Source: Dehalococcoidia bacterium (GTDB lineage: Bacteria > Chloroflexota > Dehalococcoidia > Lucifugimonadales > UBA2985). Taken from it: a stretch of 64,000 nucleotides of DNA. The stretch spans positions 1,884,572 to 1,948,571 of the forward strand of contig OZ242025.1 of assembly GCA_965204895.1 (NCBI GenBank), written 5' to 3'. The first letter of the stretch is position 1. Each line of letters opens with the position of its first letter. Below are positions 1 through 64,000 of the stretch, one piece after another. A program made the position numbers and the translations under genes. The notes beneath the pieces are model-generated. The model was given only the letters and a program-made list of their open reading frames with translations. It had not been told where the DNA came from and ran no database searches.

Positions 1-1439
1 GCGCCGGTCTTCAGAAGCAGGCCGAAGGCCACGGCGGGAAGGCCGCGCTTCTCCATTGCCACCACCTCCAGGCCGTTGGCCAGGCGGTGTCGCCGAGGGC
101 TGGGCGGGGCAAAGGGTCGGGACGCAGCCGCGGCGGGCTGAACGCTCCTGTCGATGGATTTCTCAGAGCGGCTGTGAGACGGCTCCGGCATCACCACAAG
201 CTGAACGTGCCGCTCTCCCAGGTAGGCGTTGGCAACCCGCGTGACGTCCTCCGGCTGGACGGCGAGGTATCGCTCCAGGTCGGTGTTGATCATGTCCGGG
301 TCTCCGGCAAAGATGTTGAAGGAGTTGAGGCGGTTGGCCCTGCCCCCAAAGCCGCCAACGCTGGCCATCATGCGCACGTCCCGCCACTCAATGCGGTTCT
401 TGGCGCGGGCCACCTCCTCCTCGGAGGGAGGCTGGCTGCGAATGCGCTCTATCTCCTCGCGGGCCGCCTGCTCTATCTCCGCCTCCGTGTGGCCCGCGGA
501 CGCCGTGACCTCCATCTCGAACTCTCCCGCAATCTCGGACGGCCCGTGATGCGCCCCGGCGCTCTGGGCGATCTGCCTTTCGTAGACCAGGGACCTGTAC
601 AGCCGCGAGCTTTTGCCGCCGCTCAGGATGCCGGCCAGGATTGAGAGGGGCGCTTCATCCGGGTGGAACCGGGGCACAGTGGGCCACATGAGGTAGAGTC
701 TGGGCAGGAGCACTCGGTCGTGGAGAGTGAGGTTGGCGTGGCCCTGGAGGGATGAATCGGCGCGCCTGGCGCGGGGGATGGCGGGGCCTGAAGGCAGGTC
801 GCCGAAGTACCTCTCCACCATCTTCACGGTCTCCTCCGGCTGAATGTCCCCGGCTATGGTGAGGCTTGCGTTGTTGGGCGTGTAGAATCGCTGGAAGAAG
901 GACCGGGCGTCGTCCAGGGTGGCTACGTCCAGGTCCTCATGGAAGCCGATGGTGGGCCAGTGGTAGGGGTGGGGCAGGGGGTACATCGCTTCCTGGAGAC
1001 GGATGGACGCGACTCCGTAGGGGCGGTTCTCGTAGCTCTGTCGTCGCTCGTTCTTCACCACGTCCCGCTGGATGTCCAGCCGCTCCTGGTCAAGGGCGTC
1101 CAGCAGGAACCCCATGCGGTCTGCCTCCAGCCACAGGGCAAGCTCCAGGTGGTTGGATGGCAGGTTCTCCCAGTAGTTGGTGCGGTCCGGGGTGGTTGAG
1201 CCGTTGAGAGTGCCGCCAACCTGGAGAATGGGGTCAAAGTGGCTGCTGTTGTGGTGCTTGGAGCCTTCGAACATGAGGTGCTCAAAGAGGTGGGCATACC
1301 CCGTCTTGCCCAGCTCCTCGTCCTTGGATCCCACGTGGTACCAGATGTTCACGGCGACGAGAGGCAGCGAGTCGTCCTTGTGCAGGATTACGTCAAGGCC
1401 GTTGGACAGGGTGAACTTTTCGAACGAAATAGGCTCCAT
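1..1439 (-). CDS. M16 (pitrilysin/insulinase) family zinc metallopeptidase, 3' end outside window
   Basis: Absent from the ORF track because it runs off the left edge. The reverse complement from the ATG at 1439 reads MEPISFEKFTLSNGLDVILHKDDSLPLVAVNIWYHVGSKDEELGKTGYAHLFEHLMFEGSKHH, with the inverted HxxEH zinc motif (HLFEH). The frame stays open to position 1. Confidence 0.8.
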   Translation of the reverse strand, partial: MEPISFEKFTLSNGLDVILHKDDSLPLVAVNIWYHVGSKDEELGKTGYAHLFEHLMFEGSKHHNSSHFDPILQVGGTLNGSTTPDRTNYWENLPSNHLELALWLEADRMGFLLDALDQERLDIQRDVVKNERRQSYENRPYGVASIRLQEAMYPLPHPYHWPTIGFHEDLDVATLDDARSFFQRFYTPNNASLTIAGDIQPEETVKMVERYFGDLPSGPAIPRARRADSSLQGHANLTLHDRVLLPRLYLMWPTVPRFHPDEAPLSILAGILSGGKSSRLYRSLVYERQIAQSAGAHHGPSEIAGEFEMEVTASAGHTEAEIEQAAREEIERIRSQPPSEEEVARAKNRIEWRDVRMMASVGGFGGRANRLNSFNIFAGDPDMINTDLERYLAVQPEDVTRVANAYLGERHVQLVVMPEPSHSRSEKSIDRSVQPAAAASRPFAPPSPRRHRLANGLEVVAMEKRGLPAVAFGLLLKTG

Positions 1440-1538
1440 ATCTTCTCCGGGGTCGCCGCTTCAGTCGCGCGAAACCCCCTTCTTAGATTTACCGAGATTG
1501 TGACCGGGAGGCTGTCCTTCCACTGCCGCGCCGTAGTC

Positions 1539-2831
1539 CTACGTCGTGCTCGGCGGCTTGGCTATAATGGCGAGCGGCATGGCAATCGCATTGACCGCGG
1601 CGAGTATGTAGAGCGATATCAGGTAGCTGTCGGTAAAGTCGAACACGATGCCCATCATGATGGGGCCCAACATACCCGATACGACCGTTACGCTGCGAGT
1701 GAGGCCCTGGAGCGCTCCGAAGTTCCTTGGCCCGAAGTAGTTGCTGACCAGCACGCCCCTGGCCGGGATCATCCCGCCGAAGGCCGTTCCGTAGAGCAGC
1801 GCAAAGAGGATCACCTGCCAGTAGTGGAAGCCGTTCATGTTGGCCAGCAGCACAAATGCGCCCACAAAAATGCCAAGCAGCCCGGCCAGGACCAGCCTGG
1901 CGCTTATGTAGTCCATTATCCAGCCGCCCCCCAGCCGCCCAAAGACGCTGAGGACGGTGAAGAAAGCCAGGACCGTCGCCGCCTGGGTGTTGGAGAACTC
2001 TATGGAGAGCAGGTAGGGTATCAGGTGGACGATAAGGCCGCTCACGCCCATTGTCTCCGCGGCAAATATGATGGAGAGTATCCAGAATGCCGGGGTTCTC
2101 AGGGCCTGCATGACCGTCAGGCTCTCCTCGTCAGACAACTGCTCCATCGTTGAGCGCCGGGGAGTAGATGCGGCGTAGGCCGCAGCCTCCTCCTCCGTGT
2201 CGCCGTCGGGGCGCATTCCGTACTGGTCCGGCCTAGATCTGAAAACAAGGCTGAGGGGTATCATGATGCACCAGGTTGCGAGACCCAGCACAACGAACGC
2301 CACCCTCCATCCAAAGCTCTCCACCAGCCACACCACGACGAACAGCATGGGGCCGCTTAGAATAGCTCCCGAGGCCCCGATTCCCAACGCTCTTCCTCGC
2401 TGCCTTTGGAACCACTGGACTATGGCCCAGTTCCGGGGGGTGCCGGTTGCGCTGGTGCCAAGGGAGACCAGCAGGACGGCGATGTAGAACATGAAGATGG
2501 AGTTCACAATGCTGAGGTACATCACGGAGGCGCCCATGATGAAGGCCCCGGCCAGCACCATCTTTCGCGGCCCGTACTTGTCCACCAGGAACCCTTCGAT
2601 GGGGGCTACGATGCTGCCCTCAAGGCGCTGCAGGCCGAATGCGCCGGACACAATGGCGCGGCTCCACCCAAAGGTCTGGACTATGGGAGTGAAGAAGACC
2701 TGCATTCCGTAGACCCAGCAGATGCTGACCCACAGGTGCATCCCCATTCCGGCGGCGACGATGAACCACCCATAGAATACCCTGGGTTTGGCACGCGTCC
2801 CCTGGGCGACCTGCTCTTCCTGAGTCTGCAC
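1539..2831 (-). CDS. MFS transporter (oxalate/formate-antiporter-like), paralogue 1 of 3
   Basis: 430-aa ORF that is hydrophobic throughout. The N-terminal RVFYGWFIVAAGMG and FGLQRLEGSIVAPIEGFLVDKYGPRK motifs are shared with the ORFs at 9064 and 11964. Confidence 0.8.
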   Translation of the reverse strand: MQTQEEQVAQGTRAKPRVFYGWFIVAAGMGMHLWVSICWVYGMQVFFTPIVQTFGWSRAIVSGAFGLQRLEGSIVAPIEGFLVDKYGPRKMVLAGAFIMGASVMYLSIVNSIFMFYIAVLLVSLGTSATGTPRNWAIVQWFQRQRGRALGIGASGAILSGPMLFVVVWLVESFGWRVAFVVLGLATWCIMIPLSLVFRSRPDQYGMRPDGDTEEEAAAYAASTPRRSTMEQLSDEESLTVMQALRTPAFWILSIIFAAETMGVSGLIVHLIPYLLSIEFSNTQAATVLAFFTVLSVFGRLGGGWIMDYISARLVLAGLLGIFVGAFVLLANMNGFHYWQVILFALLYGTAFGGMIPARGVLVSNYFGPRNFGALQGLTRSVTVVSGMLGPIMMGIVFDFTDSYLISLYILAAVNAIAMPLAIIAKPPSTT

Positions 2832-2966
2832 TTACCCTCGCTTTGGGCCGGGAGCGATTACTGCGCCGCGCACCCCGGCCGGGTGTAGTGAGAAGCCGGG
2901 CCGTTATTCGTTCCACCCATAATAATACAAATCCTGGCAAATCGCTATTGGTGGCCGCGGGCGGGA

Positions 2967-2984
2967 ATTCCCGGGTGTGTTGGC
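2967..2984. repeat. 18-bp direct repeat ATTCCCGGGTGTGTTGGC, copy 1 (copy 2 at 4959-4976)
   Basis: The exact 18-mer occurs on the same strand on both sides of the LRR gene. Positions were calibrated against track ORF starts 2977 and 4967. Confidence 0.7.
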
Positions 2985-3047
2985 GCTGGTGGCCCCAGCA
3001 GTGAACGCCCCCATTTTCCGCTCATGCCTTCCCGTACTTGATACGGA

Positions 3048-3086
3048 GGTGAGCCTGTCGAACCATTTGAGCGGGCGTACAACAGC
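3048..3086. repeat. Dispersed 39-bp repeat GGTGAGCCTGTCGAACCATTTGAGCGGGCGTACAACAGC, copy A
   Basis: Matches 24545-24583 with one mismatch. Both copies are intergenic and create the spurious peptide VSLSNHLSGRTTA in track ORFs 2977 and 24459. Confidence 0.7.
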
Positions 3087-3179
3087 CATTAGGCTCCTGC
3101 TTACACCCAGAGTCGCGGACGTGAAGGCAGCCGCGTGCCGGGGGCCGGCCGTTGGAGCGTACGCACAGGTGGCGGCGCC

Positions 3180-4874
3180 TCAGCAGAAGGGCAGGCCTCC
3201 CAGGTCAGAATAAACCGGGTCAAGACTTGCCTCCAGAGCCGCCGGCACACATCCGGTCAGCCGGTTGCCATCCAGGTCCAATTCGGTCAGATTGGTGAGG
3301 CTGCCCAGCGCCGGCGGTATCTCTCCGCTCAGCAGGTTGCCGCCCAGACTCAAATCGGCCAGGTTGGAGAGGCTGCCCAGCGCCGCCGGAATCTCTCCGC
3401 TCAACTGGTTGCCTCTCAGGCTCAAATTGGTCAGATTGGAGAGGCTGCCCAGCGCCGGGGGTATCTCTCCGCTCAGCTGGTTGCCAGCCAGGCTTAAAAC
3501 GGTCAGATTGGAGAGGCTGCCCAGCACCGGCGGTATCTCCCCGCTCAGCTGGTTGCCGCCCAGGTACAATGTGGTCAAATTCGAGAGGCTGTTCAACTCT
3601 GTCGGAATCTCCCCGCCCAGCCGGTTGCGATTCAGGTACAAATCGGTCAAATTGGAGAGGCTGCCCAGTGCCGCCGGTATCTCCCCACTCAATTGGTTGC
3701 CCGCCAGATACAGTCTGGTCAGATTGGGGAGTCCGCCCAGCTCCCTCGGAATCTCTCCGTTCAGTTCGTTGCGGCTCAGGTCCAGCCTGATCAGGTTGGA
3801 GAGTCTGCCCATCTCCCTTGGAATCTCCCCGTTCAGTTCGTTGCGGCTCAGGTCCAGCGCGGTCAGATTGGAGAGGCTGCCCAGCTCCAGGGGAATCTCC
3901 CCGCCCAACTGGTTGCGGTTCAGGTCCAGCGCGGTCAGGTTGGAGAGGCTGCCCAGCGCCGGGGGTATCTCCCCGTTCAGCTCGTTGCCGCCCAGGCTCA
4001 AGTTGCTCAGATTGGATAGGCTGCCCAGGCTCGACGGTATCTCTCCGCTCAGCTCGTTGCTGCCCAGCTCCAATACGGTGAGACTGGAGAGGCTGCCAAA
4101 CTCCACTGGAATCTCCCCGCTCAGCTCGTTGCCGTGCAGGTCCAATGTGGAGAGATTGGAGAGGTTGCCAAACTCCGCCGGTATCTCTCCGGTCAACTTG
4201 TTGCCGTGCAGGTCCAATGCGGTCAGATTGGAGAGGCTGCCCAGCGCCGGCGGAATCTCTCCGCTCAGCTCGTTGTGGCCCAGGGCCAATATGGTCAGAT
4301 TGGAGAGGTTGCCCAACTCTGCCGGTATCTCCCCGCTCAGCAGGTTGACGTGCAGGTCTAATGCGGTCAGATTGGAGAGGCCGCCCAGTTCCGCCGGTAT
4401 CTCTCCTGTCAGGCTGTTGTCGTCCAGGTACAATCTGGTCAGATTGGAGAGGTTGCCCAGCTCCGCCGGTATCCGCCCCTTCAACCCGTTGCCGTAGAGT
4501 TCCAATGCAATCACAAAGCCCTGGGAGTCTGTGGTGACGCCGTACCATTCCCCAAGGGGCGCGTCGCTCAGCCAGTTTTTGTTGTTGGCCCAACGCTCTC
4601 CGCCCGCGGCGCGATATAGGGCGGTCAACGCCTCCCGTTCCTCAGCGGCGGTGGGCGCAGCCGTGGGCGCGGTCTTTGGCGCCGACGTGGCAGTGGGCGC
4701 AGCCGTGGGCGTTGGCGCTGGCACCGACGTGGCCGTGGGTGCAGCCGTGGGCGCCGGGGTGGGCGTTGGTTCGGGGGTTGGGGGGGCTTCTTCACCGCAG
4801 GCGGCGGACAACAGCAGAAGAAGCGCGAGGCCCCAAAAGACGGGGACGAGGCCAGGATTGACTCTTCTATTCAC
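3180..4874 (-). CDS. Secreted or surface leucine-rich-repeat protein with plant-type 24-residue LRRs
   Basis: 564 aa. It has an N-terminal signal-like segment (GLALLLLLSAAC), a Pro/Thr/Ala-rich linker and an LRR N-cap-like segment (EREALTALYRAAGGERWANNKNWLSDAPLGEWYGVTT). These are followed by 17 full and 1 terminal repeats of consensus LxLxxNxLSGEIPxxLGxLSNLTx. Confidence 0.85.
   Translation of the reverse strand: MNRRVNPGLVPVFWGLALLLLLSAACGEEAPPTPEPTPTPAPTAAPTATSVPAPTPTAAPTATSAPKTAPTAAPTAAEEREALTALYRAAGGERWANNKNWLSDAPLGEWYGVTTDSQGFVIALELYGNGLKGRIPAELGNLSNLTRLYLDDNSLTGEIPAELGGLSNLTALDLHVNLLSGEIPAELGNLSNLTILALGHNELSGEIPPALGSLSNLTALDLHGNKLTGEIPAEFGNLSNLSTLDLHGNELSGEIPVEFGSLSSLTVLELGSNELSGEIPSSLGSLSNLSNLSLGGNELNGEIPPALGSLSNLTALDLNRNQLGGEIPLELGSLSNLTALDLSRNELNGEIPREMGRLSNLIRLDLSRNELNGEIPRELGGLPNLTRLYLAGNQLSGEIPAALGSLSNLTDLYLNRNRLGGEIPTELNSLSNLTTLYLGGNQLSGEIPPVLGSLSNLTVLSLAGNQLSGEIPPALGSLSNLTNLSLRGNQLSGEIPAALGSLSNLADLSLGGNLLSGEIPPALGSLTNLTELDLDGNRLTGCVPAALEASLDPVYSDLGGLPFC
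3183..4505 (-). repeat. Tandem 72-bp coding repeats (about 18 units) encoding the LRR array
   Basis: The 24-codon periodicity is visible in the protein and at DNA level. It produces long spurious ORFs in other frames (3220-4593, 3265-4497). Confidence 0.85.
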
Positions 4875-4958
4875 GGAGTTACCTCATCAGGAGGAGGCGG
4901 GTGTTGTCCCCACTATACACAAATTCTCGCCTCGTTGAAAGCGCATTTCGGTGGTAGT

Positions 4959-4976
4959 ATTCCCGGGTGTGTTGGC
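4959..4976. repeat. 18-bp direct repeat ATTCCCGGGTGTGTTGGC, copy 2
   Basis: Exact match to 2967-2984 in the same orientation. Confidence 0.7.
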
Positions 4977-5086
4977 AATACCAACTCGCCATGAGAATAC
5001 CGAGCGTCTTTCACTTGACAGCCATCGAAAAGGGTATAGGCTATGAGAGGTTTGGTGTGAATGAGACCACGTTTGGGGGTGTGCCT

Positions 5087-6169
5087 ATGGATGACGTAGA
5101 AAGACTACTTGAGGAGATCACCAACGCAAGCGGACCCACGGGCTTCGAGGGGCCGGTCAGGGCGATTATGCAGCGCGAGCTTTTGCCAATCTGCGATGAG
5201 ATGGAGACCGACGGCATTGGCTCGCTGATAGGCAGGCTGGGCGAAGGCGCCGACAGGCCGCGGGTGATGATGGCCGCCCACATGGACGAGGTGGGCCTGA
5301 TGGTCAGGTTCATCACGGCAGAGGGCTACGTGAAGTTCCAGACCCTCGGCGGATGGCTGGACCAGGCGCTCATCAACCAGCGCTGGATCATCCAGACCCG
5401 GAACGGGCCCGTAATCGGCGTGTCCGGCATCAAGACCGTCCACGTCATGACCCCGGAGGCCCGGAACCAGATATTCAAGCGGGAGCAGATCTTCATCGAC
5501 GTGGGCGCGAGCGACAAGCAGGACGCAGAGGAGCGCCTTGGCATACGGCCGGGCGATCCCATATCGCCGGACAGCAGATTCACACCCCTCACAGGAGGCA
5601 GGCTGTACCTGGGCAAGGCCTGGGACGACCGTATCGGCCTTGCGACCATGATTGAGGTTATGAAACGCCTCAAGGCCGACCCGCCGCCCTGCGCGGTCTA
5701 CAGCGTGTCCACGGTGCAGGAGGAGGTGGGGTTGCGAGGGGCGCAGACCAGCAGCTACCATATTGCGCCGGACGTGGGTATCAACATAGAGTCGGGCGTG
5801 GCCGGGGACTTCCCGGGGATGACCCAGGATGAGTCCCAGGAGCGGTTGGGAAACGGCCCGGGCATCTTCCTCCACGACTCCTCCATGGTGCCCAACCTCA
5901 AGCTGCGTGACCTTGTGGTGGACGTGGCCAAAGATGAAGAGATTCCGGTCCAGTTCGACGTGCTGAGCGGCTACGGCGAGGACGGGGCGGAGATGCAGCG
6001 CTCTCACAGCGGCGCGCCGGCCATCAACATATCGGTGCCCACTCGCTACCTCCACTGCCACTACGGGATAATCAGCAGGGAGGACTTTGACAACACCGTG
6101 GATCTGGTGACCGCCGTCATCCGGCGTCTGGACGCCGACACCGTCCGGCAGCTGAAGAGCTTTGACTAG
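5087..6169 (+). CDS. M42 family metallo-aminopeptidase (FrvX/TET-like)
   Basis: Internal ATG of track ORF 4967-6169. The product starts MDDVERLLEEITNASGPTGFEGPVR and contains AAHMDEVGLMVRFITAEGYVKFQTLGGW, typical of M42 peptidases. Confidence 0.8.
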   Translation: MDDVERLLEEITNASGPTGFEGPVRAIMQRELLPICDEMETDGIGSLIGRLGEGADRPRVMMAAHMDEVGLMVRFITAEGYVKFQTLGGWLDQALINQRWIIQTRNGPVIGVSGIKTVHVMTPEARNQIFKREQIFIDVGASDKQDAEERLGIRPGDPISPDSRFTPLTGGRLYLGKAWDDRIGLATMIEVMKRLKADPPPCAVYSVSTVQEEVGLRGAQTSSYHIAPDVGINIESGVAGDFPGMTQDESQERLGNGPGIFLHDSSMVPNLKLRDLVVDVAKDEEIPVQFDVLSGYGEDGAEMQRSHSGAPAINISVPTRYLHCHYGIISREDFDNTVDLVTAVIRRLDADTVRQLKSFD

Positions 6170-6408
6170 GAGACGCGTGACGTTTGAAGGACCTCGTCAC
6201 GAACAAAGTGAAGGCGGATTATACCGGGACGCTTCATTGTCTCGTCGAAGTAGCACTCCACCGCCTCTTTTACGTTTTGGCGGAGCTCCTCCAGGGTCTC
6301 GCCTTCGGTGTGGATTCCGTATCCTAGCGCGCTGGCAGAGTACCCGCCGTCCGCTTCGTCCTCACTGACTTCAAATATAATTTCGGAGAAAGTGTCTGAA
6401 CTCATCAT
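6166..6408 (-). CDS. hicB: HicB-like (UPF0150) antitoxin-domain protein, no intact partner seen
   Basis: 80 aa with FEVSEDEADGGYSASALGYGIHTEGETLEELRQNVKEAVECYF, which matches the HicB N-terminal fold pattern. The stop overlaps the convergent M42 gene end. Confidence 0.55.
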   Translation of the reverse strand: MMSSDTFSEIIFEVSEDEADGGYSASALGYGIHTEGETLEELRQNVKEAVECYFDETMKRPGIIRLHFVRDEVLQTSRVS

Positions 6409-6855
6409 GCCCTCATCTCAGTTTTCGGCAAACCCTGCTTTTTGCGAGTTTCCTCTGGCAGTCTGGTGTATGCCCGAATGTTACCTGCTGCCGTCTGTCC
6501 GGTCAAACCCTCGCGGCATCTTTGGCAAAAGAAGAACCCCGAAGCTGGTTGGTCAGAGACCAATCCCGGTGGACCAGCCGGGAACTTCGGGGCTCGGTGC
6601 CTGCTGGTATTCCGCAACGGATACCAGAGCGCCTTGGTGTCCGGTTCCGTTTACGCTACAGACACCTCACTAGAAGTCCGTTTACCAGATAACAATATAC
6701 GATCACCTCCTTTCTCAGTGTACCCTTACCATACACCTTGACAGGCGAGAAGCGCAAGGCCCTTTTGCACTATGGGACTTCTGATTTGCCCAGACCACAT
6801 CACCATCGTGTATACTCAACGGCAGTAATCGGAGCGCGATCTTCAGGAGGCAACG

Positions 6856-7746
6856 ATGGACAGGGGTAACGGATCAGACCAGGCCAGCCTTGACTACTCC
6901 CTCAAATACAACCCGCCCATCGACCCCGTCGTGGCGGAGCGCAACCTGAAGGAGGTCAAGGGCATCCTGGACGGTTTGGGCGTGGTCTTCATGTTCGGTT
7001 CCGGCTCCTGCCTCGGAGCGGTGAGAGAAAAGGCGTTCATCCCCTGGGACGACGACATCGACCTTCTGGCGGTCATCGGCATCAACGGGCTGACGGAGGA
7101 GAGGGTTGATGTTGTGGCGGCGGCTTTGCGGGACAGAGGGTACTTCGTCAGGCAGGGGGACGCCCCGCGCTCAAAGCTGATTATGAGCATCAAGGACTAC
7201 GTGAGAATCGGCTTGGAGTCCCTGCGCATTATCGACGGGAGCGTGTACTCCTATCCGGGCATCGCGCTTCCGGCCGAAATGTTCACCCAGCCCAGGGAGA
7301 TTGAGTTCCTGGGGGAGAGGTTCAACGTGCCGAACCCCCCGGAGGAGTACCTTGCCCTGAAGTATGGTCCGGAGTGGATGGTGCCGAAGAAGGCCGGAGA
7401 GTATGAGAGGGACGTGGTGCAGAAAATGCCCGGCGCTGAATGGGCCGGTAGGCCGAGCCGGCTCAAGGTGCTCGACGAGCAGGGTCAGCCGGTGGCCGAC
7501 GCGGAGGTGACGCTGGTGGGCGGAGGCCGATCCAGGACCGACCAGAGCGGTTACGCGGAGATAATCCTGCCGGACCCCAACTGGTACGCCCTGGTCATCA
7601 GGTACCCCGGCCACGAGGAGGTGCTGTACATGGAGGAGCTGGAGCCGGATAGGACTTACGTGTACAGAGCCGACTCCGCAGAGCGGCATCGGAGTCTCGC
7701 GGGCGGCGAGGTCGGGACGCTGGGCAACGTGCTTCTCCAGGAGTGA
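6856..7746 (+). CDS. LicD-family nucleotidyl/phosphotransferase with C-terminal carboxypeptidase-regulatory-like beta domain
   Basis: GSCLGAVREKAFIPWDDDIDLL matches the LicD signature. The C-terminal RLKVLDEQGQPVADAEVTLVGGGRSRTDQSGYAEI resembles CarboxypepD_reg. RBS AGGAGG lies upstream of the ATG. Confidence 0.6.
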   Translation: MDRGNGSDQASLDYSLKYNPPIDPVVAERNLKEVKGILDGLGVVFMFGSGSCLGAVREKAFIPWDDDIDLLAVIGINGLTEERVDVVAAALRDRGYFVRQGDAPRSKLIMSIKDYVRIGLESLRIIDGSVYSYPGIALPAEMFTQPREIEFLGERFNVPNPPEEYLALKYGPEWMVPKKAGEYERDVVQKMPGAEWAGRPSRLKVLDEQGQPVADAEVTLVGGGRSRTDQSGYAEIILPDPNWYALVIRYPGHEEVLYMEELEPDRTYVYRADSAERHRSLAGGEVGTLGNVLLQE

Positions 7747-7747
7747 G

Positions 7748-8188
7748 CTAGACGGGCTGTACTATCATCTCCAGCAGGCCGTCCGGGAACAGTGACGCCC
7801 GGCCTTGAGTGAACTCAGAAAGGGACACCCACTCCACGCGGAAGGCCCTTCCTCCCTCATCTCCCTGCATTGAGGGCACCTCGTACAGGGAGCTGTCCAC
7901 CAGCTCCGCCTCGTAGATAATGACCAGCTCGTGTTGGGGCACGTCGAAGAGGGTGTAGAAGTTCTCGATGACACCCAGGTACCGGGGCTCGGTGATGTCT
8001 ACCTGGATCTCCTCCCGGAGCTCGCGCCTGATCGCCTCGCGGCTGTGCTCACCAAAGTTGATCTCGCCGCCCAGTGGTCGATAGAAGACGCCCTTGCTGC
8101 CGGCGTAGCCCGGGGCCGCGAGTATCCGGTCACCATGCCGGATGACGCAGATGGTGGAGGCTCTGATGCGTCCCTCTTCCATAGACAC
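7748..8188 (-). CDS. NUDIX hydrolase
   Basis: Nudix box GGEINFGEHSREAIRRELREEIQV (GX5EX7REUXEEXGU). Confidence 0.8.
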   Translation of the reverse strand: MSMEEGRIRASTICVIRHGDRILAAPGYAGSKGVFYRPLGGEINFGEHSREAIRRELREEIQVDITEPRYLGVIENFYTLFDVPQHELVIIYEAELVDSSLYEVPSMQGDEGGRAFRVEWVSLSEFTQGRASLFPDGLLEMIVQPV

Positions 8189-8209
8189 AGCCTTCGCCAG
8201 TTCGTCTGC

Positions 8210-8854
8210 CTACCCCTCGCCGACCGCCTCCTTCTGGACAAGCTCAGCCACCTGCTTGAAGACGTCGTAGGGCTGCGCGCCGGAGAAGAAGTAGCGCCCC
8301 ATGATGAAGGACGGGATGCCCCGGACGCCTATGGCAAGGGCCTCCTCGTACTGTGCCTTTGCCTGGGGAGTGTAGTAGCCGGAGTCGAGTTTCTCCTTCA
8401 TCTCCTGGGCGTCCAGTCCCACCTCCTTGCCTATCTCCTGGAGCACAGACAACTCGCCCAGGTTCACGCCGTCCTCCCAGAACCGCTTGTAGCAGGCCTT
8501 GTGGAAAGGCTCAAAGAGGCCCTTGTCCTTGGCGAACTCCGAGGCCTCAAAGGAGAGGGCGCTGTTGGGCGTGATGGGCGCGCGCCGCATGACAAGCCCG
8601 GCGTCAATGGCGGCTTCGCCCAGGTTGCCGGTCAGCAGGGTGCCCGGCTCCGCGCCGTCCCGGGGCTTCCGCACAATGCCCTCAGGCGGGGTGTCGGGCC
8701 GTAGATAGAAGGTCTTGTAGGTTATGTCCAGGGGGAAGTTCTGTTCCAGTTGCTCGAGCCTGGCCAGGCCGACGTAGCACCAGGGTCATATGTAGTCGTA
8801 CCAGACCGTAACGGGAATGACTCCGTTGTCCGTGCCGTGCTCAAAGGTGGTCAT
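8210..8854 (-). CDS. DsbA/FrnE-like thiol:disulfide oxidoreductase with in-frame TGA at the active-site Cys position (candidate selenoprotein, U-P-W-C)
   Basis: Track ORF 8210-8674 lacks the active site. Extending upstream in frame gives MTTFEHGTDNGVIPVTVWYDYI-TGA-PWCYVGLARLEQLEQNFPLDITYKTFYLRPDTPPEGIVRKPRDG. The TGA is at 8786-8788. An AAGGAGA RBS lies 5 nt before the ATG at 8854, and 645 nt is divisible by 3. Confidence 0.6.
8754..8772 (-). promoter_or_regulatory. SECIS-like hairpin downstream of the in-frame UGA
   Basis: The mRNA reads UGA-N13-UCGGCCU-GGCC-AGGCUCGA. This is a 7-bp stem with one bulged U and a GGCC apical loop, starting about 14 nt after the UGA. Confidence 0.4.
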
Positions 8855-9063
8855 GCTATCTCCTTGCGGGGCTTTGTCCGGGAGGGAGGGCTTTGCCCGT
8901 GTTCTTCGCCGCAACGACGATGGCCCTATTCTAGCCTAACTGAGTGGTGATTGCCAGTTGCAGAGGCTCCGCCGTTTACACGCGGCGCTCTGGGTGATAC
9001 TCTCCAATCTATGTTTCCTCACGCTCCACACGGCATAGCGCCAGAGACGGAAGGCCGCTCCTT

Positions 9064-10329
9064 ATGACCAGGAGGATATTCTACGGATGGTACATTGTGG
9101 CGGGCAGCGTCGCGATGAACTTCTATCTCTCCGTAGTCTTCTTCCAGGGTTTCCAGGTATTCTTTCTGCCCATCCTCAACGAGTTCGGCTGGACCCGCGC
9201 CCTCACCTCCGGCGCCTTCTCCCTGCGCCAGCTGGAGTCCGGGCTGCTGGCCCCGGTCATAGGGTTCCTGGTGGACCGCTGGGGGCCGCGGGTCATAATC
9301 CTCCTGGGCGTGATCATCGGGGGCGGGGGGATGGTCTGGATGGCGTACATCGACTCTGTATGGACGTTCTACATCGTGTTTATGGTGGCGTCCCTGGGCG
9401 TGAGCGGCGCGTCCCACGGCGTCTCCTGGTCGGTGGCGGTGGCCAACTGGTTCCGGCGATTGCGCGGCCGGGCCCTGGGCATTGCGATGCTGGGGCCGGT
9501 GGTCGGCGGGCCATTCGTGGTGACGGTAGCTGTAATTGAGGAGTGGCTGGGATGGCGTGTGGCGATACTGCTGCTGGGCGTCGGCGTGTGGGTTGTGGGG
9601 ATACCCCTGAGCCTGCTGGCACGCTCCTTCCCTGAGAAGTACGGCTACCTGCCGGACGGCGATACCCGCGCCGGCTCCTACGACGATGAAGAGGAGGAGG
9701 GCGACTTTGAGGGCATTGGCGTTAGGGAGGCCATACGCACCCGGGACTTCTGGGTCATCACGGTGCTGTTCGGGGCGCAGTTCATAGGTATAAGCGGCCT
9801 GTTCGTGCACCTCATTCCGCTGCTCCAGGACATCGACTACAGCGCTTCCCAGGCGGCGGGCATTTTGGGGCTGGTCTTTCTGCTGAGCGGCATCGGGCGC
9901 ATAGGGGCCGGGACCCTGGCGGACATGGTGGACTACCGGCTGGTTATGTCCGCCCTGATAATATTCCAGGTTGTAGCCCTTGCGCTGCTGACCCTGGTCA
10001 GCGGCCCCTCCGACTTCTGGCTGGTGGTCCTCTACTCCTTCCTGTTCGGGATAGGGTTCGGCGGCGCGATCCCCCTGCGGCCGTTCCTCATCATGCAGAT
10101 ATTCGGGTCGAGGGCCTTTGGCGCGCTGCAAGGGCTGGTGCAGGGCGGAGCCATCGGCGCGGGTATGGCCGGCCCCGTCTTCTACGGCTGGATTTTCGAC
10201 ACCCGGGAGTCATACAACATAGCCATCTACGCCACCATCCTGCTCACCATGTTGGCGCTGCCTCTCCTGTACCTGCTGCCCAAGCCGCGGCTGGTGGGCC
10301 GGTGGTCAGCAGTGGCGTTGGGGCAGTGA
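9064..10329 (+). CDS. MFS transporter (oxalate/formate-antiporter-like), paralogue 2 of 3
   Basis: 421 aa. RIFYGWYIVAGSVAM and FSLRQLESGLLAPVIGFLVDRWGPR are shared with the other two MFS ORFs. Confidence 0.8.
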   Translation: MTRRIFYGWYIVAGSVAMNFYLSVVFFQGFQVFFLPILNEFGWTRALTSGAFSLRQLESGLLAPVIGFLVDRWGPRVIILLGVIIGGGGMVWMAYIDSVWTFYIVFMVASLGVSGASHGVSWSVAVANWFRRLRGRALGIAMLGPVVGGPFVVTVAVIEEWLGWRVAILLLGVGVWVVGIPLSLLARSFPEKYGYLPDGDTRAGSYDDEEEEGDFEGIGVREAIRTRDFWVITVLFGAQFIGISGLFVHLIPLLQDIDYSASQAAGILGLVFLLSGIGRIGAGTLADMVDYRLVMSALIIFQVVALALLTLVSGPSDFWLVVLYSFLFGIGFGGAIPLRPFLIMQIFGSRAFGALQGLVQGGAIGAGMAGPVFYGWIFDTRESYNIAIYATILLTMLALPLLYLLPKPRLVGRWSAVALGQ

Positions 10330-10339
10330 CTTCCGTTTC

Positions 10340-10365
10340 CCATTCCTGCGAAGGCAGGAATCCAG
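10340..10365. repeat. REP-like hairpin unit CCATTCCTGC-GAAG-GCAGGAATCCAG
   Basis: 8-bp arms ATTCCTGC/GCAGGAAT. An identical 26-mer occurs at 45895-45920. Confidence 0.75.
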
Positions 10366-10453
10366 TACTCCTCTAATTAACTTCTGATGCGCGTTGTGAT
10401 AGTATGTTAGAGCGAATCGAGGGGAGGCTTACTGCTAAGTCTTCACGAGAGGG

Positions 10454-10486
10454 GAGCCAGGTTAACAACCTGGCTCTTCTTTATTT
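10454..10486 (+). terminator. Rho-independent terminator after MFS 9064-10329
   Basis: GAGCCAGGTT-AAC-AACCTGGCTC followed by TTCTTTATTT. Confidence 0.65.
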
Positions 10487-10529
10487 GGTGGGACTAGAGT
10501 TCAGCGGTTAGCCCAGAACCAAGAACGAA

Positions 10530-10557
10530 GAGGGGGCTTCAAGCGAAGCCCCCTCTC
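10530..10557 (-). terminator. Hairpin terminator after ACAD gene 10582-11799
   Basis: AGAGGGGGCTTC-AAGC-GAAGCCCCCTCT, a 12-bp stem just beyond the stop. The minus-strand trailing sequence is moderately T-rich. Confidence 0.5.
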
Positions 10558-10581
10558 TGCAATCCATCTGTCTGCTAAAGC

Positions 10582-11799
10582 CTAGCCGGCGCCTGTGGTT
10601 GACGGCGTGGGAGCGGGCCTCTCCTGGGTCCGGCTGATGCCGATGCGCCGCGCCAGCACCACCTTGGCGATGTTGGTGCTGCCCCCGGCGTGCCGCTGGC
10701 CGGCCGCCGAGCGCTGCCTGACCTCCTGCGCGCCGCCGAAGGGAGCGCCGGGCTCGTCTACGCCAAGGTAGGTGTACAGCCCCATGATCTCCCGTACCCG
10801 CCGGGCGTTGCGAAGGCCCGACTCGCGGCTGTGGACGTTGGCCATGTTGCCCTCGTACCGGATCTCCTGCTTCGCCTGGTACATCCAGTGGGTGCGCTTG
10901 GCCAGCAGGCCCTGCACGTGGGACTCTATGTAGGCCTCCATTGTCCCTTGCTGTAGGACTGGGTCGCTGCCCAGAGTGCCTGAGTCGTTGCTGGCGTACT
11001 TTACGAAGCTCAGCAGGTCGTTCAGGGTCTCGTCGCTGGCAAAAGACCGGCCGCCGCCGCCGTGCTCGAACTCCAGGTGCGTACCCAGCACCTGCCAGCC
11101 CTGGTGGTCGCCGCCGATGAGGTGGTCTCCGGACACGCGCACGTTGTCCAGGAAAATGGCGCGCTTCCTGCCTTCCACCAGCAGGCCCATCTCCTTTATC
11201 TCCAGGCCCTCTGCGGGGATGTCAATGACGAAGTAGCCAAGGTTCCGATGACGAGGCGCGTCCGGGTCCGTGAGCATTGGGCCTACCATCATCTCGGCGT
11301 CCTCGTAGCCGCCGATGAAGACGTTAGAGCCGTTCAGGATCCAGTCGTCGCCGTCGCGGGTGGCCTTGCTCTGGTAGTCGGCGATGTCCGCGCCGGAGTG
11401 TGGCTCAGTGAGCTTCTGCCAGGTCACCTTCTCGCCGGTCAGCAGAGGGCGGAGATACTTCTGCTTCTGCTCCTCCGTGCCCCAGACTAGGATGGTGGGG
11501 AAGATCTGGGTGCTGCTGAAGCGTCGGACGGCCCTGGCCCGCGCGAACTCCTCGTCTATTATGGTTTCGTGGTCGCCGGTCAGCCCGCCGCCGCCGTACT
11601 CCTTGGGGTAGGTCGGCTCAAGCCAGCCCTTCTTCGCCATCTCCTTGTGCTTCTCCCGCCAGAACCAGTACTGCTCCGCGGTGAAATGCTTCTGGTCAAC
11701 GGGATCCCTCATCTCATCCGGGATGTTCTCCTCAAGCCAGGCCCGCACCTCCTTGCGGAACTCCTCCTGCTCTGGGGTGTATGGCAATGCAAAGTCCAT
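10582..11799 (-). CDS. Acyl-CoA dehydrogenase-fold protein, paralogue family A
   Basis: 405 aa. It carries MDFALPYTPEQEEFRKEVRAWLEEN, EYGGGGLTGDHE, LTEPHSGADIADYQSKATRDGDDWILNGSNVFI (ACAD middle domain) and a C-terminal AGQRHAGGSTNIAKVVLARRIGISRTQERPAPTPST. Confidence 0.8.
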   Translation of the reverse strand: MDFALPYTPEQEEFRKEVRAWLEENIPDEMRDPVDQKHFTAEQYWFWREKHKEMAKKGWLEPTYPKEYGGGGLTGDHETIIDEEFARARAVRRFSSTQIFPTILVWGTEEQKQKYLRPLLTGEKVTWQKLTEPHSGADIADYQSKATRDGDDWILNGSNVFIGGYEDAEMMVGPMLTDPDAPRHRNLGYFVIDIPAEGLEIKEMGLLVEGRKRAIFLDNVRVSGDHLIGGDHQGWQVLGTHLEFEHGGGGRSFASDETLNDLLSFVKYASNDSGTLGSDPVLQQGTMEAYIESHVQGLLAKRTHWMYQAKQEIRYEGNMANVHSRESGLRNARRVREIMGLYTYLGVDEPGAPFGGAQEVRQRSAAGQRHAGGSTNIAKVVLARRIGISRTQERPAPTPSTTGAG

Positions 11800-11963
11800 T
11801 TTCGGCCTCCTTGCTTACTTTTTGCGACTCGCGCGTTTATGAATCAATCATATTCACGATTCGCAGGCGTGTCAAGTTTCGGCGCAGGGGCTGCAACGGG
11901 ACGATTTCGCGCCATCTTGACGCGACCGCGCTATCGATTGCGTACCGGGCCTCCTGTCGATGC

Positions 11964-13280
11964 TCAGGCCGACTCGACCGGCTGAGGCAGCTTCGGTGGT
12001 CGGGCCAGCAGCAGCAGCGGAATGGCGAGGGCGGCCGCGGCCATGATGATGTATATGGCGAGCACGTAGGAGTCGGTCAAGTCGAAGACCAAACCCATGA
12101 GCACCGGGCCTATCATCCCGCCGAATACCGAGACGCTCTGGGTGAGCCCCTGAATGGAGCCAAAGCTGCCCGTGCCGAAGTAGGCGCTGATGATGTATCC
12201 CCGCGCCGGTATCATTCCGCCGAAGGCCAGGCCCCAGAACAGCGCAAAGGGCAGGACCATCCAGTAGGCCGTCACGTTGGCCATTATGAAGAAGCCTATG
12301 ACCTGGCATGACATTATTCCGGCCATGACCACGCGGCTGTTCCACATGTCGAAGGCGAACCCGCCGCCCAGGCGTCCTATTGCGCTGAGGACGGTGAACC
12401 ATCCTATTACTGACACCGCCTGGGCCGTGGAGAACCCGATGCTCTCGAAGTATGGTATCAGGTGAATGTTGAGGGCGTTGGTGCCCAGGGTCTGCGCGCC
12501 GAACACCAGGCTAAGGAGCCAGAATGAGGGAGTGAGCAGGGCCTGCTTGACGCTGAGACTGCCCTCGCTGGACTCCTCCTGGGTCCTCTGCGCCGGCTGC
12601 GGCTCACTCCCGGAGGCGTCCCTGGCTGGCTCGGGCTTCGGCTCCTCCGGCAGGTCGCCGTCGGGAAGATAGCCGTACTCATGGGGCCTGCCTCGAAAGA
12701 CCATGGCCAGTGGAAGGTTGATCACCCACACGGACAGGCCAAGGACTATGAAGGCGGGACGCCAGCCCAGGAACTCCACAAGGAACAGGGTGATGAACAG
12801 CAGCGGCCCGCTGAGGGATGCGCCGCTGCCGCCGATGCCAAGGGCGCGGCCCCGGAGACGCCGGAACCACTGCACCAGCGCCCAGGTCCGGGGTATGCCC
12901 AGGGCCATGCTCTGGCCCAGGGCGACCAGGAGAATGGAGAAGTAGAACATGTAGATGTTGTTCAGGAAGCTGAGGGACATGATGCCCAGGCCGGTGATGA
13001 AGGTGCCAATCACCATTATCTTCCGGGGGCCGTACCTATCCACCAGGAACCCCTCGATGGGGGAGACGATGCTGCCCTCCAGCCGCTCCAGGGCGAACGC
13101 GCCGGACATGAGGGCGCGGCTCCACCCGAAGTGCATGGAGATGGGGGTGAAGAAGACCTGCTTGGCGTAGACCCAGACTACGCTGATCCAGAGGTGGATG
13201 CCCATCCCGGCCGCGACCATATACCATCCGTAGAAGATACGGGGCCTGGCCCTGGCGCTCTGCTCAGCTTGCATACCCAC
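11964..13280 (-). CDS. MFS transporter (oxalate/formate-antiporter-like), paralogue 3 of 3
   Basis: 438 aa with RIFYGWYMVAAGMG and FALERLEGSIVSPIEGFLVDRYGPRK. It is co-oriented upstream of the ACAD gene at 10582. The start may be the ATG at 13274. Confidence 0.8.
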   Translation of the reverse strand: MGMQAEQSARARPRIFYGWYMVAAGMGIHLWISVVWVYAKQVFFTPISMHFGWSRALMSGAFALERLEGSIVSPIEGFLVDRYGPRKIMVIGTFITGLGIMSLSFLNNIYMFYFSILLVALGQSMALGIPRTWALVQWFRRLRGRALGIGGSGASLSGPLLFITLFLVEFLGWRPAFIVLGLSVWVINLPLAMVFRGRPHEYGYLPDGDLPEEPKPEPARDASGSEPQPAQRTQEESSEGSLSVKQALLTPSFWLLSLVFGAQTLGTNALNIHLIPYFESIGFSTAQAVSVIGWFTVLSAIGRLGGGFAFDMWNSRVVMAGIMSCQVIGFFIMANVTAYWMVLPFALFWGLAFGGMIPARGYIISAYFGTGSFGSIQGLTQSVSVFGGMIGPVLMGLVFDLTDSYVLAIYIIMAAAALAIPLLLLARPPKLPQPVESA

Positions 13281-13291
13281 CTCTGGCTAGG

Positions 13292-13320
13292 AGACTACAA
13301 ACTGGCCTCAGTTGTGTCAA
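13292..13320 (-). promoter_or_regulatory. Sigma70-like promoter for the MFS-ACAD unit
   Basis: On the minus strand: TTGACA-N17-TAGTCT, about 12 nt upstream of the GTG/ATG start region. Confidence 0.45.
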
Positions 13321-13335
13321 TAGCGGCGGCGGGAT

Positions 13336-13593
13336 GTGCCCGGTTTGCCGCCAGGCCACGAGGGTGATATAGTCGCCTGTATGCAACACGCGGACTGCTG
13401 GTCGTGGGCCAAGGGGGGTTCCGGCATATTCCTCGCCCTGCTGGTCCCCGCCCTGATTATCAGACTGTTGAACCCTCCCGACTGGCCTGCCCTGTTTGCC
13501 CCGTCTGTCCTGGTGGGCGTTGGCCTCCCGTTCCTGCTCTTTGGATGGCTGCTATCGGCCGCGTGCCTGTATGGCCGGCGCAAGAGAGCGTAG
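13336..13593 (+). CDS. Small hypothetical membrane protein (two hydrophobic helices)
   Basis: 85-aa ORF with GIFLALLVPALIIRLL and VLVGVGLPFLLFGWLLSAACLY, ending in a basic tail RRKRA. No family was recognised. Confidence 0.3.
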   Translation: MPGLPPGHEGDIVACMQHADCWSWAKGGSGIFLALLVPALIIRLLNPPDWPALFAPSVLVGVGLPFLLFGWLLSAACLYGRRKRA

Positions 13594-13600
13594 CCGTTGC

Positions 13601-13629
13601 TTGACACTCAGAGAGGCCGAAAATATAAT
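13601..13629 (+). promoter_or_regulatory. Consensus sigma70 promoter upstream of the ACAD gene at 13735
   Basis: Perfect TTGACA-N17-TATAAT. It leaves an approximately 100-nt 5' UTR. Confidence 0.6.
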
Positions 13630-13734
13630 TCTGCTCACATAGAGCCTTGACCCACTTCGGCGACGCGGACCGCAAGGTCGTTGGGGGAGGGTGTAAACGC
13701 GCGGTGTTCCGCGCGGGAGTAAAGGAGAGCGCAG

Positions 13735-14988
13735 ATGGATTTCGCATTGCCATACACCCCGGAGCAGGAAGAGTTCCGCCAGGAGGTACGCGCCTGGCTG
13801 AAGGAGAACGTGCCGGCCGATCTGAAGGACCCGGTTGACCCCCGAGACTTCACCCTGGAGCTGGCCGAGAGATGGAAAGAGGTCCACAAGGCCATGGCCA
13901 AGAAGGGCTGGCTGTACCCCACGCTGCCCACTGAGTACGGCGGCGGCGGGCTGACCGGCGACCATGAGACCATCATAGAAGAGGAGATGCACAGGGCCGA
14001 CGTCCCCAGCAACTTCACCTCCGGCAACACGCTGCCCTCCCTCCTTGTCTGGACAACGGAGGAGCAGAAGCAGAAGTTCCTCGTGCCCATTCTGACGGCT
14101 GAGAAGACCTGCTGGAACAAGCTCACGGAGCCTAACGGCGGCGCTGACCTGGCCAACGTCCAGGGCACGGCCACTCGCGACGGCGACGACTGGCTGCTCA
14201 CCGGCGAGCACGTCTTCGTCAGCGGCCGCGGGAAGCCGGGCTTCCTGCTCGGCCCCATGAGGACCGACCCGGACGCCCCTCGCCATCGCAACCTGGGCTA
14301 CTTCATCATCCCCGTTCCCGACTGGGACCCGACGACGGGCGCAACCGGCCTGGACGGGCTGACCATCAAGGAGCAGGACCTGCTAAACGGCCACGACCAG
14401 CACAACATCATCCTGAACGACGTGCGCATCCCCGGCGACCACCTCATCGGTGGCGACCACCAGGGCTGGCAGGTTGCGGGCACGACGATGGAGTCTGAGC
14501 ACGGCGGCCGCGGGCGCGCCTTTCCCACCGATACGCCCATTGAGCACCTGATTGAGTACGTCAAGGACACCAAGGTTGAAGGCGGTTCGCTGGGCGGCGA
14601 CCCCGTCGTACAGCAGACCACGTCAGAGGCCATCATCGAGTCCCACGTCCAGAGCCTGCTGCTCAAGCGGGTGTACGCCATGTACCAGAGCCGCGAGGAG
14701 ATCAGCTGGCACAGCGGCGTGGGCAACGTCCACGGCCGCGAGTCCACCCTCCGCAACGAGCGTCGCATACGGGACGTGTACGGGATGTACTCCCTGCTCA
14801 ACTCCCACGACCCCTCATCGCCCCACGGCGGGCGGCAGGAGGTGAACCACCGGAGCAGGGCGGGGCAGAACCACGCCGGTGGCAGCACCAACATCGCCAA
14901 GGTTGTGCTGGCGCGGCGGATTGGCATCAGCAGGACCCAGGAGAGGCCCGCGCCCACGCCGGCAACGGCCACCAACCTGAGCGTCTAA
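13735..14988 (+). CDS. Acyl-CoA dehydrogenase-fold protein, paralogue family A
   Basis: 417 aa with MDFALPYTPEQEEFRQEVRAWLKEN, EYGGGGLTGDHE, DPDAPRHRNLGYF and a C-terminal AGQNHAGGSTNIAKVVLARRIGISRTQERPAPTPATAT. Confidence 0.8.
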   Translation: MDFALPYTPEQEEFRQEVRAWLKENVPADLKDPVDPRDFTLELAERWKEVHKAMAKKGWLYPTLPTEYGGGGLTGDHETIIEEEMHRADVPSNFTSGNTLPSLLVWTTEEQKQKFLVPILTAEKTCWNKLTEPNGGADLANVQGTATRDGDDWLLTGEHVFVSGRGKPGFLLGPMRTDPDAPRHRNLGYFIIPVPDWDPTTGATGLDGLTIKEQDLLNGHDQHNIILNDVRIPGDHLIGGDHQGWQVAGTTMESEHGGRGRAFPTDTPIEHLIEYVKDTKVEGGSLGGDPVVQQTTSEAIIESHVQSLLLKRVYAMYQSREEISWHSGVGNVHGRESTLRNERRIRDVYGMYSLLNSHDPSSPHGGRQEVNHRSRAGQNHAGGSTNIAKVVLARRIGISRTQERPAPTPATATNLSV

Positions 14989-15009
14989 GGCCTTAGACAG
15001 CGCTGAAAA

Positions 15010-15050
15010 AAGGAGAGGGCTTCGCTAGAAGCCCTCTCCTTTTATTTATT
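15010..15050 (+). terminator. Rho-independent terminator
   Basis: AAGGAGAGGGCTTC-GCTA-GAAGCCCTCTCCTT followed by TTATTTATT. Confidence 0.7.
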
Positions 15051-15068
15051 GCTTGCAAACCCCTCCGT

Positions 15069-15198
15069 CATTCCGGCGGAAGCCGGAATCCAGGACTCCT
15101 GCGAGAATGAGGGGTAGATTCCCGCGAAGGCCCCCCTCTGGATACCGGCCTTCGCCGGTATGACGGCGATTCAAAGGTCTTTGTCCGCGGGAATGACG
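15069..15198. repeat. Cluster of REP-like hairpin units
   Basis: Full units are ATTCCGGC-GGAA-GCCGGAAT (15070-15089) and ATACCGGC-CTTC-GCCGGTAT (15142-15161). Half units are GATTCCCGCGAAGG and CCGCGGGAATGACG. Confidence 0.7.
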
Positions 15199-15284
15199 AG
15201 AAACGTACTTCTTACAATACCCTACGCCAGTTACGCAAACGTCTGCCTGTGCGGGCGCAGGGGTAGGCGGGAGACCAGCTTTGG

Positions 15285-16040
15285 CTAATCAGTCCTGTAC
15301 GTCTTGAAAAAGTCCGTGGTGTCGGGCAACTCGGGCTGTTGGCTGTAGCTGCTGACCTTGCCCACGTGGTAGCCCTCTATGGGCATGAAGTCTCCGGCCT
15401 TCAGCGCCTCCAGGAGGTCCTTCTCGTTGCGTATCTCGCCCTTGAAGATGGTTGCGCCCTTGGCCAGGCCCTGGGTGGAGTGGGCGTCGCTGCCGCCCGT
15501 GCCCCAGCGGCCGAGCGCTTTCACCACGCCCTGGGCAAACCGGTTCTCGATCTCTATGTTGCCGCCGTTCACCACCTCGACCTCATCGACGAGTTCAAAG
15601 ATGGGGTGTTTGGCGCCCTCCTCGGGGCTCTGTGGGACGGTCTTTGGGTCGTCAAATAGCACGTTCTGTGTGTGGATTCCGGGCGGATCAAAGAGGAAGC
15701 GGAAGGGGTGCGCCAGGATCATGTATCCACCGATTTCCTCCACGTGGGCGCGCAGCTTTCGCACGGTGTCGATTCCGCCGGCCGGGCCTGTGACGTGGTG
15801 CTCCAGTCCCAGGGTGATGATGTGGCCCAGGGGGCTGTACACTTCAAGGGCGCGGATGAGCACTATGTCAAGGTCTTTGGCAAATGCCTCAAAGTCGGGT
15901 TTGGGCCAGCCGTCGTGTTCGGTAACCATAACGCCGGTGAGTCCCAGGCGTTTGACCTCTGTAACCAGTTCCTCAGGCGTGAGGGAGCTGTCCATGCTCC
16001 CCTTCATGGTGTGGACGTGCAGATCCATCAGTGAGTACAA
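15285..16040 (-). CDS. PHP-domain metal-dependent phosphoesterase
   Basis: MDLHVHTMKGSMDSSLTPEEL is the PHP motif I, with GGSDAHS near the C-terminus. The real start may be the ATG at 16028. Confidence 0.7.
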   Translation of the reverse strand: MYSLMDLHVHTMKGSMDSSLTPEELVTEVKRLGLTGVMVTEHDGWPKPDFEAFAKDLDIVLIRALEVYSPLGHIITLGLEHHVTGPAGGIDTVRKLRAHVEEIGGYMILAHPFRFLFDPPGIHTQNVLFDDPKTVPQSPEEGAKHPIFELVDEVEVVNGGNIEIENRFAQGVVKALGRWGTGGSDAHSTQGLAKGATIFKGEIRNEKDLLEALKAGDFMPIEGYHVGKVSSYSQQPELPDTTDFFKTYRTD

Positions 16041-16431
16041 CGGCTGAGTGGTCTCCTTTCAAAGGGAGGCGCCCCGCAAGAATTGTCCTAGTAGTTATAG
16101 CCGAATTCCATATCCGTAGTCAATAGAAATATTTGAGATAGTGTATCAATATCCTGGAAAGGACTGGTAGGACGACTTCGAGGATGCCCGTCTCCCGGTT
16201 ATGATGTGAAAACCATCACATAATCGACATATATGGGTTATTTAGGTATACTATATGTAGGAGTTAGTACGGTACACGCGCACTAGCGCGACGAAAAGAG
16301 GTGTATGGGTTGTCGGGCGGCTGGCTTTGGATGTGCTGCCCTGTTCCTTTCCTGGAATCGTATCAATTGTATCCAGAATGGCCTATCTCCAGCAGTATTC
16401 TCCGCAGCAATCTAATTTTGGGAGGTGTGTA

Positions 16432-17349
16432 TTGAAGCAGGGTAGATTGTCGATCAGGGCGCTGAGAGGCGCTATTAAGCCGCTGTGGCTTGTTGCGATC
16501 CTGACGGCGGGAACGCTTCTGGTCGCAGCTTGTGCCGGCGGCGTAGGGCCCGCTGGGCCGCAGGGGCCTTCAGGGTCCGCAGGTCCGGCAGGTGTGCAGG
16601 GGCCGGCGGGTCTTGCAGGGCCTGTTGGACCCACGGGAGCCATTGGGCCACAGGGTCCCGTCGGACCGCGAGGCCCCATCGGGCCGCAAGGTGAGCAGGG
16701 GCCTGCAGGTTTGGACGCAATGGCCATGATGCCCAAGCCAAGCGATAAGATGGTCACTTTGTCCATCACAAACCTGACTCGTGGCCAGATTCTTTCGCCG
16801 GTATTTGTTGCACGGCACGACAAGTATGCGGGGCCACTGTATACGCTGGGCCAGCCGGCGAGTGAGTCCCTGGCCAAGATGGCGGAGGACGCCGATGCGT
16901 CCGGCCTGCTGGCGGACTGGTTGCCTGAGGGCAACGACAGCATAAGCGAGGCTATGGTGGTAACCCATGACGGAGGCCCAATACCGCCCGGCGCCACTGT
17001 GACTACAAGCTTTGAGGTCACGGACGGAAACCATCTGGTTTCATTTGCCAGCATGCTCGTCACCACAAACGACGCCTTCATAGGGGCGAGCGGGCTGGAC
17101 GTCTCAACGCCGCGCACCGTTAACCTGAACGCATACGACTCCGGCAGCGAGACCAACAGCGAGAGCTGTGCCTACATCCCCGGACCGCCTTGCGGCAACC
17201 ACGTTAAGGACGAGGCGGACGCCGAGGGTTACGTCCACGTCCATGCGGGCATTCACGGCGGGGAGGGCTCTGACCTTGCCCCGGCCATCCACGACTGGCG
17301 GAACCCCGTAGCCCGGCTGACCATAGTGGTGGAGGATATCGGAGGCTAG
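16432..17349 (+). CDS. Lipoprotein with collagen-like GXY repeats and a spondin_N-like domain
   Basis: The TTG at 16432 is preceded by GGAGGTG. A signal/lipobox follows ([17 protein letters not shown]). Then come 18 Gly-X-Y triplets ([55 protein letters not shown]). The rest carries [18 protein letters not shown] and [11 protein letters not shown], which are typical of spondin_N. Confidence 0.6.
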
Positions 17350-17395
17350 GTTTCCACCCGGGCACAGAGTACCGGACACCGCGGAGAATGCGAAA

Positions 17396-17434
17396 GGAGG
17401 CGGGATTCAAAATCCCGCCTCCCGCTCTTTTTTT
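17396..17434 (+). terminator. Rho-independent terminator
   Basis: GGAGGCGGGATT-CAA-AATCCCGCCTCC followed by CGCTCTTTTTTT. Confidence 0.75.
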
Positions 17435-17550
17435 GTGGACCACGGTTGTCCCTGTAATGACAACTGCAGATGACGCAGTGCGCTTTTCGTAGAACTGGAA
17501 GCCTTTTGTACGCAAAGCGCGCAATTCGGAAATCGATTTGGGAGTAGGGG

Positions 17551-17579
17551 TTGTCATGTTGCCCCAGACGTTGTATATT
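17551..17579 (+). promoter_or_regulatory. Sigma70-like promoter of the ACAD tandem operon
   Basis: TTGTCA-N17-TATATT, about 115 nt upstream of the GTG start at 17693. Confidence 0.45.
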
Positions 17580-17692
17580 ACGCTGGACTACGTGTAGAAG
17601 AACGCGCGTCAACCAGGCTTGGGCGCAATTATGGAGAGCGGATTGAATTCGCAGAAGAACATAGAAAACCAAGAAGGAAGGGGGGACTAGTC

Positions 17693-18919
17693 GTGGACTT
17701 TGCGCTGCCGTACACGGAAGAGCAGGAACGGTTCCGACAGGAGGTGAGAGCCTGGCTGGCGGAGAACGTAGACGAGGACATGAAGGAGCCCGTGGATCCT
17801 GAGATGGACTTCACGGACGAGCTTGGCGAATACTGGAGGGAGAAGTACAAGGAGATAGCGGCCAAGGGCTGGCTGTATCCTACCTTTCCCACGGAGTACG
17901 GAGGCGGCGGTCTCACGGGCGACCACGAGACCATAATAGAGGAGGAGTTCAACCGGGCCAGGATTCCGGCCCACGTGAACAACATCCTGGCCGTGCCCGC
18001 CATTATGGTGTGGGGCACGGAGGAGCAGAAGCGCAAGTTCCTGCCGCCCATCCTCAGCGCGGAGGAGGTCTGCTGGCAGAAGTTCACGGAGCCGAAGGGC
18101 GGCGCCGACTTGGCGGACTACCAGAGCAAGGCCGTCCGCGACGGCGACGACTGGCTGCTGACCGGCTCCAACGTGTTCATCGGCGCACACGGCAAGACCG
18201 AGTGGCTCTTCGGCCCGATGATGACCGACCCGGACGCGCCCAGACACCGGAACCTGGGGTTCTTCATGATACCCGTTCCGTCCGATGGCCTCACCATCAA
18301 CGAGATGGACCTGCTCATCGGCCACAGGAAGCGGGCCATATTCCTGGACAACGTGCGGGTCCCGGGCGACCACCTCATCGGCGGCGACCACCAGGGCTGG
18401 CAGGTTGCCAACACCAGCCTTGAGCAGGAGCACGGCGGTCGAGGTCGGGCATTCCCCAGGGACAAGGTTGTGGACAACCTGGTGGACTTCGCCAAGGGAA
18501 CGTCGCAGGACGGCGGCGTAGTCGGCAGCGACCCCGTGGCGCAGCAGTCGACGATGGAGAACGTAATCGAGTCCCACATCCACAGCCTGCTGCTCAAGCG
18601 CACCTTCTGGATGTACCAGAACCAGATGCAGATCAACTACGAGGGCAACGTGGCGAACGTGTACGGCAGGGAGTCCAGCCTGCGCATCGCCTGGAGGGTG
18701 AGGGACGTAATGGGGATGTACGCCCTTCTGGGCACCAAGGAGCCGGGCGCTCCCCACGAGGGAGCTCAAGAGGTCAATCAGCGAGGCAGGGCCGGCCAGA
18801 ACCACGCCGGTGGCAGTACGAACATCGCCAAGGTCGTCCTTGCTCGCAGGATTGGAGTAAGCCGCACCAAGGAGCAGGCAGCGCCCACTCCTTCGACGGC
18901 TACGAGTCACGGCAGCTAG
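17693..18919 (+). CDS. Acyl-CoA dehydrogenase-fold protein, paralogue family A (operon gene 1)
   Basis: 408 aa with MDFALPYTEEQERFRQEVRAWLAEN and a C-terminal AGQNHAGGSTNIAKVVLARRIGVSRTKEQAAPTPSTATSHGS. Confidence 0.8.
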   Translation: MDFALPYTEEQERFRQEVRAWLAENVDEDMKEPVDPEMDFTDELGEYWREKYKEIAAKGWLYPTFPTEYGGGGLTGDHETIIEEEFNRARIPAHVNNILAVPAIMVWGTEEQKRKFLPPILSAEEVCWQKFTEPKGGADLADYQSKAVRDGDDWLLTGSNVFIGAHGKTEWLFGPMMTDPDAPRHRNLGFFMIPVPSDGLTINEMDLLIGHRKRAIFLDNVRVPGDHLIGGDHQGWQVANTSLEQEHGGRGRAFPRDKVVDNLVDFAKGTSQDGGVVGSDPVAQQSTMENVIESHIHSLLLKRTFWMYQNQMQINYEGNVANVYGRESSLRIAWRVRDVMGMYALLGTKEPGAPHEGAQEVNQRGRAGQNHAGGSTNIAKVVLARRIGVSRTKEQAAPTPSTATSHGS

Positions 18920-18969
18920 AGGCTGCCAAAATACAGGAACGGCAGGGCACATTAGAAAGGAGGAGACCA

Positions 18970-20193
18970 ATGGACTTTGCATTGCCCTATACACCGGAGC
19001 AGGAGGCGTTTCGAGCGGAGGTACGGGCCTGGCTTGAGGAGAACATCCCTGAAGAGATGAAGGAGCCCGTAGACGGACGAGAGTTCTCCAAGGAGCAGTA
19101 TCTGTTCTGGCGGGAGAAGCACCGGGAGCTGGCGGCCAAGGGCTGGCTGTACCCCACGCATCCCACGGAGTACGGCGGGGGCGGCCTGACCGGCGACCAC
19201 GAGACCATCCTCCAGGAGGAGATGCACAGGGCCAGGGCTGCCAATCCGCCCAACGCGGGGATAATCCTGTCCACGCTGCTTGTGTGGGCCACGGAGGAGC
19301 AGAAGCAGCAGTTCCTTGTCCCCATGCTCAAGGGCGAGATGCAGTCGTGGCAGAAGTTCACGGAGCCCAAGGGCGGCGCGGACCTGGCCGACTACCAGAG
19401 CCGAGCGGTACGCGACGGCGACGACTGGCTGCTGACCGGATCCAACGTGTTCGTGAGCGGACGGCCGAGGCCTGAGTGGAACGTAGGGCCCAACTACCTC
19501 TGGGGCCCCATGCTGACCGACCCGGACGCGCCTCGCCATCGGAACCTGGGATACTTCATGATCCCGGTGCCGTCTGAGGGACTTGAGATCAAGGAGCAGA
19601 ACCTGCTCAACGGCCACGACCAGCACGCCATATTCCTGGACAACGTGCGGGTACCGGGCGACCACCTCATCGGCGGCGACCACCAGGGCTGGCAGGTTGC
19701 CAGCACCACCCTTGAGCAGGAGCACGGCGGCCGCGGCCAGGCGTTCCCCAGCGACGAGGTAGTGGACAACCTGGTGGAGTTCGCCAAGAACGTCAACGGC
19801 TCCGACCCGCTGATTCAGCAGACCACCATGGACGCCGTCATCGACGCCCACAGGGACAGCCTGCTGGCGAAGCGCACCTACTGGATGTATCAGAGCCGGA
19901 TGGACATCAACTTCGAGGGCAACGTAGCCAACGTCCACAACCGCGAGCACGACATGCGCAACGCATGGAGGGTGCGGGACGTTATGGGGATGTACTCCCT
20001 TGTGGGCACGAAGGAGCCGGGCGCTCCTCACGGCGGCGCGCAGGAGGTCAACCAGCGCGGCAAGGCCGGCCAGAGGCACGCCGGTGGCAGCACCAACATC
20101 GCCAAGGTGATCCTGGCCCGCCGCATCGGCGTCAGCCGCACCAAGGAGCGAGCTGCCCCCACGCCCTCCACCGCCACCAGCCACGGCGGCTAG
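18970..20193 (+). CDS. Acyl-CoA dehydrogenase-fold protein, paralogue family A (operon gene 2)
   Basis: 407 aa, about 70% identical by eye to the preceding gene. Same N- and C-terminal signatures (…SRTKERAAPTPSTATSHGG). Confidence 0.8.
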   Translation: MDFALPYTPEQEAFRAEVRAWLEENIPEEMKEPVDGREFSKEQYLFWREKHRELAAKGWLYPTHPTEYGGGGLTGDHETILQEEMHRARAANPPNAGIILSTLLVWATEEQKQQFLVPMLKGEMQSWQKFTEPKGGADLADYQSRAVRDGDDWLLTGSNVFVSGRPRPEWNVGPNYLWGPMLTDPDAPRHRNLGYFMIPVPSEGLEIKEQNLLNGHDQHAIFLDNVRVPGDHLIGGDHQGWQVASTTLEQEHGGRGQAFPSDEVVDNLVEFAKNVNGSDPLIQQTTMDAVIDAHRDSLLAKRTYWMYQSRMDINFEGNVANVHNREHDMRNAWRVRDVMGMYSLVGTKEPGAPHGGAQEVNQRGKAGQRHAGGSTNIAKVILARRIGVSRTKERAAPTPSTATSHGG

Positions 20194-20243
20194 GAGCCGA
20201 CCGGTAATCACTGAGTGGTGAGGGAAATCAAGGAGGCTGACAA

Positions 20244-21491
20244 ATGGATTTCGCAATAGCGTATACAGAGGAACAGCAGCAGTTCCGCCAGGAGGTCAGG
20301 GACTGGATTGCCAAGAACGTCCCGGAGGAGATGAAGGAGCCGGTGGACAGCCGGGACTTCAGCGAGGAGCAGTGGCGCTTCTGGCGAGAGAAGCATATTG
20401 AAATGGGCGCCATGGGCTGGCTCTTCCCCACCTACCCGGCGGAGTACGGCGGCGGTGGGCTGTCCGGCGACCACGAGGCCATCCTCGCGGAGGAGTTCCG
20501 CGAGGCCCAGATACCCTGGAGCGGATCGTCCCTGCTCTTCGCCACCCTGCTTGTGTGGGGGACGGAGGAGCAGAGGCAGAAGTTCCTGGTACCGCTGCTG
20601 AAGGGCGAGAAGACGTCCTGGCAGAAGCTGACGGAGCCGAAGGGCGGCGCGGACCTGGCTAACTACCAGAGCCGAGCGGTACGCGACGGCGACGACTGGC
20701 TGCTGACGGGTTCCAACGTCTTCATCAGCGGACAGCCGCGTCCCGGTTGGACGCCGGCGGGCCCGGACTACTTGTACGGGCCAATGCTGACGGACCCGGA
20801 CGCACCGAGGCATCGGAACCTGGGGTACTTCATCATCCCGGTGCCGTCTGAGGGCCTGGACATCAAGGAGATGGAGCTTCTCCCCGGCCATGACCAGCAC
20901 GCCATCTTCATGGACAACGTGCGAGTCACCGGCGACCACCTTATCGGTGGAGAGACCCAGGGCTGGCAGGTCATGGGCGCACACCTTGAGCAGGAGCACG
21001 GCGGCCGAGGCCGCGCCGCTCCCAGCGCGAGGGACGCATTCGCCGCGGACATGGTCGAGTACACCAAGGAGACGACGCGCGACGGCAAGAAGCTGGGCAG
21101 CGACCCCGTGGTGCAGCAGACGGCTATGGAGGCCCTTATCGATTTCCACCGGGACAATATCCTGGGCCGGCGCACCTACTGGATGTACCAGAGCCGGATG
21201 GAGATCAACTACGAGGGCAACGTGGCCGACGTGCACAACCGCGAGCACCAGCTGCGGAACAACGTCAGGGTGCGCGACGTCATGGGCATGTACACCCTTC
21301 TGGACAGGCACGACCCCAGGGCTCCCCACGGCGGAGTCCAGGAAGTGAGCCAGAGGGACAAGGCCGGCCAGCGCCACGCCGGCGGCAGCACCAACATAGC
21401 GAAGGTGATTCTGTCGCGGCGCATCGGCATCAGCCGGACCCAGGAGCGGGCCGCGCCCACTCCTGCAACCGCTACCAAGCACGGTAGCTAG
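20244..21491 (+). CDS. Acyl-CoA dehydrogenase-fold protein, paralogue family A (operon gene 3)
   Basis: 415 aa with MDFAIAYTEEQQQFRQEVRDWIAKN and a C-terminal AGQRHAGGSTNIAKVILSRRIGISRTQERAAPTPATATKHGS. Confidence 0.8.
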   Translation: MDFAIAYTEEQQQFRQEVRDWIAKNVPEEMKEPVDSRDFSEEQWRFWREKHIEMGAMGWLFPTYPAEYGGGGLSGDHEAILAEEFREAQIPWSGSSLLFATLLVWGTEEQRQKFLVPLLKGEKTSWQKLTEPKGGADLANYQSRAVRDGDDWLLTGSNVFISGQPRPGWTPAGPDYLYGPMLTDPDAPRHRNLGYFIIPVPSEGLDIKEMELLPGHDQHAIFMDNVRVTGDHLIGGETQGWQVMGAHLEQEHGGRGRAAPSARDAFAADMVEYTKETTRDGKKLGSDPVVQQTAMEALIDFHRDNILGRRTYWMYQSRMEINYEGNVADVHNREHQLRNNVRVRDVMGMYTLLDRHDPRAPHGGVQEVSQRDKAGQRHAGGSTNIAKVILSRRIGISRTQERAAPTPATATKHGS

Positions 21492-21636
21492 GATCGACAC
21501 AGGAAGCAGCCGGGGATTGGGGCTTCGTCCAGAGGCCCCAATCCCTGCGCAGCCAAACTACGCCAGAATTGGCTATTGAATAGCGGGCCTTGGGTACCCG
21601 CGCGCCTGAAGCGGACTAACTATTTGGGGGGAAGGC

Positions 21637-22893
21637 TTGGACTTCGAGTACCAATATACTGAGGAACAGGAGCGGTTCCGGGCCGAGGTGGGCGCCTGGC
21701 TGGATGCAAATCTGCCCCAGGAGCTCAAAGACGCCGGGGACTGGCGCGACCTGGACTCAGCCGGGTGGGAACAGAGCAAGGCCTTCCAAATGAAGCTGGG
21801 CGAAAGGGGATGGCTGGCTCCCACAGACCCCGTCGAGCGGGGAGGGGGCGGTCTCTCAGCGGACTCCGCCCTTGTACTGATAGAGGAGCTGGGCAAGAGG
21901 GGGATGCGCTGGGCCCTGGAGCAGGGATCGTCATCCCTCAGAACGGCTCTCAAGCAGTGGGGCACTGAGGAGCAGCAGGACAGGTACCTGCCTGTCATAT
22001 CCCGGGGCCAGGCCACTCTCTGGCATCTCTTGATTGAGCCGGGCGCAGAGCTGGACTTGGACCAGCTGCAGATTCAGGCGAACCTGGACGGCGACGACTA
22101 CGTTCTCAACGGAGAGGGCGTGTTCGCAGGGCCGGGGCCAAGGCCGGACTACCTCTGGGCGCTGACGGTCACCGACCCCGAAGCTGAGCCACCCGCTACC
22201 GCTACGTTCCTGGTCCCCGCCGGCATGGAGGGACTGGAGATACACACTCCCGACACCCTTGTGGCCGGCGAGTCCCACCGGATCACCTTTGACAACGTGT
22301 GGGTGCCCTCCATCTGCCTGCTTGGCGGAGATGGCGAGGGCTGGTCAGTAATGCAGGACTCCCTTCTGGGAGACCCCCTGCTGGAGTACCCGCCGGAGCA
22401 GGACGAGGACGTGGCGAACCTTATCAAGTACGCCTCGGAGACCACCAAGTACGGTGTGGCGCTGAGCAAGCAGCCCTTCTACCAGCAGATGCTCATGGAG
22501 GTGTACACCAACAGCGAGATCGTACGCATATTCCGCATACGGAACGCCTGGATGGCCAGCACAGGCCAGAATCTCACGTACCACCAGGCGGAGACGGAGT
22601 TGCTGGAGAAGCAGGCGGCCCTCCGCCTGTCCCGGGTGGTCAGGGAGATAATGGGGATATTCGCCCTGCTGGGGGCGGATGACCCGATGGCCCCGGAGAG
22701 GGGCAAGTTCCAGGGGCACCAGAAGCGGAGCCTGTTCCGGCAGAACCCCACCGCCACGGGCGGGTTGGAAGTCCAGTCCGCCGCGATTGCGAAGCACCTG
22801 GGCTTCGACCCCCTGGAGGCCAAGGGGGCCCTTACCTTCCAGGACGAAGAAGAGGAAGAAGAGGAGGAGGAGGCTAGCGCACTGCCGTCGTAA
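21637..22893 (+). CDS. Divergent acyl-CoA dehydrogenase-fold protein with poly-Glu tail (operon gene 4)
   Basis: 418 aa with a TTG start. MDFEYQYTEEQERFRAEVGAWLDAN and WGTEEQQDRYLPVISRGQ resemble the family, but the rest is divergent. It ends FQDEEEEEEEEEASALPS. Confidence 0.65.
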   Translation: MDFEYQYTEEQERFRAEVGAWLDANLPQELKDAGDWRDLDSAGWEQSKAFQMKLGERGWLAPTDPVERGGGGLSADSALVLIEELGKRGMRWALEQGSSSLRTALKQWGTEEQQDRYLPVISRGQATLWHLLIEPGAELDLDQLQIQANLDGDDYVLNGEGVFAGPGPRPDYLWALTVTDPEAEPPATATFLVPAGMEGLEIHTPDTLVAGESHRITFDNVWVPSICLLGGDGEGWSVMQDSLLGDPLLEYPPEQDEDVANLIKYASETTKYGVALSKQPFYQQMLMEVYTNSEIVRIFRIRNAWMASTGQNLTYHQAETELLEKQAALRLSRVVREIMGIFALLGADDPMAPERGKFQGHQKRSLFRQNPTATGGLEVQSAAIAKHLGFDPLEAKGALTFQDEEEEEEEEEASALPS

Positions 22894-22995
22894 TGATGTA
22901 TAATCGGCTAGGCGCTGGAGTCGGACTGTGCAGAAGAGCATCGTCTGAGCCGGCTAACCAATATGGGAAAGAGCTAAATTTAGTAGGAGGTCACC

Positions 22996-24135
22996 ATGGA
23001 TCTATCGCTTACCGAAACCCAGACAATTCTTAGGGATGCGGCTAACAACGTCATGGAGGCTGAACTTCCCAAGCAGCGCGTTCGGGAAGTGGACGAGAGC
23101 GAAACGGGGTTCAACCAGCCCCTCTGGGAGAGAATGGCTAACCTGCAGTGGCTGGGAATGGTCATCCCGAACGAGCACGGCGGAACCGGAAACGACTACA
23201 CAACCCTGGCGGTCCTCTTTGAGGTGCTGGGATATCACGCCTGCTCAAGCCCGTTCCTGGACTCGTCCGTGCTCAGCGCGAACATCATCCTGGAAGCCGG
23301 CAGCGACGCGCAGAAGAGCAGCATTCTTCCTGCAATTGCAAGAGGCCAGCAGATCCTCACCACCGCCATCACCGAGCCCGAGTACGCCTGGGGTCCCGGC
23401 GCAGTCAAGATGTCGGCCTCCAGCAGTGGCGGCGGATACACTCTCAACGGCACCAAGGTGTTCGTGCCCTGGGCCCACGTAGCGGACCAGCTTCTTGTGG
23501 TGGCCCGCACCGGCAGCGGCGCTAATGCCGCCGACGGCATCTCAGTATTCCTGGTGGACAGGAACGCCAGCGGCGTAACCGTCCGGCAGCACAGCGGCTG
23601 GCTGGGCGACAAGGTCTGCGAAGTGAACTTCAACAACGTCCAGGTCGGCGCTGACGGCGTGGTTGGGGCGGCCGGCGGCGCTTGGGGCGCAGTTGAGAAG
23701 TCCATGGACAGAGCCACCTCCGTCCTCAACGCCTACATGGCGGGCGGCGCCCAGAGGGCGTACGAGATGTGCCGGGACTACAGCACCGAGCGCATCGCCT
23801 TCGGTGTGCCCATAGGAACGTTCCAGCGCGTGCAGGACCACATCATCGTTTCCTTGACCGAGGCCGAAGCCTCCAAGTGGACGGCTTACGAGGCTCTGTG
23901 GAGACTGGACAGCGGCAGGGACGACGCGGCAGTTGGCATCTCCATGGCCAAGGCCGTTGCCAGCGACGGCTTCAACAAGGCATGCGACGCCTCCCATAAC
24001 GTCCATGCCGGCGTGGGCGTAGACCTTGACCTGGGTCTCACCCACTACACCGCCCGGGCCCGCACATTCCAGCACTACCTGGGCGACGCCACCTACCATC
24101 GCCGCCGCATGGCGGAGCTGATGGAACTGGGCTAG
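22996..24135 (+). CDS. Acyl-CoA dehydrogenase, canonical length (operon gene 5)
   Basis: 379 aa with ITEPEYAWGPGAVKMSASSSGGGYTLNGTKVFVPWA and FGVPIGTFQRVQDH. The C-terminus is YLGDATYHRRRMAELM, like actinobacterial FadE-type subunits. Confidence 0.8.
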   Translation: MDLSLTETQTILRDAANNVMEAELPKQRVREVDESETGFNQPLWERMANLQWLGMVIPNEHGGTGNDYTTLAVLFEVLGYHACSSPFLDSSVLSANIILEAGSDAQKSSILPAIARGQQILTTAITEPEYAWGPGAVKMSASSSGGGYTLNGTKVFVPWAHVADQLLVVARTGSGANAADGISVFLVDRNASGVTVRQHSGWLGDKVCEVNFNNVQVGADGVVGAAGGAWGAVEKSMDRATSVLNAYMAGGAQRAYEMCRDYSTERIAFGVPIGTFQRVQDHIIVSLTEAEASKWTAYEALWRLDSGRDDAAVGISMAKAVASDGFNKACDASHNVHAGVGVDLDLGLTHYTARARTFQHYLGDATYHRRRMAELMELG

Positions 24136-24146
24136 ATCCCACAGGA

Positions 24147-24186
24147 CACGGCGGGTCGCTTTGTTGGCCCGCCGTGTTTTATTTTT
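24147..24186 (+). terminator. Rho-independent terminator closing the ACAD operon
   Basis: CACGGCGGG-N12-CCCGCCGTG followed by TTTTATTTTT. Confidence 0.75.
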
Positions 24187-24249
24187 GAGAAACGGCTGCC
24201 CCCCAGAGGGCAGCCTTCTACTATAGACTGGACCTGATGGAGGACTCTG

Positions 24250-24456
24250 ATGTCCTTTGTTGTATCGCCGCCTCCACCTCAGCAGCGGATGCACTTCATG
24301 GACGCGCTGGAAGAGGAGGGCATCGACTACTCCCGGGAGCCGGACGGGTACTACATTTATCTCAGGGACGGCCAGTGGGAGACGTGGGAGCGAATCCGCG
24401 TCAGATTTGATGTGGACGTGGTGGATGAGGATCCCGCTATGGTGGTGGATATTTAG
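24250..24456 (+). CDS. Small acidic hypothetical protein
   Basis: 68-aa ORF with a GGAGGA RBS 6 nt upstream. No family was recognised. Confidence 0.4.
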   Translation: MSFVVSPPPPQQRMHFMDALEEEGIDYSREPDGYYIYLRDGQWETWERIRVRFDVDVVDEDPAMVVDI

Positions 24457-24544
24457 GAGTGACAGCTTCACTTCGCTGTGCTCAGTGTTCTCAACACGAG
24501 TTGGTCATGGCAACATCCGTAGTGAACACAGCCTGCCCGGTCAT

Positions 24545-24583
24545 GGTGAGCTTGTCGAACCATTTGAGCGGGCGTACAACAGC
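24545..24583. repeat. Dispersed 39-bp repeat, copy B
   Basis: GGTGAGCTTGTCGAACCATTTGAGCGGGCGTACAACAGC matches 3048-3086 at 38 of 39 positions. REP-like half sites follow (…GCGCAGGAATGACGG). Confidence 0.7.
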
Positions 24584-24657
24584 TGTGCGGCCCCCGCTCA
24601 CACCCTTCGACAGGCTCAGGGTGAGCGGGAACAGGAGTTATTCCAAACAGCGCAGGA

Positions 24658-25368
24658 ATGACGGTTGGCGCGCGAGTAGTGGAGGTACGCTTGGTAGAGA
24701 CCGGCATTAGCGTTACGGGGTACAGCGTGGAGCCTCCTCCTGAGGGGGAGTCCGGGGAGCGAGTCATCCTGGACACCACCCTGGGAGAGGTAGGCTGTCT
24801 CTTCCATCGCACTAAGCCCTTGGAGATGGCGGTCTTGTGGGCGGGGTCGTGGAGGGGTGAGGGCCAGGGGCAGCGCACCAGCCCGATTTCCACGGCGGTC
24901 GCCGAACACCTGCTGGAAGACGGCATAGCATCCCTCATGCTGCGCTACCGGCAGAACGCCCAGCTGGGGGCGTGCATCCGGGATGCCCAGGCGGCCGTGT
25001 CCTTCCTGGAGGGGCAGGGCGTTCAGCGCATTGCCCTTGTGGGGCACTCCTTCAGTGGAGCCGTCGTTATTTCCGTGGCCCCACTCAGCCAGTCCATTGT
25101 TGCCGTTGTTGCCCTTGCCAGCCAGACGTACGGCGCCGCGAGCGTCCGGCATATCCATCCCAGGCCCATATTGCTGGTACACGGGACCGCGGACCAGCGG
25201 CTGGGGACTCACTGCTCGGAGCAGATCTACTCGTGGGCGAAGAAGCCCAAGGAGCTTGTCATCCTTGAGGACGCCTCCCACGGCCTGTGGGAGCGCAAGG
25301 ACGATCTGCTTCCGCTCCTGGGCGGCTGGCTGCGGGACAAGCTGCAAGCAGGCCCGCAGGCCGGCTGA
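24658..25368 (+). CDS. Alpha/beta hydrolase (dienelactone-hydrolase-like)
   Basis: Nucleophile elbow GHSFSG, then LLVHGTADQRL and DASHGL, consistent with a Ser-Asp-His triad. Confidence 0.7.
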   Translation: MTVGARVVEVRLVETGISVTGYSVEPPPEGESGERVILDTTLGEVGCLFHRTKPLEMAVLWAGSWRGEGQGQRTSPISTAVAEHLLEDGIASLMLRYRQNAQLGACIRDAQAAVSFLEGQGVQRIALVGHSFSGAVVISVAPLSQSIVAVVALASQTYGAASVRHIHPRPILLVHGTADQRLGTHCSEQIYSWAKKPKELVILEDASHGLWERKDDLLPLLGGWLRDKLQAGPQAG

Positions 25369-25505
25369 CGCTCTTGGCTTGCCGCGCTCTCTCACCGTCA
25401 TTCCTCGCTTCTCTTCGGGCGGCGCAACCTGGCCTGAGACGCGTCGTCTGACGGCTGGAGGCTTGGCGTATTGGGCGGAGATTTCGAGGAATCGCTCCGG
25501 GCTGC

Positions 25506-25534
25506 TTGCATTCTACATCGTTATGAGATATATT
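25506..25534 (+). promoter_or_regulatory. Sigma70-like promoter directly upstream of the 5S rRNA
   Basis: TTGCAT-N17-TATATT. The predicted start site falls about 7 nt downstream, at the 5' end of the 5S gene. Confidence 0.55.
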
Positions 25535-25542
25535 TAACTTGT

Positions 25543-25660
25543 CTCTGGTGGTTTTGGCGTGGTGGAACCACCCGTACCCATCTCGAACACGGAAGTGAAA
25601 CACCTCAGCGCCGACGATACTGCCCTGGCAACGGGGTGGGAAAATAGGTCACTGCCAGGG
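25543..25660 (+). rRNA. rrf: 5S ribosomal RNA
   Basis: CCCATCTCGAACACGGAAGTGAAACACCTCAGCGCCGACGATACTG…GGGAAAATAGGTCACTGCCAGGG matches conserved 5S loops. Terminal helix I pairs CTCTGGTGGT with ACTGCCAGGG. The ends are accurate to about 2 nt. Confidence 0.9.
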
Positions 25661-25665
25661 GCGCG

Positions 25666-25690
25666 AAGCCCGCACCTTAGAGGCGGGCTT
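25666..25690 (+). terminator. Hairpin after the 5S rRNA
   Basis: AAGCCCGC-N9-GCGGGCTT with a weak T tract after it. Confidence 0.4.
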
Positions 25691-25902
25691 AACCTTTATA
25701 AGGGGCCTTGAGAATCCTTACAGATATTCAAGGGTATTCCTTCAGCAGTAGAGATGTGTTAAAATATTCACAACTTTGCTTCCCCCCGCCAATCCTTCCA
25801 AACATCCGTAGAGGGTAGCACCTTTACATGGTATTCCCTGGAGACATATAATTGAGCTTAGGGAAAGCAACGGAAGCAGCATAGATAGAAAGAGCAGTTG
25901 CA

Positions 25903-27006
25903 GTGTCTACAGAAATAAGCGCCCCCGTCGAAAACATGGAAGCCCTTCTCAAGGAAGCGGACCTGGTCAAGGTGGTTCGGCGAGGCGAGATAGTCCAAGG
26001 CATTATCATGCGGGTCGACCAGGATGGTATCCTGGTCAGCATTGGAAACAAGTCCGAAGGCGTTGTCCCCTCCCGGGAGATGCGCTCCATATCCGAAGAG
26101 GAGATGACCTCCCTCAAGGTGGGGGAAGAGATCACGACCAGGGTGCTTGAGGCCGAAAGCGAAAGCGGTTCCGCCATCCTCTCCGTAGACAAGGCGCGTG
26201 AGGAGGTGGGCTGGCAGGAAGTTGAGAAGAAGTTCAGCGACGGCGAGTGTGTGGAGGCCGTGATAACCGGGCACAACCGCGGTGGGGTCCTTGTTGAGGT
26301 GAACGGCCTGAAGGGCTTTATCCCCATTTCCCACGTAGGCGGGTTCCAGGGTGGCCCGGACGGAGTTCGTGAGGAGGAGTTGGAGGGTCGCGTGGGTGAG
26401 CGGGTGGAGCTCAAGATACTTGAAGTTGACCGCTCCCGGAAGCGGGCTATATTCTCGGAGAAGGCGCTGCTCCAGGAGCGGCGGGAGTCGCAGAAGGAGC
26501 GGATTCTCCAGGAGCTGCAGGAGGGAGAGGTGCGGAAGGGCAAGGTGTCGGGAGTCTGCGACTTCGGCGCGTTCGTCGACCTTGGAGGAGCGGACGGCCT
26601 GGTGCACATCTCAGAGCTGTCCTGGGAGCCTGTGAGGGCTACGGAAGACGTGGTGAAGGTGGGGGATGAGCTTGAAGTGTACGTGATGAAGGTCGACCAG
26701 GACACCAAGCGCATCGCCCTTAGCCTTCGGCGGCTGGGGCCGGCCCCGTGGGACACCGTGCTGGAGCGATACCAGGTTGACCAGCTGGTTGAGGGCACGA
26801 TAACCAAGCTGACCAACTTCGGCGCTTTCGCTCGCATAGAGGGGTCTCTGGAAGGACTTATTCACATCTCGGAACTGAGCCACAATATGATTCAACATCC
26901 CAAGGAGGTTGTCAGGGAAGGGGAGGTCTTCACCTTGAGGATACTGAAGATAGAGCCTGAGCGGAGGCGACTGGCGCTCAGCCTTAAGAGGGCGGAGGAG
27001 ATTTAG
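25903..27006 (+). CDS. rpsA: 30S ribosomal protein S1
   Basis: 367 aa with a GTG start and four S1 (OB) repeats, for example GKVSGVCDFGAFVDLGGADGLVHISEL and GTITKLTNFGAFARIEGSLEGLIHISEL. Confidence 0.85.
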   Translation: MSTEISAPVENMEALLKEADLVKVVRRGEIVQGIIMRVDQDGILVSIGNKSEGVVPSREMRSISEEEMTSLKVGEEITTRVLEAESESGSAILSVDKAREEVGWQEVEKKFSDGECVEAVITGHNRGGVLVEVNGLKGFIPISHVGGFQGGPDGVREEELEGRVGERVELKILEVDRSRKRAIFSEKALLQERRESQKERILQELQEGEVRKGKVSGVCDFGAFVDLGGADGLVHISELSWEPVRATEDVVKVGDELEVYVMKVDQDTKRIALSLRRLGPAPWDTVLERYQVDQLVEGTITKLTNFGAFARIEGSLEGLIHISELSHNMIQHPKEVVREGEVFTLRILKIEPERRRLALSLKRAEEI

Positions 27007-27057
27007 GCAGAGGTAGATAGTTCCGCCTGGAAGATCGTTCACGATAGGGAGACAGCC

Positions 27058-29526
27058 ATGACCAGCAGATTTGAGAAATTCTCAGAGAGAGCCCGGAGGG
27101 TGCTATCGCTGGCACAGGAAGAGGCCCAGCGGTTCAACCACAACTACATTGGCACGGAGCACATCCTTCTCGGCCTTGTGCGAGAGACGGAGGGTGTAGC
27201 AGCCCGCGTCCTGTCCAATCTGGGGGTAGAGCTGAGCAAGATCCGGTCTGCGGTGGAGTTCATTATCGGGCGCGGCGAGAGGCACACCCCCGGCGAGATT
27301 GGCCTCACTCCCAGGGCGAAGAAGGTCATAGAACTGGCCGTCGATGAGGCGCGCCGGCTGAACCATCACTACATTGGCACTGAGCACGTGCTCATCGGCC
27401 TTATGCGCGAGGGCGAAGGCGTCGCGGCGGGCGTGCTGGAGAGCCTGGGCGTAACCCTGGACAGAGTCCGGGCGGAGACCAGCCGCATCCTCAGCCAGAG
27501 CGTGGGCCAGGAGCGCGGCGGCTCCTCCAAGGCGACCACCCGCACTCCTACCTTGGACCAGATGGGCGTCGACATTACCAGCGCGGCCCGCGCGGGCAAG
27601 CTGGACCCGGTGGTCGGCAGGGAGAAGGAGATCCAGAGGGTCGTCCAGATACTCAACCGGCGCACGAAGAACAATCCCGTTCTCATTGGCGAGCCTGGCG
27701 TTGGCAAGACCGCCATCGTGGAGGCACTTGCCCAGCGCATCATCAACGGGGACGTGCCGGAGAACCTGCAGGGCAAGCGGCTGGTAACCCTGGACATGGG
27801 TTCCCTGGTTGCAGGCACCAAGTACAGGGGCGAGTTTGAGGAGAGGCTGAAGAAGATTCTGGAGGAGATACGCGGCTCAGGCATCTGCGTTCTCTTCATC
27901 GACGAGATACACACTATGGTTGGCGCCGGAGCAGCCGAGGGCGCGGTGGACGCTGCGGACATCCTGAAGCCGGCCCTCTCACGGGGAGAGATTCAGACCA
28001 TCGGCGCGACCACTTTCGACGACTACCGCAAGCACGTTGAGAAGGACAAGGCCCTGGAGCGCAGGCTCCAGCCCGTCTACGTGGAAGAGCCTTCTATGGA
28101 AGACACCGTCGAGATACTTCGCGGGGTCAAAGGCCGCTACGAGGAGCACCATCGGCTCACCATTTCGGACGAGGCGCTGCAATCGGCGGCGACCCTGGCG
28201 TCCCGCTACATCGCCGACCGCTTCCTGCCGGACAAGGCAATAGACCTCATCGACGAGGCGTCCTCCCGGGTTCGCATTCGCAGCAGTTCCATGCCCCTCT
28301 CGGTGAAGGAGTCCATGAAGGCCCTTGAGAGCGTGCGGCGGGAGAAGGACGAGGCTCTTGCCAACCAGGAGTACGAGTACGCCGCCGAGATGCGGGACCG
28401 GGAGCTCAAGCTGGCAGACAAGCTTGAAGGAATGGAGAAGGAGTGGGAGACGGAGAAGGACGGGAGCGACGTGGTGGTGACCGAGGAGGACGTTGAGGAG
28501 GTGGTGAGCATGTGGACGGGCATCCCCATTGCCCGCCTGGCCATGGAGGACGCCGAGCGTCTTCTGCACATGGAGCAGGCCCTTCACGACAGGATTATAG
28601 GCCAGGACGAGGCCATCACCGTGGTCTCCAAGGCCGTGCGCCGCGCCAGGGCCGGGGTCAAGGACCCGCGCAGGCCCATTGGCAGCTTCATCTTCCTGGG
28701 GCCCACGGGCGTCGGCAAGACGGCGCTGGTGAGGACGCTGGCGGAGTTCATGTTCGGCAGCGAGGAGGCGATGATTCGCCTGGACATGTCGGAGTTCATG
28801 GAGCGGCACTCCGTGGCCCGGCTCGTGGGCGCGCCTCCGGGCTACGTTGGCTACGACGAGGGCGGACAGCTCACGGAGACCGTGCGTCGCCGCTCATACT
28901 GCGCCATTCTCCTGGACGAGATCGAGAAGGCCCACCCGGACGTATTCAACATTCTGCTCCAGATATTCGATGACGGCCACCTGACGGACGCCAAGGGCCG
29001 CAGGGTCGACTTCCGCAACTCCATCATCGTGATGACCAGCAACCTCGGCTCGGACCTGATCAAGCGGGACACGGCAATGGGTTTCGCTATGAAGACGGAC
29101 GAGGCCCAGACCAACGAGCAGCAGTATGGTCGGATGAAGGACAAGGTGATGGAGGAGGTGAAGCGCTCCTTCAGGCCTGAGTTCCTCAACCGCATTGACG
29201 GCACGGTGGTCTTCCACGCCCTGAACAAGGACCACATCCTTGAGATTGTGGAGCTTATGCTCCGTGACGTGCACGACCAGCTGCTCAAGGACAAGAACAT
29301 TGAGATGGAGGTGTCCTCAGAGGCCAAGAACCTTCTGGCGGACAGGGGTTACGACCCCAACTTCGGCGCAAGGCCGCTCCGCAGGGTCATCCAGGACGAG
29401 ATTGAGGACCGGCTGTCCGAAGAGCTGCTGACCAGCCACATGCAGGCGGGGGACACGGTGGTAGTGGACGTGGAGGACGACCATTTCGTCGTCCGCACCA
29501 AGGTGGCGGCCCTTCCCGCGGGCTAG
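27058..29526 (+). CDS. clpC: ATP-dependent Clp protease ATP-binding subunit ClpC
   Basis: 822 aa. It has two Clp_N repeats, Walker A motifs GEPGVGKT and GPTGVGKT, and a UVR-like linker [16 protein letters not shown] that distinguishes ClpC from ClpB. Confidence 0.9.
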
Positions 29527-29576
29527 GGCAGGCTGAGTACGGGCGCGCATTACGGTCCCGATTCAGGTTAGCATCC

Positions 29577-29668
29577 GTCATTTCCGCGCAGGCGGGAATC
29601 TACGCACCGTCCTTTCTGGATTCTGGCCCCGTATCGGAGTATGGGACATGCTTTCGCCGGAATGACGG
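29577..29668. repeat. REP-like hairpin units
   Basis: GTCATTTCCGC-GCAG-GCGGGAATC (arms with one mismatch), plus the half unit TTCGCCGGAATGACGG. Confidence 0.6.
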
Positions 29669-29752
29669 TGGAATCGCTTCATTGAGAAATACACCAGCCT
29701 TATGCGTGCCCTGCGTCTCTGCTAGAATCGCCGCGCGTCAGGTGAGAGCCTT

Positions 29753-31126
29753 ATGAGCAGAGAGCAGTTGCGTACAGTCTACTCTTGCGGGGAGTGCGGC
29801 GCGGAGGCCCTGAGATGGGAGGGGCGCTGCCCCTCCTGCGGCGAGTGGAACACGCTGACAGAGGTCCCGCGCAAACCCGCCGGAGGCAACAGCTCATGGC
29901 TGTCTGCCAACTCTGAAGCTCCCCAAGAGCTCTCTGAAGTCACGTTGGAGCAGTGGCCCAGGATACCCCTGGCCCTGGGCGAGTTCAACCGCGTCCTCGG
30001 TGGTGGCCTTGTGAGGGGATCGCTGGTGCTTGTGGGTGGCGACCCGGGCGTCGGCAAGTCCACGCTGCTACTGCAAGTTAGCGGCGCGCTTGCCGAGCAA
30101 GCAGGCCCCGTCCTCTATGTATCCGGCGAGGAGTCCCTTCAGCAGATCAAGCTCAGGGCGGACCGGCTTGGCATTGAAGGCCAGGGGCTTCACGTCCTGG
30201 CAGAAACGGATATGAACTCCGTTCTTCACCATCTGGACGGCCTTTCTCCAGCAGTGGCGGTTATAGACTCCATCCAGTCTATGGAGTTCCCGGAGCAGCC
30301 CGGCGGGCCCGGGGCTATCGGCCAGGTCAGGGAGTGCGGGCTTGCCCTGCTGCGGTGGGCCAAGGCCAGGGGCGTTCCCACCTTTGTCACGGGCCACGTG
30401 ACCAAGGAGGGCAGCCTTGCCGGGCCAATGGCGCTTGAGCACATGGTGGACTTAGTGCTGCACCTGGAGGGAGACAACCTTGGGTCGTACAGGCTGCTCC
30501 GCGGCGACAAGAACCGCTTCGGCTCCACGAACGAGATAGGCGTGTTCGAGATGCGGGACGGCGGCCTGACCGAGGTGCCCAACCCATCGGAGATAGCCCT
30601 GGCCAGCCGGGGCCGGAACGCCGTTGGATCTGTGATAGTGCCGGTAATGGAGGGCACGAGGCCCCTGCTGGTGGAGATTCAAGCCCTCACCACACCGTCG
30701 TCGCTGCCTGCGCCCCGGCGGGTGGCAAACGGCGTCGACATGAGCCGCCTTCTGATGACCATCGCCGTGCTGGTAAAAAGGGCCGGGGTCTATCTGTCCT
30801 CCCAGGACATCATCGTCAACGTGGCGGGAGGGTTCAGGGCCATGGAGCCGGCGGCGGACCTTGGCATGGCGCTGGCCCTCGCCTCCAGCGTGAAGAATGT
30901 TCCTATGCCAGAGGGCATGGCGGCGTTGGGGGAGGTGGGACTTGGCGGAGAGCTGCGAAGCGTCGCCAACGTCCCCCGGCGTCTGGGGGAGTTGAGCCAC
31001 ATGGGTTTCGACAAGTGCCTTGTGCCGGAGTCCGCTCTTCAGTCGGTGGAGACGCCCCGTGGGATGAAGGTGGCCACTGCCGGGACGCTTGCAGAGGCCC
31101 TGGGGCTGGCGCTTAGGACACCCTGA
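29753..31126 (+). CDS. radA: DNA repair protein RadA/Sms
   Basis: C4 zinc finger CGECGAEALRWEGRCPSCGEW, Walker A GDPGVGKST, the KNRFG motif and a Lon-protease-like C-terminal domain. Confidence 0.9.
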   Translation: MSREQLRTVYSCGECGAEALRWEGRCPSCGEWNTLTEVPRKPAGGNSSWLSANSEAPQELSEVTLEQWPRIPLALGEFNRVLGGGLVRGSLVLVGGDPGVGKSTLLLQVSGALAEQAGPVLYVSGEESLQQIKLRADRLGIEGQGLHVLAETDMNSVLHHLDGLSPAVAVIDSIQSMEFPEQPGGPGAIGQVRECGLALLRWAKARGVPTFVTGHVTKEGSLAGPMALEHMVDLVLHLEGDNLGSYRLLRGDKNRFGSTNEIGVFEMRDGGLTEVPNPSEIALASRGRNAVGSVIVPVMEGTRPLLVEIQALTTPSSLPAPRRVANGVDMSRLLMTIAVLVKRAGVYLSSQDIIVNVAGGFRAMEPAADLGMALALASSVKNVPMPEGMAALGEVGLGGELRSVANVPRRLGELSHMGFDKCLVPESALQSVETPRGMKVATAGTLAEALGLALRTP

Positions 31127-31326
31127 GGTATATCCGCAGTTGCCCCTTGCTCCAAGTCCCGCCCGGCTAGCCCTGGAGGAGACAAGGGCTGATATAATGA
31201 ATAGCAAAGAGGTAGAGGGGTTGAGGGGAAGAAAGTGGTATGAGAAGGTGGAAGGGGCATTGCCCGAAACCTCTGTGGCTTCGGCTATCTGGTTGAAGCC
31301 CCGGCAACCGAAGGTGAGGTGACGTC

Positions 31327-31575
31327 ATGACGGACTGGAGCAAGTGCCCGGCAGTGGAAAGCGTACCCGGCAGGTTGAGCGGAGCCTGGGTGTTCACCGG
31401 CACCAGGCTGCCCGTGTCAAGCCTCTTTGAAAACCTGGAGAGCGGAGCCACAGTGAAGGAATACGTGGAATGGTTCGATGGGGCGGAGGAGTGGAAGGTC
31501 AGGGCCGTATTGAAGCACGTGACCGATTCCCTGAAGGCAGCGGTCCCGGCAGGGAGCCTTGAGAATCCTGTTTGA
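31327..31575 (+). CDS. DUF433-domain protein (putative antitoxin-like partner)
   Basis: GAWVFTGTRLPVSSLFENLESGATVKEYVEWF matches the DUF433 pattern. It overlaps the next gene by 17 nt. Confidence 0.6.
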   Translation: MTDWSKCPAVESVPGRLSGAWVFTGTRLPVSSLFENLESGATVKEYVEWFDGAEEWKVRAVLKHVTDSLKAAVPAGSLENPV

Positions 31576-31882
31576 CCAGGGAACCCCAAGGCTGATGTCG
31601 CTCCGGAATGTTCTTCCCGAACACACGGTGGACACCTCCGCTGGGAGAGGGTGGTCGGAGTTGAGCAACGGCGACCTGCTGGATATTGCGGAGAGTGAGG
31701 GGTACGAGCTTTTGATTACCACCGACCAGAATATACGGTATCAGCAAGACCTCGCGGGCAGACGGCTGGCCGTCATTGTACTGCTTTCTACCGCGTGGCC
31801 TTACGCCCGTTCGAGAACAGAGGACATCCGCGCTGCCATTAACGAGATACAGCCGGGTGAGTTGAGAGAGATCCCTATCTGA
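31559..31882 (+). CDS. DUF5615/PIN-like domain protein (putative toxin-like partner)
   Basis: MRILFDQGTP…LLITTDQNIRYQQ is typical of the PIN-like DUF5615 family, which is usually paired with DUF433. Confidence 0.55.
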   Translation: MRILFDQGTPRLMSLRNVLPEHTVDTSAGRGWSELSNGDLLDIAESEGYELLITTDQNIRYQQDLAGRRLAVIVLLSTAWPYARSRTEDIRAAINEIQPGELREIPI

Positions 31883-31961
31883 ATGATGAATAATTATAGC
31901 GCGACCCGCGCTTGCGGGGAGAGAAGCAGAGCAAGTTCTGCTATACTTCCAGAGGATACAC

Positions 31962-32804
31962 ATGGAGAAGGGTATGGCCGTAGATAGCGAAGCGTTGCAA
32001 GAGAAGCTGGACCTGCTTGAGGGCATCCTGCGGGATATGGGCTCTGTCATAGTGGCCTACTCCGGCGGTGTCGACAGCACGTTCCTGGCCGCGACCGCCC
32101 ACGACGTCCTTGGAGAGCGGTGCCTGGCAGTCACCGGCTCTTCGCCCAGCATGGCGCCCGCGGACCTGGAGGAGGCCGTGGCCCTGGCCCGTGACCTGGG
32201 TCTGCGGCATCGGGTCATTGAGACCAAGGAGGTGGAGGACCCGCGCTACGTCGCCAACGACGCCCGCCGGTGTTACTTCTGCAAACTGGAGCTCTACACC
32301 TGGCTGCAGCCCATGGCCGCCAAGGAGGGGTACGACTGGATAGCCAGCGGAACCAACCTGGACGACCTGAAGGACTTCCGCCCGGGGCTGAAGGCTGGCC
32401 GGGAGTACGGCATCCGCAACCCGATGGTGGAGGCCGGGCTTACTAAGGAGGACATCCGCGCCCTCTCCAAGCGCCGCGGCCTTCCGACGTGGGACAAACC
32501 CGCGCAGCCGTGCCTGTCGTCCAGGATACCGTACGGGATGCCGGTTTCGGTGGAGGCGTTGGGCCGCATAGCGCGGGCGGAGGCGTGCCTGAAGGATTTG
32601 GGACTGCGGGAGTTCAGGGTGCGCCACCACGACGCAATCGCACGAATTGAGGTGGGGCCGGAAGACATGGCTCAACTGCTGGAGCCTGGGGTACGGGAGA
32701 GGCTGGTGTCGGATTTGAGGGCGCTGGGCTACCTGTACGTCACCCTGGATCTGGACGGTTTCCGCACGGGCAGCCTCAACGCCGCTCTAAAGATCAAGTC
32801 CTGA
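31962..32804 (+). CDS. larE: ATP-dependent sacrificial sulfur transferase LarE (PP-loop ATPase)
   Basis: PP-loop VAYSGGVDSTFLA and the conserved Cys motif AQPCLSSRIPYG. Confidence 0.75.
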   Translation: MEKGMAVDSEALQEKLDLLEGILRDMGSVIVAYSGGVDSTFLAATAHDVLGERCLAVTGSSPSMAPADLEEAVALARDLGLRHRVIETKEVEDPRYVANDARRCYFCKLELYTWLQPMAAKEGYDWIASGTNLDDLKDFRPGLKAGREYGIRNPMVEAGLTKEDIRALSKRRGLPTWDKPAQPCLSSRIPYGMPVSVEALGRIARAEACLKDLGLREFRVRHHDAIARIEVGPEDMAQLLEPGVRERLVSDLRALGYLYVTLDLDGFRTGSLNAALKIKS

Positions 32805-32824
32805 TGTTAACCATAGGCCGGGAC

Positions 32825-33007
32825 TCAGGCGGCCTTCTTGATGACCTTGTCCCTGTTGTGTCTGACGGCGCCTTGGCGGCGCGCTCGCGGGGCAGGGGCC
32901 AGGTCCTCCATATGCCCGCACTGAATGCACTGCTTGTACTGGCCGTAGAAGTCTCTATCAAAATAGAGATCTCCGCGACACCGAGGGCACGCTTTCAGTA
33001 GTAACAT
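32825..33007 (-). CDS. Small zinc-ribbon protein
   Basis: Internal ATG (codon 76 of track ORF 32825-33232) with a GGGAGG RBS. The product MLLLKACPRCRGDLYFDRDFYGQYKQCIQCGH has two CxxC pairs. Confidence 0.5.
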   Translation of the reverse strand: MLLLKACPRCRGDLYFDRDFYGQYKQCIQCGHMEDLAPAPRARRQGAVRHNRDKVIKKAA

Positions 33008-33211
33008 GGTATTTTGCCTCCCTTCGATGTGATTTATCCGATTCTCAGGTCTCTCTCCGATACACCCACTTTTTAGCAGAATATCTTGAAGAGAGTGTGA
33101 AGAACGTGCATTAGCGCTCGCCTGGTTTCCATATTCCGCTGCCCTGTGTCGATTATCGACTTGAGCGAGATCTCCGTTGCTCTCCTCTATTGAGTCTAAA
33201 GGTATTATACT

Positions 33212-33242
33212 ACTTGACACGCGATGTATCAAGTCCTAGAAT
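33212..33242 (+). promoter_or_regulatory. Promoter with overlapping HAIR-like inverted repeat (HspR operator)
   Basis: TTGACA (33214-33219), N17, TAGAAT (33237-33242). The inverted repeat ACTTGA-N11-TCAAGT (33212-33234) has the core and spacing of the HAIR consensus CTTGAGT-N7-ACTCAAG. Confidence 0.6.
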
Positions 33243-33279
33243 AAAATTATCCCGGACAAGGAAAACTAAAAGTCGAAGT

Positions 33280-33837
33280 ATGCAAAGGCCAAGCCAGCGG
33301 CGTACAATGAATCCCGGCCCCGGCATACCGCCGCGACCAGGCGGCGAGGCGGGTGGCGCGATGGCGCAGCGCTCCGGCAAGCCCCCGGACCGGAGCAAGG
33401 CGGAACAAGAGCAACAGGGCCCGGCCGCCCAGGGCGACGACGTTGAGGTCACCGGTGGGGTGTACGTCATCAGCGTGGCCGCCAGGATACTGGAGATGCA
33501 CCCCCAGACGCTGCGGAAGTACGAGCGCGTGGGGCTGGTGGTCCCGTCTCGCAGCATCGGTATGCTTCGCCTGTACTCCACGGAGGACATAGTACGCCTC
33601 AGGCTCATCAAGCACATGGTGGACAACCTGGGGATGAACCTGGCCGGGGTGGAGTTCGCCCTGAAACTGCTTAGTAGAATGATCAAATTGAGGGAGAGGA
33701 TTGAGGAAACGTCCAGGGTGGATGTGCTGCACAAATCTATTTTGAGGGAAGTAGAGGAGATGCTCGTCGAGTTGGTGGGCATAACCCCCAGAGATGACAG
33801 AGACATGGAGGAACAACCCAGGAGTGAGAGTCAATGA
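33280..33837 (+). CDS. hspR: MerR-family heat-shock repressor HspR
   Basis: MerR helix-turn-helix VYVISVAARILEMHPQTLRKYERVGLVVPSRS. It lies upstream of grpE-dnaK. The start was chosen downstream of the mapped promoter and is uncertain (33280, 33307 or 33361). Confidence 0.75.
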   Translation: MQRPSQRRTMNPGPGIPPRPGGEAGGAMAQRSGKPPDRSKAEQEQQGPAAQGDDVEVTGGVYVISVAARILEMHPQTLRKYERVGLVVPSRSIGMLRLYSTEDIVRLRLIKHMVDNLGMNLAGVEFALKLLSRMIKLRERIEETSRVDVLHKSILREVEEMLVELVGITPRDDRDMEEQPRSESQ

Positions 33838-34388
33838 GCGAGGAAGAAAGAGATGAGTTGAGCCGGACAAGAGAGGGTGAAGGGGTTGGGGGCGTGAGCG
33901 ACGAGGACCTGCGGGCGCAGCTGGATGAGGCTCAGAGGGAGGCGACCCAGTTTCACGCGTTGATGCAGAGGGTCCAGGCCGACTTCGTCAACTACAAGCG
34001 GCGTATGGAGGAGGAGAGGACGGCGTTGCAGGAGCGGGCAAACGAGTCCCTTGTGCTGAGGCTGCTGCCGGTCCTGGACGACTACGAGCGGGCCCTCCAG
34101 TACGTCCCGGACGTGGAGGAGTTCCGGCCCTGGGCCGCCGGCGTGGAGCTGGTGTACCGCAATTTCAAGGGCGTGCTGGAGTCCTTTGGCGTGACGCCGA
34201 TCCAGGCCCTGGGCATGGGCTTTGACCCTATGGAGCACGAGTCCGTTTCGTACGAGTTCAGCGACGACTTCGCGGAGGGGATGGTGATGTCCGTGGTGCG
34301 GGAGGGCTACAAGCTCCACGGGCGGGTTCTTCGCCCCGCGCAGGTGACCGTATCAAGAAGAAAGGAGGGGGAGTCCCCCAGCGCGTAA
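33834..34388 (+). CDS. grpE: Nucleotide exchange factor GrpE
   Basis: 184 aa with FVNYKRRMEEER, LLPVLDDYERAL and FDPMEHESV. A 4-nt overlap with hspR is present. Confidence 0.9.
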   Translation: MSEEERDELSRTREGEGVGGVSDEDLRAQLDEAQREATQFHALMQRVQADFVNYKRRMEEERTALQERANESLVLRLLPVLDDYERALQYVPDVEEFRPWAAGVELVYRNFKGVLESFGVTPIQALGMGFDPMEHESVSYEFSDDFAEGMVMSVVREGYKLHGRVLRPAQVTVSRRKEGESPSA

Positions 34389-34418
34389 CCCTGGGACACC
34401 CCGGAGAGGAGCAATAGT

Positions 34419-36323
<1,905 letters not shown>

Positions 36324-36343
36324 GAGGCCATACTGGTAACACA

Positions 36344-36386
36344 GGGGCGCCGCATCGCAACCCGCGATGCGGCGCCCCTTTTTCTT
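36344..36386 (+). terminator. Rho-independent terminator of dnaK
   Basis: 15-bp stem GGGGCGCCGCATCGC-AACCC-GCGATGCGGCGCCCC followed by TTTTTCTT. The T tract is the IS target site. Confidence 0.85.
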
Positions 36387-36409
36387 GGGAATTATATCTT
36401 TGTGTACAC
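36387..36409. repeat. Left terminal inverted repeat of the IS (target duplication at 36379-36386)
   Basis: GGGAATTATATCTTTGTGTACAC. Its reverse complement is present at 38614-38636. Confidence 0.85.
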
Positions 36410-36415
36410 TTATTG

Positions 36416-36856
36416 CTAGGGTTGAACGTCCTCGTCCTCTGCCAACTCCCGTTCTGCCCGTCTAAGTTGTGCCTTGCGGATGATAGCATTTTCGCGTTGG
36501 CGTATGGTGTTCTTGATCGCCCCAGAGACAACTAGACCCAGGGCAACCAGGAACCCGCCTAGCAAGCTGCCAATAACCAGTGTTGTAATAACCCAATCGG
36601 GTAACGGCTCCCATAGTAGAGATACCAAGAACATCCCCGGCCAGAACAGCACATTGGTAAAGAAGAACCATGTAATAGGTCCGCAACATCCGAATACGCC
36701 TAGAGATAGTAAGCCCGCTTGTATCTTCTCGCCGCCCGTGAGTGGTGCTTTGGAGTCTGCCAAGGTGGAACCCCCTTGTGGCAAGGACTTTGGAGACTTA
36801 CCAATCACCCACAATCCAGCGTGAGCCACAAGAGGGTACGCGATGTGCCCCTGCAA
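36416..36856 (-). CDS. Hypothetical membrane protein (IS cargo)
   Basis: 146-aa ORF with hydrophobic segments (GLLSLGVFGCCGPITWFFFTNVLFWPGMFLVSLLW; VITTLVIGSLLGGFLVALGLVVSGAI) and a charged tail. The start is uncertain. Confidence 0.4.
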   Translation of the reverse strand: MQGHIAYPLVAHAGLWVIGKSPKSLPQGGSTLADSKAPLTGGEKIQAGLLSLGVFGCCGPITWFFFTNVLFWPGMFLVSLLWEPLPDWVITTLVIGSLLGGFLVALGLVVSGAIKNTIRQRENAIIRKAQLRRAERELAEDEDVQP

Positions 36857-36969
36857 ATGCTCACGCTGATAGCGTGGGAGGTGACTGGTAAGTCGCGGCG
36901 AGGGTATAATGTATGTGCTAGCCTGTCAAGTGGAAATGTGCTACTATCACGATAGTTAGGAGGGTGACT

Positions 36970-37134
36970 ATGGCGAACAAGAAACCACGAGGTCGGCCAG
37001 CCCGCCCCATGCCCCATCCCATTGACGCTGACCCTGAACACGTCGCGGAGATGGTGCTACAAGTTCCCCACAAGACGATTGAAACCCTGGTCAAGGAAGC
37101 GGAGAAGGACAATGGCGCTGGAACAACGGGTTAG
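36970..37134 (+). CDS. Small basic protein with AT-hook-like KKPRGRPARP motif (IS cargo)
   Basis: 54-aa ORF below the track cutoff: MANKKPRGRPARPMPHPIDADPEHVAEMVLQVPHKTIETLVKEAEKDNGAGTTG. An AGGAGG RBS lies 7 nt upstream, and GTGACT-N18-TATAAT lies upstream of that. Confidence 0.35.
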   Translation: MANKKPRGRPARPMPHPIDADPEHVAEMVLQVPHKTIETLVKEAEKDNGAGTTG

Positions 37135-37312
37135 TAACCTAGAAGCATGGCGCGAAGTGCAGCAGGCAAATGAACAGCACATCCTTGACTTGATTGCTCA
37201 ACAGGCAACGCTGTCCGCAAACTTTATAGCTGCAATCAATGAGTGCACAGCACGCCTCGACCGAATCGAGGCATTATTGCAAGACGCCAATGCTCAGAAT
37301 GGCACAGGCTAG
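37112..37312 (+). CDS. Small predicted coiled-coil protein (IS cargo)
   Basis: Internal ATG of track ORF 37022-37312, giving MALEQRVSNLEAWREVQQANEQHILDLIAQQATLSANFIAAINECTARLDRIEALLQD. It overlaps the previous small ORF by 23 nt. Confidence 0.3.
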   Translation: MALEQRVSNLEAWREVQQANEQHILDLIAQQATLSANFIAAINECTARLDRIEALLQDANAQNGTG

Positions 37313-38265
37313 GCTATCAAGTCCTGATAGGGCAGGCGCTTGCCTACTGAACCCTGAGCCATAGCCGTCATTTGGTCGGTAGTGTCCAGGGGACGGGCAT
37401 TGTGCCTGCCCGAAAACTCCCCAACATACCGCCCCAGGTGCTTGGTGCTCACATGGTGGTACGTACCATCAATCCCACGCTTCAACATCGCCCACAGCGA
37501 TTCTATGCCGTTGGTGTGCGCCTGTTGCCGTACATACTCCCCTGCACTATGGCGGACCACTTTGTGCAGTCTGTTCGATAGTCCAGCATAACTAGCGTGT
37601 TCGTCCGTGTAGACGGCTGTACCTGGTTCGGTGTGTTCCTGGACGAAACCCTGAAGAGAAGGCTTGTCGGTGAAGGCTATGGGCTGGGCTGTGACCTTGC
37701 CCGTCTCCCTGTCCTTTGCACCTATCACGGCCGCTTTGCCAGCAATGCCGCGCCCGGCGTTCAGCTTCTTGCTCTTGTGCTTGTTCTTCTCTTTCCCGCC
37801 TATGTACGTTTCGTCCACTTCGGTCGGGCCTGCAAACTTCTCAGTGGCATAATCCCAGGTCAACCGCAGGCGGTGTGCCAAGTGCCAGGCTGACTTCTGA
37901 GTGATACCCAACTCGCGGTGTAGCTTCATGCTGGATATGCCCTTGAGATTGGTATTGAACAGGTAGAAGGCCAGGCCCCACTTGCTCAGGGGTAGCTTGG
38001 AGTCGTGCATGATAGTACCCGTCTTGACCGTGAAGTCCTTTTTGCAATCGTTGCAATGGTAGGTCGTGGTCTTGCGCCCGTTGGTTCGGGTACTGACGTT
38101 CAGGCTTCCACACTCCACGCAGGCTATTCCGTTGGGCCAGCGTCGGGCTACAAACCAGGCTTCGGCCTGTTCCTCCGTGCTGAATAGCTGGGCTACTTCC
38201 ATCAGGGTCATGCCCTTGCGGTGTGCCTTGCCTGGTGCTTTGCCGTGTTCGCTCATAGTGTCCAC
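37309..38265 (-). CDS. IS1595-family (ISXO2-like) transposase
   Basis: 318 aa. N-terminal zinc ribbon ARRWPNGIACVECGS…YHCNDCKKDFTVKTGT, then a DDE region with VDETYIGGKEKNKH, VYTDEHASY and TNGIESLWAMLKR. Confidence 0.85.
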   Translation of the reverse strand: MDTMSEHGKAPGKAHRKGMTLMEVAQLFSTEEQAEAWFVARRWPNGIACVECGSLNVSTRTNGRKTTTYHCNDCKKDFTVKTGTIMHDSKLPLSKWGLAFYLFNTNLKGISSMKLHRELGITQKSAWHLAHRLRLTWDYATEKFAGPTEVDETYIGGKEKNKHKSKKLNAGRGIAGKAAVIGAKDRETGKVTAQPIAFTDKPSLQGFVQEHTEPGTAVYTDEHASYAGLSNRLHKVVRHSAGEYVRQQAHTNGIESLWAMLKRGIDGTYHHVSTKHLGRYVGEFSGRHNARPLDTTDQMTAMAQGSVGKRLPYQDLIA

Positions 38266-38478
38266 CTAGCCTTGATTTATGGAATCAGTGTACACTATGC
38301 TAGGCATGGTGTCAAGGGGTTTGGAGAGAATGTACAGGACTTGACCGCGGCGTCGGAGGGCGCGACACTGAGCATACGAACAGGGCAGATTAAGTGTCTG
38401 CCCTGTTCTTGGTCGGTCGTGACACTATGGAGAAGGGAGGTGATAAGGGATGAAGCTGTTTGAGCCTCTACCCACAAT

Positions 38479-38551
38479 GTGAGCGGGCTGCACTCGCTTA
38501 AATAGGGTGTTGGGAGTTCAGCGCCCAACACCTGCGAGTGTAGCCCGCCAC
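38479..38551. other. Long imperfect hairpin (about 27 bp paired) in the non-coding part of the IS
   Basis: The outer stem pairs GTG(A)GCGGGCTGCACTCGC with GCGAGTGTAGCCCGCCAC (18 bp, one bulge, one G-U). The inner stem is GGTGTTGGG-N9-CCCAACACC. It sits about 215 nt upstream of the transposase start. Confidence 0.5.
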
Positions 38552-38613
38552 AAACGGAATCCTTGCACGACCGACCATACCCCTAAATGCCTCAGCCGTC
38601 AAGTCAAGCCTGA

Positions 38614-38636
38614 GTGTACACAAAGATATAATTCCC
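38614..38636. repeat. Right terminal inverted repeat of the IS (target duplication at 38637-38644)
   Basis: GTGTACACAAAGATATAATTCCC followed by TTTTTCTT. Confidence 0.85.
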
Positions 38637-38665
38637 TTTTTCTTTATCCGGAAGTTGAGACTGCC

Positions 38666-39832
38666 CTACGCCCCGTCCGGCCACTCTCCCAGGGTCACCT
38701 CAACCTCCACGGTCTGCCCGTCCCTGTACAGGGTCAGGGTTACCGAGTCCCCGGGGTCGAGGCTGTTGAAATACTCCACCATCTGGTCGACCGAGGTCAC
38801 CTCTGTGCCGTCCACTGCCCTTATGACGTCGCCTCTCGTCCCAAGGACGCCGAATCTGTCGCTGCCTCCGGCAATCAGTCCCGCTTCGTCAGCCGGGCTG
38901 CCTGCCCCGACGCTGCTGACGTACACGCCTTCGGTAATGTCCAGTCCCAGGTAGTCGGCCAGGCCGGGGGTCAGGGGAGTGCCGCTTATTCCCAGCCAGG
39001 GGCGCTTCACAATCTCGTTGTCCAGGAACCTGGTCATCAGGTCCTTTGCGGTGTTTATGGGCACGGCAAACCCCACCCCCTCGGTGCTGACAAAGGAGAT
39101 CTGCACGGAGGTGTTGATGCCTATGACCTCCCCGTCGGCGTTGAGCAGCGGGCCGCCGGAGTTCCCCGGGTTCAGGGTGGCGTCCGTCTGTATCATCCCG
39201 GTTATCAGCCGGCGGAACATTCCCGGCCGGCTGCGCTCGATGCCGCTGACCACGCCCACGCTTATGGAGTTGTCCAGACCGAAGGGGCTGCCTATGGCGA
39301 TGGCCATCTCGCCGGTCTCGACCGCGCCGGAGTCGGCCAGGGTCAGAGGGTCGATGACGGACACGTCCTCGGCGTCCACCTTCAGGAGCGCCACGTCGTC
39401 CGCCGGGCTTCTGCCCACCACCTTCGCGTCCAGCTTCTCCCCGCTTGGCAGAACAACCCGCACGCTCAGGGCGTCGTGGACTACGTGGTAGTTGGTGAGG
39501 ATGTGCCCCTCCGCGTCCACCAGGAACCCGGATCCCTGCCCGCCGTGGGGCAAGACGAACCCGAACCTGCTGATGCTTTCCAGGTCGGTCTCGACCGTGA
39601 CGACGGCCGGGTTAGCCTCTTCGTATATCGCTACAACCGTCTGCTCGTCGTACAAGGGGGGCGTATCCGACGCCGCGCCCCGGTCAAAGCCCACCACAAC
39701 ACCGACGACCAGCGCGGCCATGCTCAGCACGACAATCAGCGCGCCAAGGGTTACCACCCACAGGGGCAGCGCAACGCCCGAATCTGCCTTGTTCATCCTT
39801 GCCTCCGGTATCTCCTCTCCAGTATCTTCCAT
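38666..39832 (-). CDS. htrA: HtrA/DegP-family serine protease with PDZ domain, membrane anchored
   Basis: N-terminal TM helix. Catalytic triad context TNYHVV, DDVALLKV and GNSGGPLLN. The C-terminal PDZ-like segment includes SPADEAGLIAGG. Confidence 0.85.
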   Translation of the reverse strand: MEDTGEEIPEARMNKADSGVALPLWVVTLGALIVVLSMAALVVGVVVGFDRGAASDTPPLYDEQTVVAIYEEANPAVVTVETDLESISRFGFVLPHGGQGSGFLVDAEGHILTNYHVVHDALSVRVVLPSGEKLDAKVVGRSPADDVALLKVDAEDVSVIDPLTLADSGAVETGEMAIAIGSPFGLDNSISVGVVSGIERSRPGMFRRLITGMIQTDATLNPGNSGGPLLNADGEVIGINTSVQISFVSTEGVGFAVPINTAKDLMTRFLDNEIVKRPWLGISGTPLTPGLADYLGLDITEGVYVSSVGAGSPADEAGLIAGGSDRFGVLGTRGDVIRAVDGTEVTSVDQMVEYFNSLDPGDSVTLTLYRDGQTVEVEVTLGEWPDGA

Positions 39833-41208
39833 TATCTGTGCTCTGAAGGTTGACTGCCAATGGGCAGCTCAAACGTGAAGCGGCTGCCTTGGCCCGGCTC
39901 GCTCTCTGCGTAGATGATGCCTCCGTGGGCCTCCACCAGCTGCTTGGCGATGGTCAGCCCCAGGCCCGCGCCGCCTGTTGCCCTGGCCCTGGACGGGTCC
40001 ACCCTGTAGAATCGCTCGAAGACCAGCGGCAGGTCATCTGCGGGGATGCCGTTACCCGTGTCCGACACCGTTACCCGCGCCGTACCCGCGTCCGTCACCT
40101 CGGCCGTTACGCTGACATGGCCGCCCTCCGGCGTGTGGCTGATGGCGTTCTCCAGCAGGTTGCCAACCACCTGGGCAATGCGAGTCCTGTCGATATGCAC
40201 CAGGGGGAGGTCCGTGGGGACGTCCAGGGACAGGGAGACGCTCTTGGCCTCGGCCCGGGGCCTGACGGCCTCAATGGACTTGCTCAACGCCTGCTCCAGG
40301 GAGTCAGGCTCAATGGTCAGGCGCAGGGCTCCGGCGTCCGCAAGCGCCAGCAGGCGCAGGTCTTCCACCAGGAGCGTCAGGTGGAGCACCTGCTGGTGTA
40401 TGGTGTCGATGGTGGCGTTGTCGGGCTGCATGAGGCCGTCCCGCACCGCCTCCAGGTAGCCCTGGATGTTGGAGAGGGGCGTCCTCAACTCGTGGGCCAC
40501 GTCGGCCATCAGGCTGCGTCGTTGCTCCTCCGCCTTCTCCAGGTCCTCGGCCATTGAGTTGAAGGTGCGGCCCAGGTCGGCGATCTCGTCCCTGCCCTGG
40601 GTGGACACCCTTTGCGAAAGGTCTCCCTGGCCCAGCAGCCTCGCCGTCGAGCCAAGGGCCCTTGTGGGCGCAAGGACTCGACGGGACAGCAGCGACACCA
40701 GCAGCACGCCTGCGACGCCCGCGGCCAGGCCCGTCCACAGCAGCGAGCGGTTCAGGGCAGAGGCCAGAATCGATACCGACGGCTCCGGGACCTCCAGGGG
40801 CGCAATGTTGGGGGCCAGCGCCACGGTGCCCACCTCCCGCCCGCTGCTCAGGAGAGGCATGCTGTACTTCTCCTTCATGGCGGCTGTCTTATCGGAGTCG
40901 GAGGCGTCCCGGGAGTCAGCTATGACATCCCCGCTTGAGTCCTTGACCACAATGCGCACTCCGTAGAGGTCACTGGCCTGCTCAACGGCCGGCTGCAGGC
41001 CTCCCCACCCCCTGCTGGCGGCGTAGTACTTGGTTATCATCTGCTCTATGCGGGCGGCCTTGGCCTCCTCAACGTCCCTCTCAAACTGCTCCGTGGCCTG
41101 CTTTGCCGTGTAGCTCACGTACGTGCTTACGCTGGCCAGGGCCAGGGTGAGCGCCAGGGCGAAGGCCGCTATCAGGCGGAACTGGAGGCTGAATAACCAG
41201 CTAGACAT
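39832..41208 (-). CDS. Sensor histidine kinase (TM-HAMP-HisKA-HATPase)
   Basis: H box [16 protein letters not shown] box [11 protein letters not shown] boxes DTGNGI and GGAGLGL. The stop overlaps the htrA start (TAATG). Confidence 0.85.
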
Positions 41209-41890
41209 TGCCGAACTTGTACCCTACGCCGTAGACGGTGTGGATGTAGCCGGAGCCGTCGCTGCTTGCGCCGAGCTTGCGGCGGAGGTTGGATACGTGG
41301 GCGTCGACGGTCCTGTCAAAGCCGTCGAAGTCGTAGCCGAAGACCCGGTCAATGATCTGCTCGCGGGTGAAAATCCTGCCGGGTTCGCGAATCATCATGA
41401 CCAGCATTCGGAACTCCGTGGGTGTGAGGGTGACCTGCTTCTCGTTGGCGTAGACGGCGCGCAGCCTCATGTCCACCCTGACGTCGCCGTAGGCTAGCTC
41501 TGCGGGGCCTTGGTTAAGGTCGTCCCGGGCCGTGCGGCGTAGGACGGCCCGCACCCTGGCGGCAAGCTCCCTGGGGCTGAAGGGCTTGGTGATGTAGTCG
41601 TCTGCGCCCAGGTCAAGCCCTTCAAGGCGGTCCTCCTCCTCCACGCGGGCGGTGAGCATAACCACCGGCACCTCAGACTCATCCCTCAGGGCGCGGCACA
41701 CCTCCGTGCCGTCCATGCCGGGCAGCATGAGGTCAAGCACCACAAGGTCGGGGCGGGCCTCACGAGCCAGGCGCAGCCCTTCAACGCCGTCCTGGCTCTT
41801 CAGCACCTTGTGCCCGTCGCGGCGCAGGTAAAGCTCCACTATCTCCAGTGTGTTTGGGTCGTCTTCTACGATGAGTATGGTGCTGGGCAT
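41201..41890 (-). CDS. OmpR/PhoB-family response regulator
   Basis: Receiver domain ([19 protein letters not shown]) plus a winged-helix output domain ([25 protein letters not shown]). It overlaps the kinase gene by 8 nt. Confidence 0.9.
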
Positions 41891-41983
41891 GTTCTTTGAG
41901 CTTGAAGGATTTTGCGCCTGCCGTCCAGGGGGAGCGGAGCGAATGCCCCGTCCCCCTGCCGGCTTCCTTTAATGCGATAGCGT

Positions 41984-42535
41984 TCAGGCCTGGTCCATGT
42001 CCAGCGTGGTCTTTGACGAATCGTTGTCCTTCTGGCAGAAGCCCTTGTAGTATCCACCCCCGTGATGGCCCCAGCTCTTGCCGCCATCAAAGATACCTGC
42101 GGGCCTGGACTCCAGCCACTCCCTGTACTCCGTGTACGAGTCGGCCTGCTCCTGGTTTATCTTCCCACTCTCCACCAGGCCGTCCAGGTCATCTGCGTCT
42201 ATCTTCCACCGCATGAAGCCCTTGAACGCCCCCTCCGGCCTCTCCTCCACCCACGCCTTGTACTCGTCGGCCTGCTCCTGGGTTATCTTCCCGCTTTCCA
42301 CCATGGCGTCCAGCTTCTGCTGTAGCCACTCGTCTCTCAGCTCCGTCCGGGCCTGCTTCATTGCGTCTTGGACCTGGGACGACTCAAGACCCAGGATGGA
42401 CGCAACTCTCTCTGCGAACTTGCCCTTGCGCGAGTCCGTATCGTCGCTCTGCGCCAGCGCTGCGCCCCCGGTTAGCGCGAGCGCCAGCGCTCCGACTATC
42501 AGGGCAACGGTAATCAATCCCTTTCTCATAGGCAA
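41984..42535 (-). CDS. Secreted helical repeat protein (two GKI(T/N)QEQAD repeats), function unknown
   Basis: Signal peptide MPMRKGLITVALIVGALALALTGGAALA. Internal duplication VESGKITQEQADEYKAWVEERPEGAF / VESGKINQEQADSYTEYREWLESRPAGIF, followed by a His/Gly-rich tail. Confidence 0.5.
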   Translation of the reverse strand: MPMRKGLITVALIVGALALALTGGAALAQSDDTDSRKGKFAERVASILGLESSQVQDAMKQARTELRDEWLQQKLDAMVESGKITQEQADEYKAWVEERPEGAFKGFMRWKIDADDLDGLVESGKINQEQADSYTEYREWLESRPAGIFDGGKSWGHHGGGYYKGFCQKDNDSSKTTLDMDQA

Positions 42536-42604
42536 ATACTCCTTTCTCCTTCCGATATGCTAGTTATAGCAACATATCTTGAAGAGAGTTTGAAGGAGCT
42601 CCGC

Positions 42605-43888
<1,284 letters not shown>

Positions 43889-43941
43889 TTACGTGTACCT
43901 CCTGGCCGGGGAGTGGTTATTCTGCCCAGCGGGCAACCTTT

Positions 43942-45126
43942 CTATTCAATGCCGAGGGCGGCCCTGGCGTCCCTCTCAACCATTCTGAACACCTCTTGCA
44001 GAGGTTTACCCTCACGTTGGGCAATCTCCTTGCAGTCCTCGTACTCCGGCGAGACGCCAATGATCACGTCCGCCTCTTTCTTCAGTTTGACGCGAACCGA
44101 GCCGAAGGGGGTGTCCACGGAGACTATCTCCCGCTCCGCCTCGTAGCGGTTCAGGGTCTGCACCCGTACGCCCAGCGTGGAGGTCTCCTCCATTATGGTC
44201 TTCACAAGGGCCGACTCCATGTTGGGGCGGCACAGCACACTGAGGGTAACGGCGGGCCTGTTTTTCTTCATCTGGATTGGGCTGAACCAGGCGTCCAGCG
44301 CGCCGCGGCGCATAAGCTCCTCCTGGACGTGGCCAAGTATCTCCGGGCTCATGTCATCGATGTTGGTCTCCACAAGAGAGACCTGGGCAAGGGCGCTGCT
44401 CCCGGCGGCCTCGCCAATCCACAGCGCCAGGACGTTGGGGATGTCCGGGTTGTCCCTGGTCCCCAGGCCGTAGCCCACGTGTTCCAGGGTGAGCGCCGGG
44501 GCATCGAAGGAGGCAAGGGTGGTGATGAGGGCCGCGCCCGTCGGAGTGACCAACTCACCCGCCTTGAGGTACGGGCCGTCCGGGGGAGACACCTTTGCCT
44601 TTGACATAGCCATAAGCTGCACCGTGGCCGGCGCGGGCACCGGAAGCGCGCCCTTTCTTGTGGAGACCACACCCCATCCGGCGGGCAGGGGAGAGGAGTA
44701 CAGCTTCTCAATGCCCAGCAGCTCAAGCCCGGCCACCACGCCCACAACGTCGATAATGGTGTCGATGTCTCCAAGCTCCTGAAGCTCATGGCCCTCGCCG
44801 TGCACCCTTGACTCCGCCTCCTCCAGGCGCTCCAGAACCTGTCGAGATTTGTCTCTTACGGAATTGGAAATGGAACCGGCCTCCAGCATGTCCAGGAAGT
44901 CGTGAATGGAGTGCGGGGCCTTGTGACTCCTGCCGGTGTCAACTGAAACGTGCGTCCCTCTGATGACTCCCCTCTGAGAGGTGGCCGCGTTGACGGAGTA
45001 TCCGTCGATGGGCAGCTTGGCAAGCTCGCCTCTTAACTCTTCGATGGACAGCCCAGCGTCGATGAGCGCGCCCAGGAGCATGTCCCCGCTGGCGCCGCCG
45101 ATGCAGTGTAGGTATCCGGTCTTCAA
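43942..45126 (-). CDS. larC: Nickel-pincer cofactor nickel insertion protein LarC (DUF111)
   Basis: TTG start at 45126, in frame (1185 nt). The product begins LKTGYLHCIGGASGDMLLGALIDAGLSIEEL, the LarC N-terminal signature. The longer track ORF (to 45522) would overlap the upstream gene. Confidence 0.7.
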   Translation of the reverse strand: MKTGYLHCIGGASGDMLLGALIDAGLSIEELRGELAKLPIDGYSVNAATSQRGVIRGTHVSVDTGRSHKAPHSIHDFLDMLEAGSISNSVRDKSRQVLERLEEAESRVHGEGHELQELGDIDTIIDVVGVVAGLELLGIEKLYSSPLPAGWGVVSTRKGALPVPAPATVQLMAMSKAKVSPPDGPYLKAGELVTPTGAALITTLASFDAPALTLEHVGYGLGTRDNPDIPNVLALWIGEAAGSSALAQVSLVETNIDDMSPEILGHVQEELMRRGALDAWFSPIQMKKNRPAVTLSVLCRPNMESALVKTIMEETSTLGVRVQTLNRYEAEREIVSVDTPFGSVRVKLKKEADVIIGVSPEYEDCKEIAQREGKPLQEVFRMVERDARAALGIE

Positions 45127-45152
45127 GGTCGTCCCGTCTGTCCGTCTACCGG

Positions 45153-45764
45153 CTAGCCCAGACCGTCCCAGAAGCGCTCTTCCTTCCAGGGGTCTGCGTT
45201 GTTGTTGTAGCCAAGCTGCTCCCAGAAACCGGCCTTGTCCACGCTCAGAAGCTCCAGGCCGTTGACCCACTTGGCGCTCTTCCAGCCGTATCGCTTGGGC
45301 ACAACCAGCCGCAGAGGGCCGCCGTGTTCGGGCGAAAGGGGCTTGCCGTCGTGGCTGTGGGCAAAGAGCACGTCGCCGTCCAGCAGCGTCTCCAGGGGCA
45401 GGTTGGTGGTGTAGCCTCCGTAGCAGTGGAAGAGAACGAACCGGGCTTCCGGCTTCACCGTGGCAAGGTTGATCACGTCGCTGAAGAGCACGCCCTCCCA
45501 CAGGTTGTCCATACGGCTCCACTGGGTTACGCAGTGGAAGTCAGCCGTGACCGCGGCCTGGGGCAGGTCCTTGAACTGCTCCCAGTCCAGCTTCACCTCC
45601 CAGTCCACAAGGCCGTAAATGCGGAACCGCCACTCGCTCAGGGCTATCTTGGGCGTATCGCCGTGGGTGAATACGGGGAACTTCCCGGTGACGAACTGAC
45701 CGGGCGGCGCGACGACCGCCTGTGGCTTGATATCCTTGGGTTTTCTCTTGGGCCAGGGTCTCAA
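45153..45764 (-). CDS. Sulfite-oxidase-fold molybdopterin-binding oxidoreductase
   Basis: 203 aa with ADFHCVTQWSR (Mo-ligand Cys context) and GGPLRLVVPKRYGWKSAKWV. TTG start, so the start is uncertain. Confidence 0.7.
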   Translation of the reverse strand: MRPWPKRKPKDIKPQAVVAPPGQFVTGKFPVFTHGDTPKIALSEWRFRIYGLVDWEVKLDWEQFKDLPQAAVTADFHCVTQWSRMDNLWEGVLFSDVINLATVKPEARFVLFHCYGGYTTNLPLETLLDGDVLFAHSHDGKPLSPEHGGPLRLVVPKRYGWKSAKWVNGLELLSVDKAGFWEQLGYNNNADPWKEERFWDGLG

Positions 45765-45894
45765 CCGCGACCTCCGTGGGGCGCATATCCGGCTAATGTG
45801 TACTCAATGATAAACTATACTCAGGTTGAAGTAAAACGAAGAAACCTCTGAACAAGTAGCAAACATGACCACCGCACCTAATGACACCTTATGA

Positions 45895-45964
45895 CCATTC
45901 CTGCGAAGGCAGGAATCCAGGTTCCCTGGTATACATAGGAGATAGACCCCTGCCTGCGCAGGGG
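45895..45964. repeat. REP-like hairpin units
   Basis: CCATTCCTGC-GAAG-GCAGGAATCCAG is identical to 10340-10365. A second unit CCCCTGC-CTGC-GCAGGGG lies at 45947-45964. Confidence 0.75.
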
Positions 45965-46037
45965 TGGTCTAGCGGTTGGGTAATGCTTATTTGCTATTGC
46001 CAACACACTCTGAGAATACCCATTCAGGAGACGCGTG

Positions 46038-46066
46038 TTGACGGCCGAGGAGAGCGCCACTAATAT
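46038..46066 (+). promoter_or_regulatory. Sigma70-like promoter
   Basis: TTGACG-N17-TAATAT, about 32 nt upstream of the ATG at 46099. Confidence 0.55.
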
Positions 46067-46098
46067 TCCAACATACCTGCACGTGGAATGGACGAACT

Positions 46099-46335
46099 AT
46101 GCTTGAAGGCATTATAGGGATGGAGGACATGGGCCTCATCTTCGAGGTCACGGACGCAATGGGCATAGACCGGGAGAGCATCTCCGTCCCCCTTGAGAAG
46201 GAGGACCCCGGAGCCGTGCGCCGGCTGCCCAACGGCGAAATCGAGATAGTGGTCCCCGCGTCTGTGCCTGAAGAGGAGTGGGTTGCCAAGCTCAGGGCCG
46301 AGCTGGAGAAGCTGGGCTTCGAGATGGAGGAGTGA
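46099..46335 (+). CDS. Small acidic hypothetical protein
   Basis: 78-aa ORF directly behind a good promoter. No family was recognised. Confidence 0.45.
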   Translation: MLEGIIGMEDMGLIFEVTDAMGIDRESISVPLEKEDPGAVRRLPNGEIEIVVPASVPEEEWVAKLRAELEKLGFEMEE

Positions 46336-46337
46336 AG

Positions 46338-46715
46338 GTGGAAGAGCGGAACTCGATAGAGGTGGAGGTGGAGGACAACGACAACTGCTACGGCCTGCCG
46401 ATGCGGACATACGAGGCTCTAGGCAAGCCCGTCACGGTGTCGCAGGTGAAGATTGCCGGCCCTAGTGGGCCTGAGCAGCTTCACTGGGTCACGGGCTGGC
46501 AGAGCGATGGCGACGGCACGCCGTGCCCGGCGTACTGCGTGGAAATCTCCGATTCAGGAGAGGGCGCTGCCTATCTGCTTTATGGCGGAGACTGGGGGGT
46601 CCGCTTCAGGCCCCTGGACAGCCAGGACGAGTGGAGTGTTGAAAGCCCTCACCAGTGGGGTGAGCCGTACCTTGTTCTTGGCGACCTGTCGGACGTAGTG
46701 GCGGCTGAGCAATAG
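46338..46715 (+). CDS. Hypothetical protein
   Basis: In-frame GTG (46338, or 46332 overlapping the upstream TGA), 7 nt after GGAGG. The product VEERNSIEVEVEDNDNCYGLPMRTYEALGKP has no recognised family. Confidence 0.4.
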   Translation: MEERNSIEVEVEDNDNCYGLPMRTYEALGKPVTVSQVKIAGPSGPEQLHWVTGWQSDGDGTPCPAYCVEISDSGEGAAYLLYGGDWGVRFRPLDSQDEWSVESPHQWGEPYLVLGDLSDVVAAEQ

Positions 46716-46806
46716 CGTTCCGGCTGCTGGTCTTGATCAGTGTCTGGTCAAATTGGCGGTCGTTGTACCCAATTTGTGCAAATCTTGCAATTGGGCGTGG
46801 AGGGTG

Positions 46807-46835
46807 CTGACTTACCTATGATTATAGTGTAAAAT
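46807..46835 (+). promoter_or_regulatory. Sigma70-like promoter
   Basis: CTGACT-N17-TAAAAT upstream of the small zinc-ribbon gene. Confidence 0.4.
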
Positions 46836-46867
46836 AGCTCCCACTACGACTAGATTGGAGGGAACCC

Positions 46868-47011
46868 ATGGAAGCGTATTGTGTGAAGTGCCGATCCAAG
46901 AGGGAGATGAGCAACCCCCAGTCCATAACCATGAAAAATGGCCGCCCGGCCACACAAGGTGTTTGTCCAGTTTGCTCAACAAAGATGTTCCGGATCGGTA
47001 AGGCTGCCTAG
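46868..47011 (+). CDS. Small zinc-ribbon protein (DUF5679-like)
   Basis: 47-aa ORF below the track cutoff: MEAYCVKCRSKREMSNPQSITMKNGRPATQGVCPVCSTKMFRIGKAA. Two CxxC pairs and a GGAGGG RBS. Confidence 0.6.
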   Translation: MEAYCVKCRSKREMSNPQSITMKNGRPATQGVCPVCSTKMFRIGKAA

Positions 47012-47286
47012 CTCGGCTGACGTCGGATAGCGCAGCCCAACGCTGCCGGAGGCGTATCTCCAATAAATGTGATGGCGCTCCGGGGCGGCTCAATCGCTTA
47101 CATCATCGGTAGCCGGTCGGGGTATTCCGACCGGCAAATAGCACCAACCGAGGCGAACGTATCCATAGGCCTTTCCCGGAGAGAGGCCGTGGGTCATGTT
47201 TCCTTGACAGCTATTAACGCCGCGGGAGATGCTAATGGGTGAGCTTTTCAGAGCAAAAGGTTACATATTCTGTAGGAGGTGCCCTT

Positions 47287-48081
47287 ATGGTAGTCCGCAG
47301 CTATGAGATGTTGAGCCTTGAGCGAACAGGCCATGTCGCTATCATTACTCTGAACAGGCCGGAGAAGCTGAACGCCCTCAACCCACCGTTGGTTGCGGAG
47401 TTCCACGCGGCTCTGGACGAGATTGCGTCTGAAGAGGACACCATCCGGGCGGTGATTGTAACCGGAGCGGGCAGGGGGTTCTGCTCAGGAGCGGACGTCA
47501 ACCGGCAGCTGGAGTCTCTGCAGGGCACGGCTGCTCCCACCCCAGAAGGCCCGGGCATCACAGCGCTGGCCCCCCACCTGCAGCGCATCCCGCAGCCGGT
47601 GATTGCCGCCATAAACGGCGTATCCGCGGGGGCGGGCTTTGGCGTAGCCCTGGCCAGCGACATCCGCATCGCCTCTGAAGCGGCCAGGTTCTCCTGCATC
47701 TTCGTCAAGCGCTCACTGGTGCCTGATACGGGCTCCTCCTTCACCATGCTACGCCTGCTCGGCAAGGGGCTCGCCATGGAGATGGCCCTTACAGGGAACG
47801 TCTACGATGTGCAGTGGGCCATGGAGAAGGGGCTTGTGAACAAGGTTGTCCCGGCCGACAAGCTCATGGATGAGGCGATGGAGCTTGCACAGACCATAGC
47901 GTCCAACCCGCCGATATGCGTCCGCTCCATCAAGCAGCTCATCCACGGCCACGACGGCGACTTGGAGCCCGTGCTGAACCTGGAGAGCGCCGCCAACGCT
48001 CCCGCCTATGGCAGCGAGGACAGGCTGGAGGCCGTCAAGTCCTTCCTGGAGAAGAGGGAGCCGGTCTACAAGGGACGATAA
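47287..48081 (+). CDS. Enoyl-CoA hydratase/isomerase (crotonase), paralogue 1
   Basis: ATG after GTAGGAGGTG. Contains ITLNRPEKLNAL and GAGRGFCSGADV (oxyanion hole). Confidence 0.85.
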   Translation: MVVRSYEMLSLERTGHVAIITLNRPEKLNALNPPLVAEFHAALDEIASEEDTIRAVIVTGAGRGFCSGADVNRQLESLQGTAAPTPEGPGITALAPHLQRIPQPVIAAINGVSAGAGFGVALASDIRIASEAARFSCIFVKRSLVPDTGSSFTMLRLLGKGLAMEMALTGNVYDVQWAMEKGLVNKVVPADKLMDEAMELAQTIASNPPICVRSIKQLIHGHDGDLEPVLNLESAANAPAYGSEDRLEAVKSFLEKREPVYKGR

Positions 48082-48218
48082 GGCCAGTACAGGACCCTCC
48101 TCCGCCGGGCGCGCCTTGCTTAAGGCCTGCCCTGGATCGCGAGGAGGGTTGTCTATTTTCTGAGGCCCGGCGTTTTCTCGTACGCACAGGGCGCAATTCA
48201 TAGGAGGAGGTATTTGTC

Positions 48219-49028
48219 ATGGCATCGGGTGACTACACAGTACTGGACCTGGAGAAGACGGGGCACGTTGCCACAATAACCCTCAATCGCCCGGAGAGGC
48301 TGAACGCCCTTGACACCACGCTGTCTTCCGAGTTCCACAACGCCCTGGACGACGTCGCGGAAGACCTTGATATCCGCGCCCTGATCATCACAGGGGCCGG
48401 CCGCGGCTTCTGCTCCGGCGCCGACGTGGGCCAGATGCAGAACACGCTTGACGGCCAGGGAGGCGGCCCGCCGCCCCTGCAGCGTATCGGTATGCCCGCG
48501 GGCGTGTCGGAGCTGACGCCTCACCTTCGCCGGATTCCCCAGCCCGTCATAGCCGCGGTGAACGGCGTGGCCGCGGGCGGAGGGCTTGGCGTCGTCCTTG
48601 CCAGCGACATTCGCATCGCCTCGGAGGCGGCCAGGTTCAGTTGCGTATTCATTCGCCGCTCCCTGACCCCGGACAGCTCCGTTTCCTACACCCTTCCGCG
48701 GCTGGTTGGGTACGGCATTGCTATGGAGATGGCGCTCACGGGCAGCGTGTACGATGCGCAGTGGGCCCTTGAGAAGGGGCTTGTGAACAGGGTGGTGCCC
48801 GCCGAAAGTCTGCTGGATGAGGCGATGGAGCTTGCCCAGACCATAGCTTCCAACCCGCCGATAGTGGTCCGCTCCACCAAGAAGCTCCTCTACAGGCACG
48901 ACGTTGACCTGGAGGAGATATACCCCGTGGAGCGCGCCGCCAACGGCCCCTCCGCCAACAGCGACGACCGGAAGGAGGCCGTCCGCTCCTTCATGGAGAA
49001 GCGCCAGCCCGTCTACAAGGGGCGGTAG
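48219..49028 (+). CDS. Enoyl-CoA hydratase/isomerase (crotonase), paralogue 2
   Basis: ITLNRPERLNAL and GAGRGFCSGADV. It is collinear with, and highly similar to, the preceding gene. Confidence 0.85.
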   Translation: MASGDYTVLDLEKTGHVATITLNRPERLNALDTTLSSEFHNALDDVAEDLDIRALIITGAGRGFCSGADVGQMQNTLDGQGGGPPPLQRIGMPAGVSELTPHLRRIPQPVIAAVNGVAAGGGLGVVLASDIRIASEAARFSCVFIRRSLTPDSSVSYTLPRLVGYGIAMEMALTGSVYDAQWALEKGLVNRVVPAESLLDEAMELAQTIASNPPIVVRSTKKLLYRHDVDLEEIYPVERAANGPSANSDDRKEAVRSFMEKRQPVYKGR

Positions 49029-49037
49029 CGACGTGTA

Positions 49038-49076
49038 ACTCGGCTAATTCAAGATCTGACTTTGAATTAGCCGAGT
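49038..49076. other. Perfect 15-bp inverted repeat (terminator of the hydratase gene or vapB operator)
   Basis: ACTCGGCTAATTCAA-N9-TTGAATTAGCCGAGT lies between the stop at 49028 and the vapB-like RBS. No T tract follows it. Confidence 0.45.
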
Positions 49077-49106
49077 ATACGAGGCTCTGCCAGCTGGGAG
49101 GTGCAA

Positions 49107-49370
49107 ATGAACCGGCTTACGCTCCGAGGCTTTGATGACAATTTGGCCGAAAGAATCCGGTCCCTCGCCAAGCAAGAGGGAACGTCGCTGAATCAGGCTG
49201 CGCTTAAACTGCTTAGGAAGGGTGCTGGGCTGCCGGATGAGAGCCGGCCTCCAGACATAGTGGGGACTTCTCTGGATCACCTTATAGGTTCGTGGACAAA
49301 GGACGAAGCTGACGAATTTGAATCTGCTCTCAAAGATTTTGAGACCATTGAAGAGTCAATCTGGCAGTGA
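49107..49370 (+). CDS. vapB: Ribbon-helix-helix antitoxin (VapB/FitA-like)
   Basis: ATG 5 nt after GGAGG. MNRLTLRGFDDNLAERIRSLAKQEGTSLNQAALKLL matches the RHH pattern. It overlaps the PIN gene by 4 nt. Confidence 0.65.
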   Translation: MNRLTLRGFDDNLAERIRSLAKQEGTSLNQAALKLLRKGAGLPDESRPPDIVGTSLDHLIGSWTKDEADEFESALKDFETIEESIWQ

Positions 49371-49762
49371 AAGTGTTGCTGGACTCCAACGCCTATTCCC
49401 GGCTGATGAGAGGAGATACCCAGGTTGCGGATTTAGTGAGGAGATCTGAAGAAATCTTCATGTCAGTAGTTGTAGTGGGTGAACTACTGTGTGGATTTCG
49501 AGTAGGATCCCAGTTTGGGCGGAACTCAGAAAGCCTTAGGATGTTCTTTGACAACCCTTACGTAACGCTTGTTCCTGTCAGTGCCACGTCCGCGGGGACC
49601 ATTACTCCAGAATAGCCGCCTCACTGAGAGCGAAAGGCAGGCCAACCTACTAATGACATATGGATCGCAGCCCATGCAATGGAGACTGGAGCCGGCTTAG
49701 TTTCGGCAGATGAACACTTTGAGTATGTCGAAGGAATAGAGTGGATAAGGCCCACTTCTTAA
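49367..49762 (+). pseudogene. vapC: VapC (PIN-domain) toxin disrupted by two compensating frameshifts
   Basis: Frame 1 gives MKVLLDSNAYSRLMRGD…VTLVPVS and then stops at 49613. Another frame reads HYSRIAASLRAKGRP (about 49600-49650). Frame 1 then resumes with PTNDIWIAAHAMETGAGLVSADEHFEYVEGIEWIRPTS, up to the TAA at 49760-49762. Confidence 0.7.
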
Positions 49763-49956
49763 GGACTAGGAGTCAGGCTACTCGCAGCTGACAATCCCAA
49801 CGGCCTTAGGCAACGCGCTTGACATGTTTCACAAATCCTTACGCCTTCTCATAAACCGAGACGTGGCTTCCGCTAGCGCCGGTGAAGGGATCGCGTTGGA
49901 ATGAACCCCAGCGTTCCTGGAACCTCATGCCGACCGGCTCCTTCAACGCTGGCGCC

Positions 49957-50283
49957 TCATCGACCCTGAAACTCATTCCAGTCTATTCCCAGCTGCCTGA
50001 TTGCCGAGCGCAGAGTCCCGATTTTCAGATCGCGCCCTCCCTGGTCAGGTAGTATGGCCTCGACAGACACCGGACCGCTGGCGTCGTCTACGTATATGCT
50101 CGAAGGCAATGGACGCCCCCGGTCCTCGTAAATCTCCGCCACCGCCGCAAAAGCGTCCCCCACATTTGCCAGGGCTTCGGCCACGGTATCGCCCTCGGTT
50201 ATTAGCTCCGGCAGCAGTGGAGAGGTAACGGTGTACCCGCCTTCGGGCTGAGGCTCCAGGACCAGGGGGATCCTCACTATCAT
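49957..50283 (-). CDS. HicB-like N-domain fused to a HicA C-terminal-like segment (chimeric remnant)
   Basis: Residues 1-70 (IPLVLEPQPEGGYTVTSPLLPELITEGDTVAEALANVGDAFAAVAEIY) fit the HicB/UPF0150 pattern. Residues 75-105 (ILPDQGGRDLKIGTLRSAIRQLGIDWNEF) fit the end of HicA toxins. Confidence 0.45.
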   Translation of the reverse strand: MIVRIPLVLEPQPEGGYTVTSPLLPELITEGDTVAEALANVGDAFAAVAEIYEDRGRPLPSSIYVDDASGPVSVEAILPDQGGRDLKIGTLRSAIRQLGIDWNEFQGR

Positions 50284-50574
50284 CTTGCTTTACTCAACCA
50301 CCTTCGAACTGACTCTCCGACACGCCCATTATAACACAGCGACGATTTCCAATTGGCTGCCGGCTATCCGCTCTCCGTAGGTTGTAAGGAGAGTAGTCGT
50401 TTAATGTAGTTGCCCTTCGGGGTGTGTGCCACCTGCCACTTTACAACAGTCTGGATGTTGCAATACTAGGTCCTGGAAGAGTCGACGTAAAGTGGCTCCC
50501 CGGATTTTATAGTAAAATAGCACCACAACATCTTGTGCCCTGTGGTTTCGAGGGTGCTATAATCACGGGAGTTT

Positions 50575-53500
50575 TTGTCAGAGGACATCTTGTTTACACA
50601 CCTGCACAACCACACCGAGTACAGTCTCCTGGACGGTCTCAGCCGGATTACCCCTATGGTGCAACGCGCCAAAGAACTGGGCATGGACTCCCTGGCCATC
50701 ACCGATCACGGCGGGCTGTACGGCGCCATCGAGTTCTATACGGAGTGCAAGGAAGCCGGCATAAAGCCCATCATCGGGCTGGAGGCATACCTGGCCCAGG
50801 AGAGCCGCCACAGGAAGGGATCGGCGGACAAGAGCCCGTATCACCTCCTGCTGCTGGCCAAGGACATGCAGGGATACCAGAACCTGCTCAAGCTGTCCTC
50901 CCTGTCGCACCTGGAGGGTTTCTACTACAAGCCCCGCGTTGACCGTGAGCTGCTGGAAGCTCATAGCGGAGGGCTGATCGCCTTTTCCGGCTGCCCCACC
51001 GCCGAGGTCCCGAGACTCCTGATCGAAGGCAGCGCTCAGGAGGCCAGGGACGCCGCTCTCTGGTACAAGAACACCTTTGGGGATTTCTACCTGGAGCTTC
51101 AGCGACACGCGGACGTCCCGGAGCTTCCCAGGCTGAACGAAGAGCTACTCAAGCTGAGCCAGGAAACGGGCCTGCCGCTGGTGGCGACCAACGACTGCCA
51201 CTACATCCACCAGGAAGACGCCTCCATACAGGACATCCTCATCTGCATTCACACCAACACCAACGTCCACGACGACAAGCGGCTGAGGATGACCGACGAC
51301 TCCTACTACCTCAAGAGCTCCCAGGAGATGGAGGAGCTCTTTGCGGACGTGCCCGAGGCTATCGCCAACACCCGCAGAATCGCGGATATGTGCCACCTGG
51401 AGTTGGACTTCAGCCAGCTTCGGCTGCCGGAGTACAAGACCCCGGACGGCGTCAGCTCGGACGAGTACCTGGCTCGTCTCTGCTATGAGGGCATGCAGAA
51501 GCGCTACGGCAACCCATCGGACGCGGTGCGGCAGCGTCTGGAGTACGAACTGGACGTCATAAGGAACACCCAGTTCAGCAACTACATCCTTGTTGTGTGG
51601 GACATAGCCGCCTTTGCACGGCAGAGCGGCATTATCTTCGGCGTCCGGGGCAGCGCCGCCGCCAGCGTGGTGCTCTACTGCCTGGGCGTTACGGACATAG
51701 AGCCGCTCCAGTACAGGCTTGTTTTTGAGCGCTTCCTGAACCTGGAGCGCCGTGAGATGCCGGACATCGACATGGACTTCCAGGACGACCGCCGCGACGA
51801 GGTGATAGCCTACGTGCGGCGGAAGTACGGCGGCGACCACGTGGCCCAGATCATCACCTTCGGGACTCTGGGCCCCAAGGCGGCCATCCGCGACACGGGC
51901 CGCGCCCTGGGCATGGCCTACTCCGACGTCGACCGCGTCGCCAGGCTCATCCCCTTCCGCGTCCACTCCCTTGAGGAGGCGGTGGAAGGCACCGCGGAGC
52001 TGAAGGAGATTTACGAGGCGGATGAGACCCTGAAGGACCTGGTGGACAAGGCCAAGCGCCTTGAAGGGGTGGCCCGCCACACCAGCACCCACGCCGCTGG
52101 GGTGGTCATATCCAAGGAGCCGCTGACGGAGTACGTGCCTCTGCAGCGCCCCGTCCGCAGCGACTCGGCTGAGGACATGGCCATGACCCAGTTCCCAATG
52201 GACCCCATCGCCAAGCTGGGCCTCCTGAAGATGGACCTGCTGGGGTTGACCAACCTAACCATACTGGAGCAGGCGCGGCAAATGGTGACAACCCGTCGTG
52301 GAGTCAACCTGGTATTCGAAGAGATACCCCTTGACGACGAGAAGACCTACGCTCTCCTGTCGTCCGGCGAGACAACGGGGGTGTTCCAGCTGGAGAGCGC
52401 CGGGATGAGGCGGTACGTCAAGAAGCTGATGCCCAACTCCCTGGGAGACGTGGCTGCGATGATAGCCCTCTATCGCCCGGGGCCGATGGAGCACATTGAC
52501 ACCTTCATTGACGCCAAGCACGGCCGGGGCACCATAAGCTACCCGCACCCGATGCTCAAGGACATCCTTGAAGAGACCTACGGCGTCATCGTCTACCAGG
52601 ACCAGGTGCTCCTGATTGCCCAGGCCTTTGCCGGCTACACCCTGGGCGAAGCCGACGTGGTGCGCAAGGCTATGGGCAAGAAGATTCCGGAGGTCATGCG
52701 GGACGAGCGTGAGAAATTCGTGCAGGGCGCGCTTGCCAAGGGGTTCTCCCAGGAGCTTTCAGAGGAGGTGTTCCAGCTTGTGGAGCCCTTCGCCGGCTAC
52801 GCCTTTAACAAGGCCCACAGCGTGAGCTACGCCCTGATTGCCTACTGGACGGCCTACTTCAAAGCGAACTACCCGGAGGAGTACATGACGGCGCTGCTGA
52901 ACGCCCACGCCGGGCAGGCGGAGAAGGTGGCCGGCGCGGTCACCGAGTGCCTTCAGCTTGGCATCCCGGTGCTCCTGCCCGACGTGAGCCGCAGCGAGGT
53001 GGACTTCTCCATAGACATCAACTCGGAGGGCAAGCCGTCCATCAGGTTCGGGCTGGCCACCGTCAAGAACGTGGGGGCCTCCGCGGTCGCGCCCCTTGTC
53101 GAAGAGCGAAAGAAGGCCGGTCCCTACACGTCTTTGGAGGACCTGTGCCACCGGGCCGACATGCGCGGCGTGAACCGTCGGGCCCTGGAGAGCCTGGCCA
53201 AGGTCGGCGCGTTGGACTCGCTCGGTCCGAGGGGCCAGCTGCTGGCCAGCGCCGACCGCATTCTGGCAATGGCCCAGAGAGAGGCCAAGCTGAAGGACTC
53301 CGGCCAGTCTACCATGTTCGACCTGTTCGGAGAGTCAGTAGCCGCGCCCGTAGCCGCCCTGGAGCTTGAGGAGGGCGAAGTGCTACAGCAGGAGAAGATG
53401 GCGTGGGAGCGGGAGTTGCTGGGCACCTTCATCTCGGAGAACCCCTGGAGCGAGGTGGCGCTCAGGGCCAAGTCATACGCCATCATATCCCGGAACGACA

Positions 53501-54285
53501 TCGATACCGAAATGGTCGGGGAGAGCGTGACCATTGTGGGCCAGATATCCACGCAGAGGACCGGCCTTACCAGGGAGGGCAAGACATTTGCAGCCGTCGG
53601 CCTGGACCTCATGGGCGGCAGCCTGGAGGTCATGGTGTGGCCCAACGCCTATGAGCGCACCCAGGACCTGTGGTACGAGGGCAGCCTGGTTGAAGTGGTG
53701 GGCAAGATCCGACAGAGAGACAACGAGCTGTCGCTCCACTGCGACGCGGCGAAGCTCTACCAGATAGAGGAGCAGGAAGAGTCTCCCCAGCCGGGAGAGC
53801 AGGCGCCGGTCGTTGACCAGCCCAGGGCAGAAGCCGCTCCGGAGCAGGAAAACGTCAGCTTTGACGACGCGCCAGCGATCCAAACGGTTGCTGAAAACGG
53901 CGCGTCCCATGTCCCGGATGCAGGAGAAAACGGGGCGTCACCCGGCGATCATACGGCGCTGAACGGTGCATCGGAGTACGCCAACGGCAAGAGCCAGGAG
54001 AACGGGTCGCACGCGGTCACCTTACAAAAGCTGTGGATAAGTCTGGAGGAGTCCAGCAACCCCGGGCAGGACGAGCACCTGCTGCGAGAGGTGGTGAAGC
54101 TGTTGCTCAACTACCCCGGCGACTGCCCGGTGGCTCTGAAAATCAAGACCAACGGCAAGCTGGTAAAGGTAGACCTGCCTGTGGCTCCCGTTGCCTACTG
54201 CCAGGAGCTGCACAACGACCTGACGGAAATGGTCGGTGAGAGTGGCATTGAGATGGAGGGTGAAGTCGCCGGCTTGGTGGTGTAG
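50575..54285 (+). CDS. dnaE: DNA polymerase III alpha subunit
   Basis: 1236 aa with a TTG start. PHP motif FTHLHNHTEYSLLDG, a polymerase core, an OB fold, and a low-complexity linker before the C-terminal domain. Confidence 0.95.
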   Translation: MSEDILFTHLHNHTEYSLLDGLSRITPMVQRAKELGMDSLAITDHGGLYGAIEFYTECKEAGIKPIIGLEAYLAQESRHRKGSADKSPYHLLLLAKDMQGYQNLLKLSSLSHLEGFYYKPRVDRELLEAHSGGLIAFSGCPTAEVPRLLIEGSAQEARDAALWYKNTFGDFYLELQRHADVPELPRLNEELLKLSQETGLPLVATNDCHYIHQEDASIQDILICIHTNTNVHDDKRLRMTDDSYYLKSSQEMEELFADVPEAIANTRRIADMCHLELDFSQLRLPEYKTPDGVSSDEYLARLCYEGMQKRYGNPSDAVRQRLEYELDVIRNTQFSNYILVVWDIAAFARQSGIIFGVRGSAAASVVLYCLGVTDIEPLQYRLVFERFLNLERREMPDIDMDFQDDRRDEVIAYVRRKYGGDHVAQIITFGTLGPKAAIRDTGRALGMAYSDVDRVARLIPFRVHSLEEAVEGTAELKEIYEADETLKDLVDKAKRLEGVARHTSTHAAGVVISKEPLTEYVPLQRPVRSDSAEDMAMTQFPMDPIAKLGLLKMDLLGLTNLTILEQARQMVTTRRGVNLVFEEIPLDDEKTYALLSSGETTGVFQLESAGMRRYVKKLMPNSLGDVAAMIALYRPGPMEHIDTFIDAKHGRGTISYPHPMLKDILEETYGVIVYQDQVLLIAQAFAGYTLGEADVVRKAMGKKIPEVMRDEREKFVQGALAKGFSQELSEEVFQLVEPFAGYAFNKAHSVSYALIAYWTAYFKANYPEEYMTALLNAHAGQAEKVAGAVTECLQLGIPVLLPDVSRSEVDFSIDINSEGKPSIRFGLATVKNVGASAVAPLVEERKKAGPYTSLEDLCHRADMRGVNRRALESLAKVGALDSLGPRGQLLASADRILAMAQREAKLKDSGQSTMFDLFGESVAAPVAALELEEGEVLQQEKMAWERELLGTFISENPWSEVALRAKSYAIISRNDIDTEMVGESVTIVGQISTQRTGLTREGKTFAAVGLDLMGGSLEVMVWPNAYERTQDLWYEGSLVEVVGKIRQRDNELSLHCDAAKLYQIEEQEESPQPGEQAPVVDQPRAEAAPEQENVSFDDAPAIQTVAENGASHVPDAGENGASPGDHTALNGASEYANGKSQENGSHAVTLQKLWISLEESSNPGQDEHLLREVVKLLLNYPGDCPVALKIKTNGKLVKVDLPVAPVAYCQELHNDLTEMVGESGIEMEGEVAGLVV

Positions 54286-54321
54286 GGTGGCACTCTGCTG
54301 TAGCCCTGTTTTGCTGGCGAC

Positions 54322-54726
54322 TTACCAGATCGTCTCTACCTGAGATGAAGCGGCAAGGATTGCATCGCGAGTCACAACAGGCGCGCCAAGGGCGGCGGCT
54401 TCGGCCGCTATGAGCCGGTCGTGCATCTCCGTAATGTCCGGGAACTGGTCAAGCCTCTCAAGCTGCGCCCTCCCAAGGTCGGATACCTCTATCCCGCTCA
54501 CGGACGCCAGTGCATCCAGCAGAGTGGAGGGCGCGATAGGCTGCTTCAGCTTGGCCGAGAGGAAGTAGAACTCGGCTATGGCTATTGCGGGGACGACGAT
54601 GGTGGCGTTGCCGGTCTCCGCCAGCCGGAAGACAGCAGACGCGGCGGGCGTGAGGCGCTCCGGAGACCTCAGATACCACCACAGGGCGTGGGTATCAACC
54701 ACAAACTTGGTTGGGCTATTGACCAC
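54322..54726 (-). CDS. vapC: PIN-domain toxin VapC
   Basis: 134 aa with FVVDTHALWWYL, AIAEFYF and VVTRDA, the acidic PIN residues. Confidence 0.75.
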   Translation of the reverse strand: MVNSPTKFVVDTHALWWYLRSPERLTPAASAVFRLAETGNATIVVPAIAIAEFYFLSAKLKQPIAPSTLLDALASVSGIEVSDLGRAQLERLDQFPDITEMHDRLIAAEAAALGAPVVTRDAILAASSQVETIW

Positions 54727-54747
54727 AGCTAGCAGGGCCTCTTCAGG

Positions 54748-54993
54748 CTACGGGTCTTTGGGTTCCCACAGCGTCTTTATGTCCGCGAAGTCTTCATAGG
54801 ACGCGTCTGGCAGGGTGTTGAAGGCCCCCTTCAGTGTGCTGAGAGAGGGTTTTTCCTCACCGGGATCCTGCACGAGGCTCAGCTTGCCACGAGGCTTCCC
54901 GCGGCGCGTGATAATCACCTCTTCACCGTACTTGAGGTTCATGATTATATCACTGACCCTGGATTTGAACTCTCTTATGTTGTATGAGGTCAT
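54748..54993 (-). CDS. Phd/YefM-family antitoxin
   Basis: MTSYNIREFKSRVSDIIMNLKYGEEVIITRRGKPRGKLS with a TAAGGAG RBS. Confidence 0.7.
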   Translation of the reverse strand: MTSYNIREFKSRVSDIIMNLKYGEEVIITRRGKPRGKLSLVQDPGEEKPSLSTLKGAFNTLPDASYEDFADIKTLWEPKDP

Positions 54994-55004
54994 GCGTGCT
55001 CCTT

Positions 55005-55041
55005 AATGTGGTCACGTCCATTGCGATTATGTGACCACATT
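55005..55041 (-). promoter_or_regulatory. Perfect 11-bp inverted repeat upstream of the Phd-VapC operon (likely autoregulatory operator)
   Basis: AATGTGGTCAC-N15-GTGACCACATT lies immediately upstream of the RBS of the antitoxin gene. Confidence 0.5.
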
Positions 55042-55098
55042 CTACCACGCGGCCGCACTGTACGCAATACCCTGAGTCTTACGCGCAACCCGGACGCC

Positions 55099-55407
55099 TC
55101 ACACGGCGCTGGGGGCTGTCCCTCTCTCCAGCCACACCTCCGTCCTGGCGGGAGAGGTTAGCAAGCCGTTGACCTTATCAACCACTTCAAGGCGTTCCTG
55201 GTGGTGTTCCCAGTCTCGCCAGTCCTTGAGAGTGGACCAGTTGCTTATTACCAGGTGAATGCTTGGGTCCGACGCAAGGATAAGGGTCTCCCCGGAAATA
55301 TATCCGGGCTGCTTGAGGGCCCTTGCCCTCAACTCCACCAGAAGCTCCTCCAACTCCACCTCCCGGCCGGGATTGACGTGACGCGACATGAGCACCTTGA
55401 TAGCCAT
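55099..55407 (-). CDS. Antibiotic-biosynthesis-monooxygenase (ABM) domain protein
   Basis: 102 aa with a ferredoxin-like ABM pattern (IKVLMSRHV…LVISNWSTLKDWRDWEHHQER). Confidence 0.6.
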   Translation of the reverse strand: MAIKVLMSRHVNPGREVELEELLVELRARALKQPGYISGETLILASDPSIHLVISNWSTLKDWRDWEHHQERLEVVDKVNGLLTSPARTEVWLERGTAPSAV

Positions 55408-55409
55408 GG

Positions 55410-55976
55410 CTAGTACCCTCCTTCGCCGGCGGCGACTTCTCTTCCAGTTCCGCTTTCTATATCCAGCAGCTCTCGCTTTAGCCCGATTCCGTCCGGGCCT
55501 CCATAACCTCGGAGGTCTCCCTGTTCACCGATAACCCTGTGGCACGGCACGATGATGGGCGCGGGGTTGGCCCTCATCGCCTGTCCGACGGCCCGTGCAG
55601 CCCTGGGCCTGCCGATCTCCCGGGCAATCCAGCTGTAGCTCCGGGTTTCCCCCCAGGGAATTGTGCGCGCCGCCTCCCAAACACTCTTCTGGAAGTCCGT
55701 GCCTTTCAGGTCCAGAGCGTCCGGGAAGGAGGTCACCTCTCCCTCGAAGTAGCGCTCCAGCCTGCGGCCAAGGTCCTCAAAGGCCTCCGGGTCCAGCTCC
55801 GCTCCGACGACGGGCTGCGGCAGGTCCAAGCTGCTCAGGGCCTCTGCGGGGTCGAGATGGGGCAGCGAAAGGCGTCTTATTCCCCTTGACGATGCCTCCA
55901 CAGCTACCCAGCCCTTGGTGGTGGACACAACTCCGTGGGCTGCTGGTTCCTCTTTCCGGTTATTCGCTTTGACCAT
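55410..55976 (-). CDS. ogt: Methylated-DNA-protein-cysteine methyltransferase
   Basis: Active site IIVPCHRVIG, preceded by GETRSYSWIAREIGRPRAARAVGQA. Confidence 0.85.
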   Translation of the reverse strand: MVKANNRKEEPAAHGVVSTTKGWVAVEASSRGIRRLSLPHLDPAEALSSLDLPQPVVGAELDPEAFEDLGRRLERYFEGEVTSFPDALDLKGTDFQKSVWEAARTIPWGETRSYSWIAREIGRPRAARAVGQAMRANPAPIIVPCHRVIGEQGDLRGYGGPDGIGLKRELLDIESGTGREVAAGEGGY

Positions 55977-56201
55977 ATCCGTCCTGATGTGCGTGGTTGC
56001 GCCACCGGCTTCCGCCCGTCGGAGCTTGCCGGTTGCTATTCCATTATACCAAGATATGCACCCACAGACATCAGTTGGCGGCCTGCTTCTTTGGTGATAA
56101 CGAACTGGAATATAGCGGAGATGCGCTAGCGCAAACGACGTGCAATCGCCACGTCAGCAACGTAAATCGTCGCCAATGCCGATGGTTAGTGGTACGACTA
56201 A

Positions 56202-56230
56202 TTGACACCACAGCGTTATCTGAATATAAT
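56202..56230 (+). promoter_or_regulatory. Consensus sigma70 promoter upstream of the ACAD gene at 56335
   Basis: Perfect TTGACA-N17-TATAAT, leaving an approximately 100-nt 5' UTR. Confidence 0.6.
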
Positions 56231-56334
56231 GCCGCGTACCGTGGGCAGGCCCGTTTTTGCCTCTGTGCTTGTGGTTTAGAGGGAGGCTGAAAGGCGGTTC
56301 ACCCTGATGGTTGAATCAGATAAGGAGGGCAGGC

Positions 56335-57564
56335 ATGGACTTTACACTGTCGTCAGCATATACGGAGGAGCAGGAGCGGTTCCGGCTGGAGGTGAGGGCG
56401 TGGCTTGAGGAGAACGTGCCGGACGACATGAAGGAGCCCATAGACGGGGACGACTTCACCTATGAGCAGTACCAGTTCTACCGGGAGCTGTGGAGGAAGA
56501 TGGGCGAGAAGGGCTGGCTCTTCCCCACCTACCCCAAGGAGTACGGCGGCGGCGGAATGTCAGCCGACTACGAGGTGATCATATCCGAGGAGATGTCCGC
56601 GGCGCAGGTGAAGGCCTGCACCAGCCGCTCTCTGGTGTTCCAGACCCTCCTGGTTTGGGGCACGGAGGAGCAGAAGCACAAGTTCCTTCCTCCACTGCTC
56701 AGGGGTGATGCGATAGTCTTCCAGAAGCTCACGGAGCCCCAGGGCGGCGCAGACCTGGCCAGCATCCAGAGCCGCGCCACCCAGGACGGCGACGACTGGA
56801 TTCTCAACGGCCGGAACGTCTTTATCGGGGACCCGTATGACGTTGAATACCTGGCCGGGCCTATGGTCACGGACCCGGACGCGCCCCGGCATCGAAACCT
56901 GGGCTACTTCATGATTCCGGTTCCCTCGGAAGGACTTGAACTGCGAGAGATGAAGCTGCTGCCCAGCTCCCGGAAGCAGGCCATTTTCCTGGACAACGTG
57001 CGCATCCCCGGTGACCACCTGATTGGCGGCGTCAACCAGGGTTGGCAGGTCATGGGCACTCACCTGGAGTTCGAGCACGGCGGTCGTGGCCGGGCCGTCC
57101 CCAGAGACGAGAACACCGACAGCCTGATTGAGTACCTGAAGGAGACCAAGCACGACGGCGGTACCCTGGGCAACGACGAGGTAACCCAGCAGGTGGCAAT
57201 GGACGCCGTCCTGGACTCCCACGTTCAGGCGCTGCTGCTCCAGCGGACCTACTGGATGTACCAGAACCGCATGGAGATCCAGTACGAGGGCAACGTAGCC
57301 AACGTGCACGGCCGGGAGTCCAGCCTGCGGAACGCACGTAGGATACGGGAGCTTTACGGCCCCTACGGGTTCCTTGGGACCAAGGAGCCCGGAGCGCCAC
57401 ACGGCGGATCGCAGGAGGTGAACCAGCGCTCCAGGGCGGGCCAGAACCACGCCGCCGGGAGCACCAACATCGCCAAGGTGATACTGGCGAGGAGGATCGG
57501 GATCAGCCGCACCCAGGAGAGGGCTGCGCCCACCGCGTCCACCGCCACCAGCCACAGCAGCTAG
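56335..57564 (+). CDS. Acyl-CoA dehydrogenase-fold protein, paralogue family A
   Basis: ATG after AAGGAGGG. MDFTLSSAYTEEQERFRLEVRAWLEEN and a C-terminal AGQNHAAGSTNIAKVILARRIGISRTQERAAPTASTATSHSS. Confidence 0.8.
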   Translation: MDFTLSSAYTEEQERFRLEVRAWLEENVPDDMKEPIDGDDFTYEQYQFYRELWRKMGEKGWLFPTYPKEYGGGGMSADYEVIISEEMSAAQVKACTSRSLVFQTLLVWGTEEQKHKFLPPLLRGDAIVFQKLTEPQGGADLASIQSRATQDGDDWILNGRNVFIGDPYDVEYLAGPMVTDPDAPRHRNLGYFMIPVPSEGLELREMKLLPSSRKQAIFLDNVRIPGDHLIGGVNQGWQVMGTHLEFEHGGRGRAVPRDENTDSLIEYLKETKHDGGTLGNDEVTQQVAMDAVLDSHVQALLLQRTYWMYQNRMEIQYEGNVANVHGRESSLRNARRIRELYGPYGFLGTKEPGAPHGGSQEVNQRSRAGQNHAAGSTNIAKVILARRIGISRTQERAAPTASTATSHSS

Positions 57565-57588
57565 TCGTTAGCCGCTTGCCACAAAGAA

Positions 57589-57618
57589 GAGGGCCAGGGT
57601 CTTAACATCCTGGCCCTC
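57589..57618. terminator. Hairpin between convergent genes
   Basis: GAGGGCCAGG-N10-CCTGGCCCTC followed by TCTGTTTGTCTC. Confidence 0.5.
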
Positions 57619-57652
57619 TCTGTTTGTCTCGGTACGAGGCAGTCTTTCCCGG

Positions 57653-57922
57653 CTACTTCGATGGTGGGTCGTCGGGTTCCAGCTTGGCCTCCGTTGCCAT
57701 TGAAGCCAGCTTCTCCAGGTGGTCCTCTATGTAGCAGTGGCCGAAGTAGTAGACGTTGTACTCCTTGTCGTCCCTGGTCTCGCTGTACTCGCGCTTTGGC
57801 TCCAGATTGTTGGACTGAAGGTAGCTGTTGACCTCGCTGTCCTTGGCGTCCGGCCCGCTTGGGTCGAACAGAAGGAGGACTCGCTGCTCGGTTGGTGCAA
57901 TGCTGATAACTTCCAGCTTCAT
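57653..57922 (-). CDS. Hypothetical protein (low-GC islet gene 4)
   Basis: 89-aa ORF with a GGAGGTG RBS 7 nt upstream. No family was recognised. Confidence 0.45.
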   Translation of the reverse strand: MKLEVISIAPTEQRVLLLFDPSGPDAKDSEVNSYLQSNNLEPKREYSETRDDKEYNVYYFGHCYIEDHLEKLASMATEAKLEPDDPPSK

Positions 57923-57994
57923 ATTGCTTCACCTCCGTTACACTGAATGCTGTAGCCGATTATAGCCCATAGAGGGGCTGCTACCAAGGTCCTG

Positions 57995-58447
57995 CTATCC
58001 CAGATGGACTATTTCTAGGTCACCCCAACTTCTCTGGAGATACTCGGCGACAAGGCGGCGGTGACACTGGTCCGGCTTCTCCTCACTGCACAGCAGGCAA
58101 GCGTTGGCTATAGTGCGCTTCAGTCCCATTTTCTCAATCCGACGCTGCTCCATAAGATCCAGGAACTCCCCTTCGTAGATGTCCCAGTTCTTGTGGCCTT
58201 TGCGGTATGCGTCCAGCAACTCGCGGGTTGGCGCAAGCTCCGGTAGATGCACGTACTTCATACGGCATATCTTGGCCAGAAAATACTCCAGGTCTTCCTT
58301 CTTTGAGAATCCCGCCAACTGAGACATGTTGCTCAGGCGCACGTCTACCACTCGCTTGGCGCCGGACCCGCGCAGCAGTTCAAAGAAATCTGAGGCGGAT
58401 TTTTTCGTGAAACCGATTGTATAGACTCTCAATATCCGTCCCACCAC
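57995..58447 (-). CDS. DUF488-family protein (short form)
   Basis: 150 aa with VYTIGFTKKSASDFFELLRGSGAKRVVDVR and a C-terminal LLCSEEKPDQCHRRLVAEYL, the DUF488 pattern. Confidence 0.65.
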   Translation of the reverse strand: MVGRILRVYTIGFTKKSASDFFELLRGSGAKRVVDVRLSNMSQLAGFSKKEDLEYFLAKICRMKYVHLPELAPTRELLDAYRKGHKNWDIYEGEFLDLMEQRRIEKMGLKRTIANACLLCSEEKPDQCHRRLVAEYLQRSWGDLEIVHLG

Positions 58448-59064
58448 TCGGTTTCGGTATTCTGTGGACTATTGGTGACGTACGCCACCTTCTTCTCCTG
58501 AATCATGAGCGCGTCCGCAACTACCTCAGACCTGGAGCGAAACAGATCACCGTAAAGAGGCATCTTCAGAGCCTCTACCAGACGGCTCATGGTGGCGTTG
58601 TGATCTTCCAGGGTTCCGTCTGCAAGGATGTGTTCAACTATTAGGTCCCGTTCCACAAGTGTTCTAGCAATCAACAACGTGCGATGGCAGTCCAGGGGCT
58701 CTTTTTCTGTACACATTAGAGCAATGCGCCGCTCGTCTGCATTACGAATCAGGTACGCCAGTCCGTCTTCAAACATATCCGCGTTTGCCAGACGCTCGTA
58801 AAGCACACGCCCATTTGCGTCGTAGTACGAGCTGTCCGAGGGTCTGCCTCCAAGCTCCGCGCCAAGAAAAACGTAGCCAATCCCGGCCGACTCAAGAGCC
58901 GTCTCCAGGTGGCTAAGGTTGAATTGCGTTGTATAACGGCTGTACGGCGCAGACCGCACATCAACCACTTCATCCACACCGTGCATTCTCAGAAGTGCAA
59001 TGAGTTCCTCAACCGAATGATTTGAATGACCAATGGTGAATATAGAGTATTGGGTTGTATTCAT
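58429..59064 (-). CDS. DUF488-family protein (long form)
   Basis: Internal ATG (codon 13 of the track ORF) after GAGAGGGA. IFTIGHSNHSVEELIALLRMHGVDEVVDVRS and LMCTEKEPLDCHRTLLIARTL, plus an approximately 60-aa C-terminal extension. Confidence 0.65.
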   Translation of the reverse strand: MNTTQYSIFTIGHSNHSVEELIALLRMHGVDEVVDVRSAPYSRYTTQFNLSHLETALESAGIGYVFLGAELGGRPSDSSYYDANGRVLYERLANADMFEDGLAYLIRNADERRIALMCTEKEPLDCHRTLLIARTLVERDLIVEHILADGTLEDHNATMSRLVEALKMPLYGDLFRSRSEVVADALMIQEKKVAYVTNSPQNTETEWWDGY

Positions 59065-59077
59065 AATACTATCCCTC

Positions 59078-59749
59078 TCATGGCTCAATGATGGCTGCAA
59101 TGAGCTTGTAGCTATAGCCGTAAAACAGCCCTCCCAGACTTACGGTCATGAGGATATTGTTGCCCAGATTGCCGGCTGGGGGTTGCCTGAAGTATTTTTC
59201 TGAGAATGCCGGATCCGTAATGCGGAGTGCATACTCCTGTCCAGCGTGCTCAAAATGTCCCCGCAACACCAAGGCGTTGCTGTCTCTTGAGTTTTCCTCC
59301 GATATTTCCAGGGAACTAACTCTGATTAACCTGAGTGAGTCCTTTAGATTCTTGGCATACTCGAACGGAATACGGTCATTTTGTCCATTGGAGGTATTGT
59401 AACCGTCGAGCCAGAGAGGCTCTGTAGGGTGGATAAATCCTTCAATGTCGCTTGGAGCAAGCTGGTTGACCTTCTCCCAGTAGTATTCCGGATGGATAAG
59501 CCAGTTTTCTGTTTGATGATATTCCGGTTTAGCCCCAAGTACAGGCACCTCTATCACGTCAAGGACCTGGGGGTCGCTTCCGTCCTCGTATAGTCGTTCG
59601 TCACCCACGCCGCCCTCTTCGCCTTCGCAAACTGGTCTCACCCACCTGCCGAGTTGATTGCCGCGGGATATCTCCCTCCCCGCTACACAGCGGCCGCCCG
59701 GTTTGTACGAGTTAGCCAGGCACACTATGCGCTTAAAGTCAGCTGTCAT
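59078..59749 (-). CDS. Hypothetical protein with N-terminal Cys cluster (low-GC islet gene 1)
   Basis: 223 aa starting MTADFKRIVCLANSYKPGGRCVAGREISRGNQLGRWVRPVCEGEEGG. No catalytic motif was recognised. Confidence 0.5.
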   Translation of the reverse strand: MTADFKRIVCLANSYKPGGRCVAGREISRGNQLGRWVRPVCEGEEGGVGDERLYEDGSDPQVLDVIEVPVLGAKPEYHQTENWLIHPEYYWEKVNQLAPSDIEGFIHPTEPLWLDGYNTSNGQNDRIPFEYAKNLKDSLRLIRVSSLEISEENSRDSNALVLRGHFEHAGQEYALRITDPAFSEKYFRQPPAGNLGNNILMTVSLGGLFYGYSYKLIAAIIEP

Positions 59750-59787
59750 CAGTTTGGCTCTTGAAGAGAATAGCCCAGCCCATATGA

Positions 59788-60615
<828 letters not shown>

Positions 60616-60628
60616 TAAGGTCGGTAGC

Positions 60629-62095
60629 ATGAGCCGGCTAAAGGGCAGAAACGTCGTATCCGTTGACGACCTCTCGGTCGGTGACGTTGAGTCGATATTC
60701 GAGACCGCGGACGCCATGCGGGAGAACCGGCAGGCGTATTTTGGCAGCGCAACCGGCAGAATCGCGGCCACGCTGTTCTACGAGCCAAGCACCAGGACGC
60801 GGCTGTCCTTTGAGGCCGCAATGCAGCGACTGGGCGGCGGAATCATATCCACGCCGGACATGGGAGCGTCCTCCGCGGTCAAGGGTGAGTCCCTTGCAGA
60901 CACGTCCAGGGTGGTTGGCGCATACGCCGACGTGCTGGTGGTGCGCCATCCCTGGGAGGGCGCCGCCCGGCTGGTTGCGGAGTACTCCCCCGTGCCTGTC
61001 ATCAACGCCGGGGATGGCAGCCACGAACATCCCACCCAGACGCTGTGCGACTTGTACACGCTTCGGGGTCATCACGGAACTCTGAAGGGCCTGAAGGTTG
61101 CCCTCTGCGGTGACCTGCTTCACGGGCGGACGATACACTCTCTGGCCTTTGCGCTGGCGCGTTTCGGGGCTAACGTCATTTTCGTACCCGGTGACGGCAA
61201 CGAGATGCCGGACTACGTTCTTCGCAGGCTGCAACGGGACTACCGCGCCCAGATCAGAAGGGAGCAGCTGGGGTTCCTGAGCGCCCTCTTCGACGATTCG
61301 CCGGCGGGTGAAGAGGCGGAGACCGTCGATGCCATTTACATCACGCCTACTGAGCCGCACCAGCTGGCCATGTCCTCCATTGAGGGCACCAAGGTGGAGT
61401 TCCAAGTCGGCAGCGACGAGGCGCTGTCGATATACGTGACAAGGCGCCAGAAGGAGCGGGGCAGCGCTGCAACCGAGTCCGACCGCTACCCCACCCTGAC
61501 GGCCAAGACCCTGAGGGCCAGGCAGTTCAAGGACATCTCCATTCTCCACCCGCTACCCCGCGTTGATGAGCTCAGCCCGGAGGTGGACGAGGACCCCAGG
61601 AGCCTCTACTTCCAGCAGGCCGCCCTGGGCATCCCCGTCAGAATGTCCCTTCTGTGGCACATACTCGGAGGCGGCGACGGGGAGGCGGACACGGGCCCCG
61701 AGACGGAGCTTGGAGAGCCGAAAGCCCTGGTCTACTCCAGGCCGGGCTTCGACTGCCTTAACGCGACGTGCGTCGGCAACCAGGAGAGGCAGTTTGCGCG
61801 GCCTCGCTTTGAAATTGTCAGGGACCCGGACTACAAGCTGCGGTGTCTCTACTGCGACCACGAGACTCCCGCCGCCTACGCAGGCAACACCGAGTCCAGG
61901 TTCTACTACCCGTCCCAGCTGCTGGACAGGTTTGTTCCGCCGGTCAGCCTGGAGCACGTCAGATTCTTTGACTCGTCGGATGGCGCGGAGGCGGCGGGAT
62001 TCAGGCGTGCGTCAGAGAAGTGGGGCAGCTACCAGCCCAGGGAAGACTCAGACAGGAGGCACTGGATAGATATGGTGTCCAGCATGACCAGATGA
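60629..62095 (+). CDS. pyrB: Aspartate carbamoyltransferase catalytic chain fused to a PyrI-type zinc domain and an extra C-terminal tail
   Basis: STRTRLSFE, HPTQ and HPLPRVDEL are ATCase motifs. There is an approximately 50-aa insertion before IYVTRRQKER. After residue 340 comes CLNATCVGNQERQFARPRFEIVRDPDYKLRCLYCDHE, the PyrI Zn-domain pattern CxNxxC…CxYC, followed by about 75 further residues. Confidence 0.75.
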   Translation: MSRLKGRNVVSVDDLSVGDVESIFETADAMRENRQAYFGSATGRIAATLFYEPSTRTRLSFEAAMQRLGGGIISTPDMGASSAVKGESLADTSRVVGAYADVLVVRHPWEGAARLVAEYSPVPVINAGDGSHEHPTQTLCDLYTLRGHHGTLKGLKVALCGDLLHGRTIHSLAFALARFGANVIFVPGDGNEMPDYVLRRLQRDYRAQIRREQLGFLSALFDDSPAGEEAETVDAIYITPTEPHQLAMSSIEGTKVEFQVGSDEALSIYVTRRQKERGSAATESDRYPTLTAKTLRARQFKDISILHPLPRVDELSPEVDEDPRSLYFQQAALGIPVRMSLLWHILGGGDGEADTGPETELGEPKALVYSRPGFDCLNATCVGNQERQFARPRFEIVRDPDYKLRCLYCDHETPAAYAGNTESRFYYPSQLLDRFVPPVSLEHVRFFDSSDGAEAAGFRRASEKWGSYQPREDSDRRHWIDMVSSMTR

Positions 62096-63438
62096 AACTA
62101 CTAGTCAAAGGCGGCCGCATTATCGATCCCATCATGGGATTGGACTACGTTGGCGACCTGTTGATCGAAAATGGGAGGATAATCGGGCTGGAGCGCAGCA
62201 TCGACAAGCCGGACGGCGCGCAGGAGATAAGGGCCTCGGGACTGGTGGTGTGCCCGGGCTTCATAGACCTCCACGCCCATCTCCGTGAGCCGGACCCGGA
62301 GGACAAAGAGACCATCGCCACGGGGACCCGGGCCGCCGCCAGGGGCGGGTTTACCACGGTTTGCGCTATGCCCAACACCAGGCCGGCCATGGACAGCCCT
62401 GAGGTGATTGCGCTGGTGCTGCGCAAGGCAAGGGAGGAGGGCAGCGCAAAGGTGCTGCCCATCGGCGCTGTGACTGTGGGACGGGACGGCGAGGTTCTGA
62501 CGGATATGGACGCTCTGGCTGGGGCCGGGGTCATTGGCTTCAGCGACGATGGCAGCCCGGTGTCCAAGGACCACATTATGAAGGAGGCCCTTATTCGAGC
62601 AACGGCCCTGGGCCTCCCAATTATGAATCACTGCGAAGACTTGAGCCTCTCCCGCGGCGGGGTAATGAACGAAGGCGTGGTGGCGCAGGGCCTGGGCCTT
62701 CAAGGAGTACCCGCCCTGGCAGAGGAGTCTATGGTGTTGCGGGACATCAACCTGGCCGAGGCCACGGGAGGCCGTCTGCACCTGACGCACATGAGTACCG
62801 CAGGCAGCGTAGAGATAGTCCGTATCGCCAAGGAGCGTGGCCTGAGGGTAACCGCGGAGGCGACTCCGCACCACCTCACCATCACGGAGGAATGGGCGAT
62901 TCCCGGGAAGGCGCGAGGGGAACGGACGGACGCCGTTGCTCCCGGCGAGTACAACACCGCGGCAAAGGTGAACCCCCCGCTGCGCACGGCGCTGGACGTG
63001 GAGGCCGTGGTGCAGGCGTTGAGTGAGGGCGTTATCGACTGCATAGCCACCGACCACGCGCCCCACACCCAGGGCGACAAAGAATGTAGCTTTGAGGAGG
63101 CGGCCTTTGGCATTAGCGTGCTGGAGGTGGCGCTGGGCTCCGTGATGTCCCTGGTACACAACGGAAGGCTGGGCCTGCCAACAGTGATAGAAAGGCTGAC
63201 GGCGGCGCCGGCCCGCGTTCTCGGCCTGCCGGATCGCTTCCCCGGCTCCCTCAGAACAGGGTCTCCGGCGGACGTGACCATCTTCGATCCGCAGGCGGAG
63301 TGGGTGGTGAACGCCGCCGACTTTGTGTCCAAAGGAAAGAATACGCCGTTGGATGGGGCAACCCTCAAGGGCAGGGTGCGCGCCACCATCGTGGACGGCT
63401 CAATAGCATATAGAGATGAGGTGTTAATCGTTGACTAA
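62092..63438 (+). CDS. pyrC: Dihydroorotase
   Basis: The ATG overlaps the pyrB stop (ATGA). MKLLVKGGRIIDP, GFIDLHAHLREP and IATDHAPHT. Confidence 0.85.
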   Translation: MKLLVKGGRIIDPIMGLDYVGDLLIENGRIIGLERSIDKPDGAQEIRASGLVVCPGFIDLHAHLREPDPEDKETIATGTRAAARGGFTTVCAMPNTRPAMDSPEVIALVLRKAREEGSAKVLPIGAVTVGRDGEVLTDMDALAGAGVIGFSDDGSPVSKDHIMKEALIRATALGLPIMNHCEDLSLSRGGVMNEGVVAQGLGLQGVPALAEESMVLRDINLAEATGGRLHLTHMSTAGSVEIVRIAKERGLRVTAEATPHHLTITEEWAIPGKARGERTDAVAPGEYNTAAKVNPPLRTALDVEAVVQALSEGVIDCIATDHAPHTQGDKECSFEEAAFGISVLEVALGSVMSLVHNGRLGLPTVIERLTAAPARVLGLPDRFPGSLRTGSPADVTIFDPQAEWVVNAADFVSKGKNTPLDGATLKGRVRATIVDGSIAYRDEVLIVD

Positions 63439-64000
63439 GCAGGCTTTTCTGGTGCTTGAGGACGGCTCCTGGTACGAAGGCGAAGCCTTTGGGGCGGAGG
63501 ACTTCGCATACGGCGAGGTGGTTTTCAACACCAGCATGACCGGATACCAGGAGATGCTGACCGATCCATCCTACGCAGGCCAGATTGTTGTGCCGACCTA
63601 CCCGATTATCGGGAACTACGGCATCAACGTAGAGGACGTGGAGTCCCGGGAGATACGGGTGGCGGGATTTGCGGTCAGGGAGCACTGCCTGAACCCCAGC
63701 CACAGCCAGTCGACGCGCACTCTCCACGAGTACCTGGCGTCCCAGGGCGTTGCCGGCATCTCCGGCATCGACACAAGGGCCGTCACCCGCAAGCTGCGGA
63801 TGGCCGGTGTGATGATGGGCATGATAGCCGTGGGCGCGTCTCCTGAAGAGGCCCTAGAGCGTCTGAAGGGGATGCCCCGCTACGACAACGTGGACTTCGT
63901 TGAGAGGGTGAGCACGGAGGAGGCGTACCGCTGGGACCTCGCCGGGTCGCAGGAAGCGCCCCTGATCCTGGTCAACGACTACGGCCTGAAGTACAACATC
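63431..64000 (+). CDS. carA: Carbamoyl-phosphate synthase small subunit, 3' end outside window
   Basis: The TTG at 63431 overlaps the pyrC end. The product reads LTKQAFLVLEDGSWYEGEAFGAEDFAYGEVVFNTSMTGYQEMLTDPSYAGQIVVPTYPIIGNYGI. The frame is open to the window edge, so it is not in the track. Confidence 0.8.
   Translation, partial: MTKQAFLVLEDGSWYEGEAFGAEDFAYGEVVFNTSMTGYQEMLTDPSYAGQIVVPTYPIIGNYGINVEDVESREIRVAGFAVREHCLNPSHSQSTRTLHEYLASQGVAGISGIDTRAVTRKLRMAGVMMGMIAVGASPEEALERLKGMPRYDNVDFVERVSTEEAYRWDLAGSQEAPLILVNDYGLKYNI

What the first reader, a model, noticed from the sequence alone, without database searches (positions are those of the whole stretch)
8210..8854. DsbA/FrnE-like gene with an in-frame TGA at the CPWC active-site Cys: candidate selenoprotein with a SECIS-like hairpin
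The track ORF (8210-8674) starts after the redox motif and would encode an inactive fragment.
- Reading upstream in the same frame gives MTTFEHGTDNGVIPVTVWYDYI-[TGA]-PWCYVGLARLEQL. This is the DsbA/FrnE signature D-x-x-C-P-W-C-Y with TGA (8786-8788) in the first Cys column.
- The extended ORF starts at an ATG (8854) preceded by AAGGAGA at ideal spacing.
- About 14 nt after the UGA, the mRNA can fold into UCGGCCU-GGCC-AGGCUCGA. This is a 7-bp stem with a bulged U and a G-containing apical loop, the general architecture of bacterial SECIS elements such as E. coli fdhF.
- Cys-to-Sec replacement in thiol-oxidoreductase CxxC motifs is the classic selenoprotein pattern.
- No selA/selB/selC/selD genes are in this window.
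Basis: partly seen in the sequence, partly recalled or inferred. Interest (0 to 1): 0.8.

Follow-up and report, generated by a model that had tools for sequence, protein, structure and literature searches.

The report
Selenocysteine FrnE/DsbA-like oxidoreductase gene
This is a real gene for a thiol-disulfide enzyme whose active-site cysteine is replaced by selenocysteine (encoded by an in-frame TGA), but it belongs to a selenoprotein family known since 2005, so it is mainly an annotation correction.

Summary
On the minus strand one frame runs from ATG 8854 to TAG 8210 (214 codons) with a single in-frame TGA at 8788-8786. That TGA sits at the first Cys of a D-Y-I-[C]-P-W-C-Y thioredoxin-fold motif.

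It is neither a pseudogene nor a sequencing error:
- All 25 species-level Dehalococcoidia/SAR202 genomes with an orthologue (48-96% identity) have TGA at this column.
- So do 69 of 77 metagenomic relatives. The other 8, plus two protein-database relatives, have TGT/TGC.
- The peptide upstream of the TGA is conserved while its codons vary synonymously.
- TGA is an ordinary stop in this genome.

The downstream hairpin meets the published bacterial SECIS constraints. In this GC-rich window that is weak evidence, because half of synonymous recodings also pass. Support comes from relatives: lowest synonymous variation in the gene, retention in AT-richer lineages, some compensatory pairs, and greater excess stability in Sec forms than in Cys forms.

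The Sec machinery could not be searched in the same genome. Published work shows Dehalococcoidia MAGs with the Sec system and 46-49 selenoproteins.

The family ("DsbA-like, UxxC, COG2761/PF01323") is already described.

The parts
8210..8854 (-). Complete coding sequence of a 214-residue FrnE/DsbA-like thiol-disulfide oxidoreductase with one Sec codon (residue 23). It has no N-terminal signal peptide by inspection.
   Evidence: Pfam DSBA E=1.7e-27. Orthologues in 25 genomes cover query residues 1-214 across the TGA.
8859..8865 (-). Shine-Dalgarno-like AAGGAGA, 4 nt upstream of the ATG
   Evidence: The same GGAG-containing context is seen upstream of the ATG in the closest orthologues (translated as ..QGDSM..).
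8852..8854 (-). Start codon ATG of the full-length gene
8786..8788 (-). In-frame TGA read as selenocysteine (U23), first position of the U-P-W-C redox motif (motif codons 8788-8777)
   Evidence: TGA in 96 loci, TGT/TGC in about 10. It aligns to the first Cys of FrnE's CPWC. The equivalent Cys24 of P0009 sits at the N-cap of helix alpha1 in the model.
8754..8772 (-). Core SECIS-like hairpin: 5' arm 8772-8766, apical loop GGCC 8765-8762, 3' arm 8761-8758 and 8756-8754, bulged U at 8757
   Evidence: The loop starts 20 nt after the UGA with GG in the first two loop positions.
8746..8783 (-). Extended stem-loop (alignment columns 6-43 counted from the T of TGA), about -13.2 kcal/mol, containing the core hairpin
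   Evidence: The lower stem is not conserved in register among orthologues.
8210..8212 (-). Stop codon TAG
8928..8957 (-). Sigma-70-like promoter match (CTGGCA-18-TAGAAT) upstream of the full-length ORF. It is a consensus match only.
   Evidence: 1 site found vs 0.2 expected

Best explanation
The locus encodes a cytoplasmic FrnE-type (DsbA-fold, COG2761-like) thiol-disulfide oxidoreductase. Its N-terminal nucleophile in the CxxC motif is selenocysteine (U-P-W-C).

Shown here:
- The reading frame is continuous across one TGA.
- The TGA and the peptide on both sides are conserved in about 96 loci, with Cys in a minority.
- TGA is otherwise a stop in this genome.

Inferred mechanism:
- During translation, the UGA at 8788-8786 is recoded by SelB·GTP·Sec-tRNA(Sec).
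- SelB is recruited by the mRNA hairpin 13-34 nt downstream (GG-containing apical loop 20 nt after the UGA). This happens in competition with RF2.
- The resulting selenolate attacks substrate disulfides or sulfenates and forms a selenenylsulfide with Cys26.
- Recycling is presumably by thioredoxin or a low-molecular-weight thiol.

The public gene calls of about 154-190 aa that start after the motif are annotation artefacts.
For: Conservation of the TGA:
- TGA at the column in 25/25 species-representative genomes at 48-96% identity, in L029, and in 69/77 metagenome loci down to 33% identity.
- In an all-loci scan this is the only conserved in-frame TGA with protein-like flanks (94 loci).

Sec/Cys alternation:
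- Cys codons occur in P0009/L026, P0046/L030 and 8 metagenome loci.
- L026 and L030 nest inside Sec clades.

Upstream region is translated:
- Upstream codons vary synonymously (0.58-0.72) while the peptide PVTVWYDYI is conserved.

TGA is otherwise a stop:
- TGA ends 19 of 47 long ORFs in the window.
- In L007-L013 the same gene also ends with TGA.

Fold and active site:
- Pfam DSBA. FrnE is the best sequence match (5CNW, E=6e-20) and the best fold match (TM 0.78).
- The column is at the N-cap of helix alpha1.

RNA element:
- It meets all four published bSECIS constraints (PMC13188914).
- The 8 lowest-synonymous-diversity windows of 195 span the UGA and hairpin.
- Sec forms are more stable than synonymous recodings in 94% of 69 sequences (mean z -1.4). 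Nine Cys forms have mean z -0.5; MWU p=0.016.
- AT-richer lineages keep the hairpin although only 0.5-4% of recodings would.
- Three pairs show compensatory changes, and the covariation score exceeds 500/500 shuffles.

Lineage:
- Dehalococcoidia MAGs are reported with the Sec system and 46-49 selenoproteins (PMC13326102).
- Chloroflexi carry tRNA-Sec (PMC5389517).
- SelA and SelB are enriched in sponge-symbiont bins (PMC5649159).
Against: - No selA/selB/selD/tRNA-Sec lies in the window or within 10 kb of the gene in 25 orthologous loci. The rest of the genome could not be searched, so Sec capacity of this organism rests on literature for the class.
- In the window alone the hairpin is not exceptional (50% of recodings pass).
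- Formal covariation is modest, and a mutually exclusive helix (columns 5-10 with 25-30) scores almost as well.
- Only 31/69 Sec forms pass my strict implementation of the bSECIS constraints. One clade (GGA...UUG GAC CAG type) uses a different fold.
- No Rfam SECIS family matches.
- There is no direct evidence of selenium incorporation.
Confidence: 0.9

Rival explanations
1. The UGA is decoded, but not as Sec. Possibilities are Cys insertion by a tRNA-Sec-like tRNA-Cys(UCA) with a SelB paralogue, or low-level near-cognate read-through.
For: selC* tRNA-Cys(UCA) with SelB* systems exist in other anaerobic phyla (PMC5389517). Sec machinery was not demonstrated in this genome. Cys at this column is functional in natural relatives.
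Against: selC* has not been reported in Chloroflexi, whereas tRNA-Sec has. Dehalococcoidia MAGs are reported with large selenoproteomes. In the reported cases selC* genomes also carry the full Sec system. Trp or Gly at the nucleophile position would inactivate a CxxC enzyme.
Confidence: 0.05
2. The annotated short ORF is the real product: a truncated DsbA-domain protein starting downstream of the TGA. The 22-codon upstream ORF would then be a separate leader peptide or untranslated.
For: Gene callers produce 154-190 aa products for nearly all close relatives.
Against: The truncated product lacks strand beta1 and the whole redox motif. The called starts differ between orthologues (M/L at different codons). 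The upstream peptide and the PWC residues are conserved in frame in 96 loci under purifying selection. The RBS and promoter-like site precede the ATG at 8854.
Confidence: 0.02
3. Nonsense pseudogene or sequencing/assembly error (true codon TGC/TGT).
For: A single base separates TGA from TGC/TGT. The window is one assembly, and its reads could not be inspected.
Against: The identical TGA appears in independent assemblies of 25 species and 69 metagenome contigs from many projects. There are no other frame disruptions. Purifying selection acts on both sides of the TGA.
Confidence: 0.01
4. Genome-wide reassignment of TGA (translation table 4 or 25).
For: One database protein (P0003) was translated with W at the column.
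Against: P0003's codon is TGA on a 793-bp contig that was evidently called with code 4. TGA terminates 19 of 47 long ORFs in the window and terminates this same gene in L007-L013.
Confidence: 0.005

Closest known systems
DsbA-like selenoprotein, form 1 (UxxC; COG2761 / PF01323). First described from the Sargasso Sea metagenome (Zhang, Fomenko & Gladyshev 2005, PMC1088965) and listed in PMC13188914.
   Same: Stand-alone DSBA-domain protein. Sec is the first residue of UxxC. A stem-loop with G in a small apical loop lies downstream of the UGA. It comes from marine metagenomes and has Cys homologues.
   Different: I could not compare directly with the published accessions (AACY01178397, NIP15863.1), so identity of the clade is inferred rather than shown. 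In this clade Sec is the majority state (about 90% of loci) across Dehalococcoidia/SAR202.
FrnE (DR_0659) of Deinococcus radiodurans, a cytoplasmic disulfide oxidoreductase/isomerase (PDB 5CNW, 5COH, 5CP1)
   Same: Best sequence match (E=6e-20) and best fold match (TM 0.78). Same C-P-W-C-Y active-site context, thioredoxin fold with a helical insertion, and no signal peptide.
   Different: FrnE has Cys rather than Sec. It is 260 aa, and the deposited C239S mutant points to a functional C-terminal Cys. The window protein is 214 aa and ends ...KEAVGEG without any C-terminal Cys. Identity is only about 29%.
Bacterial SECIS consensus model (bSECISearch model as summarised in PMC13188914, Fig. 2)
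   Same: 4-nt apical loop (allowed 3-9), at least 4 bp upper stem, GG in the first two loop positions, 20 nt between UGA and loop (allowed 16-37), and stem-loop energy about -13 kcal/mol (threshold -7.5).
   Different: The bulged U is on the 3' arm. From memory, the E. coli fdhF element has its bulged U on the 5' side and a GU loop motif. No curated Rfam SECIS model matches. Some orthologues adopt another register or fold.
DsbG-like / Rcas_1661 family thioredoxin-like (seleno)lipoprotein (NCBIfam NF041057)
   Same: A thioredoxin-superfamily UxxC selenoprotein found in Chloroflexi. It gives a weak C-terminal similarity hit.
   Different: Score 38.6 bits against a cut-off of 190, so the window protein is not a member. 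It has no lipoprotein signal.
[quoted passage not shown]
   Same: PF01323 domain, and the local motif D-x-x-U-P is also present here.
   Different: Form 2 is named as a crotonase-family protein. The window protein is a stand-alone DSBA domain with the second Cys (UxxC).

Membership tests
Bacterial selenoprotein gene (Sec-UGA recoding) | In-frame UGA aligned with a conserved Cys in homologues (Sec/Cys pair) | tested here: met
   TGT in L026, TGC in L030 and 8 further Cys forms, against 96 TGA forms. The column aligns with the first Cys of FrnE's CPWC.
Bacterial selenoprotein gene (Sec-UGA recoding) | UGA and coding sequence on both sides conserved in orthologues (upstream part under purifying selection) | tested here: met
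   25/25 genomes and 69/77 metagenome loci. Synonymous variation with a conserved peptide upstream. It is the only protein-like conserved TGA cluster.
Bacterial selenoprotein gene (Sec-UGA recoding) | bSECIS stem-loop just downstream: 3-9 nt loop, at least 4 bp upper stem, G in the first two loop positions, 16-37 nt from the UGA, energy <= -7.5 kcal/mol | tested here: met
   The window meets all four constraints (criteria). Discriminating power in this GC-rich window is low, because 50% of recodings pass. 31/69 Sec forms and 1/9 Cys forms pass my implementation.
Bacterial selenoprotein gene (Sec-UGA recoding) | Hairpin under selection (covariation or excess stability) | tested here: inconclusive
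   Supportive: (low-GC lineages p<=0.03; covariation 0/500 shuffles). Against: only 3 compensatory pairs, a competing helix scoring similarly, and no phylogenetic correction.
Bacterial selenoprotein gene (Sec-UGA recoding) | selA, selB, selD and tRNA-Sec present in the same genome | not testable with these tools
   Absent from the window and from +/-10 kb of 25 loci. Class-level support comes from the literature only.
Bacterial selenoprotein gene (Sec-UGA recoding) | Selenium actually incorporated at the UGA position | not testable with these tools
   Needs 75Se labelling or mass spectrometry.
DSBA-like thioredoxin domain family (Pfam PF01323), FrnE/COG2761 subgroup | Domain match above the curated threshold | tested here: met
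   96.9 bits against a 25.6 cut-off, residues 15-201.
DSBA-like thioredoxin domain family (Pfam PF01323), FrnE/COG2761 subgroup | CxxC-type redox motif at the N-terminus of helix alpha1, following strand beta1 | tested here: met
   In the model of the 65%-identical Cys orthologue P0009 (pLDDT 94): strand 13-20, C24-P-W-C27, helix 25-40.
DSBA-like thioredoxin domain family (Pfam PF01323), FrnE/COG2761 subgroup | Thioredoxin fold with inserted helical domain, closest to FrnE | tested here: met
   Foldseek top hits are FrnE 5COH/5CO3/5CNW (TM 0.75-0.78), then SCO1869 3GL5.
DSBA-like thioredoxin domain family (Pfam PF01323), FrnE/COG2761 subgroup | FrnE-specific C-terminal Cys-containing tail | tested here: not met
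   The window protein ends at residue 214 (..QKEAVGEG) with no C-terminal Cys. FrnE chains are 260 aa, and a C239S mutant is deposited. The protein is therefore FrnE-like, not an FrnE orthologue.
Rcas_1661 family thioredoxin-like (seleno)lipoprotein (NF041057) | Score above the NCBIfam cut-off | tested here: not met
   38.6 bits against 190.
Rfam SECIS families | Covariance-model match | tested here: not met
   No hit at the gathering threshold over the window, nor at E<=10 on 8650-8870.

The most novel reading that the evidence does not exclude
A sizeable subset of orthologues keeps the UGA but does not fit the canonical bSECIS constraints, or folds in a different register (the GGA-CUG-GCC-AGG-UUG-GAC-CAG clade). 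Dehalococcoidia/SAR202 might therefore use a second, non-canonical SECIS solution or a more permissive SelB. If so, this nearly Sec-fixed, widely sampled gene family would be a natural series for defining what SelB recognises in that lineage.
Probability: 0.15. Interest if true: 0.5.

Novelty: new member of a known kind. Interest (0 to 1): 0.25.

Why it matters
The practical value is annotation. Standard gene callers truncate this gene in essentially every public relative: about 58 of the 61 closest protein clusters start after the active site. As a result, a functional redox enzyme is recorded as an inactive fragment. The gene also marks its host as a Sec-decoding organism. Sec is the dominant state of this enzyme across marine Dehalococcoidia/SAR202, with occasional reversions to Cys. 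This fits the recently reported very large selenoproteomes in the class and points to selenium dependence of cytoplasmic thiol-disulfide chemistry in an abundant ocean lineage. It does not reveal a new mechanism.

Tried and rejected
- Dinucleotide-shuffle z-score of the hairpin in the window: not significant. Replaced by a synonymous-recoding null.
- RNAalifold on 22 orthologues returned a competing helix with no covariation. A fixed-register pair count on 22 sequences was no better than shuffles. Only the 64-sequence set gave a signal.
- Rfam at the gathering threshold and at E<=10: no SECIS hit.
- tblastn with E. coli SelA/SelB/SelD sequences recalled from memory (probes only) against the window and 25 loci. 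The single hit was a TypA/BipA GTPase in L020, not SelB.
- ARAGORN on the window and 25 loci: no tRNA-Sec.
- Scans for further selenoprotein genes found nothing convincing. They used a GC-frame filter, gaps between ORFs and conserved TGAs across all loci. The hits were off-frame artefacts.
The natural Cys orthologue P0009 was used instead.
- The metagenome scan with the diverse alignment A3 failed for lack of a conserved stretch. It was repeated with A1.
- BSepDB supplementary files are not held, so I could not check whether the exact MAGs are listed.
- An operon link to the downstream NUDIX gene was rejected as a deep association. It is conserved only in L001-L006.
- The window's Ogt-like gene, from a family with known Sec forms, has Cys (IVPCHRV).

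Full report
**1. What is in the sequence**

On the minus strand a Shine-Dalgarno-like AAGGAGA (8865-8859) precedes an ATG at 8854-8852. The frame then reads MTTFEHGTDNGVIPVTVWYDYI, TGA (8788-8786), PWCYVGLARLEQL..., and continues without further interruption to TAG at 8212-8210. The mechanical ORF list gives only 8210-8674 (GTG start, 154 aa), which begins after the redox motif. With the TGA read as Cys, the 214-residue product matches Pfam DSBA (PF01323) over residues 15-201 (E=1.7e-27, 96.9 bits against a cut-off of 25.6). A sigma-70-like promoter match lies at 8957-8928, upstream of the long ORF.

**2. Not a pseudogene, an error or a code change**

- A protein search returned 121 relatives. 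Nearly all close ones (59-92% identity) are 155-190 aa and start just after the column. This is what gene callers produce when they meet a stop there.
- The exceptions are informative. P0009 has Cys (DYICPWCY). P0003 has W, and its DNA (L029) shows TGA, so it was called with code 4 on a 793-bp contig.
- A scan of one genome per species found 25 orthologous loci, all Dehalococcoidia/SAR202/Chloroflexota MAGs at 48-96% identity. All 25 have TGA at exactly this column.
- A metagenome scan added 80 loci. Of the 77 with the motif, 69 have TGA (identity down to 33%) and 8 have TGT/TGC.
- Upstream of the TGA the peptide P-V-T-V-W-Y-D-Y-I is conserved while its codons differ synonymously in 58-72% of sequence pairs. 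The upstream segment is therefore translated and under purifying selection.
- TGA ends 19 of 47 long ORFs in the window. In orthologues L007-L013 the same gene also terminates with TGA, so decoding must be context-specific.
- An unbiased search of all fetched loci for conserved in-frame TGAs found this gene as by far the largest cluster (94 loci). It is the only cluster with protein-like sequence on both sides.
- In a neighbour-joining tree, the Cys forms L026 and L030 nest inside Sec clades, and the most divergent clade mixes both states. Sec is the majority and probably the ancestral state, with several independent switches.

**3. The protein**

- The closest solved structure by sequence is Deinococcus radiodurans FrnE (5CNW/5CP1, E=6e-20). 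The UGA column aligns with the first Cys of FrnE's C-P-W-C.
- The edited window sequence was not accepted for structure prediction, so I modelled the natural Cys orthologue P0009 (65% identical). The model has pLDDT 94 and pTM 0.88. It shows strand 13-20, then C24-P-W-C27 at the N-cap of helix 25-40. This is the canonical nucleophile position in a thioredoxin fold.
- Foldseek against the PDB ranks the FrnE entries first (TM 0.75-0.78), then SCO1869, YjbH, HCCA isomerases and kappa-GSTs.
- The protein has no signal peptide by inspection and lacks FrnE's longer Cys-bearing C-terminus. It is FrnE-like, not an FrnE orthologue.
- No NCBIfam model claims it. There is only a sub-threshold hit to the Rcas_1661 (seleno)lipoprotein family.

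**4. The RNA element**

Numbering starts at the T of TGA as column 1. The window's minimum-free-energy fold extends it to columns 6-43.

The published bacterial SECIS consensus has four constraints (PMC13188914):
- an apical loop of 3-9 nt;
- an upper stem of 4-16 bp;
- a G in the first two loop positions;
- 16-37 nt from the UGA, with energy <= -7.5 kcal/mol.

The window element meets all four: loop 4 nt, GG, 20 nt spacing, about -13.2 kcal/mol.

In this window alone that is weak evidence. The fold is no better than dinucleotide shuffles, and 100 of 200 synonymous recodings of the same peptide with the gene's GC-rich codon usage also pass.

The comparative evidence is better:
- The eight 14-codon windows with the lowest synonymous diversity in the whole gene (0.26-0.35 against a mean of 0.50) all span the UGA and hairpin. 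Leu+7 is CTG in 27/27 sequences, whereas other Leu columns vary at 0.64-0.80.
- Across 69 unique Sec-form sequences, 94% fold more stably than their synonymous recodings (mean z -1.4). Nine Cys forms average z -0.5 (Mann-Whitney p=0.016, not corrected for phylogeny).
- In AT-richer lineages (L012, L020-L023, L029) the hairpin is kept at -7 to -11 kcal/mol, where codon usage would give about -3.
- Compensatory changes occur in divergent clades: C-G to U-A in L012/L094/L096, C-G to A-U in L103/L109/L110, and G-C to C-G in L107.
- On 64 sequences the fixed-register hairpin has 79% of cells paired (<=54% when slid) and a covariation score above all 500 shuffles.

Against this:
- A mutually exclusive helix (columns 5-10 with 25-30) scores nearly as well.
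- One clade uses a different fold.
- Only 31/69 Sec forms (and 1/9 Cys forms) pass my strict implementation of the constraints.
- No Rfam SECIS model matches, even at E<=10.

I regard the SECIS assignment as likely but not proven.

**5. Sec machinery**

None is in the window or within 10 kb of the gene in the 25 genomes. There is no tRNA-Sec. tblastn with E. coli SelA/B/D probes recalled from memory found only a TypA/BipA GTPase.

The literature fills part of the gap:
- BSepDB requires at least two Sec-pathway genes per species. It lists two Dehalococcoidia MAGs among the ten most selenoprotein-rich bacteria, with 49 and 46 genes. One of them has the same UUID-style isolate naming as L002-L015 (PMC13326102).
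- Chloroflexi carry (8/4) tRNA-Sec (PMC5389517).
- SelA and SelB co-occur in most sponge-symbiont bins (PMC5649159).

**6. Comparison with what is known**

- 'DsbA-like protein' (COG2761, UxxC, nine sequences) was reported as a new selenoprotein family from the Sargasso Sea in 2005, with a predicted SECIS (PMC1088965).
- It was found in Anaeromyxobacter, Desulfovibrio and Desulfotomaculum in 2006 (PMC1794560), and in 41 organisms in 2016 (PMC5029168).
- A 2026 review lists it as 'DsbA-like protein form 1, PF01323, UxxC' (PMC13188914).
- The window gene is a stand-alone UxxC DSBA-domain protein and fits form 1, not the crotonase-type form 2.

It is therefore a new, publicly unannotated member of a known kind. 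I could not show that this exact clade is the one already catalogued.

**7. Verdict**

Novelty and interest are low. The main value is correcting a systematic mis-annotation and flagging the host as a Sec user.

The surrounding window is ordinary chromosome: DnaE, DnaK, a Clp ATPase, ribosomal protein S1, pyrB/pyrC, many acyl-CoA dehydrogenases and MFS transporters.

Noticed in passing
window 25544-25660 (+): A 5S rRNA gene (84.5 bits) stands alone. Rfam reports no 23S or 16S anywhere in the 64-kb window, so the 5S gene appears unlinked from the large rRNAs.
   Followed up: no
window 59911-60026 (+), with 60539-62095 and 61972-63438 (+): A PyrR-binding leader (54.6 bits, just above the gathering score) lies upstream of aspartate carbamoyltransferase-like and dihydroorotase-like ORFs. 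The ATCase ORF also shows a PyrI_C metal-binding hit at residues 404-442.
   Followed up: partly
window 3180-4883 (-) and 16261-17349 (+): Eukaryote-like proteins: a 567-aa leucine-rich-repeat protein, and a protein with collagen triple-helix repeats plus a Spondin_N domain. These are typical of host-associated (for example sponge) symbionts. Several related MAGs have host-project style names.
   Followed up: no
window 10582-11799, 13723-14988, 18424-20193, 21610-22893, 22987-24135, 56308-57564: Six acyl-CoA-dehydrogenase paralogues in 64 kb, most matching only the N-terminal and middle domains. This is a paralogue expansion of the kind described for SAR202.
   Followed up: no
window 37309-38265 (-): IS1595-family (ISXO2-like) transposase with a zinc ribbon.
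   Followed up: no
window about 31318-31882 (+), 49071-49370 (+), 49959-50289 (-): Small ORFs that look like toxin-antitoxin components by eye: a DUF433-like/PIN-like pair, a ribbon-helix-helix protein and a HicB-like protein. They were not checked with HMMs.
   Followed up: no
L007-L013, about 10643 (+): In these orthologues the same DsbA-like gene ends with TGA. One mRNA therefore uses UGA once as Sec and once as stop.
   Followed up: partly
loci L007-L011, L013-L016, L018, L019 and similar, columns 16-39 after the TGA: One clade (codons GGA CUG GCC AGG UUG GAC CAG) weakens the window-type hairpin. It has instead a CUGGU/ACCAG lower stem with a different apical loop, which is a second structural solution downstream of the same UGA.
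   Followed up: partly
window 8488-8490 (-), residue Cys121 (FHKACY): A third Cys is conserved in the close Sec clade (FH[KR]xCY) but absent from distant Cys-form relatives. It is a possible resolving residue.
   Followed up: no
window 7748-8188 (-): A NUDIX hydrolase gene starts 22 bp after the selenoprotein stop on the same strand. The adjacency is conserved only in the closest clade, L001-L006.
   Followed up: yes
window 55410-56153 (-): An Ogt-like methyltransferase (PF01035), from a family with known Sec forms, has Cys here (IVPCHRV).
   Followed up: yes
L026-L028 (groundwater and other metagenomes): The Cys-form orthologue P0009 sits in a different neighbourhood (Na+/H+ exchanger upstream; MoxR AAA ATPase and DUF58 downstream) from the Sec forms.
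   Followed up: no
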